Shown: positions 1-50,348 of the stretch, one piece after another | Position numbering within the stretch: position 1 is the first letter of the stretch | Layout of the letters: each line of letters opens with the position of its first letter | Source of the DNA: an uncultured Candidatus Bathyarchaeia archaeon | GTDB taxonomy: Archaea; Thermoproteota; Bathyarchaeia; Bathyarchaeales; Bathycorpusculaceae | Length of the DNA stretch: 50,348 bases | Reading direction: 5' to 3' | Assembly: GCA_964354055.1 (NCBI GenBank) | Contig: CAYGYI010000001.1 | Coordinates: 1 to 50,348, forward strand | Position numbers and translations under genes: made by a program | The notes under the pieces: generated by a model | The model's database searches: none | What the model saw: the letters and a program-made list of their open reading frames with translations, nothing else | Told to the model about the DNA's origin: nothing

Positions 1-207
1 GCTGCTTACGACGTGGACTACCCCAGCTCAACAATCAGCATCTTCGGCGAATGGGAACGACTCCCAATGGGCAGCGTAAACCTTGCAACAGGCAACTACA
101 ACTGCCAAATAGTCCTAACAGAAGAATCATTTCACGGCACAGGCCCACTGGAAGGAAACTGGGCAGCCGCAATGAGTACAAACGTCTCTTTTACAATAGC
201 GCCCTAA
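1..207 (+). CDS. 3' end of a CDS entering from the left edge (beta-rich C-terminal part of a probable surface protein), partial
   Basis: Frame 1 is open from base 1 to TAA at 205-207 (...NWAAAMSTNVSFTIAP*). It is continued in the +1 frame (see 206-496). Confidence 0.6.
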   Translation, partial: AAYDVDYPSSTISIFGEWERLPMGSVNLATGNYNCQIVLTEESFHGTGPLEGNWAAAMSTNVSFTIAP

Positions 208-496
208 CACGCGCGCTAACTCCGGAACTGACCTACGCGGGATCGCACTGCCCGACATGGCAGTGCAATTGTCCGTAACATTCGAGTTCCAATCGTCAGC
301 CACAAGGAATTCCAAGGTGATGTTCCTCTGCTTCGGAATAGACAGCGCAGACAAGCCTGCAGAAACTCCTTTTAGCAAAAGAACAATGTTTGTCATTCCA
401 TATGTTCCCAGCACCATTCTTGGGCTCGGGGCAATGGTCGGCGTTCTGGGTATTTACTATTTCAGCAAGGGAAGGACAAAACGACTCACCGAGTAA
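206..496 (+). CDS. +1-frame continuation (ORF track 257..496) encoding a tripartite C-terminal sorting-signal-like tail
   Basis: Frame 2 is open from 200 onward. The product ends FVIPYVPSTILGLGAMVGVLGIYYFSKGRTKRLTE* (motif, hydrophobic helix, basic cluster). There is no signal peptide, and no SD or TATA in the GC-rich stretch 208-256, so it is unlikely to be an independent gene. Confidence 0.45.
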   Translation, partial: NTRANSGTDLRGIALPDMAVQLSVTFEFQSSATRNSKVMFLCFGIDSADKPAETPFSKRTMFVIPYVPSTILGLGAMVGVLGIYYFSKGRTKRLTE

Positions 497-519
497 TGAG
501 CACCTGAACCTAGAACGCG

Positions 520-1482
520 CTACCTCTTGTTTCCCAAAAACCATCTAGTCAGCTTAGTTATTCCCTTTTCAAGATCGTATTCAGGCTCGTATCCGAGGAT
601 TCTTCTGGCTTTCTCGATGCAAGCGTAGCTATGTCTTATGTCTGCAACCCTACTTCCTTTGTGGATCGGTCTCAACTGCTTACCTATTTTCTCTTGAAGT
701 CTCCGTAACAACTCGTTCATGGACGATGGTTGACCAGTCGCAATATTGAACACTTCACCTGCCGCCTTCTCCGTAGTCAATGCTAACATGTTGGCTTCTA
801 CAACGTCTTCAACATAAACAAAATCTCTAGTCTGTCTCCCATCACCAAAAACAACCGGTCGCTCATCCCGCATCAAACGGTCCATAAATATCGGAATGAC
901 CCCACTATAGACACTCGAAGTCTGCCTGGGCCCGTAAACATTAAAATACCGCAAGCAGACAGTCTCGAGGCCACATGCTTTGTGGAAGACCACAGCATAA
1001 TTCTCCGAGGCCAATTCTGCGACGGCATACGGCGAAACCGGATTCGGAGCCAAGCTTTCCTCAATGGGCAATCTCTTTGTGTCACCATATATTGAGGCCG
1101 ACGAAGCCTGAACGTACCTTCTCACTCCAGAATCAAGGCAAGCTTTAAGGAGATTCAGCGTCCCACCAACATTCACTTCGTTTGCCAAGATTGGATCTTC
1201 AATCGAGCGAGGAATGCCAACCACCGCAGCTTCATTGAACACAGCATCAGCATCTTTAACCGCACTTTTTACAGTGCCATAATTTCGAACGTCCCCTTCT
1301 ATGAAATGGAATTTTCTGTTGGCTTTGTGGCTCCCAAGGTTTTCAATCTTACCCGTGTACAGATTATCCAGCACGACCACTTCTACTTCTTTTTTCAAGA
1401 GCCTGTCCACAATATGACTGCCTATGAACCCAGCGCCGCCCGCCACAAGAACACGCGAGAAACTCTTAATTTTCCGATTCAT
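520..1482 (-). CDS. NAD-dependent epimerase/dehydratase (extended SDR, UDP-sugar 4-epimerase-like) with atypical YxxxE
   Basis: 320 aa. It has the N-terminal GGAGFIGSH Rossmann motif and an ASSASIYG region. The active-site segment reads PYAVAELASE, where canonical enzymes have YxxxK. Confidence 0.9.
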   Translation of the reverse strand: MNRKIKSFSRVLVAGGAGFIGSHIVDRLLKKEVEVVVLDNLYTGKIENLGSHKANRKFHFIEGDVRNYGTVKSAVKDADAVFNEAAVVGIPRSIEDPILANEVNVGGTLNLLKACLDSGVRRYVQASSASIYGDTKRLPIEESLAPNPVSPYAVAELASENYAVVFHKACGLETVCLRYFNVYGPRQTSSVYSGVIPIFMDRLMRDERPVVFGDGRQTRDFVYVEDVVEANMLALTTEKAAGEVFNIATGQPSSMNELLRRLQEKIGKQLRPIHKGSRVADIRHSYACIEKARRILGYEPEYDLEKGITKLTRWFLGNKR

Positions 1483-1606
1483 GTCTTTTTTCTATGCATC
1501 TTGCGGTAATTAAAGATTGACAGTCACGCAAGAAGAACAATGAGAACGTAGCCATAAACTTGAAACCGTAAACCGTAAACCCTTGTATGTAGGAGGTGAA
1601 CTCGAC

Positions 1607-1900
1607 TTGAGCAAAGACCAAGCCATCGGCGCAGCAATCCTCGCAGTATGCCTATTGATAGGCATATTCTACGTTGCCACACTCTTCTATCCACAATGGC
1701 TCAACACACTCGGCATTCAAGCGACACAGTCAAACATACAATTCTGGGCAATCGCAATTCCCGTACTCATCGTCTTCATCGCCATCCTCGCCATAGGCGG
1801 CTGGATCGGCTGGACGATGGCTACCACACCACCACCAAAACCAATAGAAGAAACAACAAGCACAGACGAGCCAAAATCCACTGAAAGCAAAGAGCCATAG
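1607..1900 (+). CDS. small membrane protein (2 predicted TM helices, Pro/Thr/Glu-rich tail)
   Basis: The ORF track gives 1583..1900. GGAGGTGA at 1592-1599 lies 7 nt upstream of an in-frame TTG at 1607, and there is no in-frame ATG near the N-terminus. Confidence 0.6.
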   Translation: MSKDQAIGAAILAVCLLIGIFYVATLFYPQWLNTLGIQATQSNIQFWAIAIPVLIVFIAILAIGGWIGWTMATTPPPKPIEETTSTDEPKSTESKEP

Positions 1901-1931
1901 GAGCCACGTCTGCAACTCCTAAACCTGACCA

Positions 1932-2338
1932 TTATTTCTTTCCAGACGCCCTGACGACTTTTCTGCCGCAAGTATTGCGGCGGTCGCCTTCGCTCCAGCG
2001 GAAGCGCGCGCTGCCTAGAAAAATGCCAAGAGACTGAACCGGCAATCGTGCTCTCCGCCAGTAGATGACATTGCTGGCGTAGTAAGCTCCTCCGCAGACT
2101 CCGATGTAACCTCCTCCTTTAGACACATAGTTCCTTATGTTTTGTCTGCCTGTCGATGATATGCTGTTGGCGTACTCATACATGTCTCCTCCAGGAATGC
2201 ACAGTAAACTGAAATCGTCCAAGTCGTGCGTGCGCTTTTCGCTTCTTCGATTTTCCTCAAATCATCAAACAGCTTGATCATCGTATCATCCATTTTCGGT
2301 CTTTGTCGTATTCTCTTGCTCTTCTTACGATCGAGCAT
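1932..2338 (-). pseudogene. decayed class I glutamine-amidotransferase-like / BPL_N-like gene remnant
   Basis: ORF 1932..2222 carries LLCIPGGDMYEY...NYVSKGGGYIGVCGGAYYAS, a GATase1/BPL_N-type nucleophile elbow, but has no proper N-terminus and a nonsense-looking tail. It overlaps ORF 2135..2338 in another frame. Confidence 0.35.
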
Positions 2339-2557
2339 TTCCAGGTTCTCTAATATCCTGTCTAAGCCCGGGTCGCTGCTGCAGAGCCGATTGTATTACA
2401 ATATGCAAGTTGGCGGCGCTGACAGCGTTCGGATCGTTTGGATAACATTCCTGGGCAATAGCACACAAGGCTAGGCCTTTTACGTGTTAGGTCCTGGCCT
2501 TGGGAAAAGGTAATAAGCTCTGTGGGAAATGTGCATTCCGAGGAAAGGAAACGAAGA

Positions 2558-3061
2558 ATGGATGTTCTTGAGGCTATAAGGTCGCGTAGAAGCATCAGAA
2601 AATACAAGATAGAATCTATCCCTGAAGAGAAGCTGAACACTATTCTCGAAGCTGCTCGTCTGGCGCCTTCTGCCGCCAACCGTCAACCATGGCGCTTCGT
2701 AGTAGTCCAAAGCGTAGATCAGAAGAAGGCTCTGGCGGAAGCAGCAAACAATCAGACATTTCTGAGCAACGCTGCCGTGATCGTTGCAGCAGTAGGGGAT
2801 TCAGGGTTGTCTGCAAAATGGCACGAGAAAGACACGATGATAGCCTTGGAGCACATGGTTCTTGCGGCCACGGCTCTTGGCTATGGCACTTGCTGGATAG
2901 GGGCCTTCGACGAAGAGGCGGTGAAGAGTCTTCTAAAGATCCCTGAGAAAATGAAAGTGGTTGCCCTGTTGCCGATCGGTATACCTGATGAGTTACCAGC
3001 CCCCAGACCGAGGAGAGAGTTTTCAGAGACTTTCTTCAAAGAAGAATGGCACCTGCTGTAA
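2558..3061 (+). CDS. nitroreductase family protein
   Basis: The product begins MDVLEAIRSRRSIRKYK and contains PSAANRQPWRFVVV and GYGTCWIG. ATG at 2558 is preceded by a purine-rich stretch (aggaaaggaaacgaaga). The ORF-track GTG start at 2522 is less likely. Confidence 0.9.
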   Translation: MDVLEAIRSRRSIRKYKIESIPEEKLNTILEAARLAPSAANRQPWRFVVVQSVDQKKALAEAANNQTFLSNAAVIVAAVGDSGLSAKWHEKDTMIALEHMVLAATALGYGTCWIGAFDEEAVKSLLKIPEKMKVVALLPIGIPDELPAPRPRREFSETFFKEEWHLL

Positions 3062-3301
3062 ATGTCCTTGGAAAAGAGCTCGCGAAACTGGAATTCCGGC
3101 AGCTCCGAAGAGCGTTCAAACCCGATAATAGTGTGCTATCAGGTGGCCGAAGGTGAGCATGACTTTTTCTCTGTGAAAGAATATGGAGCGTTTGAGGGAT
3201 ATGTCTGCCAGTTGGATATCGCCAAGCACCTGTTCAACGTCTAGGGCTGAATCTTAGCGGATATCGTGTTCAACAAGAACAATGGATATTGAGCGTGTTG
3301 G

Positions 3302-3496
3302 CTAGGTGTCGGCAATCGCACAGTTCTCTTCCTCTATGATTGTCGTGATTTCCAGCGTGTCTTCTTTTGCAGTTGCCTCGGAGTCGTGTGGTCTGCGTTC
3401 GACTTGTTTGGAGCTTGTGTAGAAGAGGGCCCATCCGATCAGCCACATGAACGCCGCCACTGGAAATAGAAATATGGTGATTATGTGCCTTCGCAT
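3302..3496 (-). CDS. small single-pass membrane protein
   Basis: 64 aa with one hydrophobic helix (IITIFLFPVAAFMWLIGWALFY). It is co-directional with and 95 bp downstream of the sortase fusion gene. Confidence 0.45.
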   Translation of the reverse strand: MRRHIITIFLFPVAAFMWLIGWALFYTSSKQVERRPHDSEATAKEDTLEITTIIEEENCAIADT

Positions 3497-3590
3497 TTCC
3501 TAGATCTCTCCAAGATGCTGTGCGCCTTCAAGAAAGAAGCGAGCTGCAACTGGCTGAAAAGGTTTAGGAACGCAGAATACGTATTCATGA

Positions 3591-6500
3591 TCAACGTTTG
3601 AGCTTGAGCCTAGTTGGTATCAGGTTTCTGAGTATGTCTATTGGTTTGCGTTTCTCTGGAAAGGAAATTTCTGTTTTCCACGCTTGCACGGGTTCGTCTT
3701 CTATGTTGGCTATCTTCTTTTCTACTATGCCGGTTTTTTCTGCGTCAGAGAGTCTCTGGATCAGTTCTTCTTTACTCGTTGTTTGTCCTGTGATGTTTGC
3801 GAAAGCTTGCAGTATGGTGTTCAGTGTGGGTGGTTTTTGTTTTTCGGCTTGTCGGACTGCATCTATGATTTGCTTGTTGGTTTTGGAGAGTTTGCCGTAT
3901 GCTATTGTGTTCTGTTTCTTCTCTTTTCTCTTGTCTAGGGCGTACAGTAGGATTATTGCGACTAGGAATGCCGTTGTTAGGATGAACAGCTTGTCTCCGT
4001 TGTGGGACAGTAGCAGTGCGGTTTGAGACCATGTTTTGATTGATCCCCAATGTTCAGTTATTCGTGTGGCTACTATTAGAAGCTCGCCTTCTATTGCTGG
4101 AACTTCTCTTATTGAGTTTGGGTAAGCTATGACGCTTATTTTCACTTGTTTTGTTTGGGCTGTTGAGTTGATTCTGAAGACTGAGGTTTCGTACCAGTAC
4201 AGCACTGCTTGAGTTTCATTTGTGTCTGTGTAGTTGAAAGCGAAGTAGCGACCGATTATAGGCGGATTCTGGAGTAGTAGGATGTCTCTCAGGTCGATTT
4301 GGTTGACTGTGGGCTGTTTTCCGTGGGTTAGCGGCCATGTTATGAGGCAGGTTTCCCATCGATGAAGCGATGACTTGGCCGAGGCGATTTCCACGGTCAC
4401 CCAGATCCAGTATCCGCTTTCGTTTTCTGGCTCATATAAGTAGATTAGGGACGCGTCCTGCTGGGCTCTTTGTTCGAATGCTTCGTCGCGACCCAGATAG
4501 TGGAGTATGTATTCGTTGAGTTGTGGCAGGAGGGCTGTCGTTGCGTTTCCGCCTGTGGCGGTTTGCGTAATTATCTCTGCCGGGCCTTCTGTTAGCGCGA
4601 ATACTGGTGTTTGTATGGACATGACGAGGACTACGCTGAGGATCAGCGCTGAAACCTTTGCCAGGTCTTTCTTGCGAATCTTGTTGAAGTGCATATTCTG
4701 TATTTTGCCGCACGCGAGACAGAAGTCGTCGGCTGTTTTTGGTTGGGGGCTGCATTCTGGGCATTTCAGTGTCGGTCTTGGCGTTATTCTGGTTTTGAAG
4801 AGTTTTTCTGAGATAACGAGCAGCATGAATGTGCCGAGAAAGATCAGTACCCATCCGCCGAATAGGTGGAACATGTTCAGGGCCAGATCTTCGCCGTAGT
4901 AATATCCTAGTATGCCTATTATTGCGATGCGTAGCACGTTGAGCATGTATATTAGTGGAAATCCTAGAAGGAACATTGCTCCTTTTTTCCAGAGCTTGTC
5001 TCTGATTATGTACGCTATGAAGAGGGCAAAAATGAAGAAGCCTATTTGAGAGTATATGCCTGAACAGGCGATGTCAACTTGTAGAGGAATGATGGTTCCG
5101 TCTGGTTGGGTGACGGTTATTGTCGGTATGCCGTCTATGGTGCTTAGGCTTACTGGGATGCTGAGGATCTTCAATAGGTTGTATGACAAGTCAGAGCTGA
5201 AACTTGAGAGTAGCGAGCCAACGTAGTACAGGATTTCTGCTGGTGGTGGAACGAGCAGAAAGAGGAAGACTATTGGGAAGAGAATTTGTCTTAGGGTCTG
5301 CATGTTAAAGAGTATGAGCACGCACGCTGACACAAAGATCGGCAGTGCCAGCATATGGTATTCCAGCGGGGTGAATGTATAGGAGCCGTACCAGTAGAGC
5401 AGAAGTGAAGCCAGGAAAAGCAATGCGCCCGCAACTTCGTTGAGTGGGATTTTCTTCCACAGTTTTGATGGTTCGAGGGGCACTGCTGCTTTGATCATTT
5501 TTCTTTTGCGGTAGAAAAGGTAGGCGAGCAGGAACGGGATTACGAGTACGTAGCTTGTGACTTCGCTTTGCAGAGCATCAGTGAATATTATAGTTAGGTC
5601 CTGCCAGAACAGCACGAGTGCAGTTGCTCCTACTACGGCGGCTTTGACGATCACAATTAGGGTTTCTCTGGTCGTCGACAGGACCCACTGTTGATATCTT
5701 ATGATTGGGGCTGCAATAAGTGCCAGCAGACGGGTTTTTTTTGTGACCTGTGTGATCATTTGAAGCTCGGATGCGGTCACAATTTTTGTCATTGGCGCCA
5801 ACGTTATGTAGGTGAAAAGGTAAAGGAGGGCGCCTACTCCAAGGTCCGTGATTCTGGACAGATGAGCAAAACGTGTTAGCAGAAGCGGGGGCACGCTGGA
5901 TATGGCTGAAACCAAGTAGATTTTGACGAGAGAACGAGTGTCAAATTCGATGTGAAACTTTCTTCTGGCGCGGTATGAGCCATATGCTATGCCTGCTGTG
6001 CTTGCGATCAGTATAGCTATAATTGAGCCTTGTACGCTGTAAGCGCGTGTGAGTATTGGGGATAGGACAGCAAGTATTACGAAGCCGATTAGGCTTATCA
6101 TTAAAGTAGTTTTTGTTTCTCCTAAGCCATTGAAGAAACTTGTCAGCGTGAGGTAGCCCAGTCCGACGAGAAGATAGATGAGGCAATATGTTGCCAGGAA
6201 TTGCGGAGCCGTCTGGTATTCTAAGCCGTAGATTATCTGCACAATTTGGGTGGAATACATTATGATGAGCACTGTTATCGGCAGAACGAGCTCAGCGGTG
6301 TATTTGTTTGCGAGTTTGAAGAATCTCTTTATCTTCTGGTCTGTTGAAGAATCAAGTTTGGCGAATGCAGGCAACAGCGCAGTGGTTATCGGTATCGAAA
6401 CCACGGACAATAGTGTGGCGAAGTTTGTGGCTGCTTTGTAGTTTCCGACGTCGGCTGTTGTTGTGAAGATTGCCAGCATAAAGCCTTGGTAAAACGAGAT

Positions 6501-7235
6501 GAATCCTGACAGCAGCAAAGAAATGTAAAGTGGTGCGCCGTATTTCATGAGGGTTTTCAGGTCATCTTTGACGTTCTGGTCATTCTTGGGATCTTGCTTT
6601 TTGCGTAGTACGATGAAGAGGATGAAAGCTCCGGCGGCAGCAGCAATTATGTAGCTTGCCACATGTCCCGTTATTGCGCCTGCTACTCCCAAGCCTAGAA
6701 GCACGAGTGCGATGGACAGTATGCTTTTGGCTAGTGCCTGGATGTTTGTTGCCAGCAGGTTGTACTCTGTTTTGTCTAGGCCTACGAATGCTGAGGTTGC
6801 GGTTGAGAATATTACCTGGAAGAGTACTGAAACTGATGCTAACCTGACGTAGAAGGCTAGTTCTGCGCTATTGAGAACTGTCGATGCAAGGAGGTCTGCG
6901 AAGGCGTAGTTTATGATGAATAGGACTATTCCCACCGCTGCTCTGAGTAGTAGAGCGTACTTGAGCATTTTTGTTAGCCGATTTAATTCGCCTTTTGCGT
7001 TGAGACCTGCGGCGAATTTTGTTACGCCCTGTCCTATGCCGAGGTCTGCGAAAAGATAGAGAAGTTGAGGTATAAGAAAGGCGAGCGTGTATTGCCCGTA
7101 CAGGTCAGGACCCAGAAATCTTCCGACAAGTATTGAAGCAACTGCCATGATGACAGTTGCCAGAGCCGTTCCTGAGATCAGAAAGAAGCTACCGCGGGCT
7201 GAATCCTCCGCTATTTTGACTAGTTCATCTGCCAT
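3591..7235 (-). CDS. multidomain membrane protein: Wzx/MOP-like polysaccharide flippase + archaeosortase/exosortase core + Cys4 zinc ribbon + EpsI-like ectodomain + wHTH-like tail
   Basis: Uninterrupted 1214-aa ORF starting at ATG 7235. The motifs are DIACSGIYS, MLNVLRIAI, MFHLFGGW, CPEC-x10-CLAC and LHRWETCL...VLYWYE. About 22 hydrophobic helices are predicted. Confidence 0.9.
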   Translation of the reverse strand: MADELVKIAEDSARGSFFLISGTALATVIMAVASILVGRFLGPDLYGQYTLAFLIPQLLYLFADLGIGQGVTKFAAGLNAKGELNRLTKMLKYALLLRAAVGIVLFIINYAFADLLASTVLNSAELAFYVRLASVSVLFQVIFSTATSAFVGLDKTEYNLLATNIQALAKSILSIALVLLGLGVAGAITGHVASYIIAAAAGAFILFIVLRKKQDPKNDQNVKDDLKTLMKYGAPLYISLLLSGFISFYQGFMLAIFTTTADVGNYKAATNFATLLSVVSIPITTALLPAFAKLDSSTDQKIKRFFKLANKYTAELVLPITVLIIMYSTQIVQIIYGLEYQTAPQFLATYCLIYLLVGLGYLTLTSFFNGLGETKTTLMISLIGFVILAVLSPILTRAYSVQGSIIAILIASTAGIAYGSYRARRKFHIEFDTRSLVKIYLVSAISSVPPLLLTRFAHLSRITDLGVGALLYLFTYITLAPMTKIVTASELQMITQVTKKTRLLALIAAPIIRYQQWVLSTTRETLIVIVKAAVVGATALVLFWQDLTIIFTDALQSEVTSYVLVIPFLLAYLFYRKRKMIKAAVPLEPSKLWKKIPLNEVAGALLFLASLLLYWYGSYTFTPLEYHMLALPIFVSACVLILFNMQTLRQILFPIVFLFLLVPPPAEILYYVGSLLSSFSSDLSYNLLKILSIPVSLSTIDGIPTITVTQPDGTIIPLQVDIACSGIYSQIGFFIFALFIAYIIRDKLWKKGAMFLLGFPLIYMLNVLRIAIIGILGYYYGEDLALNMFHLFGGWVLIFLGTFMLLVISEKLFKTRITPRPTLKCPECSPQPKTADDFCLACGKIQNMHFNKIRKKDLAKVSALILSVVLVMSIQTPVFALTEGPAEIITQTATGGNATTALLPQLNEYILHYLGRDEAFEQRAQQDASLIYLYEPENESGYWIWVTVEIASAKSSLHRWETCLITWPLTHGKQPTVNQIDLRDILLLQNPPIIGRYFAFNYTDTNETQAVLYWYETSVFRINSTAQTKQVKISVIAYPNSIREVPAIEGELLIVATRITEHWGSIKTWSQTALLLSHNGDKLFILTTAFLVAIILLYALDKRKEKKQNTIAYGKLSKTNKQIIDAVRQAEKQKPPTLNTILQAFANITGQTTSKEELIQRLSDAEKTGIVEKKIANIEDEPVQAWKTEISFPEKRKPIDILRNLIPTRLKLKR
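3594..3935 (-). other. domain: charged helical, wHTH-like cytoplasmic tail (aa 1101-1214)
   Basis: NKQIIDAVRQAEKQKPPTLNTILQAFANITGQTTSKEELIQRLSDAEKTGIVEKK resembles the N-terminus of the adjacent DUF1616-like protein. Confidence 0.35.
3936..4664 (-). other. domain: TM-flanked EpsI/DUF3485-like ectodomain (aa 858-1100)
   Basis: A TM helix (VSALILSVVLVMSIQTPVFA) is followed by about 200 aa containing SLHRWETCLITW and QAVLYWYE, then a second TM helix (LFILTTAFLVAIILLYAL). Confidence 0.5.
4710..4763 (-). other. domain: Cys4 zinc-ribbon (CPEC-x10-CLAC)
   Basis: Residues C825, C828, C839 and C842 lie between the last sortase TM helix and the next TM helix. This segment is predicted to be cytoplasmic. 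Confidence 0.6.
4791..5663 (-). other. domain: archaeosortase/exosortase (EpsH-like) core (aa 525-815)
   Basis: Cys724 lies in DIACSG (codon 5064-5066), Arg769 in NVLRI and His790 in MFHLFGGW, all embedded in TM helices. Confidence 0.7.
5691..7235 (-). other. domain: Wzx/MOP-type polysaccharide flippase-like region (aa 1-515)
   Basis: It has 12-14 hydrophobic helices. The N-terminal FFLISGTALATVIMAVASILVGRFLGPDLYG and the overall organisation are typical of polysaccharide biosynthesis (Wzx-like) transporters. Confidence 0.65.
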
Positions 7236-7256
7236 TTTGTCTTTCTCTCTGTGGAT

Positions 7257-7874
7257 CTACGTGGATTTCCTGATTCTGGCTTGGTGTTCTCGTGCCACTG
7301 CGACTGTGGCGAATATGGTTGTAAGCGTCAGCAGGCTTAGTACTATGGGGGTCAGTCGTATGCCCCATGGCGTGTAGTTCAGGAGCAAGCCGACAAGCGG
7401 GACTAATGCTAAGCTTAGACCTATGCTGAGTGCTATGCGTTCCACGGTGTCAAGGTTTGTTGTGGTTTTTATTTGAGCTTGGTTCTCTTTGGGGAATAAG
7501 GCTTTTATGAAGGTGTAGCCAGGCAGCCATAAAACGAAGATTGTGCCGAGAATGTATCTCATGTAAACTAGTGGGAAAGCGTTTTCTGGAATAGCGAAAA
7601 CTACTGCTGCAGTCACCAGAGTCAAAACCATGGTTTCCCAGAACCAGCGGGCTTTTTTTGTCTGCAGGTAGGTTTTCAGGTTTTGAGGTGTGGGTTCTAC
7701 TGGTTCTTTTAAGGTTATTTTTCCCTCGTTTTGAAGGCGAATGACGCAATCAACTATCTCGTGCTCTGTAAGAGAAGGGAGCTTTTCTTTGGCGAGATTT
7801 GCTAGCTCCTCTACGCTTTCGGGTTTGAACTCTCTTATTAACTGGATTATGGCCTCGGCTGTTTCATTCTTCAA
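7257..7874 (-). CDS. DUF1616-like archaeal membrane protein (N-terminal wHTH-like module + 4 TM helices)
   Basis: 205 aa starting at TTG 7874; there is no in-frame ATG nearby. It lies 21 bp upstream of the fusion gene. A TATA-like cttttatag sits about 37 nt upstream on the minus strand. Confidence 0.75.
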   Translation of the reverse strand: MKNETAEAIIQLIREFKPESVEELANLAKEKLPSLTEHEIVDCVIRLQNEGKITLKEPVEPTPQNLKTYLQTKKARWFWETMVLTLVTAAVVFAIPENAFPLVYMRYILGTIFVLWLPGYTFIKALFPKENQAQIKTTTNLDTVERIALSIGLSLALVPLVGLLLNYTPWGIRLTPIVLSLLTLTTIFATVAVAREHQARIRKST

Positions 7875-7970
7875 TGATTCTGGGCCTCTTACGTGATTTT
7901 TTAGTCTATAAAAGTGAATACTGTGGTATATAAGGAACGGGGAATAAAAAACGGAATGTGTGTTTGGGTT

Positions 7971-8729
7971 TTACTTCTTTCGTTTGGCTACGCGCAGTAA
8001 TCCTAGAGCTCCGAACGGTGCCGCAACCAGTGCCATTGTTGCCAGTTCTGGAACCACGAGCGTGCTTTTGCTGAATGAGCTGCATGCGTCGAATGGTTGT
8101 GGGGTGACGCATTCTGGACCTACTGATAGCGTGGTGTGTTCATATCTTCCCAGTGCCAGCACTAGAGCTTTGACGCTTGAGACTGGTGAGGTGAACTCGA
8201 GAACCAGCGTGAAGTAGTTTGGCGGCGTTACTCTTATCTTGTTCAAGAAGAATTTGTAGCCGTAGTAGATTGGGTTTCCTGTTTCTCCCATGTTGCTTTT
8301 GACGGCTGCGACTTCATATCGGCATTCTGAACCGGGGTATCCTGTTGCTGAGTTTGCGTTGCCTGGGGGTATCTTCTTGGTTGATGCGGGTATGAGTGCA
8401 AAGTCTGCTTTGGTCATGAATGTTGAACCGTTTATCGTGATTCTGTCAAGAGCATCGTATGTCGGCTTGTTTAGCACTATTAGGAGCCAACCGTTCTTGA
8501 TTTTTCCGCTACCTGTGTGGAAAATCATGAGGTCTGCGGGGGTTGTTGTAATCAGTGGGCCGTCGCTTTTCGCTTCTTCCGTGCCTACGGGTATCACTTT
8601 TATGGTGTGTCTGCACTCCGTACAGTCTATTTCGACAGTGGCGTAAACTAGCGGCGAGAGAACCAGAGTTGCACTCAGAGCAGCTAGTATGACTGTTAAT
8701 GCCAATGTTAGCCTTCTCATGTGAATCAT
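7971..8729 (-). CDS. secreted protein with PEF-CTERM-like (VVPEL) C-terminal sorting signal, paralog 1
   Basis: The signal peptide is MRRLTLALTVILAALSATLVLSPLVYA and the C-terminus is VVPELATMALVAAPFGALGLLRVAKRKK*. ATG at 8729 or 8720 is more likely than the ORF-track GTG at 8747. Confidence 0.85.
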   Translation of the reverse strand: MIHMRRLTLALTVILAALSATLVLSPLVYATVEIDCTECRHTIKVIPVGTEEAKSDGPLITTTPADLMIFHTGSGKIKNGWLLIVLNKPTYDALDRITINGSTFMTKADFALIPASTKKIPPGNANSATGYPGSECRYEVAAVKSNMGETGNPIYYGYKFFLNKIRVTPPNYFTLVLEFTSPVSSVKALVLALGRYEHTTLSVGPECVTPQPFDACSSFSKSTLVVPELATMALVAAPFGALGLLRVAKRKK

Positions 8730-8899
8730 CCAGAAAAAGAACCGCACTTCTGCTTTAAAAATACATGTGGAGTGATCCTATAGAACAATTCTCTACAATG
8801 GCTAGTCAAACGTAGCCCAATATTATTAGGAACCCAAAACAATCAATAGCACAGAACAAAGAAAGAGTTACTCTCGGTTTCGATTTGACTTTGATGGCT

Positions 8900-9562
8900 T
8901 TATTTGAGCTGTGGCACTTTTCTGCGTTTCACCGAGAACAATGCCAGAGCGCCGAAAGATCCCATTGCTAACAGGATTGTCCCTAGTTCTGGAACTACGA
9001 AACCCGGATTGGTCGGCGGTACCCAACGGTTGAGCTTCGTGTCAGATGCGCAAGCCTTGCCGAGAGCGTACACCAGCATTTTTGGGTTTGTCGAGTGCAG
9101 AGTGACGGTGAATTGCTGTGGCGTCGTATGAAGTGCACTTCCTCCCAAGAAAGGCTTCATTGCCCAGTACACTGAAGATTCGCCTGGCAATCCTAGGTGA
9201 TCGGCGAGTGATGAGCGCGTGTACTGTTTTTCGCTTATGCTGTCTGCGGGTATTTTGGGTGGGGGGGAACCAGAAATCAGTGTAAAGTCGCTCTTCGCGA
9301 ATGTTACTGATCCGCCTGTCCATGATACTTCGACGTTTGTCAATCCGTTATAGCAGGCAACTGTCATGACGAGCAGAATGTGGGGGGCATAGGTGGGGTC
9401 AGAAGCAGGAGTTGTGCTAATGTTAAATGTGGCTGGCGTGTTTTGCGTTAAAGGCCATTGCGGAGTTATTACTATGATTGAGCTGTTCACTTTGGCGAAA
9501 ACGGTCGGAATCACAATCAAAGATAACGAAACGAGAAGCATGAGTATTGTTATTTTTTTCAT
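8900..9562 (-). CDS. secreted protein with PEF-CTERM-like (VVPEL) C-terminal sorting signal, paralog 2
   Basis: ATG at 9562 is preceded by AGGAG (the complement of 9569-9573). The signal peptide is MKKITILMLLVSLSLIVIPTVFA and the C-terminus is VVPELGTILLAMGSFGALALFSVKRRK. Confidence 0.85.
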   Translation of the reverse strand: MKKITILMLLVSLSLIVIPTVFAKVNSSIIVITPQWPLTQNTPATFNISTTPASDPTYAPHILLVMTVACYNGLTNVEVSWTGGSVTFAKSDFTLISGSPPPKIPADSISEKQYTRSSLADHLGLPGESSVYWAMKPFLGGSALHTTPQQFTVTLHSTNPKMLVYALGKACASDTKLNRWVPPTNPGFVVPELGTILLAMGSFGALALFSVKRRKVPQLK

Positions 9563-9594
9563 TCCTATCTCCTCAATCAAAGCTGCAAGTCTCC

Positions 9595-9602
9595 TTTATA
9601 TA
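9595..9602 (-). promoter_or_regulatory. TATA-box-like element upstream of 8900..9562
   Basis: tttatata on the + strand (tatataaa on the minus strand) is centred about 36 nt upstream of ATG 9562. Confidence 0.45.
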
Positions 9603-9765
9603 GGCATAGGGAACGGTGTTCTAGAACATTGCTCTATTTTTCATCGATCTGCTTCCTTCGACAAGACTCTCAAAGAAAGAAAGTGGGCCGTTCAACGTTT
9701 CCGAAACCGGCGGAGCTATAGGACATTCTCGCTTATTCTCGGATATAGTGCTCAAGAACATGCGA

Positions 9766-9981
9766 TTATGAAGCGGCAACCAAGCCGACGATCCTTATGG
9801 CCACCGTTCCCAGGAATAAAATCGCTACCGTTACCGCTACGTTCCTGAGCCTTTTCCTGCTTATTTGAATGTTTATCCTACCGTAGTAGGGGGAGAGCAT
9901 TTCAGACGTTATCAGTAGTATTATGGCGGTTACTGCTAGCCATAGGCTTACGTCCCAGAGGCCTAGTGGGAAAGATGTCAT
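9766..9981 (-). CDS. small 2-TM membrane protein
   Basis: 71 aa. Its ATG overlaps the stop of the upstream gene (ATGA at 9978-9981), which suggests translational coupling. Confidence 0.6.
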   Translation of the reverse strand: MTSFPLGLWDVSLWLAVTAIILLITSEMLSPYYGRINIQISRKRLRNVAVTVAILFLGTVAIRIVGLVAAS

Positions 9982-11294
9982 GTTGATTGTTCCTCTTCGG
10001 TCTCGTCTAAGAGGACATATTCTATGGTGATTGTCTTGCCGTCTTTGCTGATCTCGTTTCCATTTATCGTGATCGGCTTGCCTGTGGCTTTTGCGAGGAC
10101 GATTGCGATGGCGCTGGAGATGGGGCTACCCAACGACTGTGCTGTGTTTGAAAGTTTGAGGGTTTGTTCGTGAACGTTTTTGAATATGGTGTTTTCGATT
10201 GCGACTTGGACTAGGCCGTTCTTGTTTTCTATTCTTATGTCTTCGGCGATTTCTAGGTCTTCTATGAAGAGTTTCGGCATGTTTTGCTGGACGTAGTTCA
10301 GGTCCACTTTTGTGAAGTTTGTGCCTAGCGTCTTTTCAAAGAGTCTTGCCAGTTCGGCGCCTGGCGGCGTTACTAGGAGAGCTTGGAAGTTTTCGATGTA
10401 GATTTTGTCTTCTTGTTTTTGGATATGTTCTGGCAGTGGCAGTTTGTCGCCTTCGTTTTTGAGCACGCAGGCTTTGCTTGTTTCTGGGTCTTTGAGGTAT
10501 TTTGGCGGCAGGTATATTGTCTTGCCTTTGTATCCAAGTCCCTGCATCGTTTGGTCCAGTGTGAGAAGCTGGGACGATTCTGCTGTATCCAGGAGGGATT
10601 TCTTTGTGTATTCCTCATTCCGGACGTACATGAGTACGGCGCCCCAGAATACCAGCCCTAAGCCGATGAAAGCAAGAATTGACGAACTGTAGCCGATAGA
10701 GGCAACGAGGGCTATGGTGCCTGTGAGTAGCATCAGAAGGCGAGCAAGTTTTGGTGGGTCGATGTCGACCTGTGGGCGTGCGCTGAGGACCATCAGTGTT
10801 GCAGAGAGTATGGTTATTGTGGTGGCGAATCCTTCGAAGGCGAGCATGAAGTCGGCATATGTCCAGTATTTGGTTGCCCATGTGTTGCTGAATTGCAGGC
10901 CGTATTGGTAGAGGTCGCTGTTAACCACGTAATCTAGGCGGCTGAAGGAGACCGCGGAAAGAGCTGTCGTAACAACACCCACGGCGATGAGGATGTAGCT
11001 GACGAATCTTGCGGAAGTGTTGCGGTTTCGCACGTGAATCAGGACTAGCGCCATGGACATTCCTGTTAGAACTATGGAGATTCCGAGAAAGCTCAGGGTG
11101 AGCTTCGAGTAGGTTGAATATTTCGCGTACCATTCATCACTGTACTGTAATCCATGATCATAGAGGTCGCTGTTAACGATGGTGTCTACGCGCATGAAGA
11201 AGAATGCTGAAAGAATGTTCAACGTGATTCCGGCTAGCAAAAGAGCCAGAATCACTTCAGGCTTGAACGGAACGCGCACTTTCATGTCATTCAC
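9978..11294 (-). CDS. polytopic membrane protein with internally duplicated N-terminal module and ~200-aa soluble C-terminal domain
   Basis: 438 aa. The repeated unit is TM - R(V/L)DxxVNSDLYx(H/Y)GLQ(Y/F)SxxWxxKYxTY - TM, seen at aa 11-88 and 96-172. I do not recognise a family. Confidence 0.8.
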   Translation of the reverse strand: MNDMKVRVPFKPEVILALLLAGITLNILSAFFFMRVDTIVNSDLYDHGLQYSDEWYAKYSTYSKLTLSFLGISIVLTGMSMALVLIHVRNRNTSARFVSYILIAVGVVTTALSAVSFSRLDYVVNSDLYQYGLQFSNTWATKYWTYADFMLAFEGFATTITILSATLMVLSARPQVDIDPPKLARLLMLLTGTIALVASIGYSSSILAFIGLGLVFWGAVLMYVRNEEYTKKSLLDTAESSQLLTLDQTMQGLGYKGKTIYLPPKYLKDPETSKACVLKNEGDKLPLPEHIQKQEDKIYIENFQALLVTPPGAELARLFEKTLGTNFTKVDLNYVQQNMPKLFIEDLEIAEDIRIENKNGLVQVAIENTIFKNVHEQTLKLSNTAQSLGSPISSAIAIVLAKATGKPITINGNEISKDGKTITIEYVLLDETEEEQST

Positions 11295-11455
11295 GCTGAT
11301 TGACTAACAAGTCTGATTGATTGTTCGACTCGGTTTATTAGTTTTGACTGTTCTTTAAAGGTTGTTTATCTTTTATCCTCTTTGGATATGATCGTGAGTG
11401 TATGATGCGGCTTCTTTGCTTGAGAATAGTAGGCAAAATGTGGCCAGACAACTTG

Positions 11456-12085
11456 TTACGTGTACTGGTCTCCATAGTGTCTGGTTACAGCGAAGTAGTC
11501 TACTAAGTCGATTTTGCCGTCGCGGTTAGTGTCGGCTTTTGGGTTCCAATTTGTGGATCCTTCGACGGACCCGTATAGGCTTGAGACGGTGAAGAAATCT
11601 AGGAGGTCGACTTTGTTGTCTTGGTTCACGTCCCATGGTGCGTATTTGCTTCCTTCGAAGATTATGTCAAAGCTGAAGGTGGTAATTCCTCTTGTGGCTG
11701 TGGAGACGTATAGGGATAGGGTGACTTTGACGACTTCGGCTGTTGCGAGTCTTTCGGCTTCGGAGAGCCATTCGAAAGTTAGAAAGGTGGAAGTGTTTTT
11801 CGGGTTCCAGTTTGCGTGTCTCAGGGTCAGGAAGGAGGATGTGTTTCCTTCGTTTCTTGCGTAGACTGTTACTCTTTTGCTTTGGCTCGGCGATAAGACC
11901 CCCCATCCTATGGATGGTACTTTTCGTGTGCAGGCTTTGTCCCAGTAAACTCCGATGCTGCCGGGTGTTGCGATGGCTGAGACGTTGGGGATGATTGTTT
12001 TAGGAGATAGGTATTCGGCTATGGCTAGGGTTGTGATGAGAGCAAAAATCAGGATGATGCCGCTGGCCTTTCCGGGCGAAACCAA
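11456..12085 (-). CDS. secreted/anchored protein with C-terminal type I dockerin-like module
   Basis: TTG start; N-terminal hydrophobic segment. The C-terminus carries DVNQDNKVDLLDFFTVSSLYG ... DTNRDGKIDLVDYFAVTRHYG, two EF-hand-like dockerin repeats. Confidence 0.8.
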   Translation of the reverse strand: MVSPGKASGIILIFALITTLAIAEYLSPKTIIPNVSAIATPGSIGVYWDKACTRKVPSIGWGVLSPSQSKRVTVYARNEGNTSSFLTLRHANWNPKNTSTFLTFEWLSEAERLATAEVVKVTLSLYVSTATRGITTFSFDIIFEGSKYAPWDVNQDNKVDLLDFFTVSSLYGSVEGSTNWNPKADTNRDGKIDLVDYFAVTRHYGDQYT

Positions 12086-12356
12086 GTTTTTTTCCCTTTT
12101 GCTGAAGTAGATATGGGGATGCTTGGATATTTCTCTTTCTGATGGATGCGGACTGTGTCTATGCTGTTCGTTTCTTCTTAAATCGTTGGCGGACAGAAAC
12201 TGGGTAGTCGGGGTTCACGTTTTGGCTTGTTTCTTGGGGTTCTTTGACTGGGTTCAGTTGTACAGTGGGTCATGCGATTATGTGTGTCTTGTTGTGGGAT
12301 GTGCGGTTTTTGATGGTGTTTGTTGTGTATTTGTGTTGGTTGTGTCGACAATAATG

Positions 12357-12364
12357 TTTATTAA
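12357..12364 (+). promoter_or_regulatory. TATA-box-like element upstream of 12399..12851
   Basis: tttattaa is centred about 39 nt upstream of ATG 12399, in a 313-bp divergent intergenic region. Confidence 0.4.
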
Positions 12365-12398
12365 GACTTACGAGACACGTTGTCGCTCGTGATCAAAA

Positions 12399-12851
12399 AT
12401 GGCGATGCAGAAAGCACAATTGCCAATCATCCTGACAATCATAAGCTTAGCAAGCGTCGGCAGCATAGTTTTCGCTCTTCTCTCTTCAAGCCAGACCGTC
12501 TCCAACACGGGAAACGTGAAAACCATCGGAGTCAAAGTCTACAAAGACGCCGCATGCAGCCAGACTCTTTCAAGCATAGACTGGGGAACAATGACCCCGA
12601 ATTCGGCAAAGAACTACATGGCCTACGTTCGTAACGAGGGCACGGTATCGCTCACGTTAAGCAAGACAACCGGCAACTGGAATCCTGCAGCAGCTTCAGG
12701 ATACATGGCGTTGGGTTGGAACCGTGAAGGCTACATACTTACCTCCGGAGCGTCAGTTCAAGCAGTCTTCACTCTGACAGTGTTCTCAAACGTCACGGGA
12801 GTCCCAAGCTTCACGTTCGACATAACTTTAACAGGGACAGAAGGCGCATAA
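12399..12851 (+). CDS. small secreted/anchored beta-rich protein, paralog of the N-terminal domain of 11456..12085
   Basis: 150 aa. The N-terminus is MAMQKAQLPIILTIISLASVGSIVFALL. The core GVKVYKDAACSQTLSSIDWGTMTPNSAKNYMAYVRNEGTVSLTL aligns with GVYWDKACTRKVPSIGWGVLSPSQSKRVTVYARNEGNTSSFLTL. Confidence 0.8.
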   Translation: MAMQKAQLPIILTIISLASVGSIVFALLSSSQTVSNTGNVKTIGVKVYKDAACSQTLSSIDWGTMTPNSAKNYMAYVRNEGTVSLTLSKTTGNWNPAAASGYMALGWNREGYILTSGASVQAVFTLTVFSNVTGVPSFTFDITLTGTEGA

Positions 12852-12866
12852 ATATCCAAACACTCC

Positions 12867-12872
12867 TTTTTT
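12867..12872 (+). terminator. oligo-T tract after 12399..12851
   Basis: A T6 run lies 16 nt after the stop codon. A second T6 lies at 12915-12920. Confidence 0.4.
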
Positions 12873-13002
12873 CAGTGTTGCTGATTTTCCGAAAGAGCTT
12901 GCAGAAGAGAAATCTTTTTTCAGGCTGAGACTTGAGTGGCCATTAAATCGATTGCTGCGATAATCGCTGCTCTTGTTGTGAATATCAAGTCAGTTCTATT
13001 GT

Positions 13003-13974
13003 CTAGGCTTGCTGTTTCATAAGGGCTCTTGTGGCAAGTCTCACCGCTTGTTTGCTTGTGTGTTTTGGTTTCCATCCTGTTTGGAGAAGCTTTTCTATTG
13101 ATAGCTGCATGGTTTTGACGTCTCCTTTCCATCCTCTTCCGCCGTCAACTCCGCCTGTGAACCTGTATTCAGTGTTTGGCGTGTGCATTTCTTCTGTTAT
13201 GATGTTGGCTATTTCTTTGACTGCGATTTTGTCTGGAGATCCAAGGTTGAAGATGTCAACTTTCTGCGTGTTTTTGAGCATCAAATTCGTCAAGTGTATC
13301 ATTGCGTCGACGCAGTCTTCTATGTGCAGGTAGGATTTTTGCTGGGTGCCGTCGCCGAGAATTTCGAGTTCTTGTGGGTTTGTTTTGAGTTTTTTGATGA
13401 AGTCTACGATGACCCCGTGGTTTGATCTTGGGCCGATGATGTTGGCGAGGCGTAGGATGAGGGCTTGATGGTTGAAGGTGTGGGCATAGCTTGTTATGAG
13501 GGCCTCGCAGGCGAGTTTTGACGCGCCGTAAGTTGATATTGGGATTAGCGGTCCGTAGTTTTCAGGTGTGGGGATTTGTTGGGCGTCGCCGTAAACGGTT
13601 GAAGTTGAGGCGAAGACCAATGTTTTTGGTTGTTTGGCCTGTCGGAGGGCTTCGAGGAGGTTGAAAGTGGCTAGGATGTTTTCTTCGAAGTGGGTTTTTG
13701 GTTCTGTTGTACCGATTCTCACTTCTGGGTTTGCTGCGAGGTGATAGATTATCTGGCTTTCCTGGATTAGATGCGCGAGTTGGGAGGGTTTCTTGAGGTC
13801 TTCTTTGACGATTCTAAACCGGTGATGGCCTCGAAGGTGTTGAATGTTTTCCTGTCTCCCGCTTGAGAAGTCGTCGATTATGGTAACTTTGAAGCCTTCG
13901 TTCAGTAGTCTTTCGGTCAGGTGGCTACCTATGAATCCCGCGCCACCTGTGACAATCGACGCACACTCTTTCAT
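13003..13974 (-). CDS. NAD-dependent epimerase/dehydratase (extended SDR), canonical active site
   Basis: 323 aa with TGGAGFIGSH and a canonical YxxxK in STYGASKLACE. Confidence 0.9.
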   Translation of the reverse strand: MKECASIVTGGAGFIGSHLTERLLNEGFKVTIIDDFSSGRQENIQHLRGHHRFRIVKEDLKKPSQLAHLIQESQIIYHLAANPEVRIGTTEPKTHFEENILATFNLLEALRQAKQPKTLVFASTSTVYGDAQQIPTPENYGPLIPISTYGASKLACEALITSYAHTFNHQALILRLANIIGPRSNHGVIVDFIKKLKTNPQELEILGDGTQQKSYLHIEDCVDAMIHLTNLMLKNTQKVDIFNLGSPDKIAVKEIANIITEEMHTPNTEYRFTGGVDGGRGWKGDVKTMQLSIEKLLQTGWKPKHTSKQAVRLATRALMKQQA

Positions 13975-14212
13975 GGATGGTCATGCTCCGCTGAAGAAGA
14001 TGGTTCTCAACTTAATAACATATGAGGAGAAATTTTATCCTGCCTGCATCATACTGCTGAGAGCCCTCAGTTCCGTCATTAGAGCGCTTGTAGATGGGCA
14101 TTTCGGCATGTAGTAAACAACTAGGTGATCAAGAAAATTACTCTTTTCCGTATATGCTGAAGCCCCTAGATAGGCTTATTTTTGTCTTTCGCGAAACAGA
14201 GAGTGATAGACA

Positions 14213-14863
14213 ATGTTCAGAGGCAAGAAATTGTTGTCTGTTATGATAATTCTTGTTGCTATTATCGTAGGAGCCATTCTGGTTTACGTTTTGAGTTCTA
14301 ACGTTCCACATGAAAATGGAGGAAACAATCAGCATAGCAACGGAGCTTCTTTCTTTTCTTCTTTCGAGGAGGGCATGGAGGGCTGGGAGGCAAGGGGGAT
14401 GGATTTGGAGCTGGCTGATTCCACGATAGACTGGTCGATAACACGCAGTCAGGAGAACGTGAAGAATGGTAGTAGTTCTCTGCGGTTTTATCTGGAGAAT
14501 TGGAATGACATGGGCAAAATATGGATCGAACGGAGTTTCGCAGTGAAACCTAACACTCGATACATGGTGAAAGTCAGTTATGCTTTTGCCAGCGCCGATT
14601 GGGGGGATGCGAACTTGTTTAGAATCATCACAGGCGTCTTAAAGGAACCGCCGAAATCCAGGGATGAGCTTGTGTATCAAGGAGACACTGGGAATGGAGC
14701 GAAGTCGGAGGTAGGCTATCTTTGGCTGGAAAAGGACTACAGCTTCTCGGTTGAGTCGGACACGACTGGTAAACTATATGTGGTTGTTGGGGTGTGGGGA
14801 GTCTGGGAAACGCCTCGCACGTACTATCTGGATGACCTTAAGGTAGCTTTCACCGAATCCTAG
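14213..14863 (+). CDS. membrane-anchored extracellular protein, possible carbohydrate-binding jelly-roll (CBM4/9-like)
   Basis: It has an N-terminal TM helix (LLSVMIILVAIIVGAILVYVL). The ectodomain shows FEEGMEGWEARG...GSSSLRF...YYLDDLKV, a pattern typical of CBM-like modules. Confidence 0.7.
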   Translation: MFRGKKLLSVMIILVAIIVGAILVYVLSSNVPHENGGNNQHSNGASFFSSFEEGMEGWEARGMDLELADSTIDWSITRSQENVKNGSSSLRFYLENWNDMGKIWIERSFAVKPNTRYMVKVSYAFASADWGDANLFRIITGVLKEPPKSRDELVYQGDTGNGAKSEVGYLWLEKDYSFSVESDTTGKLYVVVGVWGVWETPRTYYLDDLKVAFTES

Positions 14864-14944
14864 GCTTGACTCAGAATCCCGCGTTCACTCTCGTGCGCGC
14901 TTCGCAGGCGGACTGGAACTTCTCCCGGGTTTGCACACGTTTCT

Positions 14945-15664
14945 CTATGGTTGCACAAGCAACGTTGCCAGCTGGTATGAGGACTCAAGGTAAGATGAAC
15001 CTGGGTAGTAGACGGCGACTTCGTAGATTCCAGACTTCCGAATTTTGCCGGTTGCGAAAAAGGCTCCATAAGCATTGGTGTTTATCGCGAACGCATATTG
15101 CCAAGCTCTCTCGCTGCAGTATTCTCGATAGTAGAGTTTCACGGTCTGGCCTGCTACGGGTTGTGAGAACTGGTCTGTCAGAATGCCTTTGAGGGTGATG
15201 TCTTGTGTCGTTCTTGCCGGGTTTGGGCTTATGCCGAAAAACATCTGAGTCAAGTATGATGTTGCGACTGGGTACCCTTGTCCAGTCCACGCGTTGAAGC
15301 CATCGATCATGTTGTAGACCTTCGTGAACCCGTGCGCGACCAGTATGCCGCTGGCTATAGTGCTTCTCATGCCGCAGAAGCAGTAGACTATGATTTCATG
15401 GTTCTTGTGTTCTGTCAGTTCGTCGATTCTCTCTTCCAGTTCTGAGTGGGGAATCAAAAGGGCTTTCCTAATGTGCCCTTCGTCGAATTCTGCGCGTGTT
15501 CTGACATCCAGGATTACTATGTTTGGACAGACCCCGCTTGTTATGGCCTGATATGCTGTTTTGGCAGTGATGTCTGTGTATGACGTGGCCTGACTGAATG
15601 GTATCTGGAGAAAACCCGCAGTGACAACAATCGCAAAGAATAGTGCCAGTGTGTTTCTAGGCAT
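14945..15664 (-). CDS. secreted rhodanese-domain protein with C-terminal Ig-like domain
   Basis: It has a signal peptide. The rhodanese motifs are VILDVRTRAEFDEGHI and the active-site loop VYCFCGMRS. GGAGG lies 7 nt upstream of ATG 15664. Confidence 0.85.
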   Translation of the reverse strand: MPRNTLALFFAIVVTAGFLQIPFSQATSYTDITAKTAYQAITSGVCPNIVILDVRTRAEFDEGHIRKALLIPHSELEERIDELTEHKNHEIIVYCFCGMRSTIASGILVAHGFTKVYNMIDGFNAWTGQGYPVATSYLTQMFFGISPNPARTTQDITLKGILTDQFSQPVAGQTVKLYYREYCSERAWQYAFAINTNAYGAFFATGKIRKSGIYEVAVYYPGSSYLESSYQLATLLVQP

Positions 15665-15700
15665 TCAATTCCTCCATCACGATGAATGGTTTTGGGTAAC

Positions 15701-15707
15701 TTATAAA
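15701..15707 (-). promoter_or_regulatory. TATA-box-like element upstream of 14945..15664
   Basis: The minus strand reads tttataa, centred about 40 nt upstream of the ATG. Confidence 0.4.
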
Positions 15708-15919
15708 CTGGGATGGAACAAAAAACCACCTTCTCTGGAACAAAAGTAGTTGCCATATAAGATCATTAAGGTGTAAAACTATGTGTAAATAACCGGTGGC
15801 TAAGTTCTGCAAGTTTCTCACTTTCCTCGGGTTTCATGGTATACAGAGCCCATTTTTGACAGAAATGTATACGATCGATCGTTGATGCGTCGATCGATCT
15901 GTAGGCATAAAGCGTTACA

Positions 15920-16957
15920 CTAAGCTTGCGTGCTCAATCCATTCCAGTTTGAGGATGCAATAACCTGATCCGCACTTCCTTTAAGCCAATGGTTTCTAGA
16001 GTACAGCCACCAAATGAATCCTGTTTTGAGTTTCAAGCCCAGGTTTATCGCTTCTCTTGCGAAGTACATTTCGGCATCTATGCGCTCAAGCGTATCAGCA
16101 TAGTGAACCCCCGTTTCATCAAACCAATGCTTATATGAAGGGTGACGACCGGCCCATTGAACGGCTCTACTATTAGGGTCACTAAGAGCGTCTATCTGAG
16201 CTTGAGCTTCCTGCACAGTCGTTGGATATGGCTTCTTGCTCCAAATGTGATGCGAAATCACTATGTTGCTTCTTTGAAGATCTGGTGGTATGTCGTACCA
16301 TCTCCAATAAGAGGGATTTGGATAGACAATCGGTTTGTTCCAGCCCATAGACCTTATGTTGTCTGTGACTCTCACTAGTGCTGTAAGAAAAAGCCTTACT
16401 GATTCAGCTTCAGTAGCTCCATGTAGGTAGTAGTGCATACATTCGGGCGTTGGTTCGTTAAAAAGTTGGAAAGCTACGATTCTCGAATCATTCACAAACT
16501 GCCTAGCAAATTGAGACCAACGGGTGTACCATTGAAGAGACCCGATGAAGCCAATATGGTCATCATCGTTATGAAGGTCTAGTACGATCCGATAGCCATA
16601 AGACGCAATCTTACTCACTACTGCTTTGAATTGGTTCAAAGCATCAGTAGTGACCACTTTGTTGAAGGAGTCGTCACTCAATCCAAAGGCCAACCTGAAA
16701 GTGTTGAATCCCCACTTCTTGGCCCTTTCGAGAGTTTCGTTAAGCGTAGGGCATAGCCAAAACTCGCCAATTCCACCCGAGACTGTTGTCGTTACACCAC
16801 CTTTAACGTCGTCTTTAGGTTGGAATGTTTCCTGATCAGTCAATGGCGACGACAAGATCGTCGATGGAACTGCACTTCCGTGAACGAGAGTGGCGTTGAT
16901 AAGAAGCAGAGGAAGTAGCCCAATAGCTATCGCCACCATTGTTTCTGTTCTGCCCAT
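15920..16957 (-). CDS. glycoside hydrolase family 5-like (cellulase/mannanase fold), secreted
   Basis: Motifs are WGFNTFRLAF, the acid/base motif FQLFNEP and the nucleophile region WFDETG. ATG at 16957 follows a purine-rich SD-like stretch; the ORF-track GTG at 16984 is also possible. Confidence 0.85.
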   Translation of the reverse strand: MGRTETMVAIAIGLLPLLLINATLVHGSAVPSTILSSPLTDQETFQPKDDVKGGVTTTVSGGIGEFWLCPTLNETLERAKKWGFNTFRLAFGLSDDSFNKVVTTDALNQFKAVVSKIASYGYRIVLDLHNDDDHIGFIGSLQWYTRWSQFARQFVNDSRIVAFQLFNEPTPECMHYYLHGATEAESVRLFLTALVRVTDNIRSMGWNKPIVYPNPSYWRWYDIPPDLQRSNIVISHHIWSKKPYPTTVQEAQAQIDALSDPNSRAVQWAGRHPSYKHWFDETGVHYADTLERIDAEMYFAREAINLGLKLKTGFIWWLYSRNHWLKGSADQVIASSNWNGLSTQA

Positions 16958-17094
16958 TGCTTCCTTTCTCCCTTTGTTAAGCACTAAAGCAATACCATAT
17001 GGGGGTTGTCTCTATGCTGTTCATTGAATGGAAAGGGGCGCACATAAGGCTTTCAGTAAGTGAACTCTAGAAGTCTATTCCATCAATGGGTTCG

Positions 17095-17328
17095 TTAGAT
17101 TTCCGATCGATTACCATTTCCAGCAGAAAAGAAAACGAATCGTTCGCGCGCGCTCCCCAAAGGAGGCGCCACCCCTTGATCTGCTAGGTCAACAATTCTC
17201 GGTCTCCATGTCTGTGTCTCGTTTCTAAGATATTCGGCGAACAGAGGAGCCTCTTCGCAGATCAGCGTTTCTATTTCTTGTCGTCTTCGATCGGTCGATC
17301 GAAAAAGAGGGAAGTTGGAAGTTGGCAA
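17095..17328 (-). CDS. hypothetical small protein
   Basis: The ORF track gives 17095..17421, which overlaps the subtilase 3' end by 82 nt. An in-frame TTG at about 17328 removes the overlap. I do not recognise a family. Confidence 0.25.
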   Translation of the reverse strand: MPTSNFPLFRSTDRRRQEIETLICEEAPLFAEYLRNETQTWRPRIVDLADQGVAPPLGSARERFVFFSAGNGNRSEI

Positions 17329-17339
17329 TGCATTTCGCG

Positions 17340-19712
17340 CTACTTCGTGCTTGCGAGCACTGCTACTTCGTCTGATGCTTCTGCGAAAGTGCTCAATGTC
17401 ACGCTTGTTGGGCCGACCCATGTTTTGCCTTCCGTTGTTCTGTAGAGTTTGCCAGCTGCAGGGGAGACCGTGCCAGTCAAGAGACCAAGTTCAAAGCAGC
17501 CTGAGCCGATTGAGGTTCTGTAGTCGAAGGCCATTATGAACTTGCCGCCTGCAGACCAGCCCAGAATTGGTGCTGGATAGCATCGGTTGTAGGCAGTCAG
17601 GTTTACTAAACCGTAGATCAGTGTGAAACCTGGTTGAGCAGTGACGTTTACGTAAAGGCGATCTGCAAATGTGGACATTGTGAAGCGGTATTGGAATTTG
17701 GGTTGCACTTCTCTGTAGAATCTGGCCATCCATGGGAGAGATGTCGAGATTCCTTCCCAACTGGGACCATTGTTGTAGTAATCCCAGACATGGGTTATGG
17801 CTGTCCCTGATGTGGCAGTTGAAGTGAGAGAATTTTGGACTGGTGTGAACACTATCCAGTATGGTGTGCCGGCGGTGACTGGGACTGATGTATCGAATTC
17901 GACGCCTTGCCAAGACTGAGTGTTTGACATTGTGAAAGTGACCTGTTTCAGCACGTTGGAGCTGGGATATCCTGCGCTTTCAGTTCGGAGCTGAATGGTG
18001 AACAATCCTGATCCGCCTCCTGCCATCAATTCCACTTTCTTAAGTGGATAGGAGACTGTTGGCACGTACCGTATCCCGAATTCTTGAGCATTGTAGGTTC
18101 TGCCAGTCTCGGGTGTTCCTCCTGGGTTTAGTCCTTGTACGTATTGAATTGCACCTGGCTCGCCTGCCATTGCAGAAGCTTGTCCCGATTCATCGGCGAC
18201 CTCTGAGAACGAACCAAGCGTAACGCTCACGGGCCCAACCCATGTTTTGCCGTCCATCGTTCTGTAGAGTTTTCCAGATCTTGTGGAGATTGTGCCCACC
18301 AGCAAGCCGAGTTCGTAGCAGCCGGAAGTGCTTCTGTAGTCAAAGACCATTTGGAAGCTGTCTCCTGAAGCCCAACCCAGCACTGGAGCCGGATAGCATA
18401 CGTTTGGACCTGTTGATACATTCACTTTTCCGCTAATCAATGATCCGCCTGATTGCGCAGCCACGTTGACATAGACGCGGTCCGTGTACCCAGATAATGC
18501 GAACTTGTATTGGTATGTCTCTGGGCTTCCGATGATTTTCTGGCAGTTGATTCTGCCGTATCCATAGTATGAGTCCTTGCCGACAGCGCCTTTATCGTCA
18601 ACTGCCGTGTGCAATGCATTTCGCACTTCACCCACGGTTAGCGAGGGTTTGTAGCTCATTATGAGGGCTGCCAAACCAGCCACGTGTGGGCAGGCCATTG
18701 AAGTTCCGGATTTGTAGCCGTAGCTGTCGCCTGGAATTGATGAGTACACGTTCGTTCCTGGGGCTGAGACTTCGATTTTGCTGCCGTAGTTGCTGTAGGT
18801 GTTGTCGAAAACGTCAGCGCTGGTTGTTGCCGAGACGTCTACGACGTTTGTGTAGGATCCGGGATAGCATGGAGTGACATCAAGGTTCCAGTTCGAGTTT
18901 CCAGCAGCAGCAACAAGCAGTACACCTTTGCCGTAGGCGTAGTTGACTGCATTCTCCACCGTGACTGAGTAGGGATAGTTTTGGAGACTCATGCTTATGA
19001 CATTCACGCCGCGGTCTGCTGCATGCAGTATGCCGCTGGCGAGATCGTCGTTGTTTCCGCCGCCTGCGTCGCTGAGTATCTTTTCTGCCCAGATTCTGCA
19101 TTGAGCTACGCCTGCAACGCCTAGTGCGTTGTTCAGGGTGGCTGCAGCAATTCCGGCGCAGTGCGTTCCGTGTGAATGACCATCCATAGGATCGTTGTCA
19201 TCGTTGACCCAGTCGTAGCCGCCTGCTTTGTAGTTTGCAAGCAGATCGTCGTGTGTATAGTCAATGCCTGTGTCCAGTATGCCGATTGTGACTTCGTTCC
19301 AGCCTCTGTAGGTGTCCCAGGCTTTGTCGGCTTTGATCATGGGCATGTTCCATAGCAGACCCCAGTTTGTGTCGTTAGGTATGAAAGCTGCTTCGCCTAT
19401 GCCGTTTAGCTCAACGTAGGCAACTTGCGGCATTTCTCTTACGCTTTGCATGAACTTCTCTTCGGTGCCGGGTGTTACTCGTACGACTACTGCGTTGATC
19501 TGACCTATCTCTCTCTTTATTGCTGCTCCCATTTCGCTTATGACAGGGCGGAGTGTTGCTATTGACGAGCCTTTGAGACCGATTATTACTTCGCCGGGAA
19601 CGTACCGTGATGACTTTGCAGATGCTTCAACATTTGATGACAGCGGTGAAATCGCGCAGAAGAACATTATTGCAATTGTGCAGAAGCATAGAGCTATCTT
19701 CTTTTTATTCAT
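17340..19712 (-). CDS. secreted subtilisin-like serine protease (S8) with propeptide and a duplicated C-terminal module flanking a central domain
   Basis: The catalytic triad is D147 (GILDTGID), H182 (HGTHCAG) and S338 (SGTSMACPHVAG). It has a signal peptide and an I9-like propeptide. GGAG lies about 10 nt upstream of the ATG. Confidence 0.92.
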   Translation of the reverse strand: MNKKKIALCFCTIAIMFFCAISPLSSNVEASAKSSRYVPGEVIIGLKGSSIATLRPVISEMGAAIKREIGQINAVVVRVTPGTEEKFMQSVREMPQVAYVELNGIGEAAFIPNDTNWGLLWNMPMIKADKAWDTYRGWNEVTIGILDTGIDYTHDDLLANYKAGGYDWVNDDNDPMDGHSHGTHCAGIAAATLNNALGVAGVAQCRIWAEKILSDAGGGNNDDLASGILHAADRGVNVISMSLQNYPYSVTVENAVNYAYGKGVLLVAAAGNSNWNLDVTPCYPGSYTNVVDVSATTSADVFDNTYSNYGSKIEVSAPGTNVYSSIPGDSYGYKSGTSMACPHVAGLAALIMSYKPSLTVGEVRNALHTAVDDKGAVGKDSYYGYGRINCQKIIGSPETYQYKFALSGYTDRVYVNVAAQSGGSLISGKVNVSTGPNVCYPAPVLGWASGDSFQMVFDYRSTSGCYELGLLVGTISTRSGKLYRTMDGKTWVGPVSVTLGSFSEVADESGQASAMAGEPGAIQYVQGLNPGGTPETGRTYNAQEFGIRYVPTVSYPLKKVELMAGGGSGLFTIQLRTESAGYPSSNVLKQVTFTMSNTQSWQGVEFDTSVPVTAGTPYWIVFTPVQNSLTSTATSGTAITHVWDYYNNGPSWEGISTSLPWMARFYREVQPKFQYRFTMSTFADRLYVNVTAQPGFTLIYGLVNLTAYNRCYPAPILGWSAGGKFIMAFDYRTSIGSGCFELGLLTGTVSPAAGKLYRTTEGKTWVGPTSVTLSTFAEASDEVAVLASTK

Positions 19713-20159
19713 TTTTTCCTTCTCCTTTTTACGCGCTTGCGCGCTTGGAAAGGGAACGATCTAGGGTACCCTTTCTAAGAATGGATTATGGAAAACGAGG
19801 GCTATTAAACGTTATGAAGGTACGTTCTAGAACAAAAGCCTTTGCAGTGTGCATTTGAGTTCTTGGATTAGCTTCTTGAGAATGACAGGTTGAATTACGT
19901 GTATGGTTGCGTTTTCTGGGTCTCGTGTGGCATTTACTGTTCTTTGGTTCGTCAAAGTCAGGAGGGACGACAGGTCGCAAGCGGATCTGGTTCGGACATG
20001 TGTATTTGTTGTCGGTTCTGTGTAGTCTTGGAGACTGTCGGGTATGTTACGGTTTTGCTTTGGTTCTGGAAACCTTTTGTTCTGGATTTTAGTTCTAGAA
20101 TCTTGATACATAAACCGAATAAGCGTTCTGTGTTAACTATGGAAGGAGGAGTAGATGTA

Positions 20160-21443
20160 ATGAAAGCGTCAGCCTTTTTGTTGATGGCACTTCTAAGCTC
20201 TATGCTTTTGAATTCAGCATATCTCGTCGGGGGCACATTAGACAACGATCATCTGACAACTTCCGCGGCTAGGCTAGCTTATACCGCATATGGAACGCTC
20301 TCCCTATACGATGTTGACTATTGGTGGATCCCCAACATCAATGGGGCTGAAGTGATCTTGGCAAGCATTGTTCAAGATGAGACTGTTTGTTACGAGTCTT
20401 GGCTGTGCTTTTCCAACTTAACTGTGCTTCAGGACAGATGGTGCTCTGGCACGCACAACCACGATTTCGTTGCTCCGGAAGCTGGTAGCTATTTGCTGAA
20501 GATTCATGCTGCGTATGGCGGGTTCAACTACACAATCTACTGCGATCATCCGGTTCGTGAGGAGCCAATGCAGACTGTGCACGGAAGCCTCTCTCAAGGA
20601 GAAGAGTACAATTACTGGATTCCAAGCATCGCCAAGGATCAAGTGTTTCTAATGAGTACCTTTCAGGATGAAGCTGTGTGTTACGAGTCTTTGTTGTACT
20701 ACTCTAATTTGACTGAGCTGCAGGAGAGATGGTGTTCAGGCACACATAACCATGATTTCGTTGCCGACAAGACTGACACTTACTTGCTGAAGATCAAAGC
20801 CACCTATGGAGGCTTAAACTATACAATAAAGCATAGCAGTCGCGCTCTGCCCACTGGAATCACGTTCTCTGTTGATCCAAATCCTGCTCTTGTAGGTCAA
20901 ACTGTCAATCTTCTTGGCAGACTCTCCGAGCTCAACAGCCACCAGCCGATACCGAATCAAGCAATCAAACTTTCAGTCAATGGTACTCAATCTGGAACAC
21001 TCATGACCAATGCTACTGGTTGGTTCAAAGGTTCTGGGCAGGTTCAGTCTGTAGGAGCGTTCAACGTGACAGTCTCGTATCTAGGCTCAATGCAGTATCT
21101 TCCTTGCTCTAGTTGGACGATGTTGATAGTTAAGAAGACTCAAACATGGCTTTACGCCACGTTCAATCCTAACCCGGTAAACCCCGGGAAATCCTGTGAA
21201 CTCCGCGGCATCCTCGTTGACCAATTTAGCAATCCGATGAAGTCCACAACTGTCAATCTTGAGTATAGCACTGACTACGGGTCAACTTGGCACCCTGCTG
21301 GAACCCTAGTCACAGATTTGTATGGCACTTTATCGAAGACTCTCACAGCTCCATCTCTAGGAACCTACCTAGTTAGAATAAGCTATGCTGGTTCGCCAAG
21401 CCATGGGCCAAGCAGAACTGTAGAGCCACTAATAGTTCGTTAG
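20160..21443 (+). CDS. secreted protein: two tandem PPC-like (pre-peptidase C-terminal-like) domains + two Ig-like domains
   Basis: GGAGGA at 20144-20149 precedes ATG 20160 (MKASAFLLMALLSSMLLNSAYL signal peptide). The upstream 90 codons of the ORF-track call are Cys-rich and implausible. Confidence 0.85.
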   Translation: MKASAFLLMALLSSMLLNSAYLVGGTLDNDHLTTSAARLAYTAYGTLSLYDVDYWWIPNINGAEVILASIVQDETVCYESWLCFSNLTVLQDRWCSGTHNHDFVAPEAGSYLLKIHAAYGGFNYTIYCDHPVREEPMQTVHGSLSQGEEYNYWIPSIAKDQVFLMSTFQDEAVCYESLLYYSNLTELQERWCSGTHNHDFVADKTDTYLLKIKATYGGLNYTIKHSSRALPTGITFSVDPNPALVGQTVNLLGRLSELNSHQPIPNQAIKLSVNGTQSGTLMTNATGWFKGSGQVQSVGAFNVTVSYLGSMQYLPCSSWTMLIVKKTQTWLYATFNPNPVNPGKSCELRGILVDQFSNPMKSTTVNLEYSTDYGSTWHPAGTLVTDLYGTLSKTLTAPSLGTYLVRISYAGSPSHGPSRTVEPLIVR

Positions 21444-21449
21444 CATCCC

Positions 21450-21461
21450 TTTTTTCTTTTT
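21450..21461 (+). terminator. oligo-T tract after 20160..21443
   Basis: ttttttcttttt begins 7 nt after the stop codon. Confidence 0.45.
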
Positions 21462-21538
21462 CAGGCTAATCTTCGGTCAGCAGAAATATCGGAAGTAAAC
21501 GGTCTATAGGCCTATAAAGATGCGTCTGGAGAATAGAT

Positions 21539-22444
21539 TCATAAAACCCAGATTTGTCCGTACAAGAGAAGGACCGTGAACAGCAGAACATAGCTTGAAA
21601 ACATTGTTATTGGGCCAAATATCGTCTTCACGGGTGCGGGCATGTGGCGAAGCCAAAACGAAGGTGCAATAGTTATGGCAAGATAAAGGACAAAAAGAAA
21701 CAGAGAAAATGTGTTAAACCAGCCCAAGACAAAGAAGAACGCAAATTCAACAACTCCTACGAGCACGGACGATCTGAAAAGGGTTGTTGCGGTTTTCAAT
21801 CCCTTTGTTACTGCCACGGTTCCTTTTGCTGTTATGAGATCGACTTTGTAGTGTTTAATTTCGTGTGCGAATCGGTGAATCATGGCTAGAACCGCAAAAA
21901 TAGAGGATACGATTACTGCCTGGGGCGTTACAGTACCTATGGAAGCAACCCCGGCAATGAAAGGTAAGAAGCAGCCTGCGAACTGTATCAATGTGGAGAA
22001 TGGATACTTCATCTTCAGCCTGAATGGTGGGACAGAGTAAAGCGTCCCTAGCAATGCCATTGCAAGGGCGACCGCGAAAAGGCTCACAGAAGCAAATCCG
22101 GCGGACAGAAGCCCAACCAGAACAATCAAGAAAGTTATCGCCAACGCTGTTCTTCTTGAGATTATGTTTGAGACTATCAGCTCTTTGCCCATAATCTTTT
22201 TCTTTGTTTCATCTATTTCCACGTCAAAGCAATCATTGACAGATTGAATGTAACACAGTATCAATGGTATTCCGATAACCAGTCCTTGGAATTGAAGCAG
22301 AGAGAAACTGTTGTTTGAATCGAGCGCGTAGGCAAAGCCCAGAACAGCTGCTCCGAACCATTTTTGCCATCCGAGAACATCCACTAGCCCAAGCAAACCG
22401 CGTATGTAGAGGATGATTCGATTTGTTTTCAAACGGTTCCGCAT
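21539..22444 (-). CDS. UbiA-family prenyltransferase (DGGGP-synthase-like) with a reduced second Asp-rich motif
   Basis: The first motif is NDCFDVEIDETKK (NDxxDxxxD), and there are 8-9 TM helices. The second-motif region reads HEIKHYKVDLITAKGT. The start is ATG 22444 or 22465; either overlaps the upstream gene. Confidence 0.8.
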   Translation of the reverse strand: MRNRLKTNRIILYIRGLLGLVDVLGWQKWFGAAVLGFAYALDSNNSFSLLQFQGLVIGIPLILCYIQSVNDCFDVEIDETKKKIMGKELIVSNIISRRTALAITFLIVLVGLLSAGFASVSLFAVALAMALLGTLYSVPPFRLKMKYPFSTLIQFAGCFLPFIAGVASIGTVTPQAVIVSSIFAVLAMIHRFAHEIKHYKVDLITAKGTVAVTKGLKTATTLFRSSVLVGVVEFAFFFVLGWFNTFSLFLFVLYLAITIAPSFWLRHMPAPVKTIFGPITMFSSYVLLFTVLLLYGQIWVL

Positions 22445-23811
22445 CCTTTCTGATCTCTCATGCATCTTCTCTTTGCGATAGCAGCGACAAGCAAGATGAT
22501 CATCATGAGCGGGAGCAGGGTTACTGCTGACGGAAATTCTGGTACGACATTGACGGATTTGATGATTACTTCGTGTCCTGAGTGATTGTAGGCGAAGTAT
22601 AGGTGTGTGTTGGTGTCTTCTGTAGCCTCAAGGTCGATTATTGGAGAGCCGTTAACAGTCACGTTCCATTGGGTTAAATAGTCGCACCACATGAACGTTT
22701 TAGGTATGGAAATGTTGCAGTAGCCTATGGTGGCCGGTAGGCCTGTCACGTTGAAGCTTATTTGTTTTAGGGAGTGGTTGAAATTGAAGTTCGTTATAGT
22801 CGAGTTGCTTGCGGCGGTTATCGTGCAGTTTGAGCTCTGCCATGAAACATTGAATGTGTAAGTGCGCTCACGTGCAAACCATCTTAGCCAAACGCCGCTT
22901 TCAGGGTTGAGCAGCGAGTTTACGCCCAGTGCCGTTGCCTGCGGTTTAGGGTACAGTTCAGAGGAATTAGGTGCGAAACCTGCGTAGAATTTGCCAGCCG
23001 ATTCAATCCTGATATAGCAGCTTTCGATGAAGCTGAGGCCTCTGCTGATGGCAGAGTCTATCAGACTCTGGTCAACAGTGGTTTGGTTTCTTGCCAGTTC
23101 GAATGATCCTATCATGAAGGCTGTTTCTGCTGAGTTGTAGTCCCAGCTTCCATCTTCTTTCTGCTGATACAAAGCAATGTTAACAACATCATCAACTCTT
23201 GGGACCAGCGCGCCCAGTTGAAAGAGATTCAACATCAAATGTGTTCTTTGATGGTTATAGTAAGCCCATGTGTCAAAGCTGTTGTTCACTGCGTCTAGGA
23301 ACTCGTTCGTCCAAGGCGGGCTTTCTCCCTTGTAAACAACATAGCTTGTAACATACCCCCATAGCCCACCCCAAAAGTTTCCTGAGTCATATGTCTGAAC
23401 GTGGTCAACTACCTTTTCCCAAGTATCGACTGTCGAGAAGAAAGGCTCCAGCGATTTTGCCGGCTTGACTCCTGATCTGTTGTAGAACATCAGGATTTGA
23501 GCCGTTATCGGAACATAATGATTTTGTCCTGTCCCCCAAGTTCCCTCGTCTGATTGCATGCTATTTAGATATTCTATTATTTCAGTTCTGTTAGGAACCT
23601 CTGTCTCAAGTATGTCGTAGCTGTCAAGCGTGAATACAAGATCTAGCATTCCTATTCCTGTGCCACGGTTCAAATTGTAATCCAAGTAGTTGAGGATTTC
23701 CTGTTGATTGATTTCCGAAGGTTCTTGGGCGACTCTGAAGAAACTGAAACTCATCACTATAATCAGGAACGTGCTCGAGATTGTCTTTCCAAATTGCCCG
23801 CACATTAGCAT
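22429..23811 (-). CDS. secreted protein with prenyltransferase/terpene-cyclase-like alpha/alpha-toroid repeats, Ig-like domain and PEF-CTERM sorting signal
   Basis: Q-x2-DG-x-W-type repeats are present (MQSDEGTWG, QQKEDGSWD). The C-terminus is VVPEFPSAVTLLPLMMIILLVAAIAKRR. The probable start is ATG 23811. Confidence 0.85.
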   Translation of the reverse strand: MLMCGQFGKTISSTFLIIVMSFSFFRVAQEPSEINQQEILNYLDYNLNRGTGIGMLDLVFTLDSYDILETEVPNRTEIIEYLNSMQSDEGTWGTGQNHYVPITAQILMFYNRSGVKPAKSLEPFFSTVDTWEKVVDHVQTYDSGNFWGGLWGYVTSYVVYKGESPPWTNEFLDAVNNSFDTWAYYNHQRTHLMLNLFQLGALVPRVDDVVNIALYQQKEDGSWDYNSAETAFMIGSFELARNQTTVDQSLIDSAISRGLSFIESCYIRIESAGKFYAGFAPNSSELYPKPQATALGVNSLLNPESGVWLRWFARERTYTFNVSWQSSNCTITAASNSTITNFNFNHSLKQISFNVTGLPATIGYCNISIPKTFMWCDYLTQWNVTVNGSPIIDLEATEDTNTHLYFAYNHSGHEVIIKSVNVVPEFPSAVTLLPLMMIILLVAAIAKRRCMRDQKGCGTV

Positions 23812-24027
23812 CTTCCCTACTTGAATGCAGTCCTCATTTGTGTGCATCGGGCAATAAATAGAGAGTAGTTCCAATGGACAGTGTTTTCATAGAATTGGAT
23901 CCTCCAGTGACCTTGTCTCAATACTTCCCTTAATAGGCTTCCTTCACATCCTGATATTTTGGCTCTTCGGATGCTCTTGAAAGCGTTGGCAAGACGTTGT
24001 AGAGAGTCGCAATCGATTTCTGTTCTG

Positions 24028-25191
24028 TCAGAACAAATGCCCTGCAAGAGTACGTACTGCATCGTAGATTCTGTTAATCATTGAATGGTTGTCAACGAAA
24101 ATTCGAGTCTCTATGTAGAGATTGTAGTTCCTTTTCACGATATCTAACATTCTCCGCTGGGCTCGGAGCGTATTGCCAAATTTGCGGAGGAATGACTCTT
24201 CGTACTCCCGGAGTCTGATTGCGCTAACATCACCTTCAGCTAGAGCCTCAGTCGACGCTTTGCCAGCCAATGCACCTGCCTGCATGGCATAATAAATGCC
24301 ATTTCCTCCGAGGGGGCCGACTTGACCTGCGGCATCGCCGACTATTAATATGCCATCGCCGCACATTTTGGGGCTGAGTCTTAGGGGTAAACAGGCAGCC
24401 TGAATATCGGACTGCCACGTTATATTGGAAAGAATTCCTGAAGCGATTGGGTGCTCATATATGAGGTACTGGAGATTTCGTTTCAGGCGACCTTCTTTTA
24501 CGTGTGATAGGAGGCTTCCCAAGCCCACATTGTAACCGTGCTTTTTGGGATAGATCCAACCGAATCCACAAGGTGAGACATCTGACCCATAGAAAAAGTG
24601 TTTGGTGTCGGCTATCACTTCGCTTTCCTGTTTAACATATGTCTCGCATTGTATGGCTAGACCAATATCTGAAGGCCTATAGTGTGGCTGGAGGCCGGCT
24701 GATCTAGCGGTGATCGAATGAAAACCATCAGCGGCTATGACGATTTTCGCAAGAAGTTTCTTTGGACCTCCCGGCGTCTTAGCAGTCACGCCTGTTACTT
24801 GGTTCCCTTCTTTCAAAACTCCTAGACAGCAGCTGGATGTCAGTAACGTCACACCTGCGTCAACTGCACGCTCTACCAGATATGGATCAAAGTCCTTTCG
24901 ATAGACAACAGCAGATTCTATCTCTTCAGTCATACATCTCCTCTCACTAGGAGCATACAAAATGTGCTTCTTGGTATGGCACTGAATGACACTGTCATCT
25001 ATGTCAAACTCCCGAAGGATCCTGATGTCCAGCCCTCCCGCGCATACTTTCATGCCGGGTCGCTGGCACTTCTCGAGAAGAGCTACCCGTAGGCCATTTT
25101 CTGCACACTTTCCTGCCGCCGAAGCTCCGCCTGGGCCGGCGCCAACCACGATTACGTCGTAACTAGCACGCGTTTCAAGTCTTTTAGCCAT
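24028..25191 (-). CDS. geranylgeranyl reductase family FAD-dependent oxidoreductase, paralog 1
   Basis: The FAD-binding motif is YDVIVVGAGPGGASAA and the GGR-type motif is VGDAAGQVGPLGGNGIYYAMQAG. The probable start is ATG 25191. Confidence 0.88.
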   Translation of the reverse strand: MAKRLETRASYDVIVVGAGPGGASAAGKCAENGLRVALLEKCQRPGMKVCAGGLDIRILREFDIDDSVIQCHTKKHILYAPSERRCMTEEIESAVVYRKDFDPYLVERAVDAGVTLLTSSCCLGVLKEGNQVTGVTAKTPGGPKKLLAKIVIAADGFHSITARSAGLQPHYRPSDIGLAIQCETYVKQESEVIADTKHFFYGSDVSPCGFGWIYPKKHGYNVGLGSLLSHVKEGRLKRNLQYLIYEHPIASGILSNITWQSDIQAACLPLRLSPKMCGDGILIVGDAAGQVGPLGGNGIYYAMQAGALAGKASTEALAEGDVSAIRLREYEESFLRKFGNTLRAQRRMLDIVKRNYNLYIETRIFVDNHSMINRIYDAVRTLAGHLF

Positions 25192-25257
25192 CTTACGTTT
25201 CTCCTTTTTCCTGAAACAGCGTGTGCTCATACTTGAGGTTTGAAAATGTCATATGTC

Positions 25258-26511
25258 TTATCTGAGTTTGTTGATGATTTTCCTTATGTGATGCCAGCCT
25301 CGGGAGTATAGGCTTAGCCTAGAGCGAGGCCACCTGTTGCACCGGATTATAGCAGTCATTTCGTATGGCGAAAGTGAAGATTGGCGCCTAACCGAATTGT
25401 CCCATTCCTCCTGATTCCTTTCCAAGAAGACCTTGGAGGCCCCTCTTGCGCCCCTGGAATACGGCTTTCTATTCCTAGCGTCCCAGAGACGTTGATATTT
25501 CGTTAAGTTCTTTGTGCGTAGCCTTCCCTTTTCAAAGGCTTCAACTACTGCATTACCACACATTTCGCCGCTCTCCAATGCTGGTCGCACTCCTTCGTTA
25601 TACCAAGATGTTGCCTGACCTGCAGCGTCTCCAACAACCATAATCTGTCCGTAGACAAATCTCCTAAGAGGACCAATCGGTATAGTTCCGTATTCCGATC
25701 TTTGTCTCTTAGCACCTGCTAGCATCTCGTTGTACGGATAGAAGTTTCGGACTGCTTCCCTGAAATTCCTTTCGACGATATCTTTAGGATAGGCATTTGA
25801 TCTCGTGACTGTTGCGAAACCAAACCGCACTGTATTCTCACCAATTGGGTACATCCATCCTCCGCCGTTTCCGTACCTGGTGCCTGAAAAAATGCACATT
25901 TCTTTCGGATCTTTAATGTTGCATCCTCCAAGAAGTTCGCCATAAGGGTGACTAAAAAGAGTGGGAAGCTTGATTCCAAGTCTGCGCGATGCGAAGAAAC
26001 TGCTTCCCGACGCATCAACCAAAGCATGACACAGGACACTTGAGGAATTTGAGAGGGACAGTTTCAGGCAGGTTCTTGTTGCTTCAATGTCAAGGGCTTC
26101 AGTCTTTTCCAATATGTTCACAGTGCCCTTCTTTGTTATCTGGTTGAGTAGGATGTTGCATGCTTTCTGGTAGTCCAGCGTTACGAAAGCAGGTTTTTCG
26201 TATTTGAAAGATGCGACGACTCCGGTTGGAGACCTGTAGGTGAATCGTGTGTATTTCTGGAGCACCGCATCCGAAAGATGGAAACGTTGAACTGTGTCTG
26301 GGAAAGTGAAAGGCGAAGTCTTCGATGGATCTCCAACTGTGCCTTTCTCGACGAGAAGAAGCGTTGCTTCAGCTTTCCGGGATATTGGTAGCGCAGTGGA
26401 TAGCCCAGCGGCTCCTCCTCCGACTATTACAACGTCGTATTCTTCCAATGAAACCTTCCTCGTTCTCTTGCGCTGAATACGTTTTGGCGACGACTCTATT
26501 GGAATGTGCAT
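25258..26511 (-). CDS. geranylgeranyl reductase-like FAD-dependent oxidoreductase, divergent paralog 2
   Basis: It carries YDVVIVGGGAAGLSTA and VVGDAAGQATSWYNEGVRPALESG. Confidence 0.8.
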   Translation of the reverse strand: MHIPIESSPKRIQRKRTRKVSLEEYDVVIVGGGAAGLSTALPISRKAEATLLLVEKGTVGDPSKTSPFTFPDTVQRFHLSDAVLQKYTRFTYRSPTGVVASFKYEKPAFVTLDYQKACNILLNQITKKGTVNILEKTEALDIEATRTCLKLSLSNSSSVLCHALVDASGSSFFASRRLGIKLPTLFSHPYGELLGGCNIKDPKEMCIFSGTRYGNGGGWMYPIGENTVRFGFATVTRSNAYPKDIVERNFREAVRNFYPYNEMLAGAKRQRSEYGTIPIGPLRRFVYGQIMVVGDAAGQATSWYNEGVRPALESGEMCGNAVVEAFEKGRLRTKNLTKYQRLWDARNRKPYSRGARGASKVFLERNQEEWDNSVRRQSSLSPYEMTAIIRCNRWPRSRLSLYSRGWHHIRKIINKLR

Positions 26512-26536
26512 ATCAAACTAGGGGTGACTCGTTTCG

Positions 26537-27865
26537 TCAGGGTGACGTTACAGTGATTTCTTTGCTGCTCGATGATATGACTATTCCGGATGAAGAGAGT
26601 ATCTGGAACGATACTGCATAGTCGTCTGGGATTGGGGCTACGGTTCCCTTGAGTAGTGTCAGTTTGAATGTTTGCCCGGCGGCAATGTTTCCGGGTCCAT
26701 AGTTTTGGCGGTACATGGTCCGGTTAGAGCTGTTCATCACGGTGAACCTTGCGGTGATGCGTGCCACGTTGTAATGTGAGATTCCAGAAACAGAGAAGAC
26801 ATAGTAATCTCCAGGGTTATAGAAGTCTTTGTTTGCGGTAACTGAGCTTTCTATTGGCACGGCGATAGATGGGTTGTCTGCGTAATAGTCTGCAAAGCTC
26901 TGAGCGTTTTTCTCGGTTATGGGTTCGTGTGTGAAATTGACGATCATGTGATAGGTGTGGGTGGAAATGTTCGTAGTTTTGCTAAATTCGTGTGCTGCGC
27001 CGCCCTCTAATATGTTGTTTCTTTGACTGTAGTAACTATCTGATTTCCACTTGTCAACACTCGTCAGTTCGTCGTATTTGTAGGCGATGAGGATGTTGTG
27101 TGTTCCGTCTCCGCCAATGCTCGTGTTAGAGAATGGCAGGGCAACTCCGAAGACGTGTCTTGTATCGTTGGGGAGAAGACGAAACGAGGCAAATGAGTCT
27201 CTATACGTGGCTTGGTTAACGATTGAGGTGTAGGCGTATGTTGTGTTGAAAAGGTAGAAAGTGCCGTTGTAACCGAAGCCCGCCGTTCTGGTCAGGTAGA
27301 ACGGGTACCACCTCCACCCGGAGGAAAAAGTCGCGTTGTTTGGGGCAAGGAAAGCTCTCTCAACTGAGACAAGGCCAGTGTCGCGTATGATCCACGTGGA
27401 GTTCACGTGAATAGCGTTTCCTTGGTTGTCTTTGGCAACTTCGCCCGCCCTGCCCATTATCCTTGAGGAAGATTGCAGAATCACGTATTGGCTTGTGTTG
27501 CTAGTCAACCATAGTTTGGCATTCGGGTCTCCGCCTGTCGAAAGAACCAGAGTGGGGTATGGAGGCTTATAGAACAAAGACGTGAACAACGGAAGAAGAT
27601 TGTAGTAGGGTTTCCATCTAACGTTAGCTAGGTTTCTTGAACGGGAAGGGTCAACGGTCAAATCGAAATATTCCGTAATTTCTCCGCCGTTGGTCGCATT
27701 GAAATAGAGTTCAACGTCTCTTACAACGATTCTGATTCCGTTCCCATCTGGAGAAACTTGTACACTGTCGTTTGAGCTTGCAGAAGCCTGTCTTATGGGA
27801 ACAGGAAAAGCGGAACAAGTAACTAGCAAAAGCAACATCATGAGGCTGACCTTAAGCGGCTTCAC
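26537..27865 (-). CDS. secreted protein of unknown function, rich in N-x-S/T sequons
   Basis: 442 aa. The signal peptide is MKPLKVSLMMLLLLVTCSAFPVPIRQASA. At least 12 N-x-S/T sequons are visible. Confidence 0.8.
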   Translation of the reverse strand: MKPLKVSLMMLLLLVTCSAFPVPIRQASASSNDSVQVSPDGNGIRIVVRDVELYFNATNGGEITEYFDLTVDPSRSRNLANVRWKPYYNLLPLFTSLFYKPPYPTLVLSTGGDPNAKLWLTSNTSQYVILQSSSRIMGRAGEVAKDNQGNAIHVNSTWIIRDTGLVSVERAFLAPNNATFSSGWRWYPFYLTRTAGFGYNGTFYLFNTTYAYTSIVNQATYRDSFASFRLLPNDTRHVFGVALPFSNTSIGGDGTHNILIAYKYDELTSVDKWKSDSYYSQRNNILEGGAAHEFSKTTNISTHTYHMIVNFTHEPITEKNAQSFADYYADNPSIAVPIESSVTANKDFYNPGDYYVFSVSGISHYNVARITARFTVMNSSNRTMYRQNYGPGNIAAGQTFKLTLLKGTVAPIPDDYAVSFQILSSSGIVISSSSKEITVTSP

Positions 27866-27952
27866 GGATTCTCCCTCCAGATTTCCATGTACTCATAGCA
27901 TTTATTCCTTGTGATCGCATGTCGCCCATCGCTTCTCATAGTGCGCTTCATA

Positions 27953-29005
27953 TCAGTAACTCCTTTTGCGTATGAAGTCGGCTAGGCCGAGTAACGCGTT
28001 TTTTGCCTCTGACGACGATAGACTGCTCAAGCTTGCTTTTGCAAGCGTTACATAATCTTCAGAGGTTTTATGCGCACGTGTAGTAGCACTTGTTGAAGAT
28101 ATCATTCTGATGGCTTCATTCACTTCGGTCTCACCAATCATAGGAGATCTCAGTATTTCCAGCAGTCTGTCTCTTTCGGCTTCAGAGAGTTCTTTCAAAC
28201 TGTAGAGAATAATCAGGTTTCCGAGTTTGTGCTCTTTAATGTCTTTTCCAATGGTTTTGCCGAGCTCTTCTGTTTTTGCGGTGATGTCCAACAGATCGTC
28301 TATTATCTGGAAGGCTAGTCCGCAGTTCCAGCCGAATCTGGATAATGCGTCGACTTGGTCTGGTGGTCCGTTGCCTACGACACCTCCCACTTTGCAGGCA
28401 GCCTCTAACAATACGGCGGTCTTCTTTCCGATCATTTCAAAGTAGTCCTTTTCACTTATTGACTTGTACATCATTTTTTTGATGTATTCTGCTTCTCGAC
28501 CGGCCTGCTCGAACAAGATGTCCAGCCTTTCTCCTTCGGTGATATTTCTGAGAGCCACACTCAGGATCTCTTCAATCTGCGTCGATCTCGGGCTCTTCTT
28601 TGTCGCTTCGAAGATTGCTTCTCTGTAGTGCATGCCGGCCAGTATGGCCATGACATCATCGTATTTTGCTCTGACTGTGGGCAATCCTCTTCTCAAGTCA
28701 GACCGATCTATTATGTCGTCGAGAATCAGCGTGTAGTTGTGAACTAGCTCGACTGCAGCAGCGGCTGGGATGGCAGTTTCGCCGTCACCGCCAACCGCCA
28801 TGCAACACAAAATCGTGATGGCAGGTCTGATTCGTTTGCCACCGGCTGCAACCTGATGCTTGACAATTTCGTACAGCTCGTCCGACGCACCTGATCTGAG
28901 TGCTTTCAGCAGGAAATCGTCGACAAGTTTGCCTTTTGAAGCCGTTCTCTCAAGAAACTCCATTGAGGTTCCTCCTGCGTCTCTTTCAGTGTGGTCATTG
29001 TTCAT
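27953..29005 (-). CDS. trans-polyprenyl diphosphate synthase, probably GGPP synthase
   Basis: The FARM is LILDDIIDRSDLRRG with Tyr at position -5, and the SARM is FQIIDDLLD. An alternative start is ATG 28963. Confidence 0.9.
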   Translation of the reverse strand: MNNDHTERDAGGTSMEFLERTASKGKLVDDFLLKALRSGASDELYEIVKHQVAAGGKRIRPAITILCCMAVGGDGETAIPAAAAVELVHNYTLILDDIIDRSDLRRGLPTVRAKYDDVMAILAGMHYREAIFEATKKSPRSTQIEEILSVALRNITEGERLDILFEQAGREAEYIKKMMYKSISEKDYFEMIGKKTAVLLEAACKVGGVVGNGPPDQVDALSRFGWNCGLAFQIIDDLLDITAKTEELGKTIGKDIKEHKLGNLIILYSLKELSEAERDRLLEILRSPMIGETEVNEAIRMISSTSATTRAHKTSEDYVTLAKASLSSLSSSEAKNALLGLADFIRKRSY

Positions 29006-29080
29006 AAAGATGATAGTTAACGGTGAAAGGGCGATTTTCTGGCAATTGCATCCTCGAATGTGGCTCCGCGTAAGCAGTTT

Positions 29081-29311
29081 CTAGGTTAAATCGCAGCTTT
29101 CGTGGTGGCAGTATTTTAGGCAGTCTTTGCTGTTCCTTCTGGGGACGCCACGCACCAGTTCTCCATGCAGCTTTCTGAGTCCTTCCCAGCAAATCTGCTT
29201 CTCCTCTAATCTCAGTGTTTTGATTTTTCCTTCTTCTTCAATTTCAAGACAGACTGTGCTTCCTTTGAGTATAGTGCGGGCTTGCATTTCAATCCGAATT
29301 GTTTTACTCAA
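29081..29311 (-). CDS. hypothetical small Cys/His-containing protein
   Basis: 76 aa with a TTG start (ATG at codon 9). It lies 75 bp upstream of the GGPP synthase gene on the same strand. I do not recognise a family. Confidence 0.3.
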   Translation of the reverse strand: MSKTIRIEMQARTILKGSTVCLEIEEEGKIKTLRLEEKQICWEGLRKLHGELVRGVPRRNSKDCLKYCHHESCDLT

Positions 29312-29474
29312 TCTTCCTTATATCCATGCGAGGAATAGCCCTATAGAAAACTCCTCTATTTTGGACTTTGTTCTTCCTGGAGGAATGAATCAGTTGTCAA
29401 GGGCGAGGCGTTGGTTTGAGTAGTGATGGCGGTTGTTGGGGTGCTGGTTAAGAGATGGCGGATCATCAGCTGAA

Positions 29475-30275
29475 TCAAGAGTGGGTGCGCGTTCTGAACG
29501 ATCCCCCACGGAGTATGTAACGGAGTAGTCCTTGTTTTTGAATGGCTCTTGAGGAGATTAGTACTGCCGTGTTTGGATCATATGCAAAAGCTTTGTCGCC
29601 AAAGACTTCGTGGACTCTTCTTCCGAAGTTGAAGTCTTGTCCTTTGGCGAGAGGCTTGAAGGCGACTGTTTTGTATGCGGTTTTTCTTACTGCGATGAAA
29701 TGTCCGGTTGTTGCCCAGATCCTCCGCCAGTATTTGTCGTAGACGTGAGCGAGCAGGTTCAGTAGGATGTTGCCATCATAGTATAGGTGTCCCACATGAT
29801 ATACTACCACTCGTTGGTTCTCGAACGCCCCTGCAATTTTGTTCAGGGTGTCTTGCGGGAAAATGGTGTCGGCATCGGTTCGAACAATGATGTCTCCTTC
29901 TGCAGACATGAAGCCCAAGTGAGTTTGGTAACCTGCGTTTCTCTTTTTCGAAATAACGACTTTCGCTCCTAGTTTTCTGGCTTTTGTTGCTGTGCCGTCC
30001 TCACTCATGCAGTCCACAATTATGACTTCAAAATTGCTGTATGAACCAGCTTTGAGTGACAGTATCGGATTCTTGATGATGCTTGACTCATTCAGCGTTG
30101 GTATTACCACGCTTATTCTTGTCTTCTGTTCGTTTTTTGGTGGGGAGGCTTCATGTGAGTTTTTAGTGGAGGCGTTCATTTTGGATTTGAGTTCGTTTAG
30201 CTCTTTGAATATTCTTCCAGTAAGAATTATCTTCAGAACGTCGCGGATTCTTCTTAGAAATATGCCAGTGTCCAT
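29475..30275 (-). CDS. family 2 glycosyltransferase
   Basis: It carries ISVVIPTLNES, VIIVDCMSEDGT and a DAD (DxD) motif. Confidence 0.88.
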   Translation of the reverse strand: MDTGIFLRRIRDVLKIILTGRIFKELNELKSKMNASTKNSHEASPPKNEQKTRISVVIPTLNESSIIKNPILSLKAGSYSNFEVIIVDCMSEDGTATKARKLGAKVVISKKRNAGYQTHLGFMSAEGDIIVRTDADTIFPQDTLNKIAGAFENQRVVVYHVGHLYYDGNILLNLLAHVYDKYWRRIWATTGHFIAVRKTAYKTVAFKPLAKGQDFNFGRRVHEVFGDKAFAYDPNTAVLISSRAIQKQGLLRYILRGGSFRTRTHS

Positions 30276-30329
30276 TTTTTTCCGCTTCCTTTGATGCGAC
30301 AGGATGGTGGGCTGTTGTCTTGGATAGTA

Positions 30330-31190
30330 CTATGAAAGATTGCTTGAACGTAACTTGAGGTTCAGAGCCTCTAGGTAAGATTCTGGGGTTCCGATATCCA
30401 ACCTTCTTTCTCTCGAGTTCAGTTCCACCGCATAGACCGAGTGTTTTTGGTCTATGAGTTTTTGGATGGCGTTCGTCAATTGTACTTCGCCTCTCATATC
30501 TGGTGGCGTCTCTTCAATGGCTTGATAGATCGTTGAGTCAAAAGCGTAGATGGCCACGACTGCGATGTTCGAGGGAGGTTTGGATGGTTTTTCAATGATT
30601 TTTCTGACTCGGTATAGGTTTTTCGCCACTTTGCGTCCAATGATTACTCCGTATTTTCTTGGGTCTTCTACTCTTTCTACGCAAAGGACTGCAGTTGCTT
30701 TGTGCTCTTCGAAGATATTGATGAGTTTCGACAGGTATCGGTTTTTCTTCGAGATTATCAGATCGTCTCCGGCGTGGACTAGGAATGGTTCCGTGCCTGT
30801 GAACGGTTTTGCGCGATGGACGGCATCGCCGAATCCTCTGGGTTTGGGCTGGTTAATGAATGCTATGTGGGAGTTGCCGATTTTTTCGTAAAACACATCC
30901 AGTTCTCTAGCTGGTTCAGGCTTGTTTCCCTTTTTGAGGAGTTCGACAAAGTCGCTGTCTATCGTGAAATGGTCTTCAACGCTTCTTTTTCCTCTTCCGG
31001 TAATGAAGCCGAATTCTCTGAATCCAACGTCGTAGAGGTTCTCGAACACTATTTGAAGCAAGGGCTTCAGGCATAGCTTCCCGTCAGCGTTTCTTACAAA
31101 AATCGGCAGCATTTCTTTAGGTTGCTCTTTCGTGGCAGGCAATAACCGTGTGCCCAAGCCAGCTGAGGGAATCACGACTTTCTTGATCAT
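30330..31190 (-). CDS. UTP--glucose-1-phosphate uridylyltransferase-like sugar nucleotidyltransferase
   Basis: The N-terminus is VVIPSAGLGTRLLPATKEQPKEMLPI. Confidence 0.88.
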   Translation of the reverse strand: MIKKVVIPSAGLGTRLLPATKEQPKEMLPIFVRNADGKLCLKPLLQIVFENLYDVGFREFGFITGRGKRSVEDHFTIDSDFVELLKKGNKPEPARELDVFYEKIGNSHIAFINQPKPRGFGDAVHRAKPFTGTEPFLVHAGDDLIISKKNRYLSKLINIFEEHKATAVLCVERVEDPRKYGVIIGRKVAKNLYRVRKIIEKPSKPPSNIAVVAIYAFDSTIYQAIEETPPDMRGEVQLTNAIQKLIDQKHSVYAVELNSRERRLDIGTPESYLEALNLKLRSSNLS

Positions 31191-31236
31191 ATCATCCTAC
31201 CCAGCTTGACAATTGGCACCTAAGCATCAGCCCTGT

Positions 31237-32121
31237 TTACTCTCGGACTCCTTTTTCAGCTCCTATTTTCTTGTTAGTCTCTTCCACAGCTTTCAAGAGC
31301 CTAGGATCATGTCCCACGCCTTCAGAGAATTTGATGAATGCCTTGAGGTCTTTCGGCAGACATTTGCCTCCGAATGCCTTGCCATGGATTGTTCCGTACT
31401 TTCCTATTCTTTCGTCCATGGCTGCCACGTTTGCGACAAGGTTTGAATCCACGCCCAGTTTCTGGCAAATGTAGAAAATCTCGTTCCAATAGGAAATTCT
31501 GCTCGCGAGCGCACAGTTGCATGCAAGTTTGATCGTTTCAGCTGTTGTCAGGTCGGTCCTGATGATTGGGATGTTTAATGAGCGATAGAGAGCTTCAAGG
31601 ATGTCGCCACTTTTCTTGCTGAATTCTCCGATGACTATTCTGTCTTCGTTGAAGAAGCCTCTAGAGAATTTGTCGCCATCGCTCCATGTGTGGCTGATCT
31701 CTGTCAGGAATTCGGGATTTACACAGACTCCAACCTGTTCATCTACGCGCTTTCCTGAGGTTTTCTCCAACAATGGTATCAGGTTCTTCTCCGTTGTTGT
31801 TGGTATGACTGTGCTTTTTACAACGACTAAATGGTAGCCGTTTTTGTTTCTTAAGTGTGAAGCTAGGTTTTCCACGACGGCTTTTACGGAGGTTAGGTCC
31901 ATTCCTTTGTCGGTTACGGGTGTAGGAACGCATATGAAGGAGATTTCGGACTTGGCGATGGCATTCTCGATTTCAGTTGTTGCCACAAGTCCGGAGTTGT
32001 TGAGCTGCTTGACTCTGTTCTCATCTATGTCATAGAAAACCAACTGGTTGCCCAACTGGAGTAACGATTTTCCGACGATTGTTCCTATCGTTCCGCTTCC
32101 TAACATGGAAATTCTGGCCAT
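31237..32121 (-). CDS. UDP-glucose/GDP-mannose dehydrogenase family protein lacking the C-terminal nucleotide-sugar-binding domain
   Basis: The Rossmann motif is ISMLGSGTIGTIVG and the catalytic-Cys motif is FGGKCLPKD. The protein stops about 35 aa after that motif (294-301 aa in total). The probable start is ATG 32121. Confidence 0.8.
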   Translation of the reverse strand: MARISMLGSGTIGTIVGKSLLQLGNQLVFYDIDENRVKQLNNSGLVATTEIENAIAKSEISFICVPTPVTDKGMDLTSVKAVVENLASHLRNKNGYHLVVVKSTVIPTTTEKNLIPLLEKTSGKRVDEQVGVCVNPEFLTEISHTWSDGDKFSRGFFNEDRIVIGEFSKKSGDILEALYRSLNIPIIRTDLTTAETIKLACNCALASRISYWNEIFYICQKLGVDSNLVANVAAMDERIGKYGTIHGKAFGGKCLPKDLKAFIKFSEGVGHDPRLLKAVEETNKKIGAEKGVRE

Positions 32122-32261
32122 TATAATCCCTTTCATGCTCAAATGATGTAGTTAATGGTCTGCGATCTTCTTTTTGCTAGTTACTTCATACGTGTCCGAT
32201 GAAATAAACCTGACGAGGTTCTGATAAAACATGATGCAAATAGAAAGGAAGGGTCAGAGTC

Positions 32262-32492
32262 TTATGCCTCTTCTAGTAGTTTCATGAATCCCTCTTTTGA
32301 GATTTTCGCGTCCTTGATTATTTTCAAGAGAAGCCCAATGCTGATTCTTTCTCCAGCATGGACAGGGATAACGGTGATTCTTCCATCAAGATGCTTCATG
32401 ACAACGTGACTGCCACGTTTTCTAACGATTCTGAATCCCAGACTTGATAGTGCTTTTATGACTTTCCTAGCTGGCGGGGGTCTGAGGCTCAA
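32262..32492 (-). CDS. hicA: HicA-family mRNA interferase toxin
   Basis: It carries KVIKALSSLGFRIVRKRGSHVVMKH. The TTG start overlaps the hicB stop (TTGA). Confidence 0.8.
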   Translation of the reverse strand: MSLRPPPARKVIKALSSLGFRIVRKRGSHVVMKHLDGRITVIPVHAGERISIGLLLKIIKDAKISKEGFMKLLEEA

Positions 32493-32704
32493 CTGGCAGG
32501 AACCTCTACGAACTGAAAACCGACCAGTTCAATGCCTTCTTTCGATTTTGAACCTTCAGACTCCAAATAAGCTTCAATGGCTTCTTTGATCCTGCGTGTC
32601 AACTCGTCAAGTGTTTTAGCTTGGGTATGGCAGCCTGGAAGCTCTGGAACGGATGCTAGATAGTAGCCATCTTCGTCCTTTTCCAGCAAAACCGCGAATT
32701 TCAA
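32489..32704 (-). CDS. hicB: HicB-like antitoxin (UPF0150 N-terminal domain only)
   Basis: The sequence is MKFAVLLEKDEDGYYLASVPELPGCHTQAKTLDELTRRIKEAIEAYLE. No appended DNA-binding domain is present. Confidence 0.8.
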   Translation of the reverse strand: MKFAVLLEKDEDGYYLASVPELPGCHTQAKTLDELTRRIKEAIEAYLESEGSKSKEGIELVGFQFVEVPAS

Positions 32705-32836
32705 CTGGAACCACCAAAGAGAATTACAGCAGACTATTACTAAAATCTTTGCAGACCTGCCTATGGTGCCGAGGGCCGGGTTTGTGCATTGGGACAGATT
32801 AGGTTGCAGTGATACAGAAGTTGACGTTGTCGTTGG

Positions 32837-32876
32837 CCGGTTTCAGTTTGTTGTTGTGGTGTTTTCTTTGGGTGTT
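32837..32876. repeat. copy A of an imperfect ~40-bp direct repeat (partner at 36146-36191)
   Basis: The sequence is ccggtttcagtttgttgttgtggtgttttctttgggtgtt. It shares an exact 16-mer, agtttgttgttgtggt (32845-32860), with 36162-36177, plus flanking ccggttt and gggtgtt. Confidence 0.6.
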
Positions 32877-33950
32877 CTAAGCACGAGTGATTAGTTTCTC
32901 GTATTCCCTTGCAACTTCGATGTGGTCGTATTGGCTGACGCTTTGGACTGCGTTTCTGGAGAGTTCGTTCCAGAGTTTTTCGTCGTTTAACAGGAGGGCC
33001 AGTTTTTCGGCGTAGTCCGTGGGGTTATAGGTTTCTGTTCTGAAGCCGTTGTAGCCGTTGGTTACGGCTTCTGCGGGGATTTGGGCTGAGACGACGACTG
33101 GTGTTCCGCTGGCCATGGCTTCTAGTGCGACGTATGCTAGGCCTTCATACTTGGACGGCAGGAGCATGGCTTTAGCTCTGCTGTAGAGATCGATTAGCGC
33201 GTTGTGCGGGATGTTATATTTGGCCTCGATGTTGAGGCTTGAGTGATTTTCATGTTGAATCAGGCCTTCGACATAATCGTTCTTGGCGCCAACCACGATT
33301 AGTTTCGCGTTTACGCCTTTCTTCTTCAACTCTCTCAGGATTTCTATTGACTTTTCCACGTTTTTTATGCGTCTGGTTCCCACGTGGAGGATGGTGTTTT
33401 CTCTTTCTTCAAGCTTGAGTGATTTGAATTGCGAGAGCCTCAGGGGTAGCGGGATCACCGTGCAGTCGAGTCCGAAGAAGCTGCGAAACTCTTTGGCTAG
33501 TTTTTGGGAAACGCATACTCTGGTGCAGTTTTTGTAGAGTCTTTTCACGATGGCTTTTTGAAGCTTGTTGGGGCGCATCTCGTAGATGCCATGGTTGACT
33601 GCGATCTTCTTTCCGCCGAACCTGAGCGGGATTATACCGTTGATTATGACGGCGTCAATGTCCAGTCTTTTGAGGAGCTTGCTGCCTTTCGTGAGCCAGT
33701 CCCAGCTGATCTGTGTCCACGGGTTCCCATTACACGCATTTTGCTTGAGACTTATGATTTCGGGTTTTGCAGCAAACGTGTCCCACGCCCAGTTGGAGAG
33801 ATCTTTGGGTTTTTCAACTCCTTTGAAGCCCCACGTAACTACGCGAATCTTGTGGCCGAGGCTTTCGAGTCCTTCGGATAGTGAGAAGATGAAGTTGTTG
33901 ACGCCGTCCAGTTCAGTTATGTACGTGCGTCTCAGTATCGCAATGTTCAA
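32877..33950 (-). CDS. family 4 (GT-B) glycosyltransferase
   Basis: It carries PSKYEGLAYVALEAMASGTPVVVS (E-x7-E region). Confidence 0.88.
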   Translation of the reverse strand: MNIAILRRTYITELDGVNNFIFSLSEGLESLGHKIRVVTWGFKGVEKPKDLSNWAWDTFAAKPEIISLKQNACNGNPWTQISWDWLTKGSKLLKRLDIDAVIINGIIPLRFGGKKIAVNHGIYEMRPNKLQKAIVKRLYKNCTRVCVSQKLAKEFRSFFGLDCTVIPLPLRLSQFKSLKLEERENTILHVGTRRIKNVEKSIEILRELKKKGVNAKLIVVGAKNDYVEGLIQHENHSSLNIEAKYNIPHNALIDLYSRAKAMLLPSKYEGLAYVALEAMASGTPVVVSAQIPAEAVTNGYNGFRTETYNPTDYAEKLALLLNDEKLWNELSRNAVQSVSQYDHIEVAREYEKLITRA

Positions 33951-34269
33951 GCAAACGCCTGCCTTTCGTCTCTCTATGTAGTCTATTGTTATTCTCTACT
34001 TGGTGTGCGCAGGGGAAAAGCATTGACTGCTTTGAATGGGGGTTTGCTTATGATCGATCTTGTTGGTTTTTGTTGTCTTGATGTACGAAGTGGGAAGGAG
34101 GTTACGTTCGGGATGATCAACGCTCTGCTGAAAATGATGGTCCGTTGGTCTAAACATCTTGGGAGGAGCTTGGTTCTGCCTGTACAATGCTGCTGAAATA
34201 GTCGCCAGTTCGTCTTGAAAGCGCTTAGAGATGGAAGTTTTCACCGGTGGTGCACGAAGTCTGGATGAT

Positions 34270-34308
34270 AAAAAAAAGAATTCTTTCTTTTGTGCGTGTT
34301 GGCGCACG
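34270..34308 (-). terminator. short hairpin followed by T8 after the abiE module
   Basis: On the minus strand the stop is followed by a gtgcg/cgcac stem and then TTTTTTTT (A8 at 34270-34277 on the + strand). Confidence 0.5.
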
Positions 34309-35108
34309 CTACGTTGCCAGTCCTCGAAGAAACGTGCCGACTCGTTGAAGCGAGTCGTTTCTCGCATCCTCTGAACCTATGAACCTCGCCACGGCACTAG
34401 GACCCTGAGAGGTCAGTGAAGCAAATGCATCTTTGATTTCGTCTAGGGCCTGTGTCACTATTCTTTCTGACCCCTTCTCTTTCACAGCACTCATGAAGGC
34501 ATCTGAGGCCTGTTTCGGTCCTTTCCCGTAGAAACCGGCTAGAGCGTAGATATCGTAGCTATCCTTGTCCTTCATCCTGTATAGTGTCAGGCCTTTCATC
34601 GTCAATGAAGCAACAATGTTCGCACACCTGAGCTTCGCAGAAGCCTCGCCATCCCCTGGCATCACAGCTCTCAGATCAACTCAAGATTGTGCTTGAACAC
34701 TATCGCACAACCTTCTATGATACAAGCTCTAAGGTTCCGCTGAACTGAAGCCAACCAATCACCTGGAAGCCTCTCAGCACCTTCAGGCTCAGTCAAGAAA
34801 TCCACTTCAATCCTACGGCTGACGCCGCGTCTAGGAGAAGTGACTTCTCTCTCAAAACGGAACACACTTCCTGTCGGTTGATACCCCAACCTTTCCAGAA
34901 TCTGTTTGATATTCTCATATCTTTCGATAACATTGGGTCTGAGTACAAGGTCGATGTCGACTGAGCCACAATGATCAAAATGGTCTTTCACGAGAAAGTA
35001 TGGAGCCCAACCTCCCGCAAGAACCATGTCATGCTGATACTGGCGAAGAGCCCTGCACAACTCAACTAATGCGCCTTTTGAAGCCTCAGTTGCGTCAAGA
35101 TCATACAC
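34309..35108 (-). pseudogene. AbiEii/DUF1814-type nucleotidyltransferase toxin gene split by a frameshift
   Basis: ORF 34671..35108 carries the NTase core (LAGGWAPYF...GSVDIDLVL). ORF 34309..34665 carries the C-terminal part (KDKDSYDIYAL). The two frames overlap only within about 9 nt near 34670-34682. Confidence 0.65.
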
Positions 35109-35775
35109 TCTGGTGCACCTTCCTCTTCTGTTGCCATTCTTCTAGTATCACTTCCAGAAGCTGAGACGCGGCCTCCTCACCTCTAGCTGGAAAATTGTAG
35201 AGATCCACATAGAGCTGAACATTCGAAACAACTCTGGTTCCGCGCACCTCTCGCATTCCATAAAAGACGCCATCATCATAAGGCACGACAAACTTGACAT
35301 TTCCACTTCTAGGTGTGGGATTCAGCTCCAGTTTCTCTGCGATTTTCGGAGCCACATCCTCGGACGGTATATAAAGATGTACATCCACTGGCCGCACGTA
35401 CGGGGCCACAAGCCAAGCAGCAGCTAGTCCCGAAAGGGCATATTTGGGATCTAAGTTAGAGACTTTGTGCACAAACTGATCTATTTCCTTCTCGAAAGTG
35501 AAGTAGTCCAGGAATTTGTTTGCACGATCGTATTGATGGTATGAGGCCCACCTCTTTAGGAGCTTTGTTGGATCAATCAGAAGGATTCGGTTCTGTTCGT
35601 TTCTGGCAGCATAGTTAAGCTCAATCAATGTCTTGCATATGTAGTGAGCCAGGCCATTAGAGACATTTGCCTCTTGCGCAAGTTGTCTTTCGTCCCAGTC
35701 TCTGCCGTGGTTTACGAGCAACACTCGCAAAACCCTAGACGATTTGGCGGCGAATACGTTCTTGACCGTATACAT
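35101..35775 (-). CDS. AbiEi-like antitoxin/transcriptional regulator (wHTH + C-terminal domain)
   Basis: 224 aa. The wHTH-like segment is QLAQEANVSNGLAHYICKTLIELNY. The C-terminus carries VQLYVDLYNFPARGEEAA. Its stop overlaps the GTG start of the NTase gene by 8 nt. Confidence 0.65.
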   Translation of the reverse strand: MYTVKNVFAAKSSRVLRVLLVNHGRDWDERQLAQEANVSNGLAHYICKTLIELNYAARNEQNRILLIDPTKLLKRWASYHQYDRANKFLDYFTFEKEIDQFVHKVSNLDPKYALSGLAAAWLVAPYVRPVDVHLYIPSEDVAPKIAEKLELNPTPRSGNVKFVVPYDDGVFYGMREVRGTRVVSNVQLYVDLYNFPARGEEAASQLLEVILEEWQQKRKVHQSV

Positions 35776-35811
35776 GCTGACACCGTTATTGGCTAATTCA
35801 ATGAGTAGTGT

Positions 35812-35897
35812 TGCTCAATGCAGTATATAAATGCTCAATGTTATTGAGCAGGAGCTTCTGCTCAGCCTCATTTATAAACGCTCAACAGTATTGAGCG
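35812..35897. promoter_or_regulatory. operator-like array at the abiE promoter: two 19-bp inverted repeats plus extra half-sites, each next to a TATA-like octamer
   Basis: IR1 is tgctcaat-gtt-attgagca (35832-35850) and IR2 is cgctcaa-cagta-ttgagcg (35879-35897). Half-sites lie at 35812-35819 and 35859-35865. The TATA-like octamers are tatataaa (35824-35831) and tttataaa (35871-35878). Confidence 0.6.
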
Positions 35898-36145
35898 AAC
35901 ACGCGTCTTTGAGTCGAGAAGCCTATCTATTCTGGAGGTCATATGACCTATTTAATATGCCACGAGGTCATTAAGACAACCGCAGTCATCCAACCGCACA
36001 ACTCCAACTCGATGAGTTACGACCAACGCAATGTCTTACTTTGATGCGAATATGACGCATGTAGCGGTCTGGTGGATATGTAGGCAATGCGCTTAAAGGT
36101 CGCGTGTTGCCAATATATCGGTAATCCATTCAGACTTCGCTATTA

Positions 36146-36191
36146 CCGGTTTTTATGGTCTAGTTTGTTGTTGTGGTTTTTGTTGGGTGTT
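36146..36191. repeat. copy B of the imperfect ~40-bp direct repeat (partner at 32837-32876)
   Basis: The sequence is ccggtttttatggtctagtttgttgttgtggtttttgttgggtgtt. It lies just 3' of the stop of the hidden tail ORF. Confidence 0.6.
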
Positions 36192-36201
36192 GTGTGGGGT
36201 G

Positions 36202-36480
36202 TTAGTTGTTTGTGATTGTGACGGGGTCGTTTTTGGGTGTTCCGTATGTTTGGCCGTCGTATGGGGTGCAGATGATTTTGATCTGGTCGCTTGTTGTGAA
36301 GTTGTCGGGTGTGAGTGTTTGGTTTGTGGCTCCTGTGATGCTTATCCATGTGCCGGTTTCGTATTTTTGCCATTGGTAGGTGTAGGTTACTGTGTCGCCG
36401 TCTGCGTCGTACGGGTTTGTCGGGTTGGCCGTTAGTGTGCTAGTCGCGTTGACTGGGTCTGGGTTATCGTTACGCTGTCT
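36202..36480 (-). CDS. unannotated 92-codon +1-frame extension of the giant surface protein gene (one more C-terminal repeat module)
   Basis: My own translation of the minus strand gives RQRNDNPDPVNATSTLTANPTNPYDADGDTVTYTYQWQKYETGTWISITGATNQTLTPDNFTTSDQIKIICTPYDGQTYGTPKNDPVTITNN*. It contains no ATG/GTG/TTG, so it is absent from the ORF track. It is homologous to the preceding module of the giant protein. Confidence 0.7.
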   Translation of the reverse strand, partial: RQRNDNPDPVNATSTLTANPTNPYDADGDTVTYTYQWQKYETGTWISITGATNQTLTPDNFTTSDQIKIICTPYDGQTYGTPKNDPVTITNN

Positions 36481-39400
36481 ATGGTGGGGTGTTTTGGATT
36501 GTGACGGTTGGCGACGTTTTGAGGTCTCCGAAGGTTGTTCCGTCTTTGGGCTTCACTGTGAAGAACCATGTTTCGCCTTCTCCAGTCAGGCTAGCGGATA
36601 CTGTGAGGGTGTCGTTCAGGAGTGGTTGGAGTATTCCGTTCTTGTACCAGCGTGTTTCTGTTCCTGATTCAGGGTTGCCTTCAGGGTCAAAGTAGGCGTA
36701 TGTGGCTGCTAGGTTGTCGTTCGTCTTTGGTGAGGTTGGGGTTATCGCGAGGTTCTTTGCTGTTGGCGGGTTATTGATGCCGATCGTTATAGTGTTTGAG
36801 GCTTTTGTGGCTCCGTCTTGGTCGCCGTCGTTGGGGATTACTTCGCATCGCCACGTCTCGCCTGTCTTGGTTTCCTGTGCGGCATTCGCGGAGCTACTGC
36901 TTAGACCGTCTTTACTGTCTAAGAAGTGTTGGTAGACTTGCTGTGGTGAGAGACTTTTCGGGTAGATGGCCACTTCGTCGATCATGCCTTTGAAGTAGTC
37001 AAACCAACCTATGTAAAGCGGGTTGGAGCCGCTTGGCTGAATGTTACCTGTGATTAGTGTTTTTGAGGCATCCTGTACGCCGTTTATGTAAAGTGTCAGT
37101 GCCACGCCGCTTTTGTACGTCAGCACAACGTGATACCACGTGTTCAGCTGGAGTGTGGTGTTGGACGACAATTTGTTGAGGCCGCTAATCATATCGTTTC
37201 CTGTGGCTACCCAGATGCTGGCAAAAAGCTTGTTTCCGCTTATGCCTATCTCGTAGCTGGGTACTCGCGCTATGGTTCTGGTGTTGCTCTGCGAGGCTGT
37301 GAGGTAGATCCAGTGTTCTACGGTTAGTTCTGGCCAGGAGCCTCCGCCGTCGAGTGAGCTTGTTCCCGGGATCTGTATGAAGCCTCTGTTGAATTGGTAG
37401 GCTCCGCCGACTTTTCCGTTGCTTGTCCACTGGGCTCCTCGGACTATTATGCCGTTGTTGTTGTAGCCTGAATAGTCTTCAGTTGTGGTTGAGCTGTTGG
37501 TGTTGAATGGAAGCTGGAGGTTTGTGGTTGAGGTGCCGTTTCTGTACCAATGATAGGTGTTGGTTACTTTGGAGTCGTCTGGGTCATAGGTTGACTGGTT
37601 GTAGCAGACTAGGTTTCCTCCGTTGATCGTCAGGATTGGATCGTGTTGCGTTGGCTGTTCACTTGGTAGCGTTGTGAACGTATACGTCATGTTGGTCCAG
37701 TGTGTTCCGTCGGTGACGCTAACGTGCCACTTGTAGGTTGTCGAGTATTGGAGATTGCTTGCTGGGATTGCGTATCTGCCGTTGCCAATGGCTGACGCTG
37801 AGCCTGAGCCTATGTCAGGGCTTGTAGAAACCACGTAATTCATTGGGTCGCCCTGTGGATCAGTCAAGTTGAAACTTAGTTCAGACAGTGATAGTGGCAC
37901 GTTGGCTGCTTTGTCCGTTGGCGAAGGAGCGAAAACCATGGGCATTTGCGGGATTGTTTCCTCACTTCCTACGGTGTAGAATGCTAACGGGTCTTTCTGG
38001 TTGTTATAACTTGTTTGTATCCATGCGGGTGAGCGGGCAACGTTTGACATTCTTACCTCGTCTATTCCTCCTTTGAGCCATCTCTGGCTGATGTCACTTA
38101 TGAGAAACGGGCTAGTTGTTGTGATCATGGTTTTTCCTATGGGGAAGGTGCCACTGAGCTTTTCGACACCGTCAAGATACACCTTAATCGTTCCGACCTG
38201 AGCGTCCAGCGTGACCGCCAAGTGATGCCACGTATTCCACTTCCAGCCGACATTGCTGCCTTCAATGGATGCTCCGGTACTATCGCTGAACTTAACGTAC
38301 CAGTACGTCCTTCCTTCAGTAGAACCCAACCGTATGTAATACTGACCCCACGTGCCCTTGTTAACAAGATTGATGAAATCGACCGTTGAGGACAGTTTCA
38401 TCCACAGCTCGATCGTGATTGCTGATGTTGGATTCAGACTTGGGGAATTGCCTACTCGGATGTAATCGTTTATGCCGTCGAAAACATCTGCTCCGTCAAT
38501 CTTTCCCGCACCACTCTTGGCAATACTGCCGAAAGTCACTCCATTATTCGCGTTAGTTGTGGAATCGTATCGGCTTGTTGTACCGGACTCTTCCAAGTGC
38601 TGAACCATAACAAAGTTAGAACCCCAAACAGCTGAGACATTCTGCTGGTTCGGTGCTGAGGAGTTGCCGTAATACATGAAGATGGTTGTGTCAGTTGTTG
38701 GTGGGAGTTGAGGTACGTTTACCCATGCTATGATGTGTCCGTTGGTGCTGTTGTAGAGTTCTATTTCGTGGTTGAGTTTGACAGCGTTGGCGTCTGTGAA
38801 GGCGATGTCGTCGCCGTCAGGTTGGGCACTGCTTGCTAGGTTGCTGTCGGTGATGTCTACTAGAACTGGAATGTTCGACGGGTTGCCAGAGACTTTGGTG
38901 TGATCTATTGTTATTGCCTTTCGGTAGGTCCAGTCGCTTTTCCACCATTGAGAGACGGATTTTGTCGTGAAAGTGTAAGTCGCATTTCTAGTGTGTGTTC
39001 CATCTGTTGCTGTTACTGTCCACGTGTAGGTAGTGGAGGGTGAGAGATTGTTAATGAGTAGAGAGTATCTTCCGTTGGCTACGTTGATCTTGCTGTCTGA
39101 ACCTATGTTTGGGGTGGTTGTGACTGTGTAGTTGATGGGGTCATGTTGATAGTCTGTTAGAGTGAATTGGAGTTCAAATGGCGACAGAGGCATGTCTGTC
39201 GCGAGGTTTGGCGGGCTGGGCGAGGTCATTAGAGGGGTCGGTCCGCCTTGGGGTTGTACGTATTCAGCTACTCCGCGTCTGAACTCGCTGTAGAATTGAA
39301 CCTCAGTTCTGGGTCTTGGGTTGGGTCGTCGTGCTGGAGTGTCAAATGCGTATATCGCTCCGCTTTGGGTTGTGACGATTAGTTCGTTGTAGGCGTCGCC

Positions 39401-42010
39401 GTCGATGTCTTGCACTACGGCGTAGTTTAGTGTTCCTGCAAGGCCTGACAGTCCGTCTATGTTTCGCAATTCTTCTCCTGAGCCGACTTCTCCCGAAAGA
39501 CCTACGATTCCGTCTAGTATGTGATAAGAGTTGTCGATGATGAAGATGCTCTTGTAGTTGCATGCGACTATTTCCATGTAGCCGTCGCCATTGACATCGG
39601 CCAGTTGTGGTCCGTAGAAGCATTTTCCGATGTACATTCTTGCGTCTACTTTCCACTTTACGAGGTCCCATATGACGAGGTCGTCGGAAGTCGTATTGTG
39701 GAAGTCAGCCATCAGCATTTCCAGGTTTCCGTCACGATCTATGTCATAGACCGACGATTGATAGTGCGTTGGCGCGTCACTTGGAATGCCGAGTGTCATT
39801 CTTATCGTGCTTCCATCAGTTGAGTTGAGGACGGCTACTCCGCCGTTCAGGTCGCCTATTATGACGTCGAGTGTTCCATCATTGTTGACGTCAGCAATCA
39901 TTGGTTTTTGACTGCTGCAGAAGACTTCCGGACGGGACCATCGCAATGTGAGGTTTCTAGCCCAGAACGACAGTATTCCTTTGCCGTAGTCATTGTCTCC
40001 ATATAATGGGTCATTGAGGTACATGTTTCTCTCGCCCATGTAGATCTCGAACTCTCCGTCAAGGTCCGTATCTGCGATTGACAAGCCTCCACTGCATGGA
40101 CGCCAGATGAACGTTTGTCGGAGTATCTGTCCGTCATAACTTAATGCGGTTAGCCTCCCTGTACCGTTCAGACCTTTGCTGGTGTCAGTTGATCCAACAA
40201 AAACTGTCGGGTAGCCATTTCCGTCAATGTCGAAGATCACTGGGCCCGAGTATGTTTCCTTGCCCAAGCCTGTTGCTCTCCAGTAAATGCTTCCGTCATT
40301 TGCATGCAAAGCAAGTATGCCAGCAGGGGTTTCAAGCGGCACTATTATTTCAAGAATGCCGTCATTGTTCAGGTCGGCCATTTGTGCTTGGGCATGGTCA
40401 CCCATGTTACTATCGGTAATATTCCAGAGTGTGTTTCCATTGGTTCCGTTTAGAGCTATGACTCCGCTTTTCCCAGCGTGAAGGACTTCATCCACGCCAT
40501 CGTTGTTTATGTCAGCTGCAAGTACTCCTGAGACTCCCTTGGGCATTCCTGTCATCATCCACTTTTGCTGGAGTATCTTGCTGGTCGTTGTGAACGAAAA
40601 GGTTCTGTTTGTCCATGACTGCCCATTTGTAGCTTCGACGCCCCAGTAGTACGTTGTACTGAGGTTTTGCATCTGAGTTGGAATTGCGGTGTAGGTTCCG
40701 CTGGGCACATTTTGGAAGGTCTCAATGGCTGTCCACGTGTTCGATATTCTTTGTTTGAAGGTTACAGTCATGTTCAGCCCATTTGGATCGACTGCCCTAA
40801 CCGACAGTGTCGGATTGGTGTACACACCTGTAGCCTCATTCTTCGGACTCTCAAAAATCAGTAGAGCAAGAGAGTGCGCCTCTTCGCCCACTATTGTGTA
40901 GAATGCTGACGGGTCTTTCTGGTTGTTGTAACTTGTTTGAATCCAAGAGGGCAAACGAGCGACGTTTGATATTCGGACTTCATCTATTTCTCCTTTGACC
41001 CATCTTTGGCTGATATCACTCAGAAGAAGCGGGTTAGTTGTTGCAATGATGGTTTTTCCAGCGGCGAACGTGCCGCTGAGCTTTTCGACACTGTCAAGAT
41101 ACACCTTAATCGTTCCAGCTTGAGCGTCCAGCGTGACCGCCAAGTGATGCCACGTATTCCACTTCCAGCCGATATTGCTGCCTTCTACCGTCGCCACTGT
41201 GCCATCGCTGAACTTGACATACCAGTACGTCCTTCCCTCAGCAGAACCCAACCTCAAATAACACTGGCTCCACGTACCCTTGTTGATGAGATTGATGTAA
41301 TTGCCTGTAGAGGATAGCTTCATCCACGACTCGATGGTTATGGCTGACGCTGGGTTCAAGCTTGGTGAATCACTCACTCTGAGGTAATCGTTTGTGCCGT
41401 CGAAAACATCTGCTCCGTCAATTTTTCCCGCAACATTCTTGGCAATGCCGCCAAAAGTCACCCCGTTGTTCGCTCTGATTGTAGAATCGTACCGACTTGC
41501 TATACCGGACTCTTCCAAGTGCTGAACCATAACATAGTTGGAACCCCAAACAGCCGAAGCATTCTGCTGGCTTGTTGCAAGAGGGTTGCCATAGTACATG
41601 AAGAGTTCCGTGTCAGCAGTTGAGGAGAGTAGTGGTATTTGTATCCATGCAACCAAGTGACCTGAATTGCCGTCATAGAATTCGATTTCGTGATTGAGTG
41701 TGCTGTTGTGGTCGAGGGTGAATATGATGTCACTGCCGCTGGATTGAGCTTTTGCCTTCAAGTCGGAATCAATAATGTCTATGAGAACAGGAAAGTTCAG
41801 TATGTCAGCTATCACTTTGGTGTGGTCTATGATTATCTGTTTCCTGAAGTTCCAGTTTTCGTTCCACCATGGAGGCTGAGACCATGTGGGCTGGATCAGA
41901 AGAAACAGAGGAATAGTAAACAAGCTGCTGAAGAGCAGACAAGTTATGAAAGTGCCTCGGAGTCTCCGCTTATGAAGTCTGAACATGATTGAATTCAACC
42001 CTTCTCCCAT
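36479..42010 (-). CDS. giant secreted adhesin-like protein: (DUF2341-like + LamG-like + FN3/PKD-like) x2 around an FG-GAP/VCBS beta-propeller, third LamG-like domain, C-terminal Y-x-Y-x-D-x-D/E-G repeat modules
   Basis: 1843 aa with an N-terminal hydrophobic signal or anchor. Eight D-x-[DN]-x-D-G-x-x-[DE] repeats are present (DINNDGVDEV, DLNNDGILEI, DIDGNGYP, DTDLDGEFEI, DVNNDGTLDV, DIDRDGNLEM, DVNGDGYMEI, DIDGDAYNEL). Confidence 0.92.
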   Translation of the reverse strand: MGEGLNSIMFRLHKRRLRGTFITCLLFSSLFTIPLFLLIQPTWSQPPWWNENWNFRKQIIIDHTKVIADILNFPVLIDIIDSDLKAKAQSSGSDIIFTLDHNSTLNHEIEFYDGNSGHLVAWIQIPLLSSTADTELFMYYGNPLATSQQNASAVWGSNYVMVQHLEESGIASRYDSTIRANNGVTFGGIAKNVAGKIDGADVFDGTNDYLRVSDSPSLNPASAITIESWMKLSSTGNYINLINKGTWSQCYLRLGSAEGRTYWYVKFSDGTVATVEGSNIGWKWNTWHHLAVTLDAQAGTIKVYLDSVEKLSGTFAAGKTIIATTNPLLLSDISQRWVKGEIDEVRISNVARLPSWIQTSYNNQKDPSAFYTIVGEEAHSLALLIFESPKNEATGVYTNPTLSVRAVDPNGLNMTVTFKQRISNTWTAIETFQNVPSGTYTAIPTQMQNLSTTYYWGVEATNGQSWTNRTFSFTTTSKILQQKWMMTGMPKGVSGVLAADINNDGVDEVLHAGKSGVIALNGTNGNTLWNITDSNMGDHAQAQMADLNNDGILEIIVPLETPAGILALHANDGSIYWRATGLGKETYSGPVIFDIDGNGYPTVFVGSTDTSKGLNGTGRLTALSYDGQILRQTFIWRPCSGGLSIADTDLDGEFEIYMGERNMYLNDPLYGDNDYGKGILSFWARNLTLRWSRPEVFCSSQKPMIADVNNDGTLDVIIGDLNGGVAVLNSTDGSTIRMTLGIPSDAPTHYQSSVYDIDRDGNLEMLMADFHNTTSDDLVIWDLVKWKVDARMYIGKCFYGPQLADVNGDGYMEIVACNYKSIFIIDNSYHILDGIVGLSGEVGSGEELRNIDGLSGLAGTLNYAVVQDIDGDAYNELIVTTQSGAIYAFDTPARRPNPRPRTEVQFYSEFRRGVAEYVQPQGGPTPLMTSPSPPNLATDMPLSPFELQFTLTDYQHDPINYTVTTTPNIGSDSKINVANGRYSLLINNLSPSTTYTWTVTATDGTHTRNATYTFTTKSVSQWWKSDWTYRKAITIDHTKVSGNPSNIPVLVDITDSNLASSAQPDGDDIAFTDANAVKLNHEIELYNSTNGHIIAWVNVPQLPPTTDTTIFMYYGNSSAPNQQNVSAVWGSNFVMVQHLEESGTTSRYDSTTNANNGVTFGSIAKSGAGKIDGADVFDGINDYIRVGNSPSLNPTSAITIELWMKLSSTVDFINLVNKGTWGQYYIRLGSTEGRTYWYVKFSDSTGASIEGSNVGWKWNTWHHLAVTLDAQVGTIKVYLDGVEKLSGTFPIGKTMITTTSPFLISDISQRWLKGGIDEVRMSNVARSPAWIQTSYNNQKDPLAFYTVGSEETIPQMPMVFAPSPTDKAANVPLSLSELSFNLTDPQGDPMNYVVSTSPDIGSGSASAIGNGRYAIPASNLQYSTTYKWHVSVTDGTHWTNMTYTFTTLPSEQPTQHDPILTINGGNLVCYNQSTYDPDDSKVTNTYHWYRNGTSTTNLQLPFNTNSSTTTEDYSGYNNNGIIVRGAQWTSNGKVGGAYQFNRGFIQIPGTSSLDGGGSWPELTVEHWIYLTASQSNTRTIARVPSYEIGISGNKLFASIWVATGNDMISGLNKLSSNTTLQLNTWYHVVLTYKSGVALTLYINGVQDASKTLITGNIQPSGSNPLYIGWFDYFKGMIDEVAIYPKSLSPQQVYQHFLDSKDGLSSSSANAAQETKTGETWRCEVIPNDGDQDGATKASNTITIGINNPPTAKNLAITPTSPKTNDNLAATYAYFDPEGNPESGTETRWYKNGILQPLLNDTLTVSASLTGEGETWFFTVKPKDGTTFGDLKTSPTVTIQNTPP
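37973..38935 (-). repeat. intragenic duplication, copy 2 (aa 1026-1346 of the giant protein)
   Basis: It runs from WTYRKAITIDHTKV to AFYT. The core is 38147-38638. Confidence 0.85.
39341..40543 (-). other. domain: FG-GAP/VCBS-type beta-propeller region of the giant protein (aa 490-890)
   Basis: Eight calcium-binding-like D-x-N-x-D-G loops occur at roughly regular spacing. Confidence 0.65.
40886..41854 (-). repeat. intragenic duplication, copy 1 (aa 53-375 of the giant protein)
   Basis: It runs from WNFRKQIIIDHTKV to AFYT. The core aa 152-315 (41066-41557) is about 85 percent identical at protein level to aa 1125-1288, and long near-identical DNA runs are visible (for example 41101-41160 vs 38181-38240). 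Confidence 0.85.
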
Positions 42011-42140
42011 AAGACGAGTGTTGTTCTGAAATATATACGTATACTACGGATAGGGAAGATTCCATGCTTTGTATTTGTGTTGGACTTGTAGGCGAAAGTG
42101 TTTATTAGATGGCAATAGCGAAATGTCTTGCTGATTCAGA

Positions 42141-43520
42141 ATGGCTTCTAATCATGCGCTTCTGCGTATCAGCACAGTTTTGTGGGCCATCGCAATCCTG
42201 ATCGTGGTTACTGTTCATAATGGATCAAAGAATCAGTGGGTAGTTCCAAACGTGATTGTCGGCAATGCTGGAAATATCGAGGCTGCAAAGGATCTATTGC
42301 ATCATGTAGATAGCGACAGAATTCTAGATGAGAACGGGAAGGAAGTTATATGGCGGGGGGCTGGGGGGAGTTATCTTTTTCATACTGATGATTACATAAC
42401 CGCTTGGAGTCTTCACCTTTCAGAAATCCAGAAAATGGGTTTAGACACCGTTCGTCTGGCCTTCCGTTTTCCAAACAGTAGCCCGGGGGAAGATGGATAT
42501 ATTGCTGCTGACACTTTAGATTACACCAAACTTAATGAAGTTCTAGGTTGGCTTGACAAACACAATATCAAAGCCATTTTATGTTGTATGAACTACCGTG
42601 ATATGGTGGGGGATTTCGGTTCTCAAAAGCTGACAGACAACTGGGTGACACTTGCAGGGCACTATCGTGGCGATTCTCGGATAGTAGCTTATGAGTTATT
42701 CAATGAGCCTAGTCCAGACACATGGGATGTGTCTTGGATGAGAAGCAGAGAGAATGTGACAAAGGCTTATGCGGATCTAACGGATACCGTGCGTGCTGTA
42801 GATCCTGAGCATATTGCTATTTGGCAGTCGTTTGCATACCTTGCTTACTATTGGGATATTGAAAAGTTTGCCGAGACTCTGCAGCCATATCTGAGACCAA
42901 ACCTTGTCTTCACCGTTCACAGTTGGCTACACAAGGAATCGAGCTTTGATATCTGGAATCCCGAACAGATGTCGTATATCTCAGTGGAGTACCTTGTTAA
43001 GGCCAGAGAAAGACTGAACGTACCCTTTTGGCTCGGAGAGTTTGGGAGTTACTCGCCATTCAACTTCAGTAATACAGAATATCAGTGGACTGAGCAGACT
43101 TTGTGGCGATGCGAAGGGCAAGTTCTAGGATGGAACCTGTGGATGGGGCGTACCAACATGGATATGCCATGGGAGGAGTATCTGCCCCTGTTCCCGCTCC
43201 AAGTGCATAATGAGAGGCTCGTCCGTGAGCCGTGGAATATGCCAATACATAGCCTGAAGGATTTTGTACTGCAAAGCGGAGGAGTGGACAAACGTGAATC
43301 TTATCGATTGGAAATATGCCACAGTAATGACTATGCAACTTTGAAGCCTGGCATAGTTGTGCGAGTAGTCGTAAGCTGTAAGCTACAGGATGGAAGTTAC
43401 GAGATGGTTAGCGATGAAACAATAAGGGTCAATGAAATCTTGACGATTTGTAACGAAGGGGGAACGACCACACATCCAGAGGATTTGATTGTGAAGATCT
43501 ATTCGATAGGTTTTGCATAG
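42141..43520 (+). CDS. glycoside hydrolase family 5-like with N-terminal membrane anchor/signal and extra C-terminal domain
   Basis: It carries GLDTVRLAF, the acid/base motif YELFNEP and the nucleophile region FWLGEFG. It is transcribed divergently from the giant gene. Confidence 0.85.
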   Translation: MASNHALLRISTVLWAIAILIVVTVHNGSKNQWVVPNVIVGNAGNIEAAKDLLHHVDSDRILDENGKEVIWRGAGGSYLFHTDDYITAWSLHLSEIQKMGLDTVRLAFRFPNSSPGEDGYIAADTLDYTKLNEVLGWLDKHNIKAILCCMNYRDMVGDFGSQKLTDNWVTLAGHYRGDSRIVAYELFNEPSPDTWDVSWMRSRENVTKAYADLTDTVRAVDPEHIAIWQSFAYLAYYWDIEKFAETLQPYLRPNLVFTVHSWLHKESSFDIWNPEQMSYISVEYLVKARERLNVPFWLGEFGSYSPFNFSNTEYQWTEQTLWRCEGQVLGWNLWMGRTNMDMPWEEYLPLFPLQVHNERLVREPWNMPIHSLKDFVLQSGGVDKRESYRLEICHSNDYATLKPGIVVRVVVSCKLQDGSYEMVSDETIRVNEILTICNEGGTTTHPEDLIVKIYSIGFA

Positions 43521-43943
43521 CACACATTTTTGTTCCTCAGCCCGTTTGCGTCATTTGGCTTCTCCCCTGCAGTATTTCGTTAGGAGACAAGCGCCTTAAT
43601 CACTCATATGCGGGAACATGAATTCAGGAACACATTAGTTATTTCACAGATTCCTAGGCAGCTAACTCAACTGTGATCTTCAAGTAGTAGCCTGGTGAAT
43701 TTGGCACTCATGCAGACTAGTTTGACATAGATCTGTTGACACACGACACATTGATATGTTCGACTGCCTCGAAACCATCCGGACCTGGTGCTTATGCTAC
43801 GAGTCTGTTGATATGGGCACAGCATTGCTCCAGTGTGCTGGAACAATAGGAACGATACTAGTCCAATAATCCACTAAGGCGGTCTCATCGCTTGCGGTTT
43901 CGCTAAAGTTGCTTTCAAGTCTTTCTAATAGATACGAGACGAT

Positions 43944-45599
43944 TCACGGGTTCTGCAGGTTTGCACTTGCTTGTACATATATTCTGCATTGATCGTTTGA
44001 ATAAACCAGATCACTTCTATCTTCCACGAACCAAATGTCATAGTAGTATTGGAGTCTTGGAAGGTATTGGAGGCTTATGGATGCGGAAGCCAATCGTTTG
44101 ACTGCCATGTCTGCTGGAAGTTTGTCATCGACTATGCGAATCCGTGAGTAATCCTCTGCAAAGTATTGAAGCACCAAAACATCATCAATTATCGAGGTTA
44201 TTGGCTTCGTGCTCCACATCACTGAAAACTCACAAGCTCTCACTTCATCTGGATGCATAAACGAGACATACGTTGAGTAATATAGGTTGGATACGAGAAA
44301 CGTCCCGATAACCAGAAATGGAAGAGCTCCCTCAAAAAGCCAAGAGATTCGCTTCACCCACCGTATTCCTTTGCTCCTTGCTGCTGCAATTGCAGAGAGA
44401 ACAGAGACAATGACACCACCAAAGAAAAGAATGCGACCCACACCATATTCTGCTGGAGTGAGATATATCAGAATGCCACCAAACAGAACGCCCACCGTCA
44501 GCAGAATGATCAATCTCGCTTCTGCAGTTCTTCTCATAAGTATGATGCCCAGAATGCTCAAGATTGCAAATGCGCCATATATTCCATAGCGATAGAATCC
44601 AAGGAGTGGTACAAGTGCTCCAGGCGAAGGATTGTACACAATCACTTCTCTAAAGCCAGAGAAAGCCCTTTCACCTCTTACGACCGAAGAAAGGAAACTC
44701 ACAACATCGCCAAGCGTCTGAACCGCCACATAGCTCTGCCATGAGACAAAGAGAACTATGGTGACCAGCAAAAGCACAGAAGTAACAAACTGTTTGTTTT
44801 TCAACTTCAAGAATGAGATCCCACCTCCGAATATATAGATGCATGCAACCGAACAGAGAACCATCGCTATGGAAAAAACGTGTGTAATAGTTAGAGCTAT
44901 CGTTGAGACCAACATCAAGACGGTCATCAAGCGGTCTCTCCTGTGCAGACTCTTTATGCTTGCAAAGACGAAAAGCACATAGAGACACAAGCCGATCAAC
45001 TGAGGTGAATAGTGGTATCCGTTGAAAAGCCTAAATGAAAACGCCATGTAGATTGTCGGTACCAACCAGCACTTTTCTGATCCTATGAGAAGCTTACCGA
45101 CGATCAGAAGGAGGCAAACTATGAGCACATTCAGAACAGAACCAAGCAACATGTTTGCTTCCAAAACTTCCATGCCGAGAGTTTCAGATACCATTGCCGA
45201 AAGAACAAAAGTTCCAGGATACTGAAAGTAACCTGTGTAGTTAGCGAAATAGCCATATGTTTCAATGTGTTTTGGCAATGTGCTGTGTCTGAAGGAATCC
45301 CAGAAAAAAACACTCGGTCTCTGCATTAAGGGAAAAATCACCATAAGAATGATTACCATGGTAATAGGAATGATCCAGGATAAACGTTTGTTCCCAAGCT
45401 TGTTCACGAGTAAAAGGCCCAACGGCAGACAGAAGAGGTATATCCATGTTGGCCAAGAGAAAAGAAGCACAAGGTCACCACTGGAGAAATCTGAGCGACC
45501 GAAATCCATTCGTAGCAGAAAAACACCTAGAAGCGATAAGCCAACAGAAAGACATGCAACAATAGCATAATCTCGGATTTTCGTATTGATCATTTTCAT
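43944..45599 (-). CDS. polytopic membrane protein (about 14 TM helices + C-terminal extracytoplasmic domain), possible GT-C-type glycosyltransferase or glycan polymerase
   Basis: 551 aa, highly hydrophobic, located in a glycosyltransferase context. No WWDYG (AglB) motif is visible. The functional call is inference. Confidence 0.75.
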   Translation of the reverse strand: MKMINTKIRDYAIVACLSVGLSLLGVFLLRMDFGRSDFSSGDLVLLFSWPTWIYLFCLPLGLLLVNKLGNKRLSWIIPITMVIILMVIFPLMQRPSVFFWDSFRHSTLPKHIETYGYFANYTGYFQYPGTFVLSAMVSETLGMEVLEANMLLGSVLNVLIVCLLLIVGKLLIGSEKCWLVPTIYMAFSFRLFNGYHYSPQLIGLCLYVLFVFASIKSLHRRDRLMTVLMLVSTIALTITHVFSIAMVLCSVACIYIFGGGISFLKLKNKQFVTSVLLLVTIVLFVSWQSYVAVQTLGDVVSFLSSVVRGERAFSGFREVIVYNPSPGALVPLLGFYRYGIYGAFAILSILGIILMRRTAEARLIILLTVGVLFGGILIYLTPAEYGVGRILFFGGVIVSVLSAIAAARSKGIRWVKRISWLFEGALPFLVIGTFLVSNLYYSTYVSFMHPDEVRACEFSVMWSTKPITSIIDDVLVLQYFAEDYSRIRIVDDKLPADMAVKRLASASISLQYLPRLQYYYDIWFVEDRSDLVYSNDQCRIYVQASANLQNP

Positions 45600-45758
45600 C
45601 GCCTCACAACAGAATACTGTTTAGGCAATCCCGACAGTAAAGATCGTTGTTCCCAAGATGAAATTCTGATTTTGGATTCTCATTCAAAACTGCTTCCTTC
45701 ACGCATGGGGCGGCATTTGTGAGCATCAGAATCACTTTCGGTCACATTAGGTGTGTTT

Positions 45759-46646
45759 TCAAACATTCATTTCAGATGACAGTGACTCGTCAACTAGCCT
45801 TTCCAAAAGATGGCTCATTATTCGCCTTTCGGTTTCGTTGGTTGACTTCGACAAACCCTCTCTTTCCACGTGTACCACCACGATACCCGGATCATAGATA
45901 GAATCCCAACCTTCCAAGACAACCTTCGCACCCAAATACTGTTCCCAATATGGAGCCACCTTGATAAATCGGTGTTCTGGAAGAGAGGCATTCTTCAGGG
46001 CTTCTTTCTTGAAGCTCATATTGACCCCAAGGCATGGCAGAGAATAGCACACCTTTCGTGATATATATGGTCCCGTGGCAATTGTGAAATCTCTCGTGAT
46101 GAATATACCAAGGCGATATTTTTTGAAAACGGGATGTGGTCTGCTCAACATTGGTCTTAGCAAACGCCATTGCAAACTGCGCATCAATGCTGGAAACGTT
46201 TCGCTCTTCCTTGGGGTACGCCTGGCTCTGATGAATGGAGCAAATGTTGGAATATCGCCAAGACCGTACGAAGGGATCAAGCTTATGCTGCCACCAGAAA
46301 TCGCGCCGCTATTTCTGAACTTTGAATGCCTATTTACGTAGTCGTCGATCCAGTGTTCGGGCAGGATTGCGTCATCGTCTGTGAAAATGACAATTTCCCC
46401 TTTTGAGCATCTCAAACCCATGTTCAGTGCATGTGTCAGATGACCCATGTCTTGCACTAGAATCTTGTATTGAAGCCTATGTTTGTTGCATATCTTATGT
46501 ATGACTTCCTCCGTTCCATCTCCAGAAGGCTTTACGACTATGATTGTTTCAAACCGCCCACCAAAAGATTGCCTACCAAGACTTTCCAAGAGGTTGGAGA
46601 TTAGTCGTACACCTTTGAAAGTGGGTACTACGACGGATACCTGCAT
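45759..46646 (-). CDS. family 2 glycosyltransferase
   Basis: It carries MQVSVVVPTFKG and IFTDDDAI (DxD). ATG at 46646 is preferred over 46694, because it leaves a 65-bp divergent promoter region. Confidence 0.85.
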   Translation of the reverse strand: MQVSVVVPTFKGVRLISNLLESLGRQSFGGRFETIIVVKPSGDGTEEVIHKICNKHRLQYKILVQDMGHLTHALNMGLRCSKGEIVIFTDDDAILPEHWIDDYVNRHSKFRNSGAISGGSISLIPSYGLGDIPTFAPFIRARRTPRKSETFPALMRSLQWRLLRPMLSRPHPVFKKYRLGIFITRDFTIATGPYISRKVCYSLPCLGVNMSFKKEALKNASLPEHRFIKVAPYWEQYLGAKVVLEGWDSIYDPGIVVVHVEREGLSKSTNETERRIMSHLLERLVDESLSSEMNV

Positions 46647-46711
46647 ATCATCACACTTCTTGTTGAAGCCTGAAAGCTTTATAGGTCTTTTCAATATGAT
46701 AACGAAGGGAA

Positions 46712-47734
46712 ATGTCTGTGAACGAGACCTTACAGCTCTTGAGAATGGTCCACTGCATCAACGAGCAGATTCATGTAAATCTGACAGACAACCAATCCGT
46801 GCGACTTTACAAGTGTGCTATCAGAAACAAAATGGCGCTTTTCTACTTAGAGATCCTTAGAAAGAGCTCGGGATTGTTTGCGCTTCAGTCTGCCTATGAC
46901 TTGGAAAACACGAAATATACAAAGAGTGTTGATGCAATTGTCAGAGTCTCTGGCTCCCTGTCCAGCAAAGGGATCAACCATGCAGTCTTCAAAACTGTTC
47001 GACCGTACAAGTCTGCCACTGCGGATATTGATGTGCTGATTTTCAACCAAGATTCCTATTCCAAGTCGTTGAAAGCAACAGAAGAGGCAGGTTACAGAAT
47101 GATTGTACGAGGACCGATGTCGGCGACCTTTTGGGATGAGGATGCACAGATTGGAATAGACTTGTATGAACAAATCGCTGTGAGTTACATTGCATACATT
47201 GACATCGCAAAACTCAAGACCTATGTCAAGAATACGAAGCTCGAGAATGGCAAAAACGTACCTCTTCTGGGACCTGAAGCCGATCTGGCCTGCATAATTG
47301 CCCATTCTGTAATAAAGGAACAGATGTATACGCTATCGGAGTACTACTCATACCTTTACTATCTCAAACAAATGGACGTCAACCAATTTCTCGATATCGT
47401 GAGGCAAAACAACATTACGGTTGCTGCGAGGGTGCACACAACAATCACAGCTAGACTCTGCCAGATGATAAATGGAATTATCCCTTTCGAGTTCCAAAGG
47501 ATCCTGAAAGACCTCAACACTGACTGCCTGGAAGTGGAGAGGCTAGTCGCGAATAACTTTGCGACTCCGCACAAGTATCACCCAATCACTGTGGCAAGGT
47601 CGCTTCTTGAAATCGCAAAGGGAAAAAGAACTAGAGATAGCATGGCTAGACAAGTTTATGAGCTTCTAAATCCCAACTTTTCAGGAAAATTCCTTGGAGC
47701 CTTTTTGGAACACGTAATCAGAGAAACTTATTGA
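46712..47734 (+). CDS. uncharacterised nucleotidyltransferase family protein (NTP_transf_5-like)
   Basis: 340 aa. AVFKTVRPYKSATADIDVLIFNQDSY resembles the KG...R..DIDLL core of that family. Confidence 0.6.
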   Translation: MSVNETLQLLRMVHCINEQIHVNLTDNQSVRLYKCAIRNKMALFYLEILRKSSGLFALQSAYDLENTKYTKSVDAIVRVSGSLSSKGINHAVFKTVRPYKSATADIDVLIFNQDSYSKSLKATEEAGYRMIVRGPMSATFWDEDAQIGIDLYEQIAVSYIAYIDIAKLKTYVKNTKLENGKNVPLLGPEADLACIIAHSVIKEQMYTLSEYYSYLYYLKQMDVNQFLDIVRQNNITVAARVHTTITARLCQMINGIIPFEFQRILKDLNTDCLEVERLVANNFATPHKYHPITVARSLLEIAKGKRTRDSMARQVYELLNPNFSGKFLGAFLEHVIRETY

Positions 47735-47744
47735 AACGATGTGT

Positions 47745-48497
47745 CTAGTGATATTTCGACACGAAGTCTACAATCATTTCATGAGTCTCACTGACCGAGT
47801 ACATCGAAGTGTCAACTCGAAATGCCATGACCCTTGGCGCAAGATAGCTATACATCTTTCTATGAAAATCCGTATACTCTCTTGGTCCGGCAACTTCCCC
47901 ACGCCTACTTAGAATAGTGTCGTAGGGCGCATCCACGTACACGAATACTGTGCCCCTAGGCACAAGTCTCAACAGAAGCGATGCTTGCCAACTGTTTACA
48001 AAACCCTCTTCACCCAGAAAATAGGCGATGCTTGCGATACTGTCAACCACGAACCTCTCAGCCACAACCACACGTCCCACTAATAGGGGAATATGAACCT
48101 GCAAAATCACAACTGGAACAATACCTGCAAGCTCAACGACCGACCAGATGAACTTTGACAACCTTCCTTTTAATATCGGAGGACTCATAGTAATCGGACT
48201 GACCGCTCCATATTCGGCTTCGCTTAAATAGGAAACTGCAAAGCCTGTCCGCATCTTCTTCAGAATACCACTTCTGTCTTCACATAGATTCAGTTTGTAG
48301 AACAGCATCCACATCAGATAGGCAATCGTGTGAGTCGAACGGACCCACGCCTTCTTCACTTCGAACCCTCTGGACCGGAGAACACCAGCCAAAAGCTCAG
48401 TCTGTGTAGACTTCCCAGCACCGTCAGGACCAAAAAGAGCGACAACTCTGGGAAAGCGAATCTTACTTGCGCTCGAAGGCACATTCATGTTAAACAA
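47745..48497 (-). CDS. thymidylate-kinase-like P-loop NTPase
   Basis: The Walker A motif is LFGPDGAGKST and there is a DRY-like AERFVVDS. The segment between them is unusually hydrophobic. Confidence 0.7.
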   Translation of the reverse strand: MFNMNVPSSASKIRFPRVVALFGPDGAGKSTQTELLAGVLRSRGFEVKKAWVRSTHTIAYLMWMLFYKLNLCEDRSGILKKMRTGFAVSYLSEAEYGAVSPITMSPPILKGRLSKFIWSVVELAGIVPVVILQVHIPLLVGRVVVAERFVVDSIASIAYFLGEEGFVNSWQASLLLRLVPRGTVFVYVDAPYDTILSRRGEVAGPREYTDFHRKMYSYLAPRVMAFRVDTSMYSVSETHEMIVDFVSKYH

Positions 48498-48527
48498 CTC
48501 GACTCTAAGGACATACTCAACTGTGCC

Positions 48528-49601
48528 TCATTCGAAATAGCTGGCCTCAAGTTTTTCGGTGACTTGGTTCCAGTCAAGGATCTTGGTTCCCATCCATTTT
48601 CTAATGGCTTTCTGATCCAAATCGTTGTCCAGAACGCGGTTAATTTGGCTTGCCAATGCCGTCAAATTGATGGGGAAGTCAACCCCAAAGCATGTCTCAT
48701 TGTCCACCCATTCGCTTAAAGCAGAAGTCTTCGCTACTACGCATGGGGTTCCAGCCGTCAACGCTTCAGCCACCACGATTGAATATGCTTCATATCTTGA
48801 CAGTAGCACAAACGCATCGGCATCTGCGTACTTCTGCAGAAGCTCTGGCCTAGACAAACCATGATAGAACCTGACTCTGTCAGAGACATTCAATTCATGG
48901 GCACGCTTCTCTAAGAAAGGTCTAAGCGGTCCTCTCCCCACGATTTCCAGAACCACATCTTCAGCAAGTCTGGGCAAGACCTCGACTAAGTACTGTGCAC
49001 CCTTAAACCCGGCCAGATAGCCAACATACAGGACAGATCTGAACTCTCGGTCTCGCTTCTTCAAACCCTCGAACTCACTATAGTCCACGCCATTCGGAAT
49101 CACATCAACTCTGTCACGGGTGAACCCAAACTGTCTTCGTATCAGAGATTTCTCAAACTCCGACACTGCAATTATCCTATCCGCCTTTGCCAGAGTCCTC
49201 TTGCCAAGCGGTTTGAGCAGCCTCACCAACGCATCTCTGAACGTTGAATGTCCCACGCCGTGAAAGTGAGGAGTCGCAACAAACATATTGCTTTTCGCAA
49301 GAGTCGAAAGGTGAAAGGGAAAGGCATGATATCCATGAGCGTGAACCACGTCAAACTCGCTCTTGCGCATTCTCAAAGGCATGTCAACCGTGAGGAAGTA
49401 AGCATTGCTCGGCGCTTTGCACCTGAATCTCTCCACCTTCACGCCGTTCGTAACCTCAAACCATGGAAGCTGCGCCTTATCATTCGTGGCGAAAACAGTC
49501 ACATCGTGCTTTCGAGCAAGCCGCTCGGAAATGCTCCTAACGTGAACCGAAATTCCGCCTACCTCAACATATGAATCTGGACAAACCTGCAAAATTTTCA
49601 T
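48528..49601 (-). CDS. family 4 (GT-B) glycosyltransferase
   Basis: It carries LSRYEAYSIVVAEALTAGTPCVVA. The probable start is ATG 49601 (MKILQVCPDSY). Confidence 0.88.
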   Translation of the reverse strand: MKILQVCPDSYVEVGGISVHVRSISERLARKHDVTVFATNDKAQLPWFEVTNGVKVERFRCKAPSNAYFLTVDMPLRMRKSEFDVVHAHGYHAFPFHLSTLAKSNMFVATPHFHGVGHSTFRDALVRLLKPLGKRTLAKADRIIAVSEFEKSLIRRQFGFTRDRVDVIPNGVDYSEFEGLKKRDREFRSVLYVGYLAGFKGAQYLVEVLPRLAEDVVLEIVGRGPLRPFLEKRAHELNVSDRVRFYHGLSRPELLQKYADADAFVLLSRYEAYSIVVAEALTAGTPCVVAKTSALSEWVDNETCFGVDFPINLTALASQINRVLDNDLDQKAIRKWMGTKILDWNQVTEKLEASYFE

Positions 49602-49812
49602 ACTATCAACCCCACACACGTTGAAAGCCAAAGCTCATGCGATCAATTTCCCTTGAAATCATGCTTTTCCTCAACAAATACTTATGCTGCTGTCTTCTGT
49701 ATTCATGTTCGACTTTTGTGCGAAAGCGTTTATTAAATAGCAAGATAGAATAAACGCGCGATAAAGTAAATATCAATGAACATACATATCTCATGTAGAG
49801 CAGCGTGATCAT

Positions 49813-50348
49813 GTGAATCTGAACGTTTCGAAAAACGTTGGAAGGGCAACTGTGCTCCTCGCAGTCTTAATGTTTTCTATCGTTGCAGTTAGTTTCAGTT
49901 TGGCATCCTCTACAGTTGTGCCTTCCAACGGAGTGATCTACTATCCGCCTGGGTCTGGAGTTATTTTTGAGGATGAGTTTGAAAGTGGCGACTACAGTCA
50001 GTGGGCAGGTGTTGCAACCACTACTGGCGATAATGCGTCAGTAGCCAGTTTGAATCCGTATACTGGCAGATATGTTGGTCGGTTCCAGACAGGCACCATA
50101 ACGTCCGGAACAAAGTACGCCTATTGCTATGAAAGCCTGTCCCAAGCGGCCACTGATGTCTACGCCAGAACATATTTCTATATTGCCGATGGCCTGCCAC
50201 TCAACGACAACGATGACAGGTTTGGACTGATCGGATTTGAGATCGGCAGCCAGTTGCAGTGCACTCTCCGCGTTAGCCGATCAGGTGGCGTTGACAGGTT
50301 CAGCATTACCGGTTCTAATGGCACCAGTTCAGTTTCCAAGAATTCAGA
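49813..50348 (+). CDS. 5' part of a secreted concanavalin-like/polysaccharide-lyase-like protein, runs off the right edge
   Basis: The frame is open from GTG 49813 to the window end and is not in the ORF track. The product begins VNLNVSKNVGRATVLLAVLMFSIVAVSFSLASS (signal peptide) and continues FEDEFESGDYSQWAG...TGRYVGRFQ...YARTYFYI. Confidence 0.65.
   Translation, partial: MNLNVSKNVGRATVLLAVLMFSIVAVSFSLASSTVVPSNGVIYYPPGSGVIFEDEFESGDYSQWAGVATTTGDNASVASLNPYTGRYVGRFQTGTITSGTKYAYCYESLSQAATDVYARTYFYIADGLPLNDNDDRFGLIGFEIGSQLQCTLRVSRSGGVDRFSITGSNGTSSVSKNS

Follow-up and report, generated by a model that had tools for sequence, protein, structure and literature searches.

In bacteria, exosortases are encoded within exopolysaccharide loci, with EpsI either fused or adjacent to EpsH, and "Rosetta stone" fusions of EpsH with a CAAX protease have been described (Haft 2006, PMC1569441). 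The known systems closest to the one analyzed here, which is encoded in a 50,348-nt stretch of Bathyarchaeal DNA carrying a fused gene and its neighbors (the window), are the bacterial exosortase-EpsI fusions XrtD (VPLPA-CTERM-specific, TIGR04152) and XrtW (NF038142), together with the EpsH/EpsI PEP-CTERM pair. In these systems, as in the window protein, a TM helix and then an EpsI-type outer domain of ~200 aa come after an 8-TM core with Cys, Arg, and His, cognate tripartite C-terminal signals contain a P-E motif, and the genes reside in glycan-biosynthesis loci. No NCBIfam model scores higher on the window core than XrtD (122.6 bits); however, the match falls far short of that model's cut-off of 400 and covers only its core half. 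The window protein also differs in its archaeal host, in a cytoplasmic Cys ribbon inserted between the core and EpsI, in the second TM helix and cytoplasmic winged-helix-like tail that follow EpsI, in its partners (DUF7982, DUF1616, and a 70-aa protein), in its signal (FVVPE-x vs. VPLPA or VPEP), and in an N-terminal flippase. Fusion of an exosortase to another polytopic membrane enzyme has a precedent in XrtE (exosortase E/CAAX-protease fusion, VPEID-CTERM), whose cognate signal contains V-P-E and which gave the only plasmid tblastn match of the window core. Its partner, however, is a C-terminal protease rather than an N-terminal flippase, and XrtE is absent from the NCBIfam matches of the window protein.

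Archaeosortases have been described in Euryarchaeota, ArtA-dependent lipid anchoring in Haloferax has been reviewed, and no bacterial exosortase had a defined acceptor according to the same 2018 review (PMC6098224). The ArtA/PGF-CTERM system of Haloferax volcanii shares with the window protein the superfamily (TIGR04178), the proposed Cys/Arg/His chemistry, an archaeal host, and substrates in which a motif is followed by a TM helix and a basic tail; the substrates of ArtA are glycoproteins that become lipid-anchored. Unlike the window protein, ArtA has no EpsI domain, ribbon, winged-helix tail, or flippase, and its signal has a PGF rather than a VPE motif; archaeosortases were described from Euryarchaeota, whereas the sortase-EpsI (S+E) family described here belongs to Bathyarchaeia. 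Archaeosortases ArtB-ArtE were reportedly described by Haft in 2012. Among flippases of the PST/MOP family, an archaeal example is AglR of Haloferax. The original prediction knew of no described sortase-flippase fusion, and we found none in the searchable literature.

Domain architecture of the fused protein

The fused gene is a single, unbroken ORF with an ATG start (Table 1), uninterrupted as predicted. The original prediction gave no strand; its codon coordinates fit the minus strand. The domain matches far exceed what chance would give (Pfam Polysacc_synt, 6.5e-31; Exosortase_EpsH, 3.5e-41; both above gathering scores), and all five predicted domains hold, with refinements. No NCBIfam subfamily model claims the 1214-aa protein.

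Table 1. Features of the fused gene and neighboring genes in the window
Feature	Position	Strand	Details
Fused flippase~sortase gene	3591..7235	minus	1214 aa: flippase, exosortase core, Cys ribbon, EpsI-like ectodomain, winged-helix tail
F module, PST/MOP (Wzx-type) flippase	5691..7235	minus	aa 1-515, ~14 TM segments
Fusion junction	5664..5690	minus	aa 516-524, ..RYQQWVLS-TT-RETLIV..
S module, exosortase/archaeosortase-superfamily 8-TM core	4791..5663	minus	aa 525-815; PF09721 3.5e-41
Putative catalytic Cys724 codon	5064..5066	minus	motif position
Arg769 codon	4929-4931	minus	motif position
His790 codon	4866-4868	minus	motif position
CPEC-x10-CLAC cytoplasmic ribbon	4710..4763	minus	aa 825-842
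TM before ectodomain	4593-4649	minus	aa 863-881
EpsI/DUF3485-like extracellular domain	3990..4592	minus	aa 882-1082
TM after ectodomain	3933-3989	minus	aa 1083-1101
Cytoplasmic tail	3594..3932	minus	aa 1102-1214, basic, 113 aa
Winged-helix-like unit in tail	3672-3884	minus	~aa 1118-1188
U, DUF1616 membrane protein	7257..7874	minus	PF07760 3.4e-33; 21 nt upstream of fusion gene
T2, secreted, signal peptide	7971..8747	minus	C-terminus ..STLVVPELATMALVAAPFGALGLLRVAKRKK
T1, secreted, signal peptide	8900..9580	minus	C-terminus ..PGFVVPELGTILLAMGSFGALALFSVKRRKVPQLK
M, two-TM protein	9766..9981	minus	71 aa; start overlaps D stop
D, DUF7982-type membrane protein	9978..11294	minus	438 aa; 6 TM segments + soluble C-terminal domain
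Third protein with same kind of C-terminal signal	22429..23874	minus	..NVVPEFPSAVTLLPLMMIILLVAAIAKRR..

The Wzx-like flippase proposed for the N-terminal part was borne out by Pfam matches above cut-offs (PF01943, Polysacc_synt, 6.5e-31; PF13440, Polysacc_synt_3, 1.2e-23) and by a hydropathy scan, which placed 14 TM segments in aa 1-480, followed by a basic loop (481-524); MOP flippase family models matched the fusion protein partially. Full-length matches to both Pfam models, the ~14 TM segments, and a location among glycosyltransferase and sugar-nucleotide genes are all shared with PST/MOP flippases (Wzx, PF01943). The difference is that the window flippase is covalently followed by a sortase; in one relative (P0006), DUF7982 takes the place of the sortase. 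The fused flippase is 55-63% identical to free-standing 524-528 aa cassette flippases of other Bathyarchaeia. Its assignment is by sequence family, and the substrate is not identified.

The sortase core matches Exosortase_EpsH with 141.7 bits and the exo_archaeo signature TIGR04178 with 66.7 bits (cut-off, 23), and its AF2 model is confident. The predicted motifs are exactly in place (DIACSGIYS, 721-729; MLNVLRIAI, 764-772; MFHLFGGW, 788-795), and their Cys, Arg, and His (C204, R249, and H270 in S+E numbering) are invariant in 89/89 aligned relatives. None of the named archaeosortase subfamily models in NCBIfam was matched at E ≤ 1; the best partial matches, XrtD, XrtW, and XrtA, were all below their own family cut-offs. 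Judged by these matches, bacterial-type exosortases are closer to the core than any named archaeosortase is. Thus, the predicted exosortase core with Cys724, Arg769, and His790 stands, but "archaeosortase" is true only as to the host.

The predicted topology, with the ribbon and tail cytoplasmic and the EpsI-like domain outside, is consistent with the hydropathy scan, in which the ribbon loop and the tail are basic and the ectodomain is acidic. The ribbon (CPEC, 825-828; CLAC, 839-842) lies after the sortase core within a basic loop (810-862). CxxC...CxxC is present in 79/89 relatives and C...CxxC in the remaining 10, several of which have His in place of the second Cys; C305, C319, and C322 (S+E numbering) are invariant. 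The proposed Cys4 ribbon is conserved as Cys4 or Cys3/Cys3His; AF2 confidence in this region is low (56-70). The ectodomain is a 201-aa acidic loop with 5 N-X-S/T sequons, where standard HMM scans for EpsI/DUF3485 remained below significance. However, a profile-profile comparison by hhalign with 40 bona fide PF11984 proteins gave a probability of 94.9% (E 4.4e-8; reversed and shuffled controls, ≤1%), and SLHRWETCL (956-964) and VLYWYE (1011-1016), on which the prediction had relied, were exactly the motifs aligned. PF11984 proteins retrieved from an XrtD C-terminus can likewise be aligned with the ectodomain, which by the profile-profile comparison is a remote EpsI/DUF3485 homolog. The pLDDT of the ectodomain is about 90-95 (AF2), and its Foldseek matches, to the fold class of 3lyd, LpqN, Apa, and SciW, were weak. 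The wHTH-like tail is supported by modeling: AlphaFold predicts H-H-H-beta-beta (pLDDT 82-90) with the last ~20 residues disordered, and Foldseek matched Orc1/Cdc6 winged-helix domains with a probability of 1.0 but a weak E value of 0.13. K595, T617, D660, P662, and W666 (S+E numbering) in the tail are invariant among 89 sequences.

Integrity of the fused gene

The original prediction left room for a chimeric join or a masked frameshift that would make two genes look like one 1214-aa ORF, and there were grounds for this doubt: the sequence is of metagenome type, without reads, and F and S are ~2 kb apart in the closest unfused relatives. However, a second, independent metagenome assembly (L058; JGI sample 3300048653) has an ORF of equal length and 96.6% nucleotide identity, with no indel or stop and with an identical junction (0 differences in 15 codons). 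The two ORFs differ by 84 synonymous vs. 33 non-synonymous codons, and dN/dS is 0.12 overall and ≤0.23 in each module. Because an ORF of the same length without indels and with such a dN/dS exists in an independent assembly, the fusion is not an artefact. Three more fused proteins, orthologs with 46-59% identity (P0003, P0004, and P0129), come from other samples. An artefact or pseudogene, to which we would give almost no credence, is effectively refuted. The ORF is a genuine, selected, single-polypeptide fusion of two neighboring genes of a conserved Bathyarchaeal cell-surface cassette.

Cassette context and recurrence of the fusion

S is an archaeal EpsH-EpsI type protein of ~680 aa that already contains the Zn-ribbon-like motif, the EpsI-like ectodomain, and the winged-helix tail. 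This module is widespread in Bathyarchaeia: S+E was found in 51 loci from GTDB species genomes, nearly all Bathyarchaeia, and the family comprises at least 1074 clusters at 90% identity and 309 representatives at 50% identity (E ≤ 1e-30), almost all ~680 aa and unfused. Normally, unfused S belongs to a cassette of six components, the others being D (DUF7982), M (a 70-aa membrane protein), T (one or two secreted proteins of ~220-260 aa), U (DUF1616), and F (flippase). T proteins have a PEP-CTERM-like tripartite end ([FL]-V-[VI]-P-[ED]-x, TM helix, KRRK). Across 55 S-bearing sources (54 related loci and the window; F scored within 10 kb of S), S is accompanied by D in 27, M in 25, U in 21, F in 17, and the full set in 9. 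The gene order is kept across proteins merely 45-55% identical. The window D shares 50% identity with the DUF7982 part of P0006, and PF25939 is precomputed on D orthologs.

T1 and T2 are presumed sortase substrates because of their C-termini (Table 1). Neither reached any curated sorting-signal model; the T1 ortholog in L001 ends in IVPEP-TM-KRKR and scores 15.7 bits with PEP_CTERM (cut-off, 16). P[ED]-TM-basic ends were found in 61 ORFs in S loci vs. 5 in a reversed-sequence control, with the consensus F-V-V-P-E-[YSPLF]-x-x-G-x-L. The window also provides a glycan context, with genes for epimerases/dehydratases, GT2, GT4, NTP-transferase, UDP-glucose dehydrogenase, polyprenyl synthase, UbiA, and geranylgeranyl reductase.

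In the window, the flippase and sortase genes of this cassette are joined in frame. The order is D-M-T1-T2-U-F~S, compared with D-M-T-U-F...S in the closest unfused relatives; in one of these (L057, 63% identical in S+E), an opposite-strand cellulase gene and an 81-aa ORF separate F from S, and in L054 F adjoins S with a 45-nt gap. In L057, the flippase ends in ..KYQKKILDIRANT before its stop and the sortase begins with MRQETLIV.., and the junction residues correspond to the ends that are free in the separate proteins, C-terminal in F and N-terminal in S. The fusion may have arisen by an in-frame deletion that removed the last few F codons and stop, the spacer, and the S start.

Five clusters of fused proteins were found among >1000 family members. 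In neighbor-joining trees of one protein, the window groups with unfused relatives of 62-66% identity in 194/200 bootstraps, and monophyly of all fused forms was recovered in 0/200. On this basis, fused forms appear in at least two separate, well-supported clades and fusion would have arisen more than once; the fusion state of P0062, the sister to P0003, is undetermined, as it is cut by a contig end. The fused clades differ in linkers and in gene order (F~S-D-M-T in L001 and L004 vs. D-M-T-T-U-F~S in the window). Other fusions are F~D (P0006) and S~D (P0113 and P0153).

Possible roles of the fused protein

The best explanation, and in our judgment a likely one, is a real cassette fusion in which an inferred association of F, S, and D couples glycan delivery to protein sorting. 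At the outer membrane face, S would use its Cys/Arg/His site to cleave the VPE-type C-terminal signal of T1, T2, and similar proteins and transfer them to an acceptor, with assistance from the EpsI-like domain. F would flip a glycan linked to polyprenyl phosphate, the product of the glycosyltransferase and sugar-nucleotide genes that surround it. If F, S, and D form one membrane complex, glycan delivery and protein sorting or anchoring would take place at the same site, and the acceptor or co-substrate would most likely be the flipped lipid-linked glycan; we know of no exosortase of the S+E family with a defined acceptor. The coupling gains support because fusions recur and gene linkage is conserved, but it is not proven: function is inferred, and no step has biochemical evidence behind it. 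A covalent link between F and S is not required, because >99% of family members are unfused. The fusion, rare but recurrent, hints at cooperation between these poorly understood sortases and the export of lipid-linked glycans.

On the one hand, the fusion could be merely tolerated, an accident of gene neighborhood in which the halves work independently, with the flippase serving general N-glycosylation or EPS export and the sortase processing VPE-CTERM proteins onto lipid in an ArtA-like manner. Both joined termini are predicted by hydropathy-based topology to be cytoplasmic, a short deletion suffices, fusions are rare, and, a caveat for any coupling, most loci have no F within 10 kb of S. On the other hand, fused forms turn up repeatedly in separate clades that differ in junction and gene order, F, S, and D are each found fused to either of the other two, purifying selection acts on every module of the fused gene, and cassette order outlasts extensive sequence divergence. 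A neutral fusion is thus a less plausible reading, though one to keep in mind. Still more doubtful is the possibility that S+E is mainly a sensor or regulator, in which the ectodomain would sense a surface cue, the ribbon and winged-helix tail would relay it, e.g., to DNA or DUF1616, the exosortase-like core would be a scaffold, and the flippase fusion would tune export. The invariant catalytic residues and the many cognate C-terminal signals encoded beside S genes speak against it, and a membrane-tethered winged-helix domain need not bind DNA. However, a conserved cytoplasmic ribbon and winged-helix-like tail are unusual for sortases, the N-terminal domain of DUF1616 weakly resembles the tail (hhalign P 0.0014, probability 18%), and P0153, in which S is fused to D, retains the tail despite having lost the ectodomain and, by a C to W change, the catalytic Cys.

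Layout and integrity of the fused gene

The gene that the original prediction read as a flippase joined to an archaeosortase core, a cysteine ribbon, an EpsI-like ectodomain and a winged-helix-like tail is present as a single unbroken reading frame (see the table), and all the motifs quoted in support of that reading occur at the residue numbers assigned to them, including Cys724, whose codon is 5064-5066. A plus-strand gene in the same interval is ruled out, as its translation is riddled with stops. Residues 1-515, taken to be a MOP/Wzx-type flippase, exceed the gathering scores of two Pfam models: PF01943 (Polysacc_synt) over aa 13-294 (6.5e-31, 108.2 bits versus a gathering score of 28.2, model positions 2-273 of 274) and PF13440 (Polysacc_synt_3; 1.2e-23, 84.3 bits versus 23). 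The 12-14 transmembrane (TM) segments and cytoplasmic termini expected of such a protein are matched in a crude hydropathy scan, which places 14 hydrophobic segments between aa 19 and 480 with basic residues in alternate loops. Judged by its sequence, the flippase half is an ordinary member of the PST family.

Beyond these segments, the same scan gives a basic loop (481-524), the sortase core, a strongly basic loop (810-862) containing CPEC-x10-CLAC, a TM segment (863-881), an acidic loop of 201 aa (882-1082) with five N-X-S/T sequons, a second TM segment (1083-1101) and a basic tail of 113 aa. This order of segments, with its pattern of basic and acidic loops, makes the proposed topology self-consistent: the ribbon and tail would lie inside and the 200-aa domain outside.

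The assignment of the sortase core is supported by Exosortase_EpsH (PF09721; aa 537-808, 3.5e-41, 141.7 bits versus a gathering score of 25.7) and by the exosortase/archaeosortase signature TIGR04178 in NCBIfam (66.7 bits versus a cut-off of 23), and the proposed catalytic residues Cys724, Arg769 and His790 are invariant across an 89-sequence alignment of relatives. None of the cut-offs of the named NCBIfam subfamilies (XrtA, B, C, D, F, V, W and X; ArtA-ArtG) was reached, the best scores being 122.6 versus 400 for XrtD, 98.7 versus 425 for XrtW, 91.3 versus 208 for XrtA and 84.1 versus 105.55 for 8TM_EpsH; the archaeosortase models, ArtA and others, gave no match at E<=1 in the NCBIfam scan. 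The predicted Cys4 ribbon does have two CxxC knuckles, kept as CxxC...CxxC in 79 of the 89 relatives and reduced to C...CxxC in the other 10, several of which have His in place of the second Cys. Metal binding by the ribbon has not been shown, and the region is of low confidence in the AlphaFold2 model.

The fusion is intact and under selection. The same gene is present on a contig of an independent assembly from another sample (L058), again preceded by DUF1616 and followed by the 64-aa ORF. Both versions of the fusion are 3645 nt long and 96.6% identical, with zero indels; their codon differences are 84 synonymous and 33 non-synonymous (dN/dS 0.12 for the whole frame and, by module, 0.02 for the sortase core, 0.15 for the tail, 0.20 for the flippase and 0.23 for the ectodomain), and the 15 codons surrounding the junction are identical. 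Three further fused proteins are present in other samples: P0003 and P0004, which have 1209 aa and are ~50% identical, and P0129, whose N-terminus is lost to a contig end. The independent reading frame in L058 and the fused proteins in further samples effectively exclude both a chimeric assembly and a masked frameshift. The position of the 64-aa ORF is also kept in L058 (4634-4828).

Features of the window
Feature	Coordinates	Strand	Remarks
64-aa ORF	3302-3496	minus	one TM helix; directly downstream of the fusion gene
Flippase-sortase fusion gene	3591..7235	minus	ATG start, 1214 aa, no interruption
U (DUF1616)	7874-7257	minus	cassette member, precedes the fusion gene
T2 (secreted, presumed substrate)	8747-7971	minus	N-terminal signal peptide
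T1 (secreted, presumed substrate)	9580-8900	minus	N-terminal signal peptide
M (70-aa membrane protein)	9981-9766	minus	overlaps stop of D
D (DUF7982 membrane protein)	11294-9978	minus	cassette member, first in window order
Small flanking paralogue	11456-12085	minus	secreted or membrane-anchored
Small flanking paralogue	12399-12851	plus	secreted or membrane-anchored
GH5 'cellulase'	15920-16984	minus	
Isoprenoid-lipid genes	21539-22465, 24028-26511, 27953-29005		surround the third signal-bearing gene
Third signal-bearing protein	22429-23874	minus	VVPEF-CTERM
Dehydrogenase region	31237-32704	minus	301-aa ORF and the two short ORFs below
Short ORFs	32262-32492, 32489-32704		just upstream of the dehydrogenase ORF
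AbiEi_2-type antitoxin/regulator gene and small adjacent ORFs	34671-35775	minus	PF09952, 1.4e-13
Giant surface protein	36479-42010	minus	1843 aa
GH5 'cellulase'	42141-43520	plus	
NTP_transf_5-type gene	46712-47734		PF14907, 1.4e-5

The EpsI-like ectodomain and the cytoplasmic tail

Against Pfam and NCBIfam, routine scans yielded nothing but noise for the ectodomain, the tail or the last 390 aa as a whole: PF11984/TIGR02914 did not match the window's own ectodomain at E<=10, the tail had no sequence-family match, and there was no NCBIfam match to TIGR02914 (EpsI) among 31 ectodomains of the family. PF11984 (DUF3485) was the sole Pfam family matched by more than one of these 31 diverse ectodomains (three of them, all sub-threshold, best E 0.04), and the consensus of a sub-family was collinear with PF11984 positions 27-154 of 203 at 12.4 bits versus a cut-off of 26.1. 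For an alignment-to-alignment comparison, the seed for EpsI was taken from a plasmid region. The sortase core had one marginal match among plasmids, xrtE (tblastn), and the region of that match also encodes an annotated XrtD, the C-terminal half of which was used; it recovered 194 proteins, with PF11984 present in 120 of 120 among the matches listed. When aligned by hhalign with 40 EpsI (PF11984) proteins, the family ectodomains scored a probability of 94.9% (E 4.4e-8, 119 aligned columns), and the two motifs singled out in the original prediction were both superposed, H-x-W-E-x-C-L on I-H-S-P-E-V-C-L and V-L-Y-W-x-E on L-V-Y-Y-W-F-E. With reversed or column-shuffled alignments (20 shuffles) as controls, the probability did not exceed 1.0%. 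On the strength of this score, the superposed motifs and the clean controls, we treat the ectodomain as a genuine, if remote, EpsI homologue. It also conforms, in architecture and hydropathy, to the positional rule that EpsI is fused to or adjoins an exosortase (Haft 2006, PMC1569441), following the C-terminus of the exosortase and a TM segment and facing outside.

The AlphaFold2 model of aa 521-1214 (mean pLDDT 81.9, pTM 0.78) has a helical core, a very confident alpha/beta ectodomain (pLDDT ~90-95) and two long helices. No PDB relatives were found by sequence with a profile of the whole sortase-ribbon-EpsI-like-tail module or of the ectodomain. Foldseek matches of the ectodomain in the PDB were weak (3lyd, LpqN, Apa and SciW/EagT6-type domains, best E 0.013), and such matches of the model point to a class of fold rather than to a function. 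The tail is modeled as helix-helix-helix-strand-strand (H598-613, H618-629, H635-647, E651-658 and E661-668 in the numbering of the 694-aa model, pLDDT 82-90), with the final 20 residues disordered, and it matches the winged helix of Orc1/Cdc6 (2v1u_A) with a Foldseek probability of 1.0, a weak E of 0.13 and low TM-scores; the low TM-scores reflect the use of all 694 modeled residues as query. The ribbon and the winged-helix-like tail may serve in regulation or in binding a partner. Homology between the tail (3672-3884) and the cytoplasmic N-terminal 70 aa of the DUF1616 protein is not established (hhalign probability 18%, P 0.0014; reversed control, P 0.12); the two may be a shared or interacting winged-helix module.

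A Bathyarchaeal cassette with its own sorting signal

Among GTDB species genomes, 51 loci carry the sortase-ribbon-EpsI-like-tail module, almost all of them named Bathyarchaeia or Bathyarchaeota, and the family comprises at least 1074 clusters at 90% identity and 309 representatives at 50% identity (E<=1e-30). In the window itself, other genes of archaeal type are DUF1616, geranylgeranyl reductase, UbiA and polyprenyl synthase; no tRNA genes were found there. From the distribution of the module and these genes, the window is assigned to Bathyarchaeia. Mapping six query modules onto all loci revealed a recurring cassette, typically the sortase (S), D, M, a secreted protein of 220-270 aa (T), U and a flippase of ~525 aa (F); examples are the related loci L007, L008, L011, L013, L018, L023 and L042. 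Of 55 sortase-bearing sources (54 related loci and the window), 27 have D, 25 have M, 21 have U and 17 have F, and the complete set of six modules occurs in 9. The model of DUF7982 is of moderate quality (4-sequence alignment, mean pLDDT 71, pTM 0.46), and its weak Foldseek matches (E>=0.08) to H-NOX, Bet3/TRAPPC3, V4R-type sensor domains and BcsD are a hint of a hydrophobic-ligand-binding fold that cannot be used as evidence.

Both presumed substrates in the window have a C-terminal signal: T1 ends in ..PGFVVPELGTILLAMGSFGALALFSVKRRK.. and T2 in ..STLVVPELATMALVAAPFGALGLLRVAKRKK, and a third protein ends in ..NVVPEFPSAV-TM-KRR. Across the loci, P[ED] followed by a hydrophobic stretch of 16-24 residues and a basic cluster at the C-terminus was found in 61 ORFs versus 5 in a reversed-sequence control, with the consensus F-V-V-P-E-[YSPLF]-x-x-G-x-L and at least one such ORF in 36 loci. 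Tripartite C-terminal signals (motif, TM segment and basic cluster) co-occurring with the sortase, a criterion for exosortases, are present. The PEP-CTERM model TIGR02595 (cut-off 16 bits) gave no match at all to T1 or T2 of the window; the T1 orthologue in L001, which ends in IVPEP-TM-KRKR, scored 15.7 bits (E 0.02). The cassette signal has the same shape as PEP-CTERM, and the third-position Pro is not conserved. The signal is PEP-CTERM-like and occurs in an archaeon, in keeping with EpsI and with a sortase core of bacterial type. A 2006 survey did not find PEP-CTERM in Archaea (Haft 2006, PMC1569441). PEP-CTERM-like sorting, once thought absent from Archaea, thus appears to exist there in bacterial-type form.

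A second kind of locus (L025, L017, L020, L024, L037 and L040) has the sortase module without D, M, U or F, set among three to five distinct proteins whose C-termini read [FN]V[VL]PE[YS]..G.L-TM-KK. Both kinds occur in some genomes (e.g., L025 with L028, and L030 with L032), which points to two sortase paralogues, the first serving dedicated substrates and the second general ones.

Several other genes of the window were noted. The third signal-bearing protein has a weak squalene-cyclase-like repeat match (E 0.021) and its gene has around it those for a UbiA prenyltransferase, a polyprenyl synthase and two geranylgeranyl-reductase-like flavoproteins, so that a presumably sorted surface protein is encoded within an isoprenoid-lipid cluster. 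The giant surface protein has three LamG-like domains (Laminin_G_3), two DUF2341 domains and FG-GAP repeats, and lacks a VPE-type C-terminal signal under the regular expression used. Amid the glycan-biosynthesis island, the AbiEi_2-type gene and small ORFs are possibly a toxin-antitoxin or abortive-infection module. The UDP-glucose/GDP-mannose dehydrogenase ORF has only the N-terminal and central domains, the N-domain match beginning at model position 63; with the short ORFs just upstream, the gene is possibly frameshifted or disrupted. The small paralogues flanking the cassette share the patterns ..S/TSQT..N.G.VKTIGV.VY.. and ..NW.P.., and one has a C-terminal dockerin (PF00404, 1.3e-7). A 147-aa homologue adjoins the cassette in L003 (14780-15223) and a dockerin protein adjoins it in L057; these proteins may be further cassette members.

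Recurrent fusion and the possible acceptor

The nearest relatives of the window's sortase module are unfused proteins of ~685 aa that are 62-66% identical to it. The gene order in L057 is D-M-T-U-F, a GH5 cellulase on the other strand, an 81-aa product and S, the same as in the window with ~2 kb separating flippase and sortase; in L054 the two adjoin with a 45-nt gap. The free flippase of L057 ends in ..KYQKKILDIRANT* and its sortase begins with MRQETLIV.., and the window junction reads ..RYQQWVLS-TT-RETLIVIV.., as would be expected had an in-frame deletion taken out the final flippase codons with their stop, the intervening spacer and the beginning of the sortase. The linker of P0003 and P0004 is ~15-20 residues longer than that of the window, and the gene order there is fusion-D-M-T. 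In neighbour-joining trees of the sortase module with 200 bootstraps, the window clusters with the unfused 62-66% clade in 194 replicates, and P0003, P0004 and P0062 form a separate clade in all 200; P0062 is cut by a contig end, so its fused or unfused state is undetermined. A single origin of all fusions is rejected, with monophyly of the fused forms in none of the 200 replicates. The flippase halves tell the same story: that of the window is 55-63% identical to free cassette flippases and 47-49% identical to those of P0003 and P0004. Other pairs are fused as well, the flippase with DUF7982 in P0006 (L003, order S and then the flippase-DUF7982 fusion) and the sortase with DUF7982 in P0113 and P0153. 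In P0153 (917 aa), the catalytic Cys is replaced by Trp (LDIGWSGIYS) and the entire EpsI-like ectodomain is gone, with the ribbon and tail kept; this is a pseudo-enzyme or else a gene in decay.

Together, the recurrent flippase-sortase fusions and those of each partner with DUF7982 are 'Rosetta-stone' evidence for cooperation of the three proteins. By family membership, the flippase would flip a polyprenyl-phosphate-linked glycan (translocation itself has not been shown), built by the many sugar-nucleotide and glycosyltransferase genes of the window, and the sortase, through Cys/Arg/His, would cleave VPE-type signals on the outer side of the membrane and pass the protein on to an acceptor; a review covers the proposed sortase-like chemistry and the lipid anchoring that depends on ArtA (PMC6098224). 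Because they are fused pairwise in different lineages, we infer that the flippase, sortase and DUF7982 act as one complex, in which case the flipped lipid-linked glycan would be the most likely acceptor or co-substrate of the sortase. The main rival explanation is neutral fusion of neighbouring genes, with two proteins acting independently; it draws support from the more than 99% of family members that are unfused and from flippases that are not always near the sortase, and it has to be weighed against the repeated pairwise fusions. We offer only tentatively, as a reading that may well prove wrong, that a single membrane machine is made up of the flippase, the exosortase-EpsI protein and DUF7982, with the just-flipped lipid-linked glycan as the transpeptidation acceptor, whether as nucleophile or as its carrier. 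If the membrane-machine reading is true, VPE-CTERM proteins leave their TM anchor and become covalently joined to an envelope glycan or glycolipid in Bathyarchaeia, which would be the first concrete answer on the attachment target of exosortases and would account for exosortase genes in polysaccharide loci.

Exosortases were predicted in 2006 from perfect co-occurrence with PEP-CTERM and location in exopolysaccharide loci (Haft 2006, PMC1569441), and a 2018 review stated that they were without experimental analysis at that date (PMC6098224). The fusion bears on a long-standing open question, namely the fate of exosortase substrates and the reason for the location in polysaccharide loci, and the locus yields a testable hypothesis, that the sortase co-substrate is the flipped lipid-linked glycan. 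Architecturally, the sortase module is closest to bacterial EpsH-EpsI fusions such as XrtD and XrtW and would work alike; it differs in falling below every subfamily cut-off, in its extra cytoplasmic modules and in its partners. The original prediction knew of no described sortase fused to a flippase, and the searchable literature (InterPro architectures not covered) likewise contains no description of an exosortase/archaeosortase-flippase fusion or of this Bathyarchaeal family; database names for the relatives are merely generic ('exosortase' or 'exosortase/archaeosortase family protein'). We thus regard the module as an undescribed archaeal exosortase-EpsI system with a rare, recurrent flippase fusion, a large family with its own sorting signal and fixed partners in an abundant uncultured sediment lineage.

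Two further observations concern neighbouring and appended enzymes. GH5 'cellulase' genes recur beside the cassette in the window, L001 (4128-5459) and L057 (4707-6071), lying directly upstream of the fusion gene in L001 and exactly between flippase and sortase in L057; these enzymes could process the glycan handled by the cassette system. P0224 (1069 aa), a divergent sortase-EpsI protein (24-38% identical), has a 350-aa C-terminal extension past the winged-helix-like tail that by eye resembles the uncharacterised nucleotidyltransferase family NTP_transf_5, a gene of which type is also present in the window.

Follow-up and report, generated by a model that had tools for sequence, protein, structure and literature searches.

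A stop codon in the giant surface-protein gene of an uncultured archaeon, followed by a probable relic of its last beta-sandwich domain

The window, a 50,348-nucleotide stretch of DNA from an uncultured Candidatus Bathyarchaeia archaeon, carries a gene for a giant secreted or surface protein (Table 1). The protein begins with a hydrophobic signal or anchor and contains two DUF2341 and three LamG (Laminin_G_3) stretches, FG-GAP repeats and FN3-like stretches, and its C-terminal part is formed by the last LamG domain followed by one WYKNG-type beta-sandwich module. Exact-protein look-ups with the giant protein (two start choices) and with a neighbouring gene matched no record. The 1843-aa ORF ends with AAC ACC CCA CCA TAG, the TAG lying at 36481..36479 of the minus strand. 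TAG terminates 12 of the 31 ORFs of at least 200 aa in the window and is an ordinary stop there. Frame 0 continues past this TAG with ACA GCG TAA and so meets a second stop after two codons. As the original prediction stated, neither readthrough nor pyrrolysine explains the DNA downstream of the gene, since frame 0 closes at once and many genes of the window terminate with TAG.

Table 1. Features at the 3' end of the giant surface-protein gene
Feature	Position	Strand	Remarks
Giant secreted or surface protein gene, truncated allele, 1843 aa	36479..42010	(-)	Ends ...TVTIQNTPP-TAG
First lesion, CCA CCA TAG	36479..36487	(-)	Probably ancestral CCA CCA TCC ATA GAC (PP-S-I-D) minus one CCAT unit
First beta-strand IDSVTIT (ATA GAC AGC GTA ACG ATA ACC)	36462..36482	(-)	Third frame only
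Second lesion, CCC run	36461..36463	(-)	L013 has CCCC (ACC CCA GAC = T-P-D); C4-to-C3, 1-nt loss
Remaining 86 codons of the QWQKY-type module (PDPVNATSTL...VTITNN) and TAA	36202..36462	(-)	+1 frame; tblastn 48-64% identity

The first reading of this DNA had placed 92 sense codons without a start directly after the TAG, and both the coordinates and the 92-residue peptide are reproduced by reading from the A at 36480 to the TAA at 36204..36202. This +1 frame is open from stop to stop over 117 codons (36552..36202) and contains no ATG, GTG or TTG. The other ORFs over the tail DNA, regarded as spurious, are indeed mechanical ORFs on both strands: 36143-36373 (-), 36187-36435 (+), 36206-36379 (+) and 36392-36667 (+). 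Openness of the tail is not unusual in itself because the alternative frames of the same strand inside the giant gene contain four stop-free runs of 86-121 codons. It is homology, not openness, that marks the tail as real coding DNA. In tblastn searches, the second module of homologous proteins falls on 36501..36208 (48-64% identity; joint E-values between 1e-45 and 1e-63), in agreement with the proposal that the DNA after the TAG encodes one more C-terminal module that ORF finding does not see. By two-sequence BLASTP, the tail has no significant match in the upstream protein (E = 0.077 and 0.11). When the module families of the tail and of the upstream domain are compared formally as profiles, hhalign gives a significant alignment, with a probability of 97.6% and E = 2.6e-12 over 88 columns at 26% identity. 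The tail had been described as another copy of the preceding module; the homology stands and the copy does not, the profiles indicating a distinct QWQKY subfamily, remotely homologous to the WYKNG module that precedes it. Every family-invariant residue is kept in the window tail. In the intact genes of L011, L012, P0002 and P0023, the ORF stops within a few residues of the end of the QWQKY module; the +1-frame segment of the window is most likely a relic of the ancestral C-terminal domain together with the ancestral stop codon. No PKD-like domain or sorting signal was found 3' of the tail in the window.

The structure of the module was modelled with AlphaFold on a 71%-identical homologue module. 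The model is a six-strand beta-sandwich with a pLDDT of 92.6, and the tail family model matches the N-terminal domain of PDE12 and FN3 domains with TM scores of 0.6-0.75 (FN3/Ig-like). The tail family thus resembles the Ig/FN3-like beta-sandwich repeats of archaeal and bacterial LamG/DUF2341 surface proteins, but differs from them in that no Pfam model matches the tail module at threshold, the best being PF21171 (PDE12-like_N) with 17.9 bits against a cut-off of 27. The QWQKY-type module is uncatalogued.

The first strand of this domain is not in the frame of the rest. The family consensus at this strand is xIxxVTITPDP, and the matching window stretch, IDSVTIT, is read as KHPTIDSVTITQTQ in the third frame, which is neither the frame of the main ORF nor the +1 frame of the original prediction. 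The hhalign alignment begins at DSVTIT, so the strand belongs to the domain, and the corresponding segment of the homologue model is strand E4-8, with a pLDDT of 94 for the first 10-residue block. The first six residues of the peptide quoted for the +1 frame, RQRNDN, lie outside the domain.

Homologues run uninterrupted across the junction with the sequence ...TIQN(T/S)PP-S-I-x-x-V-T-I-T-P-D-P-A.... The junction is in a single frame in P0002, P0005, P0006, P0008, P0009 and P0023/L028, and L008-L012, L014 and L016 are contiguous across it with 375-nt single-frame matches. The intact 1894-aa ORF of L011 is colinear with the giant protein of the window plus the reconstructed tail (58% identity, residues 35-1934 against 1-1894). 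At the position of the TAG, the intact L011, L012 and L028 have CCA/CCG CCA TCC ATC, and the window, L013 and L015 all have CCACCATAGAC. At the second site, L013 has GATAACCCCAGACC and the window and L015 have GATAACCCAGACC; this C3/C4 site is the sole gap between the window and L013 in 3057 aligned nt. The junction comprises 30 nt in L011 and L028, 26 nt in L013 and 25 nt in the window and L015. These counts indicate that the frame change results from two separate deletions, not from a single +1 shift at the stop: a loss of 4 nt (or 1 nt) at CCACCA^TAG and a loss of 1 nt at ACC^CAG. The linker length of the relatives points to 4 nt, as opposed to 1 nt, for the first. The first lesion would create the in-frame TAG and move the downstream domain to the -1 (= +2) frame, and the second would move the rest of the domain from the -1 to the +1 frame of the main ORF. 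The proposed single change exactly at the stop codon therefore does not hold: IDSVTIT belongs to the third frame, L013 is closed in +1, and two deletions account for the junction.

The alleles that carry the TAG lesion are diverged. L013 (95% nucleotide identity over 3057 nt) and L015 (91% over 1841 nt) are metagenome contigs of other assemblies from different samples, and their giant ORFs stop at the same TAG after 1832 and 1829 aa. Whole-protein identity among the lesion-bearing alleles is only 70-74%. Both lesions lie in short repeats or homopolymers, which are indel-error contexts of some platforms, and errors of the window assembly in an intact gene would imply a true junction of CCATCCATAG with CCCC. 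The variants that distinguish the readings are CCACCATAG versus CCACCATCCATAG at the first site and CCC versus CCCC at the second. However, two other assemblies, which come from different samples and differ from the window at 5% and 9% of bases, have exactly this first lesion, L015 also has the second, and a first loss of probably 4 nt is no homopolymer miscount. Other large genes checked in the window also look intact, the 790-aa subtilase, for instance, being as long as an ORF of L011. An artefact thus has a negligible probability, and both lesions are real and inherited; a simple 1-nt insertion or read error, which had been considered for the T of the stop codon, does not fit the recurrence of the TAG lesion in the two other diverged assemblies. 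Two candidates for broken genes elsewhere in the window, a HicA/HicB pair and UbiA beside a 481-aa ORF, are separate genes.

The severed domain might still be translated at some level by a frameshift near the Pro-Pro-stop and be kept under selection. In favour of such recoding, three diverged alleles share the TAG lesion and have open tails, and all family-invariant residues are retained in the window. It would have to proceed by +1 at CCA CCA UAG in the window and L015 (TPP-RQRNDN-PDP...) and by -1 in L013 (TPP-IDSVMIT-PDP...), and the junction peptides would be TPPIDSVTIT... or TPPRQRNDNPDP.... The shift needed thus differs by allele. The tail is in the -1 relation to the main ORF in L013, where the two frames overlap by 90 nt, and in the +1 relation (or that of two -1 shifts) in the window and L015; the +1 frame of L013 is closed after 13 codons and the -1 frame of the window after 18 codons. 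The frame relation is therefore not kept among the lesion carriers, and the more distant relatives are all contiguous. In addition, a +1 product would lack beta-strand A of the domain. Expression of the tail as a separate gene was rejected because its frame in the window has no start codon; L013 has an ATG-started 122-aa ORF over the tail, but its start lies inside the giant gene, 90 nt before the TAG.

The junction likewise differs from known frameshift sites. In stop-stimulated +1 frameshifting, as at CUU UGA C of bacterial prfB and AAA UAA/UAG of Euplotes, the P-site tRNA re-pairs in the +1 frame (CUU to UUU; AAA to AAU/AAA). The window resembles these sites in having a stop in the A site and a +1 frame open for the rest of the protein, as was originally proposed. 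Unlike them, it offers no re-pairing of CCA in +1 (CAU), its +1 product would exchange a conserved strand for RQRNDN, and the same frame is closed in the L013 allele. The site AAC ACC CCA CCA TAG ACA has no X XXY YYZ heptamer for a -1 shift either, and its last Pro codon re-pairs poorly in -1 (ACC). What the junction does offer is a slow Pro-Pro-stop context: a C-terminal Pro before the stop slows termination, which could favour a shift. The fucA1 gene of Saccharolobus solfataricus is expressed by a programmed -1 frameshift at a slippery A-AAA-AAT heptamer with flanking rare codons and a putative stem-loop, its position being the same in strains P2 and 98/2, and stimulatory RNA structures for programmed frameshifting lie 5-9 nt downstream (PMC8211752). 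As in fucA1, a protein that is contiguous in relatives has its N- and C-terminal parts in two frames that overlap, with a -1 relation in L013; unlike fucA1, the window locus has neither a heptamer nor a structure, and its frame relation is not constant. No stimulatory structure is seen downstream of the TAG, where the first 109 nt have a folding energy of -10.8 kcal/mol and shuffled sequences a mean of -14.5 (z = +1.38; 188 of 200 shuffles at least as stable), and Rfam gives no match at E <= 1. A systematic phenomenon of Pro codon, stop and open frame had also been suggested, and no second case exists among the 31 ORFs of at least 200 aa; the long open frames after other stops in the window are the next genes.

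Substitutions in the tail give a divided picture. Between the window and L013, tail dN/dS is 1.05, which argues against recoding. In comparisons with L015, tail dN/dS in its own frame is 0.29-0.35, as against 0.25-0.44 in the translated upstream gene and 0.62-1.5 in wrong-frame controls, although mosaic recombination confounds these values, and 8 of the 16 tail differences leave the amino acid unchanged (permutation P = 0.0055). Provided that the lesion is older than the divergence of the three alleles, the L015-lineage substitutions look like continued purifying selection, and this ratio of about 0.3 with its synonymous excess speaks for recoding. Mosaic recombination is plausibly another source of such selected-looking substitutions. 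The absence of stops from all three tails is weak evidence because the observed substitutions would have produced no stop with a probability of about 0.5. Recoding is hence quite improbable. The specific form in which slow termination at Pro-Pro-UAG allows a shift without a classical slippery site, so that the domain is made in some molecules and stays under purifying selection, would account for the low ratio of about 0.3 in the L015 lineage as well as for the preserved invariant residues, and is highly improbable as well. If true, an uncultured archaeon would use a stop-stimulated frameshift that needs no RNA structure; selection on the tail after the lesion would point towards non-canonical Pro-Pro-stop frameshifting in archaea, to which the current evidence gives little weight.

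Mosaic recombination is evident in the gene. Divergence is strongly mosaic, dS ranging from 0 to 0.35 in adjacent blocks of 100-200 codons, and identity rises from 76-87% at the 5' end to 91-95% at the 3' end. The C3/C4 state does not fit the tail similarity tree, in which the window is closest to L013, yet C3 is common to the window and L015, so at least two changes or recombination must have occurred. Nine substitutions of L013 are clustered in codons 34-43 and are similar to other alleles, resembling a conversion tract. These observations also bear on the possibility of an on/off polymorphism, in which alleles with and without the lesion occur side by side and recombine, functional copies repeatedly renew or restore the tails, and the CCAT x1/x2 and C3/C4 repeats act as mutable switches for the last domain. 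Such a polymorphism would account for the selected-looking substitutions on the L015 lineage, and it implies coexisting CCATCCAT or C4 variants in the source metagenomes. However, classical high-rate phase variation depends on repeats far longer than the one or two units present here, the first lesion is found in all three close alleles, and lesion-free alleles in the collections searched reach at most about 67-73% amino-acid identity. The polymorphism is therefore unlikely.

The tail is most likely the former last domain of the giant surface protein, now orphaned, a young relic that undergoes ordinary decay behind a viable truncated allele. The ancestral gene would have encoded a WYKNG-type module, then a QWQKY-type beta-sandwich module in frame, and then a stop. 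Replication slippage in the linker may have removed one CCAT of a CCAT-CCAT tandem, converting CCA CCA TCC ATA GAC to CCA CCA TAG AC, which would have placed TAG right after ...IQNTPP and the last module out of frame (-1). The TAG-bearing allele would then have persisted and spread by recombination among diverged strains, and the window, L013 and L015 all carry it now. In the window and L015, the loss of one C from a C4 run 21 nt further downstream (C4-to-C3) would then have moved the remnant to +1. The cell presumably makes the 1843-aa protein without its last domain, an architecture that is natural in the family, and the 3' remnant would be untranslated DNA too young to have accumulated stop codons. 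A second lesion that is polymorphic, so that one allele needs -1 and others +1, is as expected for an unconstrained remnant. The dN/dS of 1.05 is a possible sign of relaxed constraint, as is the state of L015, whose tail carries Thr in place of an Ile that is invariant elsewhere, is rearranged at its 3' end and is followed by two more degenerate copies of its second half, one with an in-frame stop.

The locus thus most likely represents an ordinary, recently orphaned gene remnant rather than a new form of decoding, and there is no sign of a systematic or programmed event. As in other frameshift-truncated genes with a 3' relic, a slippage deletion in a short tandem repeat would have led to a premature stop, downstream coding DNA persists out of frame and gains a further indel, and intact orthologue-like genes exist elsewhere in a family that varies in the number of C-terminal modules. 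At the window locus the relatives are uninterrupted, the indels are located and the lesion recurs in independent data. Unlike in such genes, the main gene survives and lacks no more than the final ~94 of ~1937 residues, the lesion is common to 70-74%-identical alleles and so has spread or persisted, and part of the tail divergence looks selected. The annotation that suits the locus best is that of an allele truncated at the C-terminus and followed by a 3' relic (a third-frame strand at 36482-36462 and a +1-frame segment at 36462-36202), and not that of a recoding site or an assembly error. The C-terminal module arrays of giant archaeal LamG/DUF2341 proteins may thus be remodelled by short-repeat slippage and recombination between alleles, leaving module relics downstream. 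The truncated architecture appears to be viable in the family, as P0024 ends naturally after its WYKNG module, inside the contig and with no relic downstream, and others stop even earlier.

The coding tail past the TAG of the giant surface-protein gene is most likely the last domain of a modular surface protein, orphaned by two small deletions of which the first made the stop codon itself. The lesion is passed on within a recombining population, and the truncated protein that it leaves is most likely functional. Orphaning of a domain by small deletions is an ordinary kind of event. The original prediction spotted a real feature, but its interpretation needs correction on these points. Its observation of the tail is correct: translation that begins with the A at 36480 yields exactly the 92-residue peptide, the frame has no start codon, and several mechanically called ORFs overlie the same DNA. 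Since four stop-free alternative-frame runs of 86–121 codons are present inside the giant gene, the openness of the tail alone is unremarkable on the minus strand.

Coordinates of the giant gene, its severed tail and other features of the window
Feature	Coordinates	Strand	Details
Giant ORF	42010..36479	-	1843 aa; 3' end ...AAC ACC CCA CCA TAG
TAG of giant ORF	36481..36479	-	frame 0 beyond: ACA GCG TAA
Tail frame, stop to stop	36552..36202	-	117 codons; 0 ATG, GTG or TTG
TAA of tail	36204..36202	-	
IDSVTIT segment	36482..36462	-	third frame; ATA GAC AGC GTA ACG ATA ACC (KHPTIDSVTITQTQ)
Start of domain in +1 frame	36462 onward	-	from CCA GAC CCA
Homologue match (tblastn), first part	up to 36482	-	frame -2
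Homologue match (tblastn), second part	36501..36208	-	frame -3; 48-64% identity
Giant gene, 5' two-thirds	38600-42010	-	76-87% identical to L013/L015
Giant gene, 3' third	36200-38050	-	91-95% identical to L013/L015
AbiEi-like antitoxin gene	35101-35775	-	three small ORFs come next, alternating in frame (region 33996-35775)
HicA/HicB toxin-antitoxin pair	32265-32842	-	
DUF1616 ORF	7257-7874	-	205 aa; match to profile positions 4-118 of 307 only
Fusion ORF	3591-7235	-	1214 aa; Polysacc_synt (flippase-like) domain fused to Exosortase_EpsH domain
Stacked open frames	1717-3135	-	overlapping, in all three minus-strand frames
Partial BPL_N/GATase match	1935-2261		in one of the stacked open frames; profile positions 51-104 of 283, E = 7e-15

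With the last upstream module and the tail together as query, homologues are found that carry both parts as one continuous polypeptide (P0002, 67% identity; P0008, 71%; also P0005, P0006, P0009 and P0010), and tblastn of these proteins on the window divides each of them at the TAG, with joint E values of 1e-45 to 1e-63. Because a two-sequence BLASTP comparison of the tail with the upstream protein reached no significance (E = 0.077 and 0.11), profiles were built of both module types, namely the WYKNG type (A2, 12 sequences) of the last module in the giant ORF and the QWQKY type (A3, 13 sequences) of the tail. In hhalign the two profiles align over 88 columns at 26% identity (probability 97.6%, E = 2.6e-12), which makes the tail a remote paralogue of the module before it. 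Thus, the proposal of another copy of that module holds as far as homology goes, but the tail belongs to a distinct subfamily and is not a simple copy. A Pfam search with the tail module gave no family above threshold. A homologue module 71% identical to the tail gives a confident six-stranded AlphaFold model (pLDDT 92.6, pTM 0.81) that resembles FN3 domains and the PDE12 N-terminal domain (TM 0.6–0.75).

All homologues share the consensus ...TIQN(T/S)PP-x-I-x-x-V-T-I-T-P-D-P-A... across the junction, and its IDSVTIT strand is present in the window in the third frame; RQRNDN, the first six residues of the predicted peptide, is a wrong-frame reading of this strand. The hhalign alignment starts at DSVTIT, and in the homologue model the segment forms strand E4-8 (mean pLDDT of 94 in the first 10-residue block), so it is part of the tail domain. 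A single +1 change exactly at the stop codon does not account for a strand that lies in the third frame yet belongs to the domain; there are thus two lesions.

Two close relatives came out of a scan of metagenomes: L013 (Ga0315279_10004599), with 95% identity to the window over 3057 nt and one gap, and L015 (Ga0315285_10000015), with 91% identity over 1841 nt and zero gaps. In both, the junction is CCACCATAGACAGCGTAA and the giant ORF (1832 aa in L013, 1829 aa in L015) stops at the same TAG. The second site is GATAACCCCAGACC in L013 as against GATAACCCAGACC in the window and L015, and IDSVMITPDPANATSTL... is one single frame in L013, -1 to the main ORF, confirming the reconstruction of the tail. 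Of the nearest intact relatives, L011 and L028 have ACC CCA CCA TCC ATC at the junction, and L012 has ACT CCG CCA TCC ATC. Since the junction counts 30 nt in the nearest intact relatives, 26 in L013 and 25 in the window and L015, the most parsimonious first event is the loss of one unit from a CCAT-CCAT tandem. Such a loss would convert CCA CCA TCC ATA GAC into CCA CCA TAG AC, both shifting the frame and creating the TAG, whereas the alternative, a 1-nt loss, would leave the linker one residue short of every relative. The second event is a loss from C4 to C3; both deletions sum to -5, equivalent to +1, and so the tail was seen as a +1 extension. The lesions are not a sequencing or assembly artefact: the first is present in three assemblies differing in 5–9% of bases and the second in two of them, and the other window genes checked appear intact.

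Programmed ribosomal frameshifting would attach the tail to the main protein, but its defining features (PMC8211752) are absent. The sequence at the TAG contains neither a slippery heptamer nor a P-site codon able to re-pair, the 109 nt past the TAG fold less stably than their shuffled versions (z = +1.38), and an Rfam search at the tail gave no match. The frame relation also varies: either one +1 shift or a pair of -1 shifts is required in the window and L015, whereas L013 needs -1, its +1 frame being closed past 13 codons. Furthermore, a +1 product would be without strand A of the tail domain. Among the 31 window ORFs of at least 200 aa, 12 of which stop at TAG, a search for other stops with a long alternative frame lying open behind them found only the next genes, and the suggested systematic association of a Pro codon, a stop and an open frame has no other case. 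Non-canonical frameshifting at the tail is highly improbable.

The dN/dS ratio of the tail in its own frame (Nei–Gojobori) is 1.05 between the window and L013, 0.29 between the window and L015, and 0.35 between L013 and L015; it is 0.25–0.32 for all pairs in the upstream 500 codons and 0.62–1.5 for the tail read in wrong frames as a control. The tails of the window and L015 show 16 differences, of which 8 are synonymous and 9 lie at third codon positions (permutation P = 0.0055 for the synonymous excess). If the lesion were older than the allele split, the low L015 ratio would imply that selection continued once the lesion was there. The alleles are clearly mosaic, however, and variation that selection had filtered in intact alleles, brought together with the lesion later by recombination, explains this signal even if the tail is never translated. 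The dS between adjacent 100–200-codon blocks ranges from about 0 to 0.35, and such strongly mosaic divergence indicates that recombination or gene conversion has recently taken place inside the giant gene. Codons 34–43 of the L013 tail carry a block of nine non-synonymous changes that resembles other alleles, and the C3/C4 state is at odds with the similarity tree of the tail itself. The L015 tail shows some signs of decay: an Ile that is invariant elsewhere is replaced by Thr, and the 3' end is rearranged. Since the probability of zero stops arising from the observed tail substitutions is ~0.5, the open frame carries no weight as evidence. A population-level on/off polymorphism is unlikely. 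One 100-codon block of the giant-gene alleles has a dS of ~0. Downstream of the L015 giant gene, module relics build up: the second half of the tail module recurs there in two further degenerate copies (~8500–8650 and ~10950–11100), which have 87% and 82% nucleotide identity to the tail of the window, with Cys replaced by Leu in both and an in-frame stop in one.

The intact 1894-aa ORF of L011 can be aligned from end to end with the giant protein joined to its reconstructed tail (58% identity; residues 35–1934 of the latter against 1–1894). The stop lies directly past the QWQKY module in L011, L012, P0002 and P0023, so the TAA of the tail is the ancestral stop codon. P0024 (L027, 599–3010), whose gene lies wholly within its contig, ends naturally past its only WYKNG module (…VIIQNGV-stop), and L027 has no QWQKY relic downstream, which shows that the architecture left by the truncation also exists as a clean gene. 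P0027, P0028, P0029 and P0032 end ahead of any module, and a PKD-like domain is added in other family members. Given this C-terminal variety, a protein ending in ...IQNTPP is a plausible functional form. A Bathyarchaeota MAG (L001, 7746–8660) and three JGI contigs (L008, L009 and L010) have in common a chimeric ORF, in which an N-terminal Polysacc_synt fragment runs in frame into the last part of a WYKNG module and a QWQKY module, followed by an in-frame TAA where relatives have GAA (Glu). The adjacent PKD-like domain has TAG where relatives have TGG (Trp), and the stop once more lies directly past ...SNTPP; this ORF looks like a shared, decaying remnant.

The window is archaeal, with a digeranylgeranylglycerophospholipid-reductase-family gene and a UbiA prenyltransferase gene. 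Those relatives of the giant protein and of L001 that bear a name are Candidatus Bathyarchaeota MAGs. Besides a hydrophobic segment at its N-terminus, the giant protein carries DUF2341, LamG and FG-GAP regions, and no C-terminal sorting signal was seen on it. Its gene neighbours include glycosyltransferase genes, the Polysacc_synt–Exosortase_EpsH fusion gene and toxin-antitoxin cassettes. In L011 the giant gene has a Polysacc_synt-like ORF directly past it, and in L028 an Exosortase_EpsH gene lies two genes further on, suggesting that a surface-glycan and sorting neighbourhood is conserved around the giant gene. An AbiEi cassette separates the giant gene from the GT4 gene in the window and L013; since the GT4 gene is directly 3' of the giant gene in relatives (L028), the cassette looks like an insertion. 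Searches of Pfam, NCBIfam and PADLOC gave no match for the three small ORFs past the AbiEi-like gene, nor is an AbiEii toxin recognisable in that region. The DUF1616 ORF may be another truncated gene, and the stacked open frames at 1717–3135 may represent a fragmented one.
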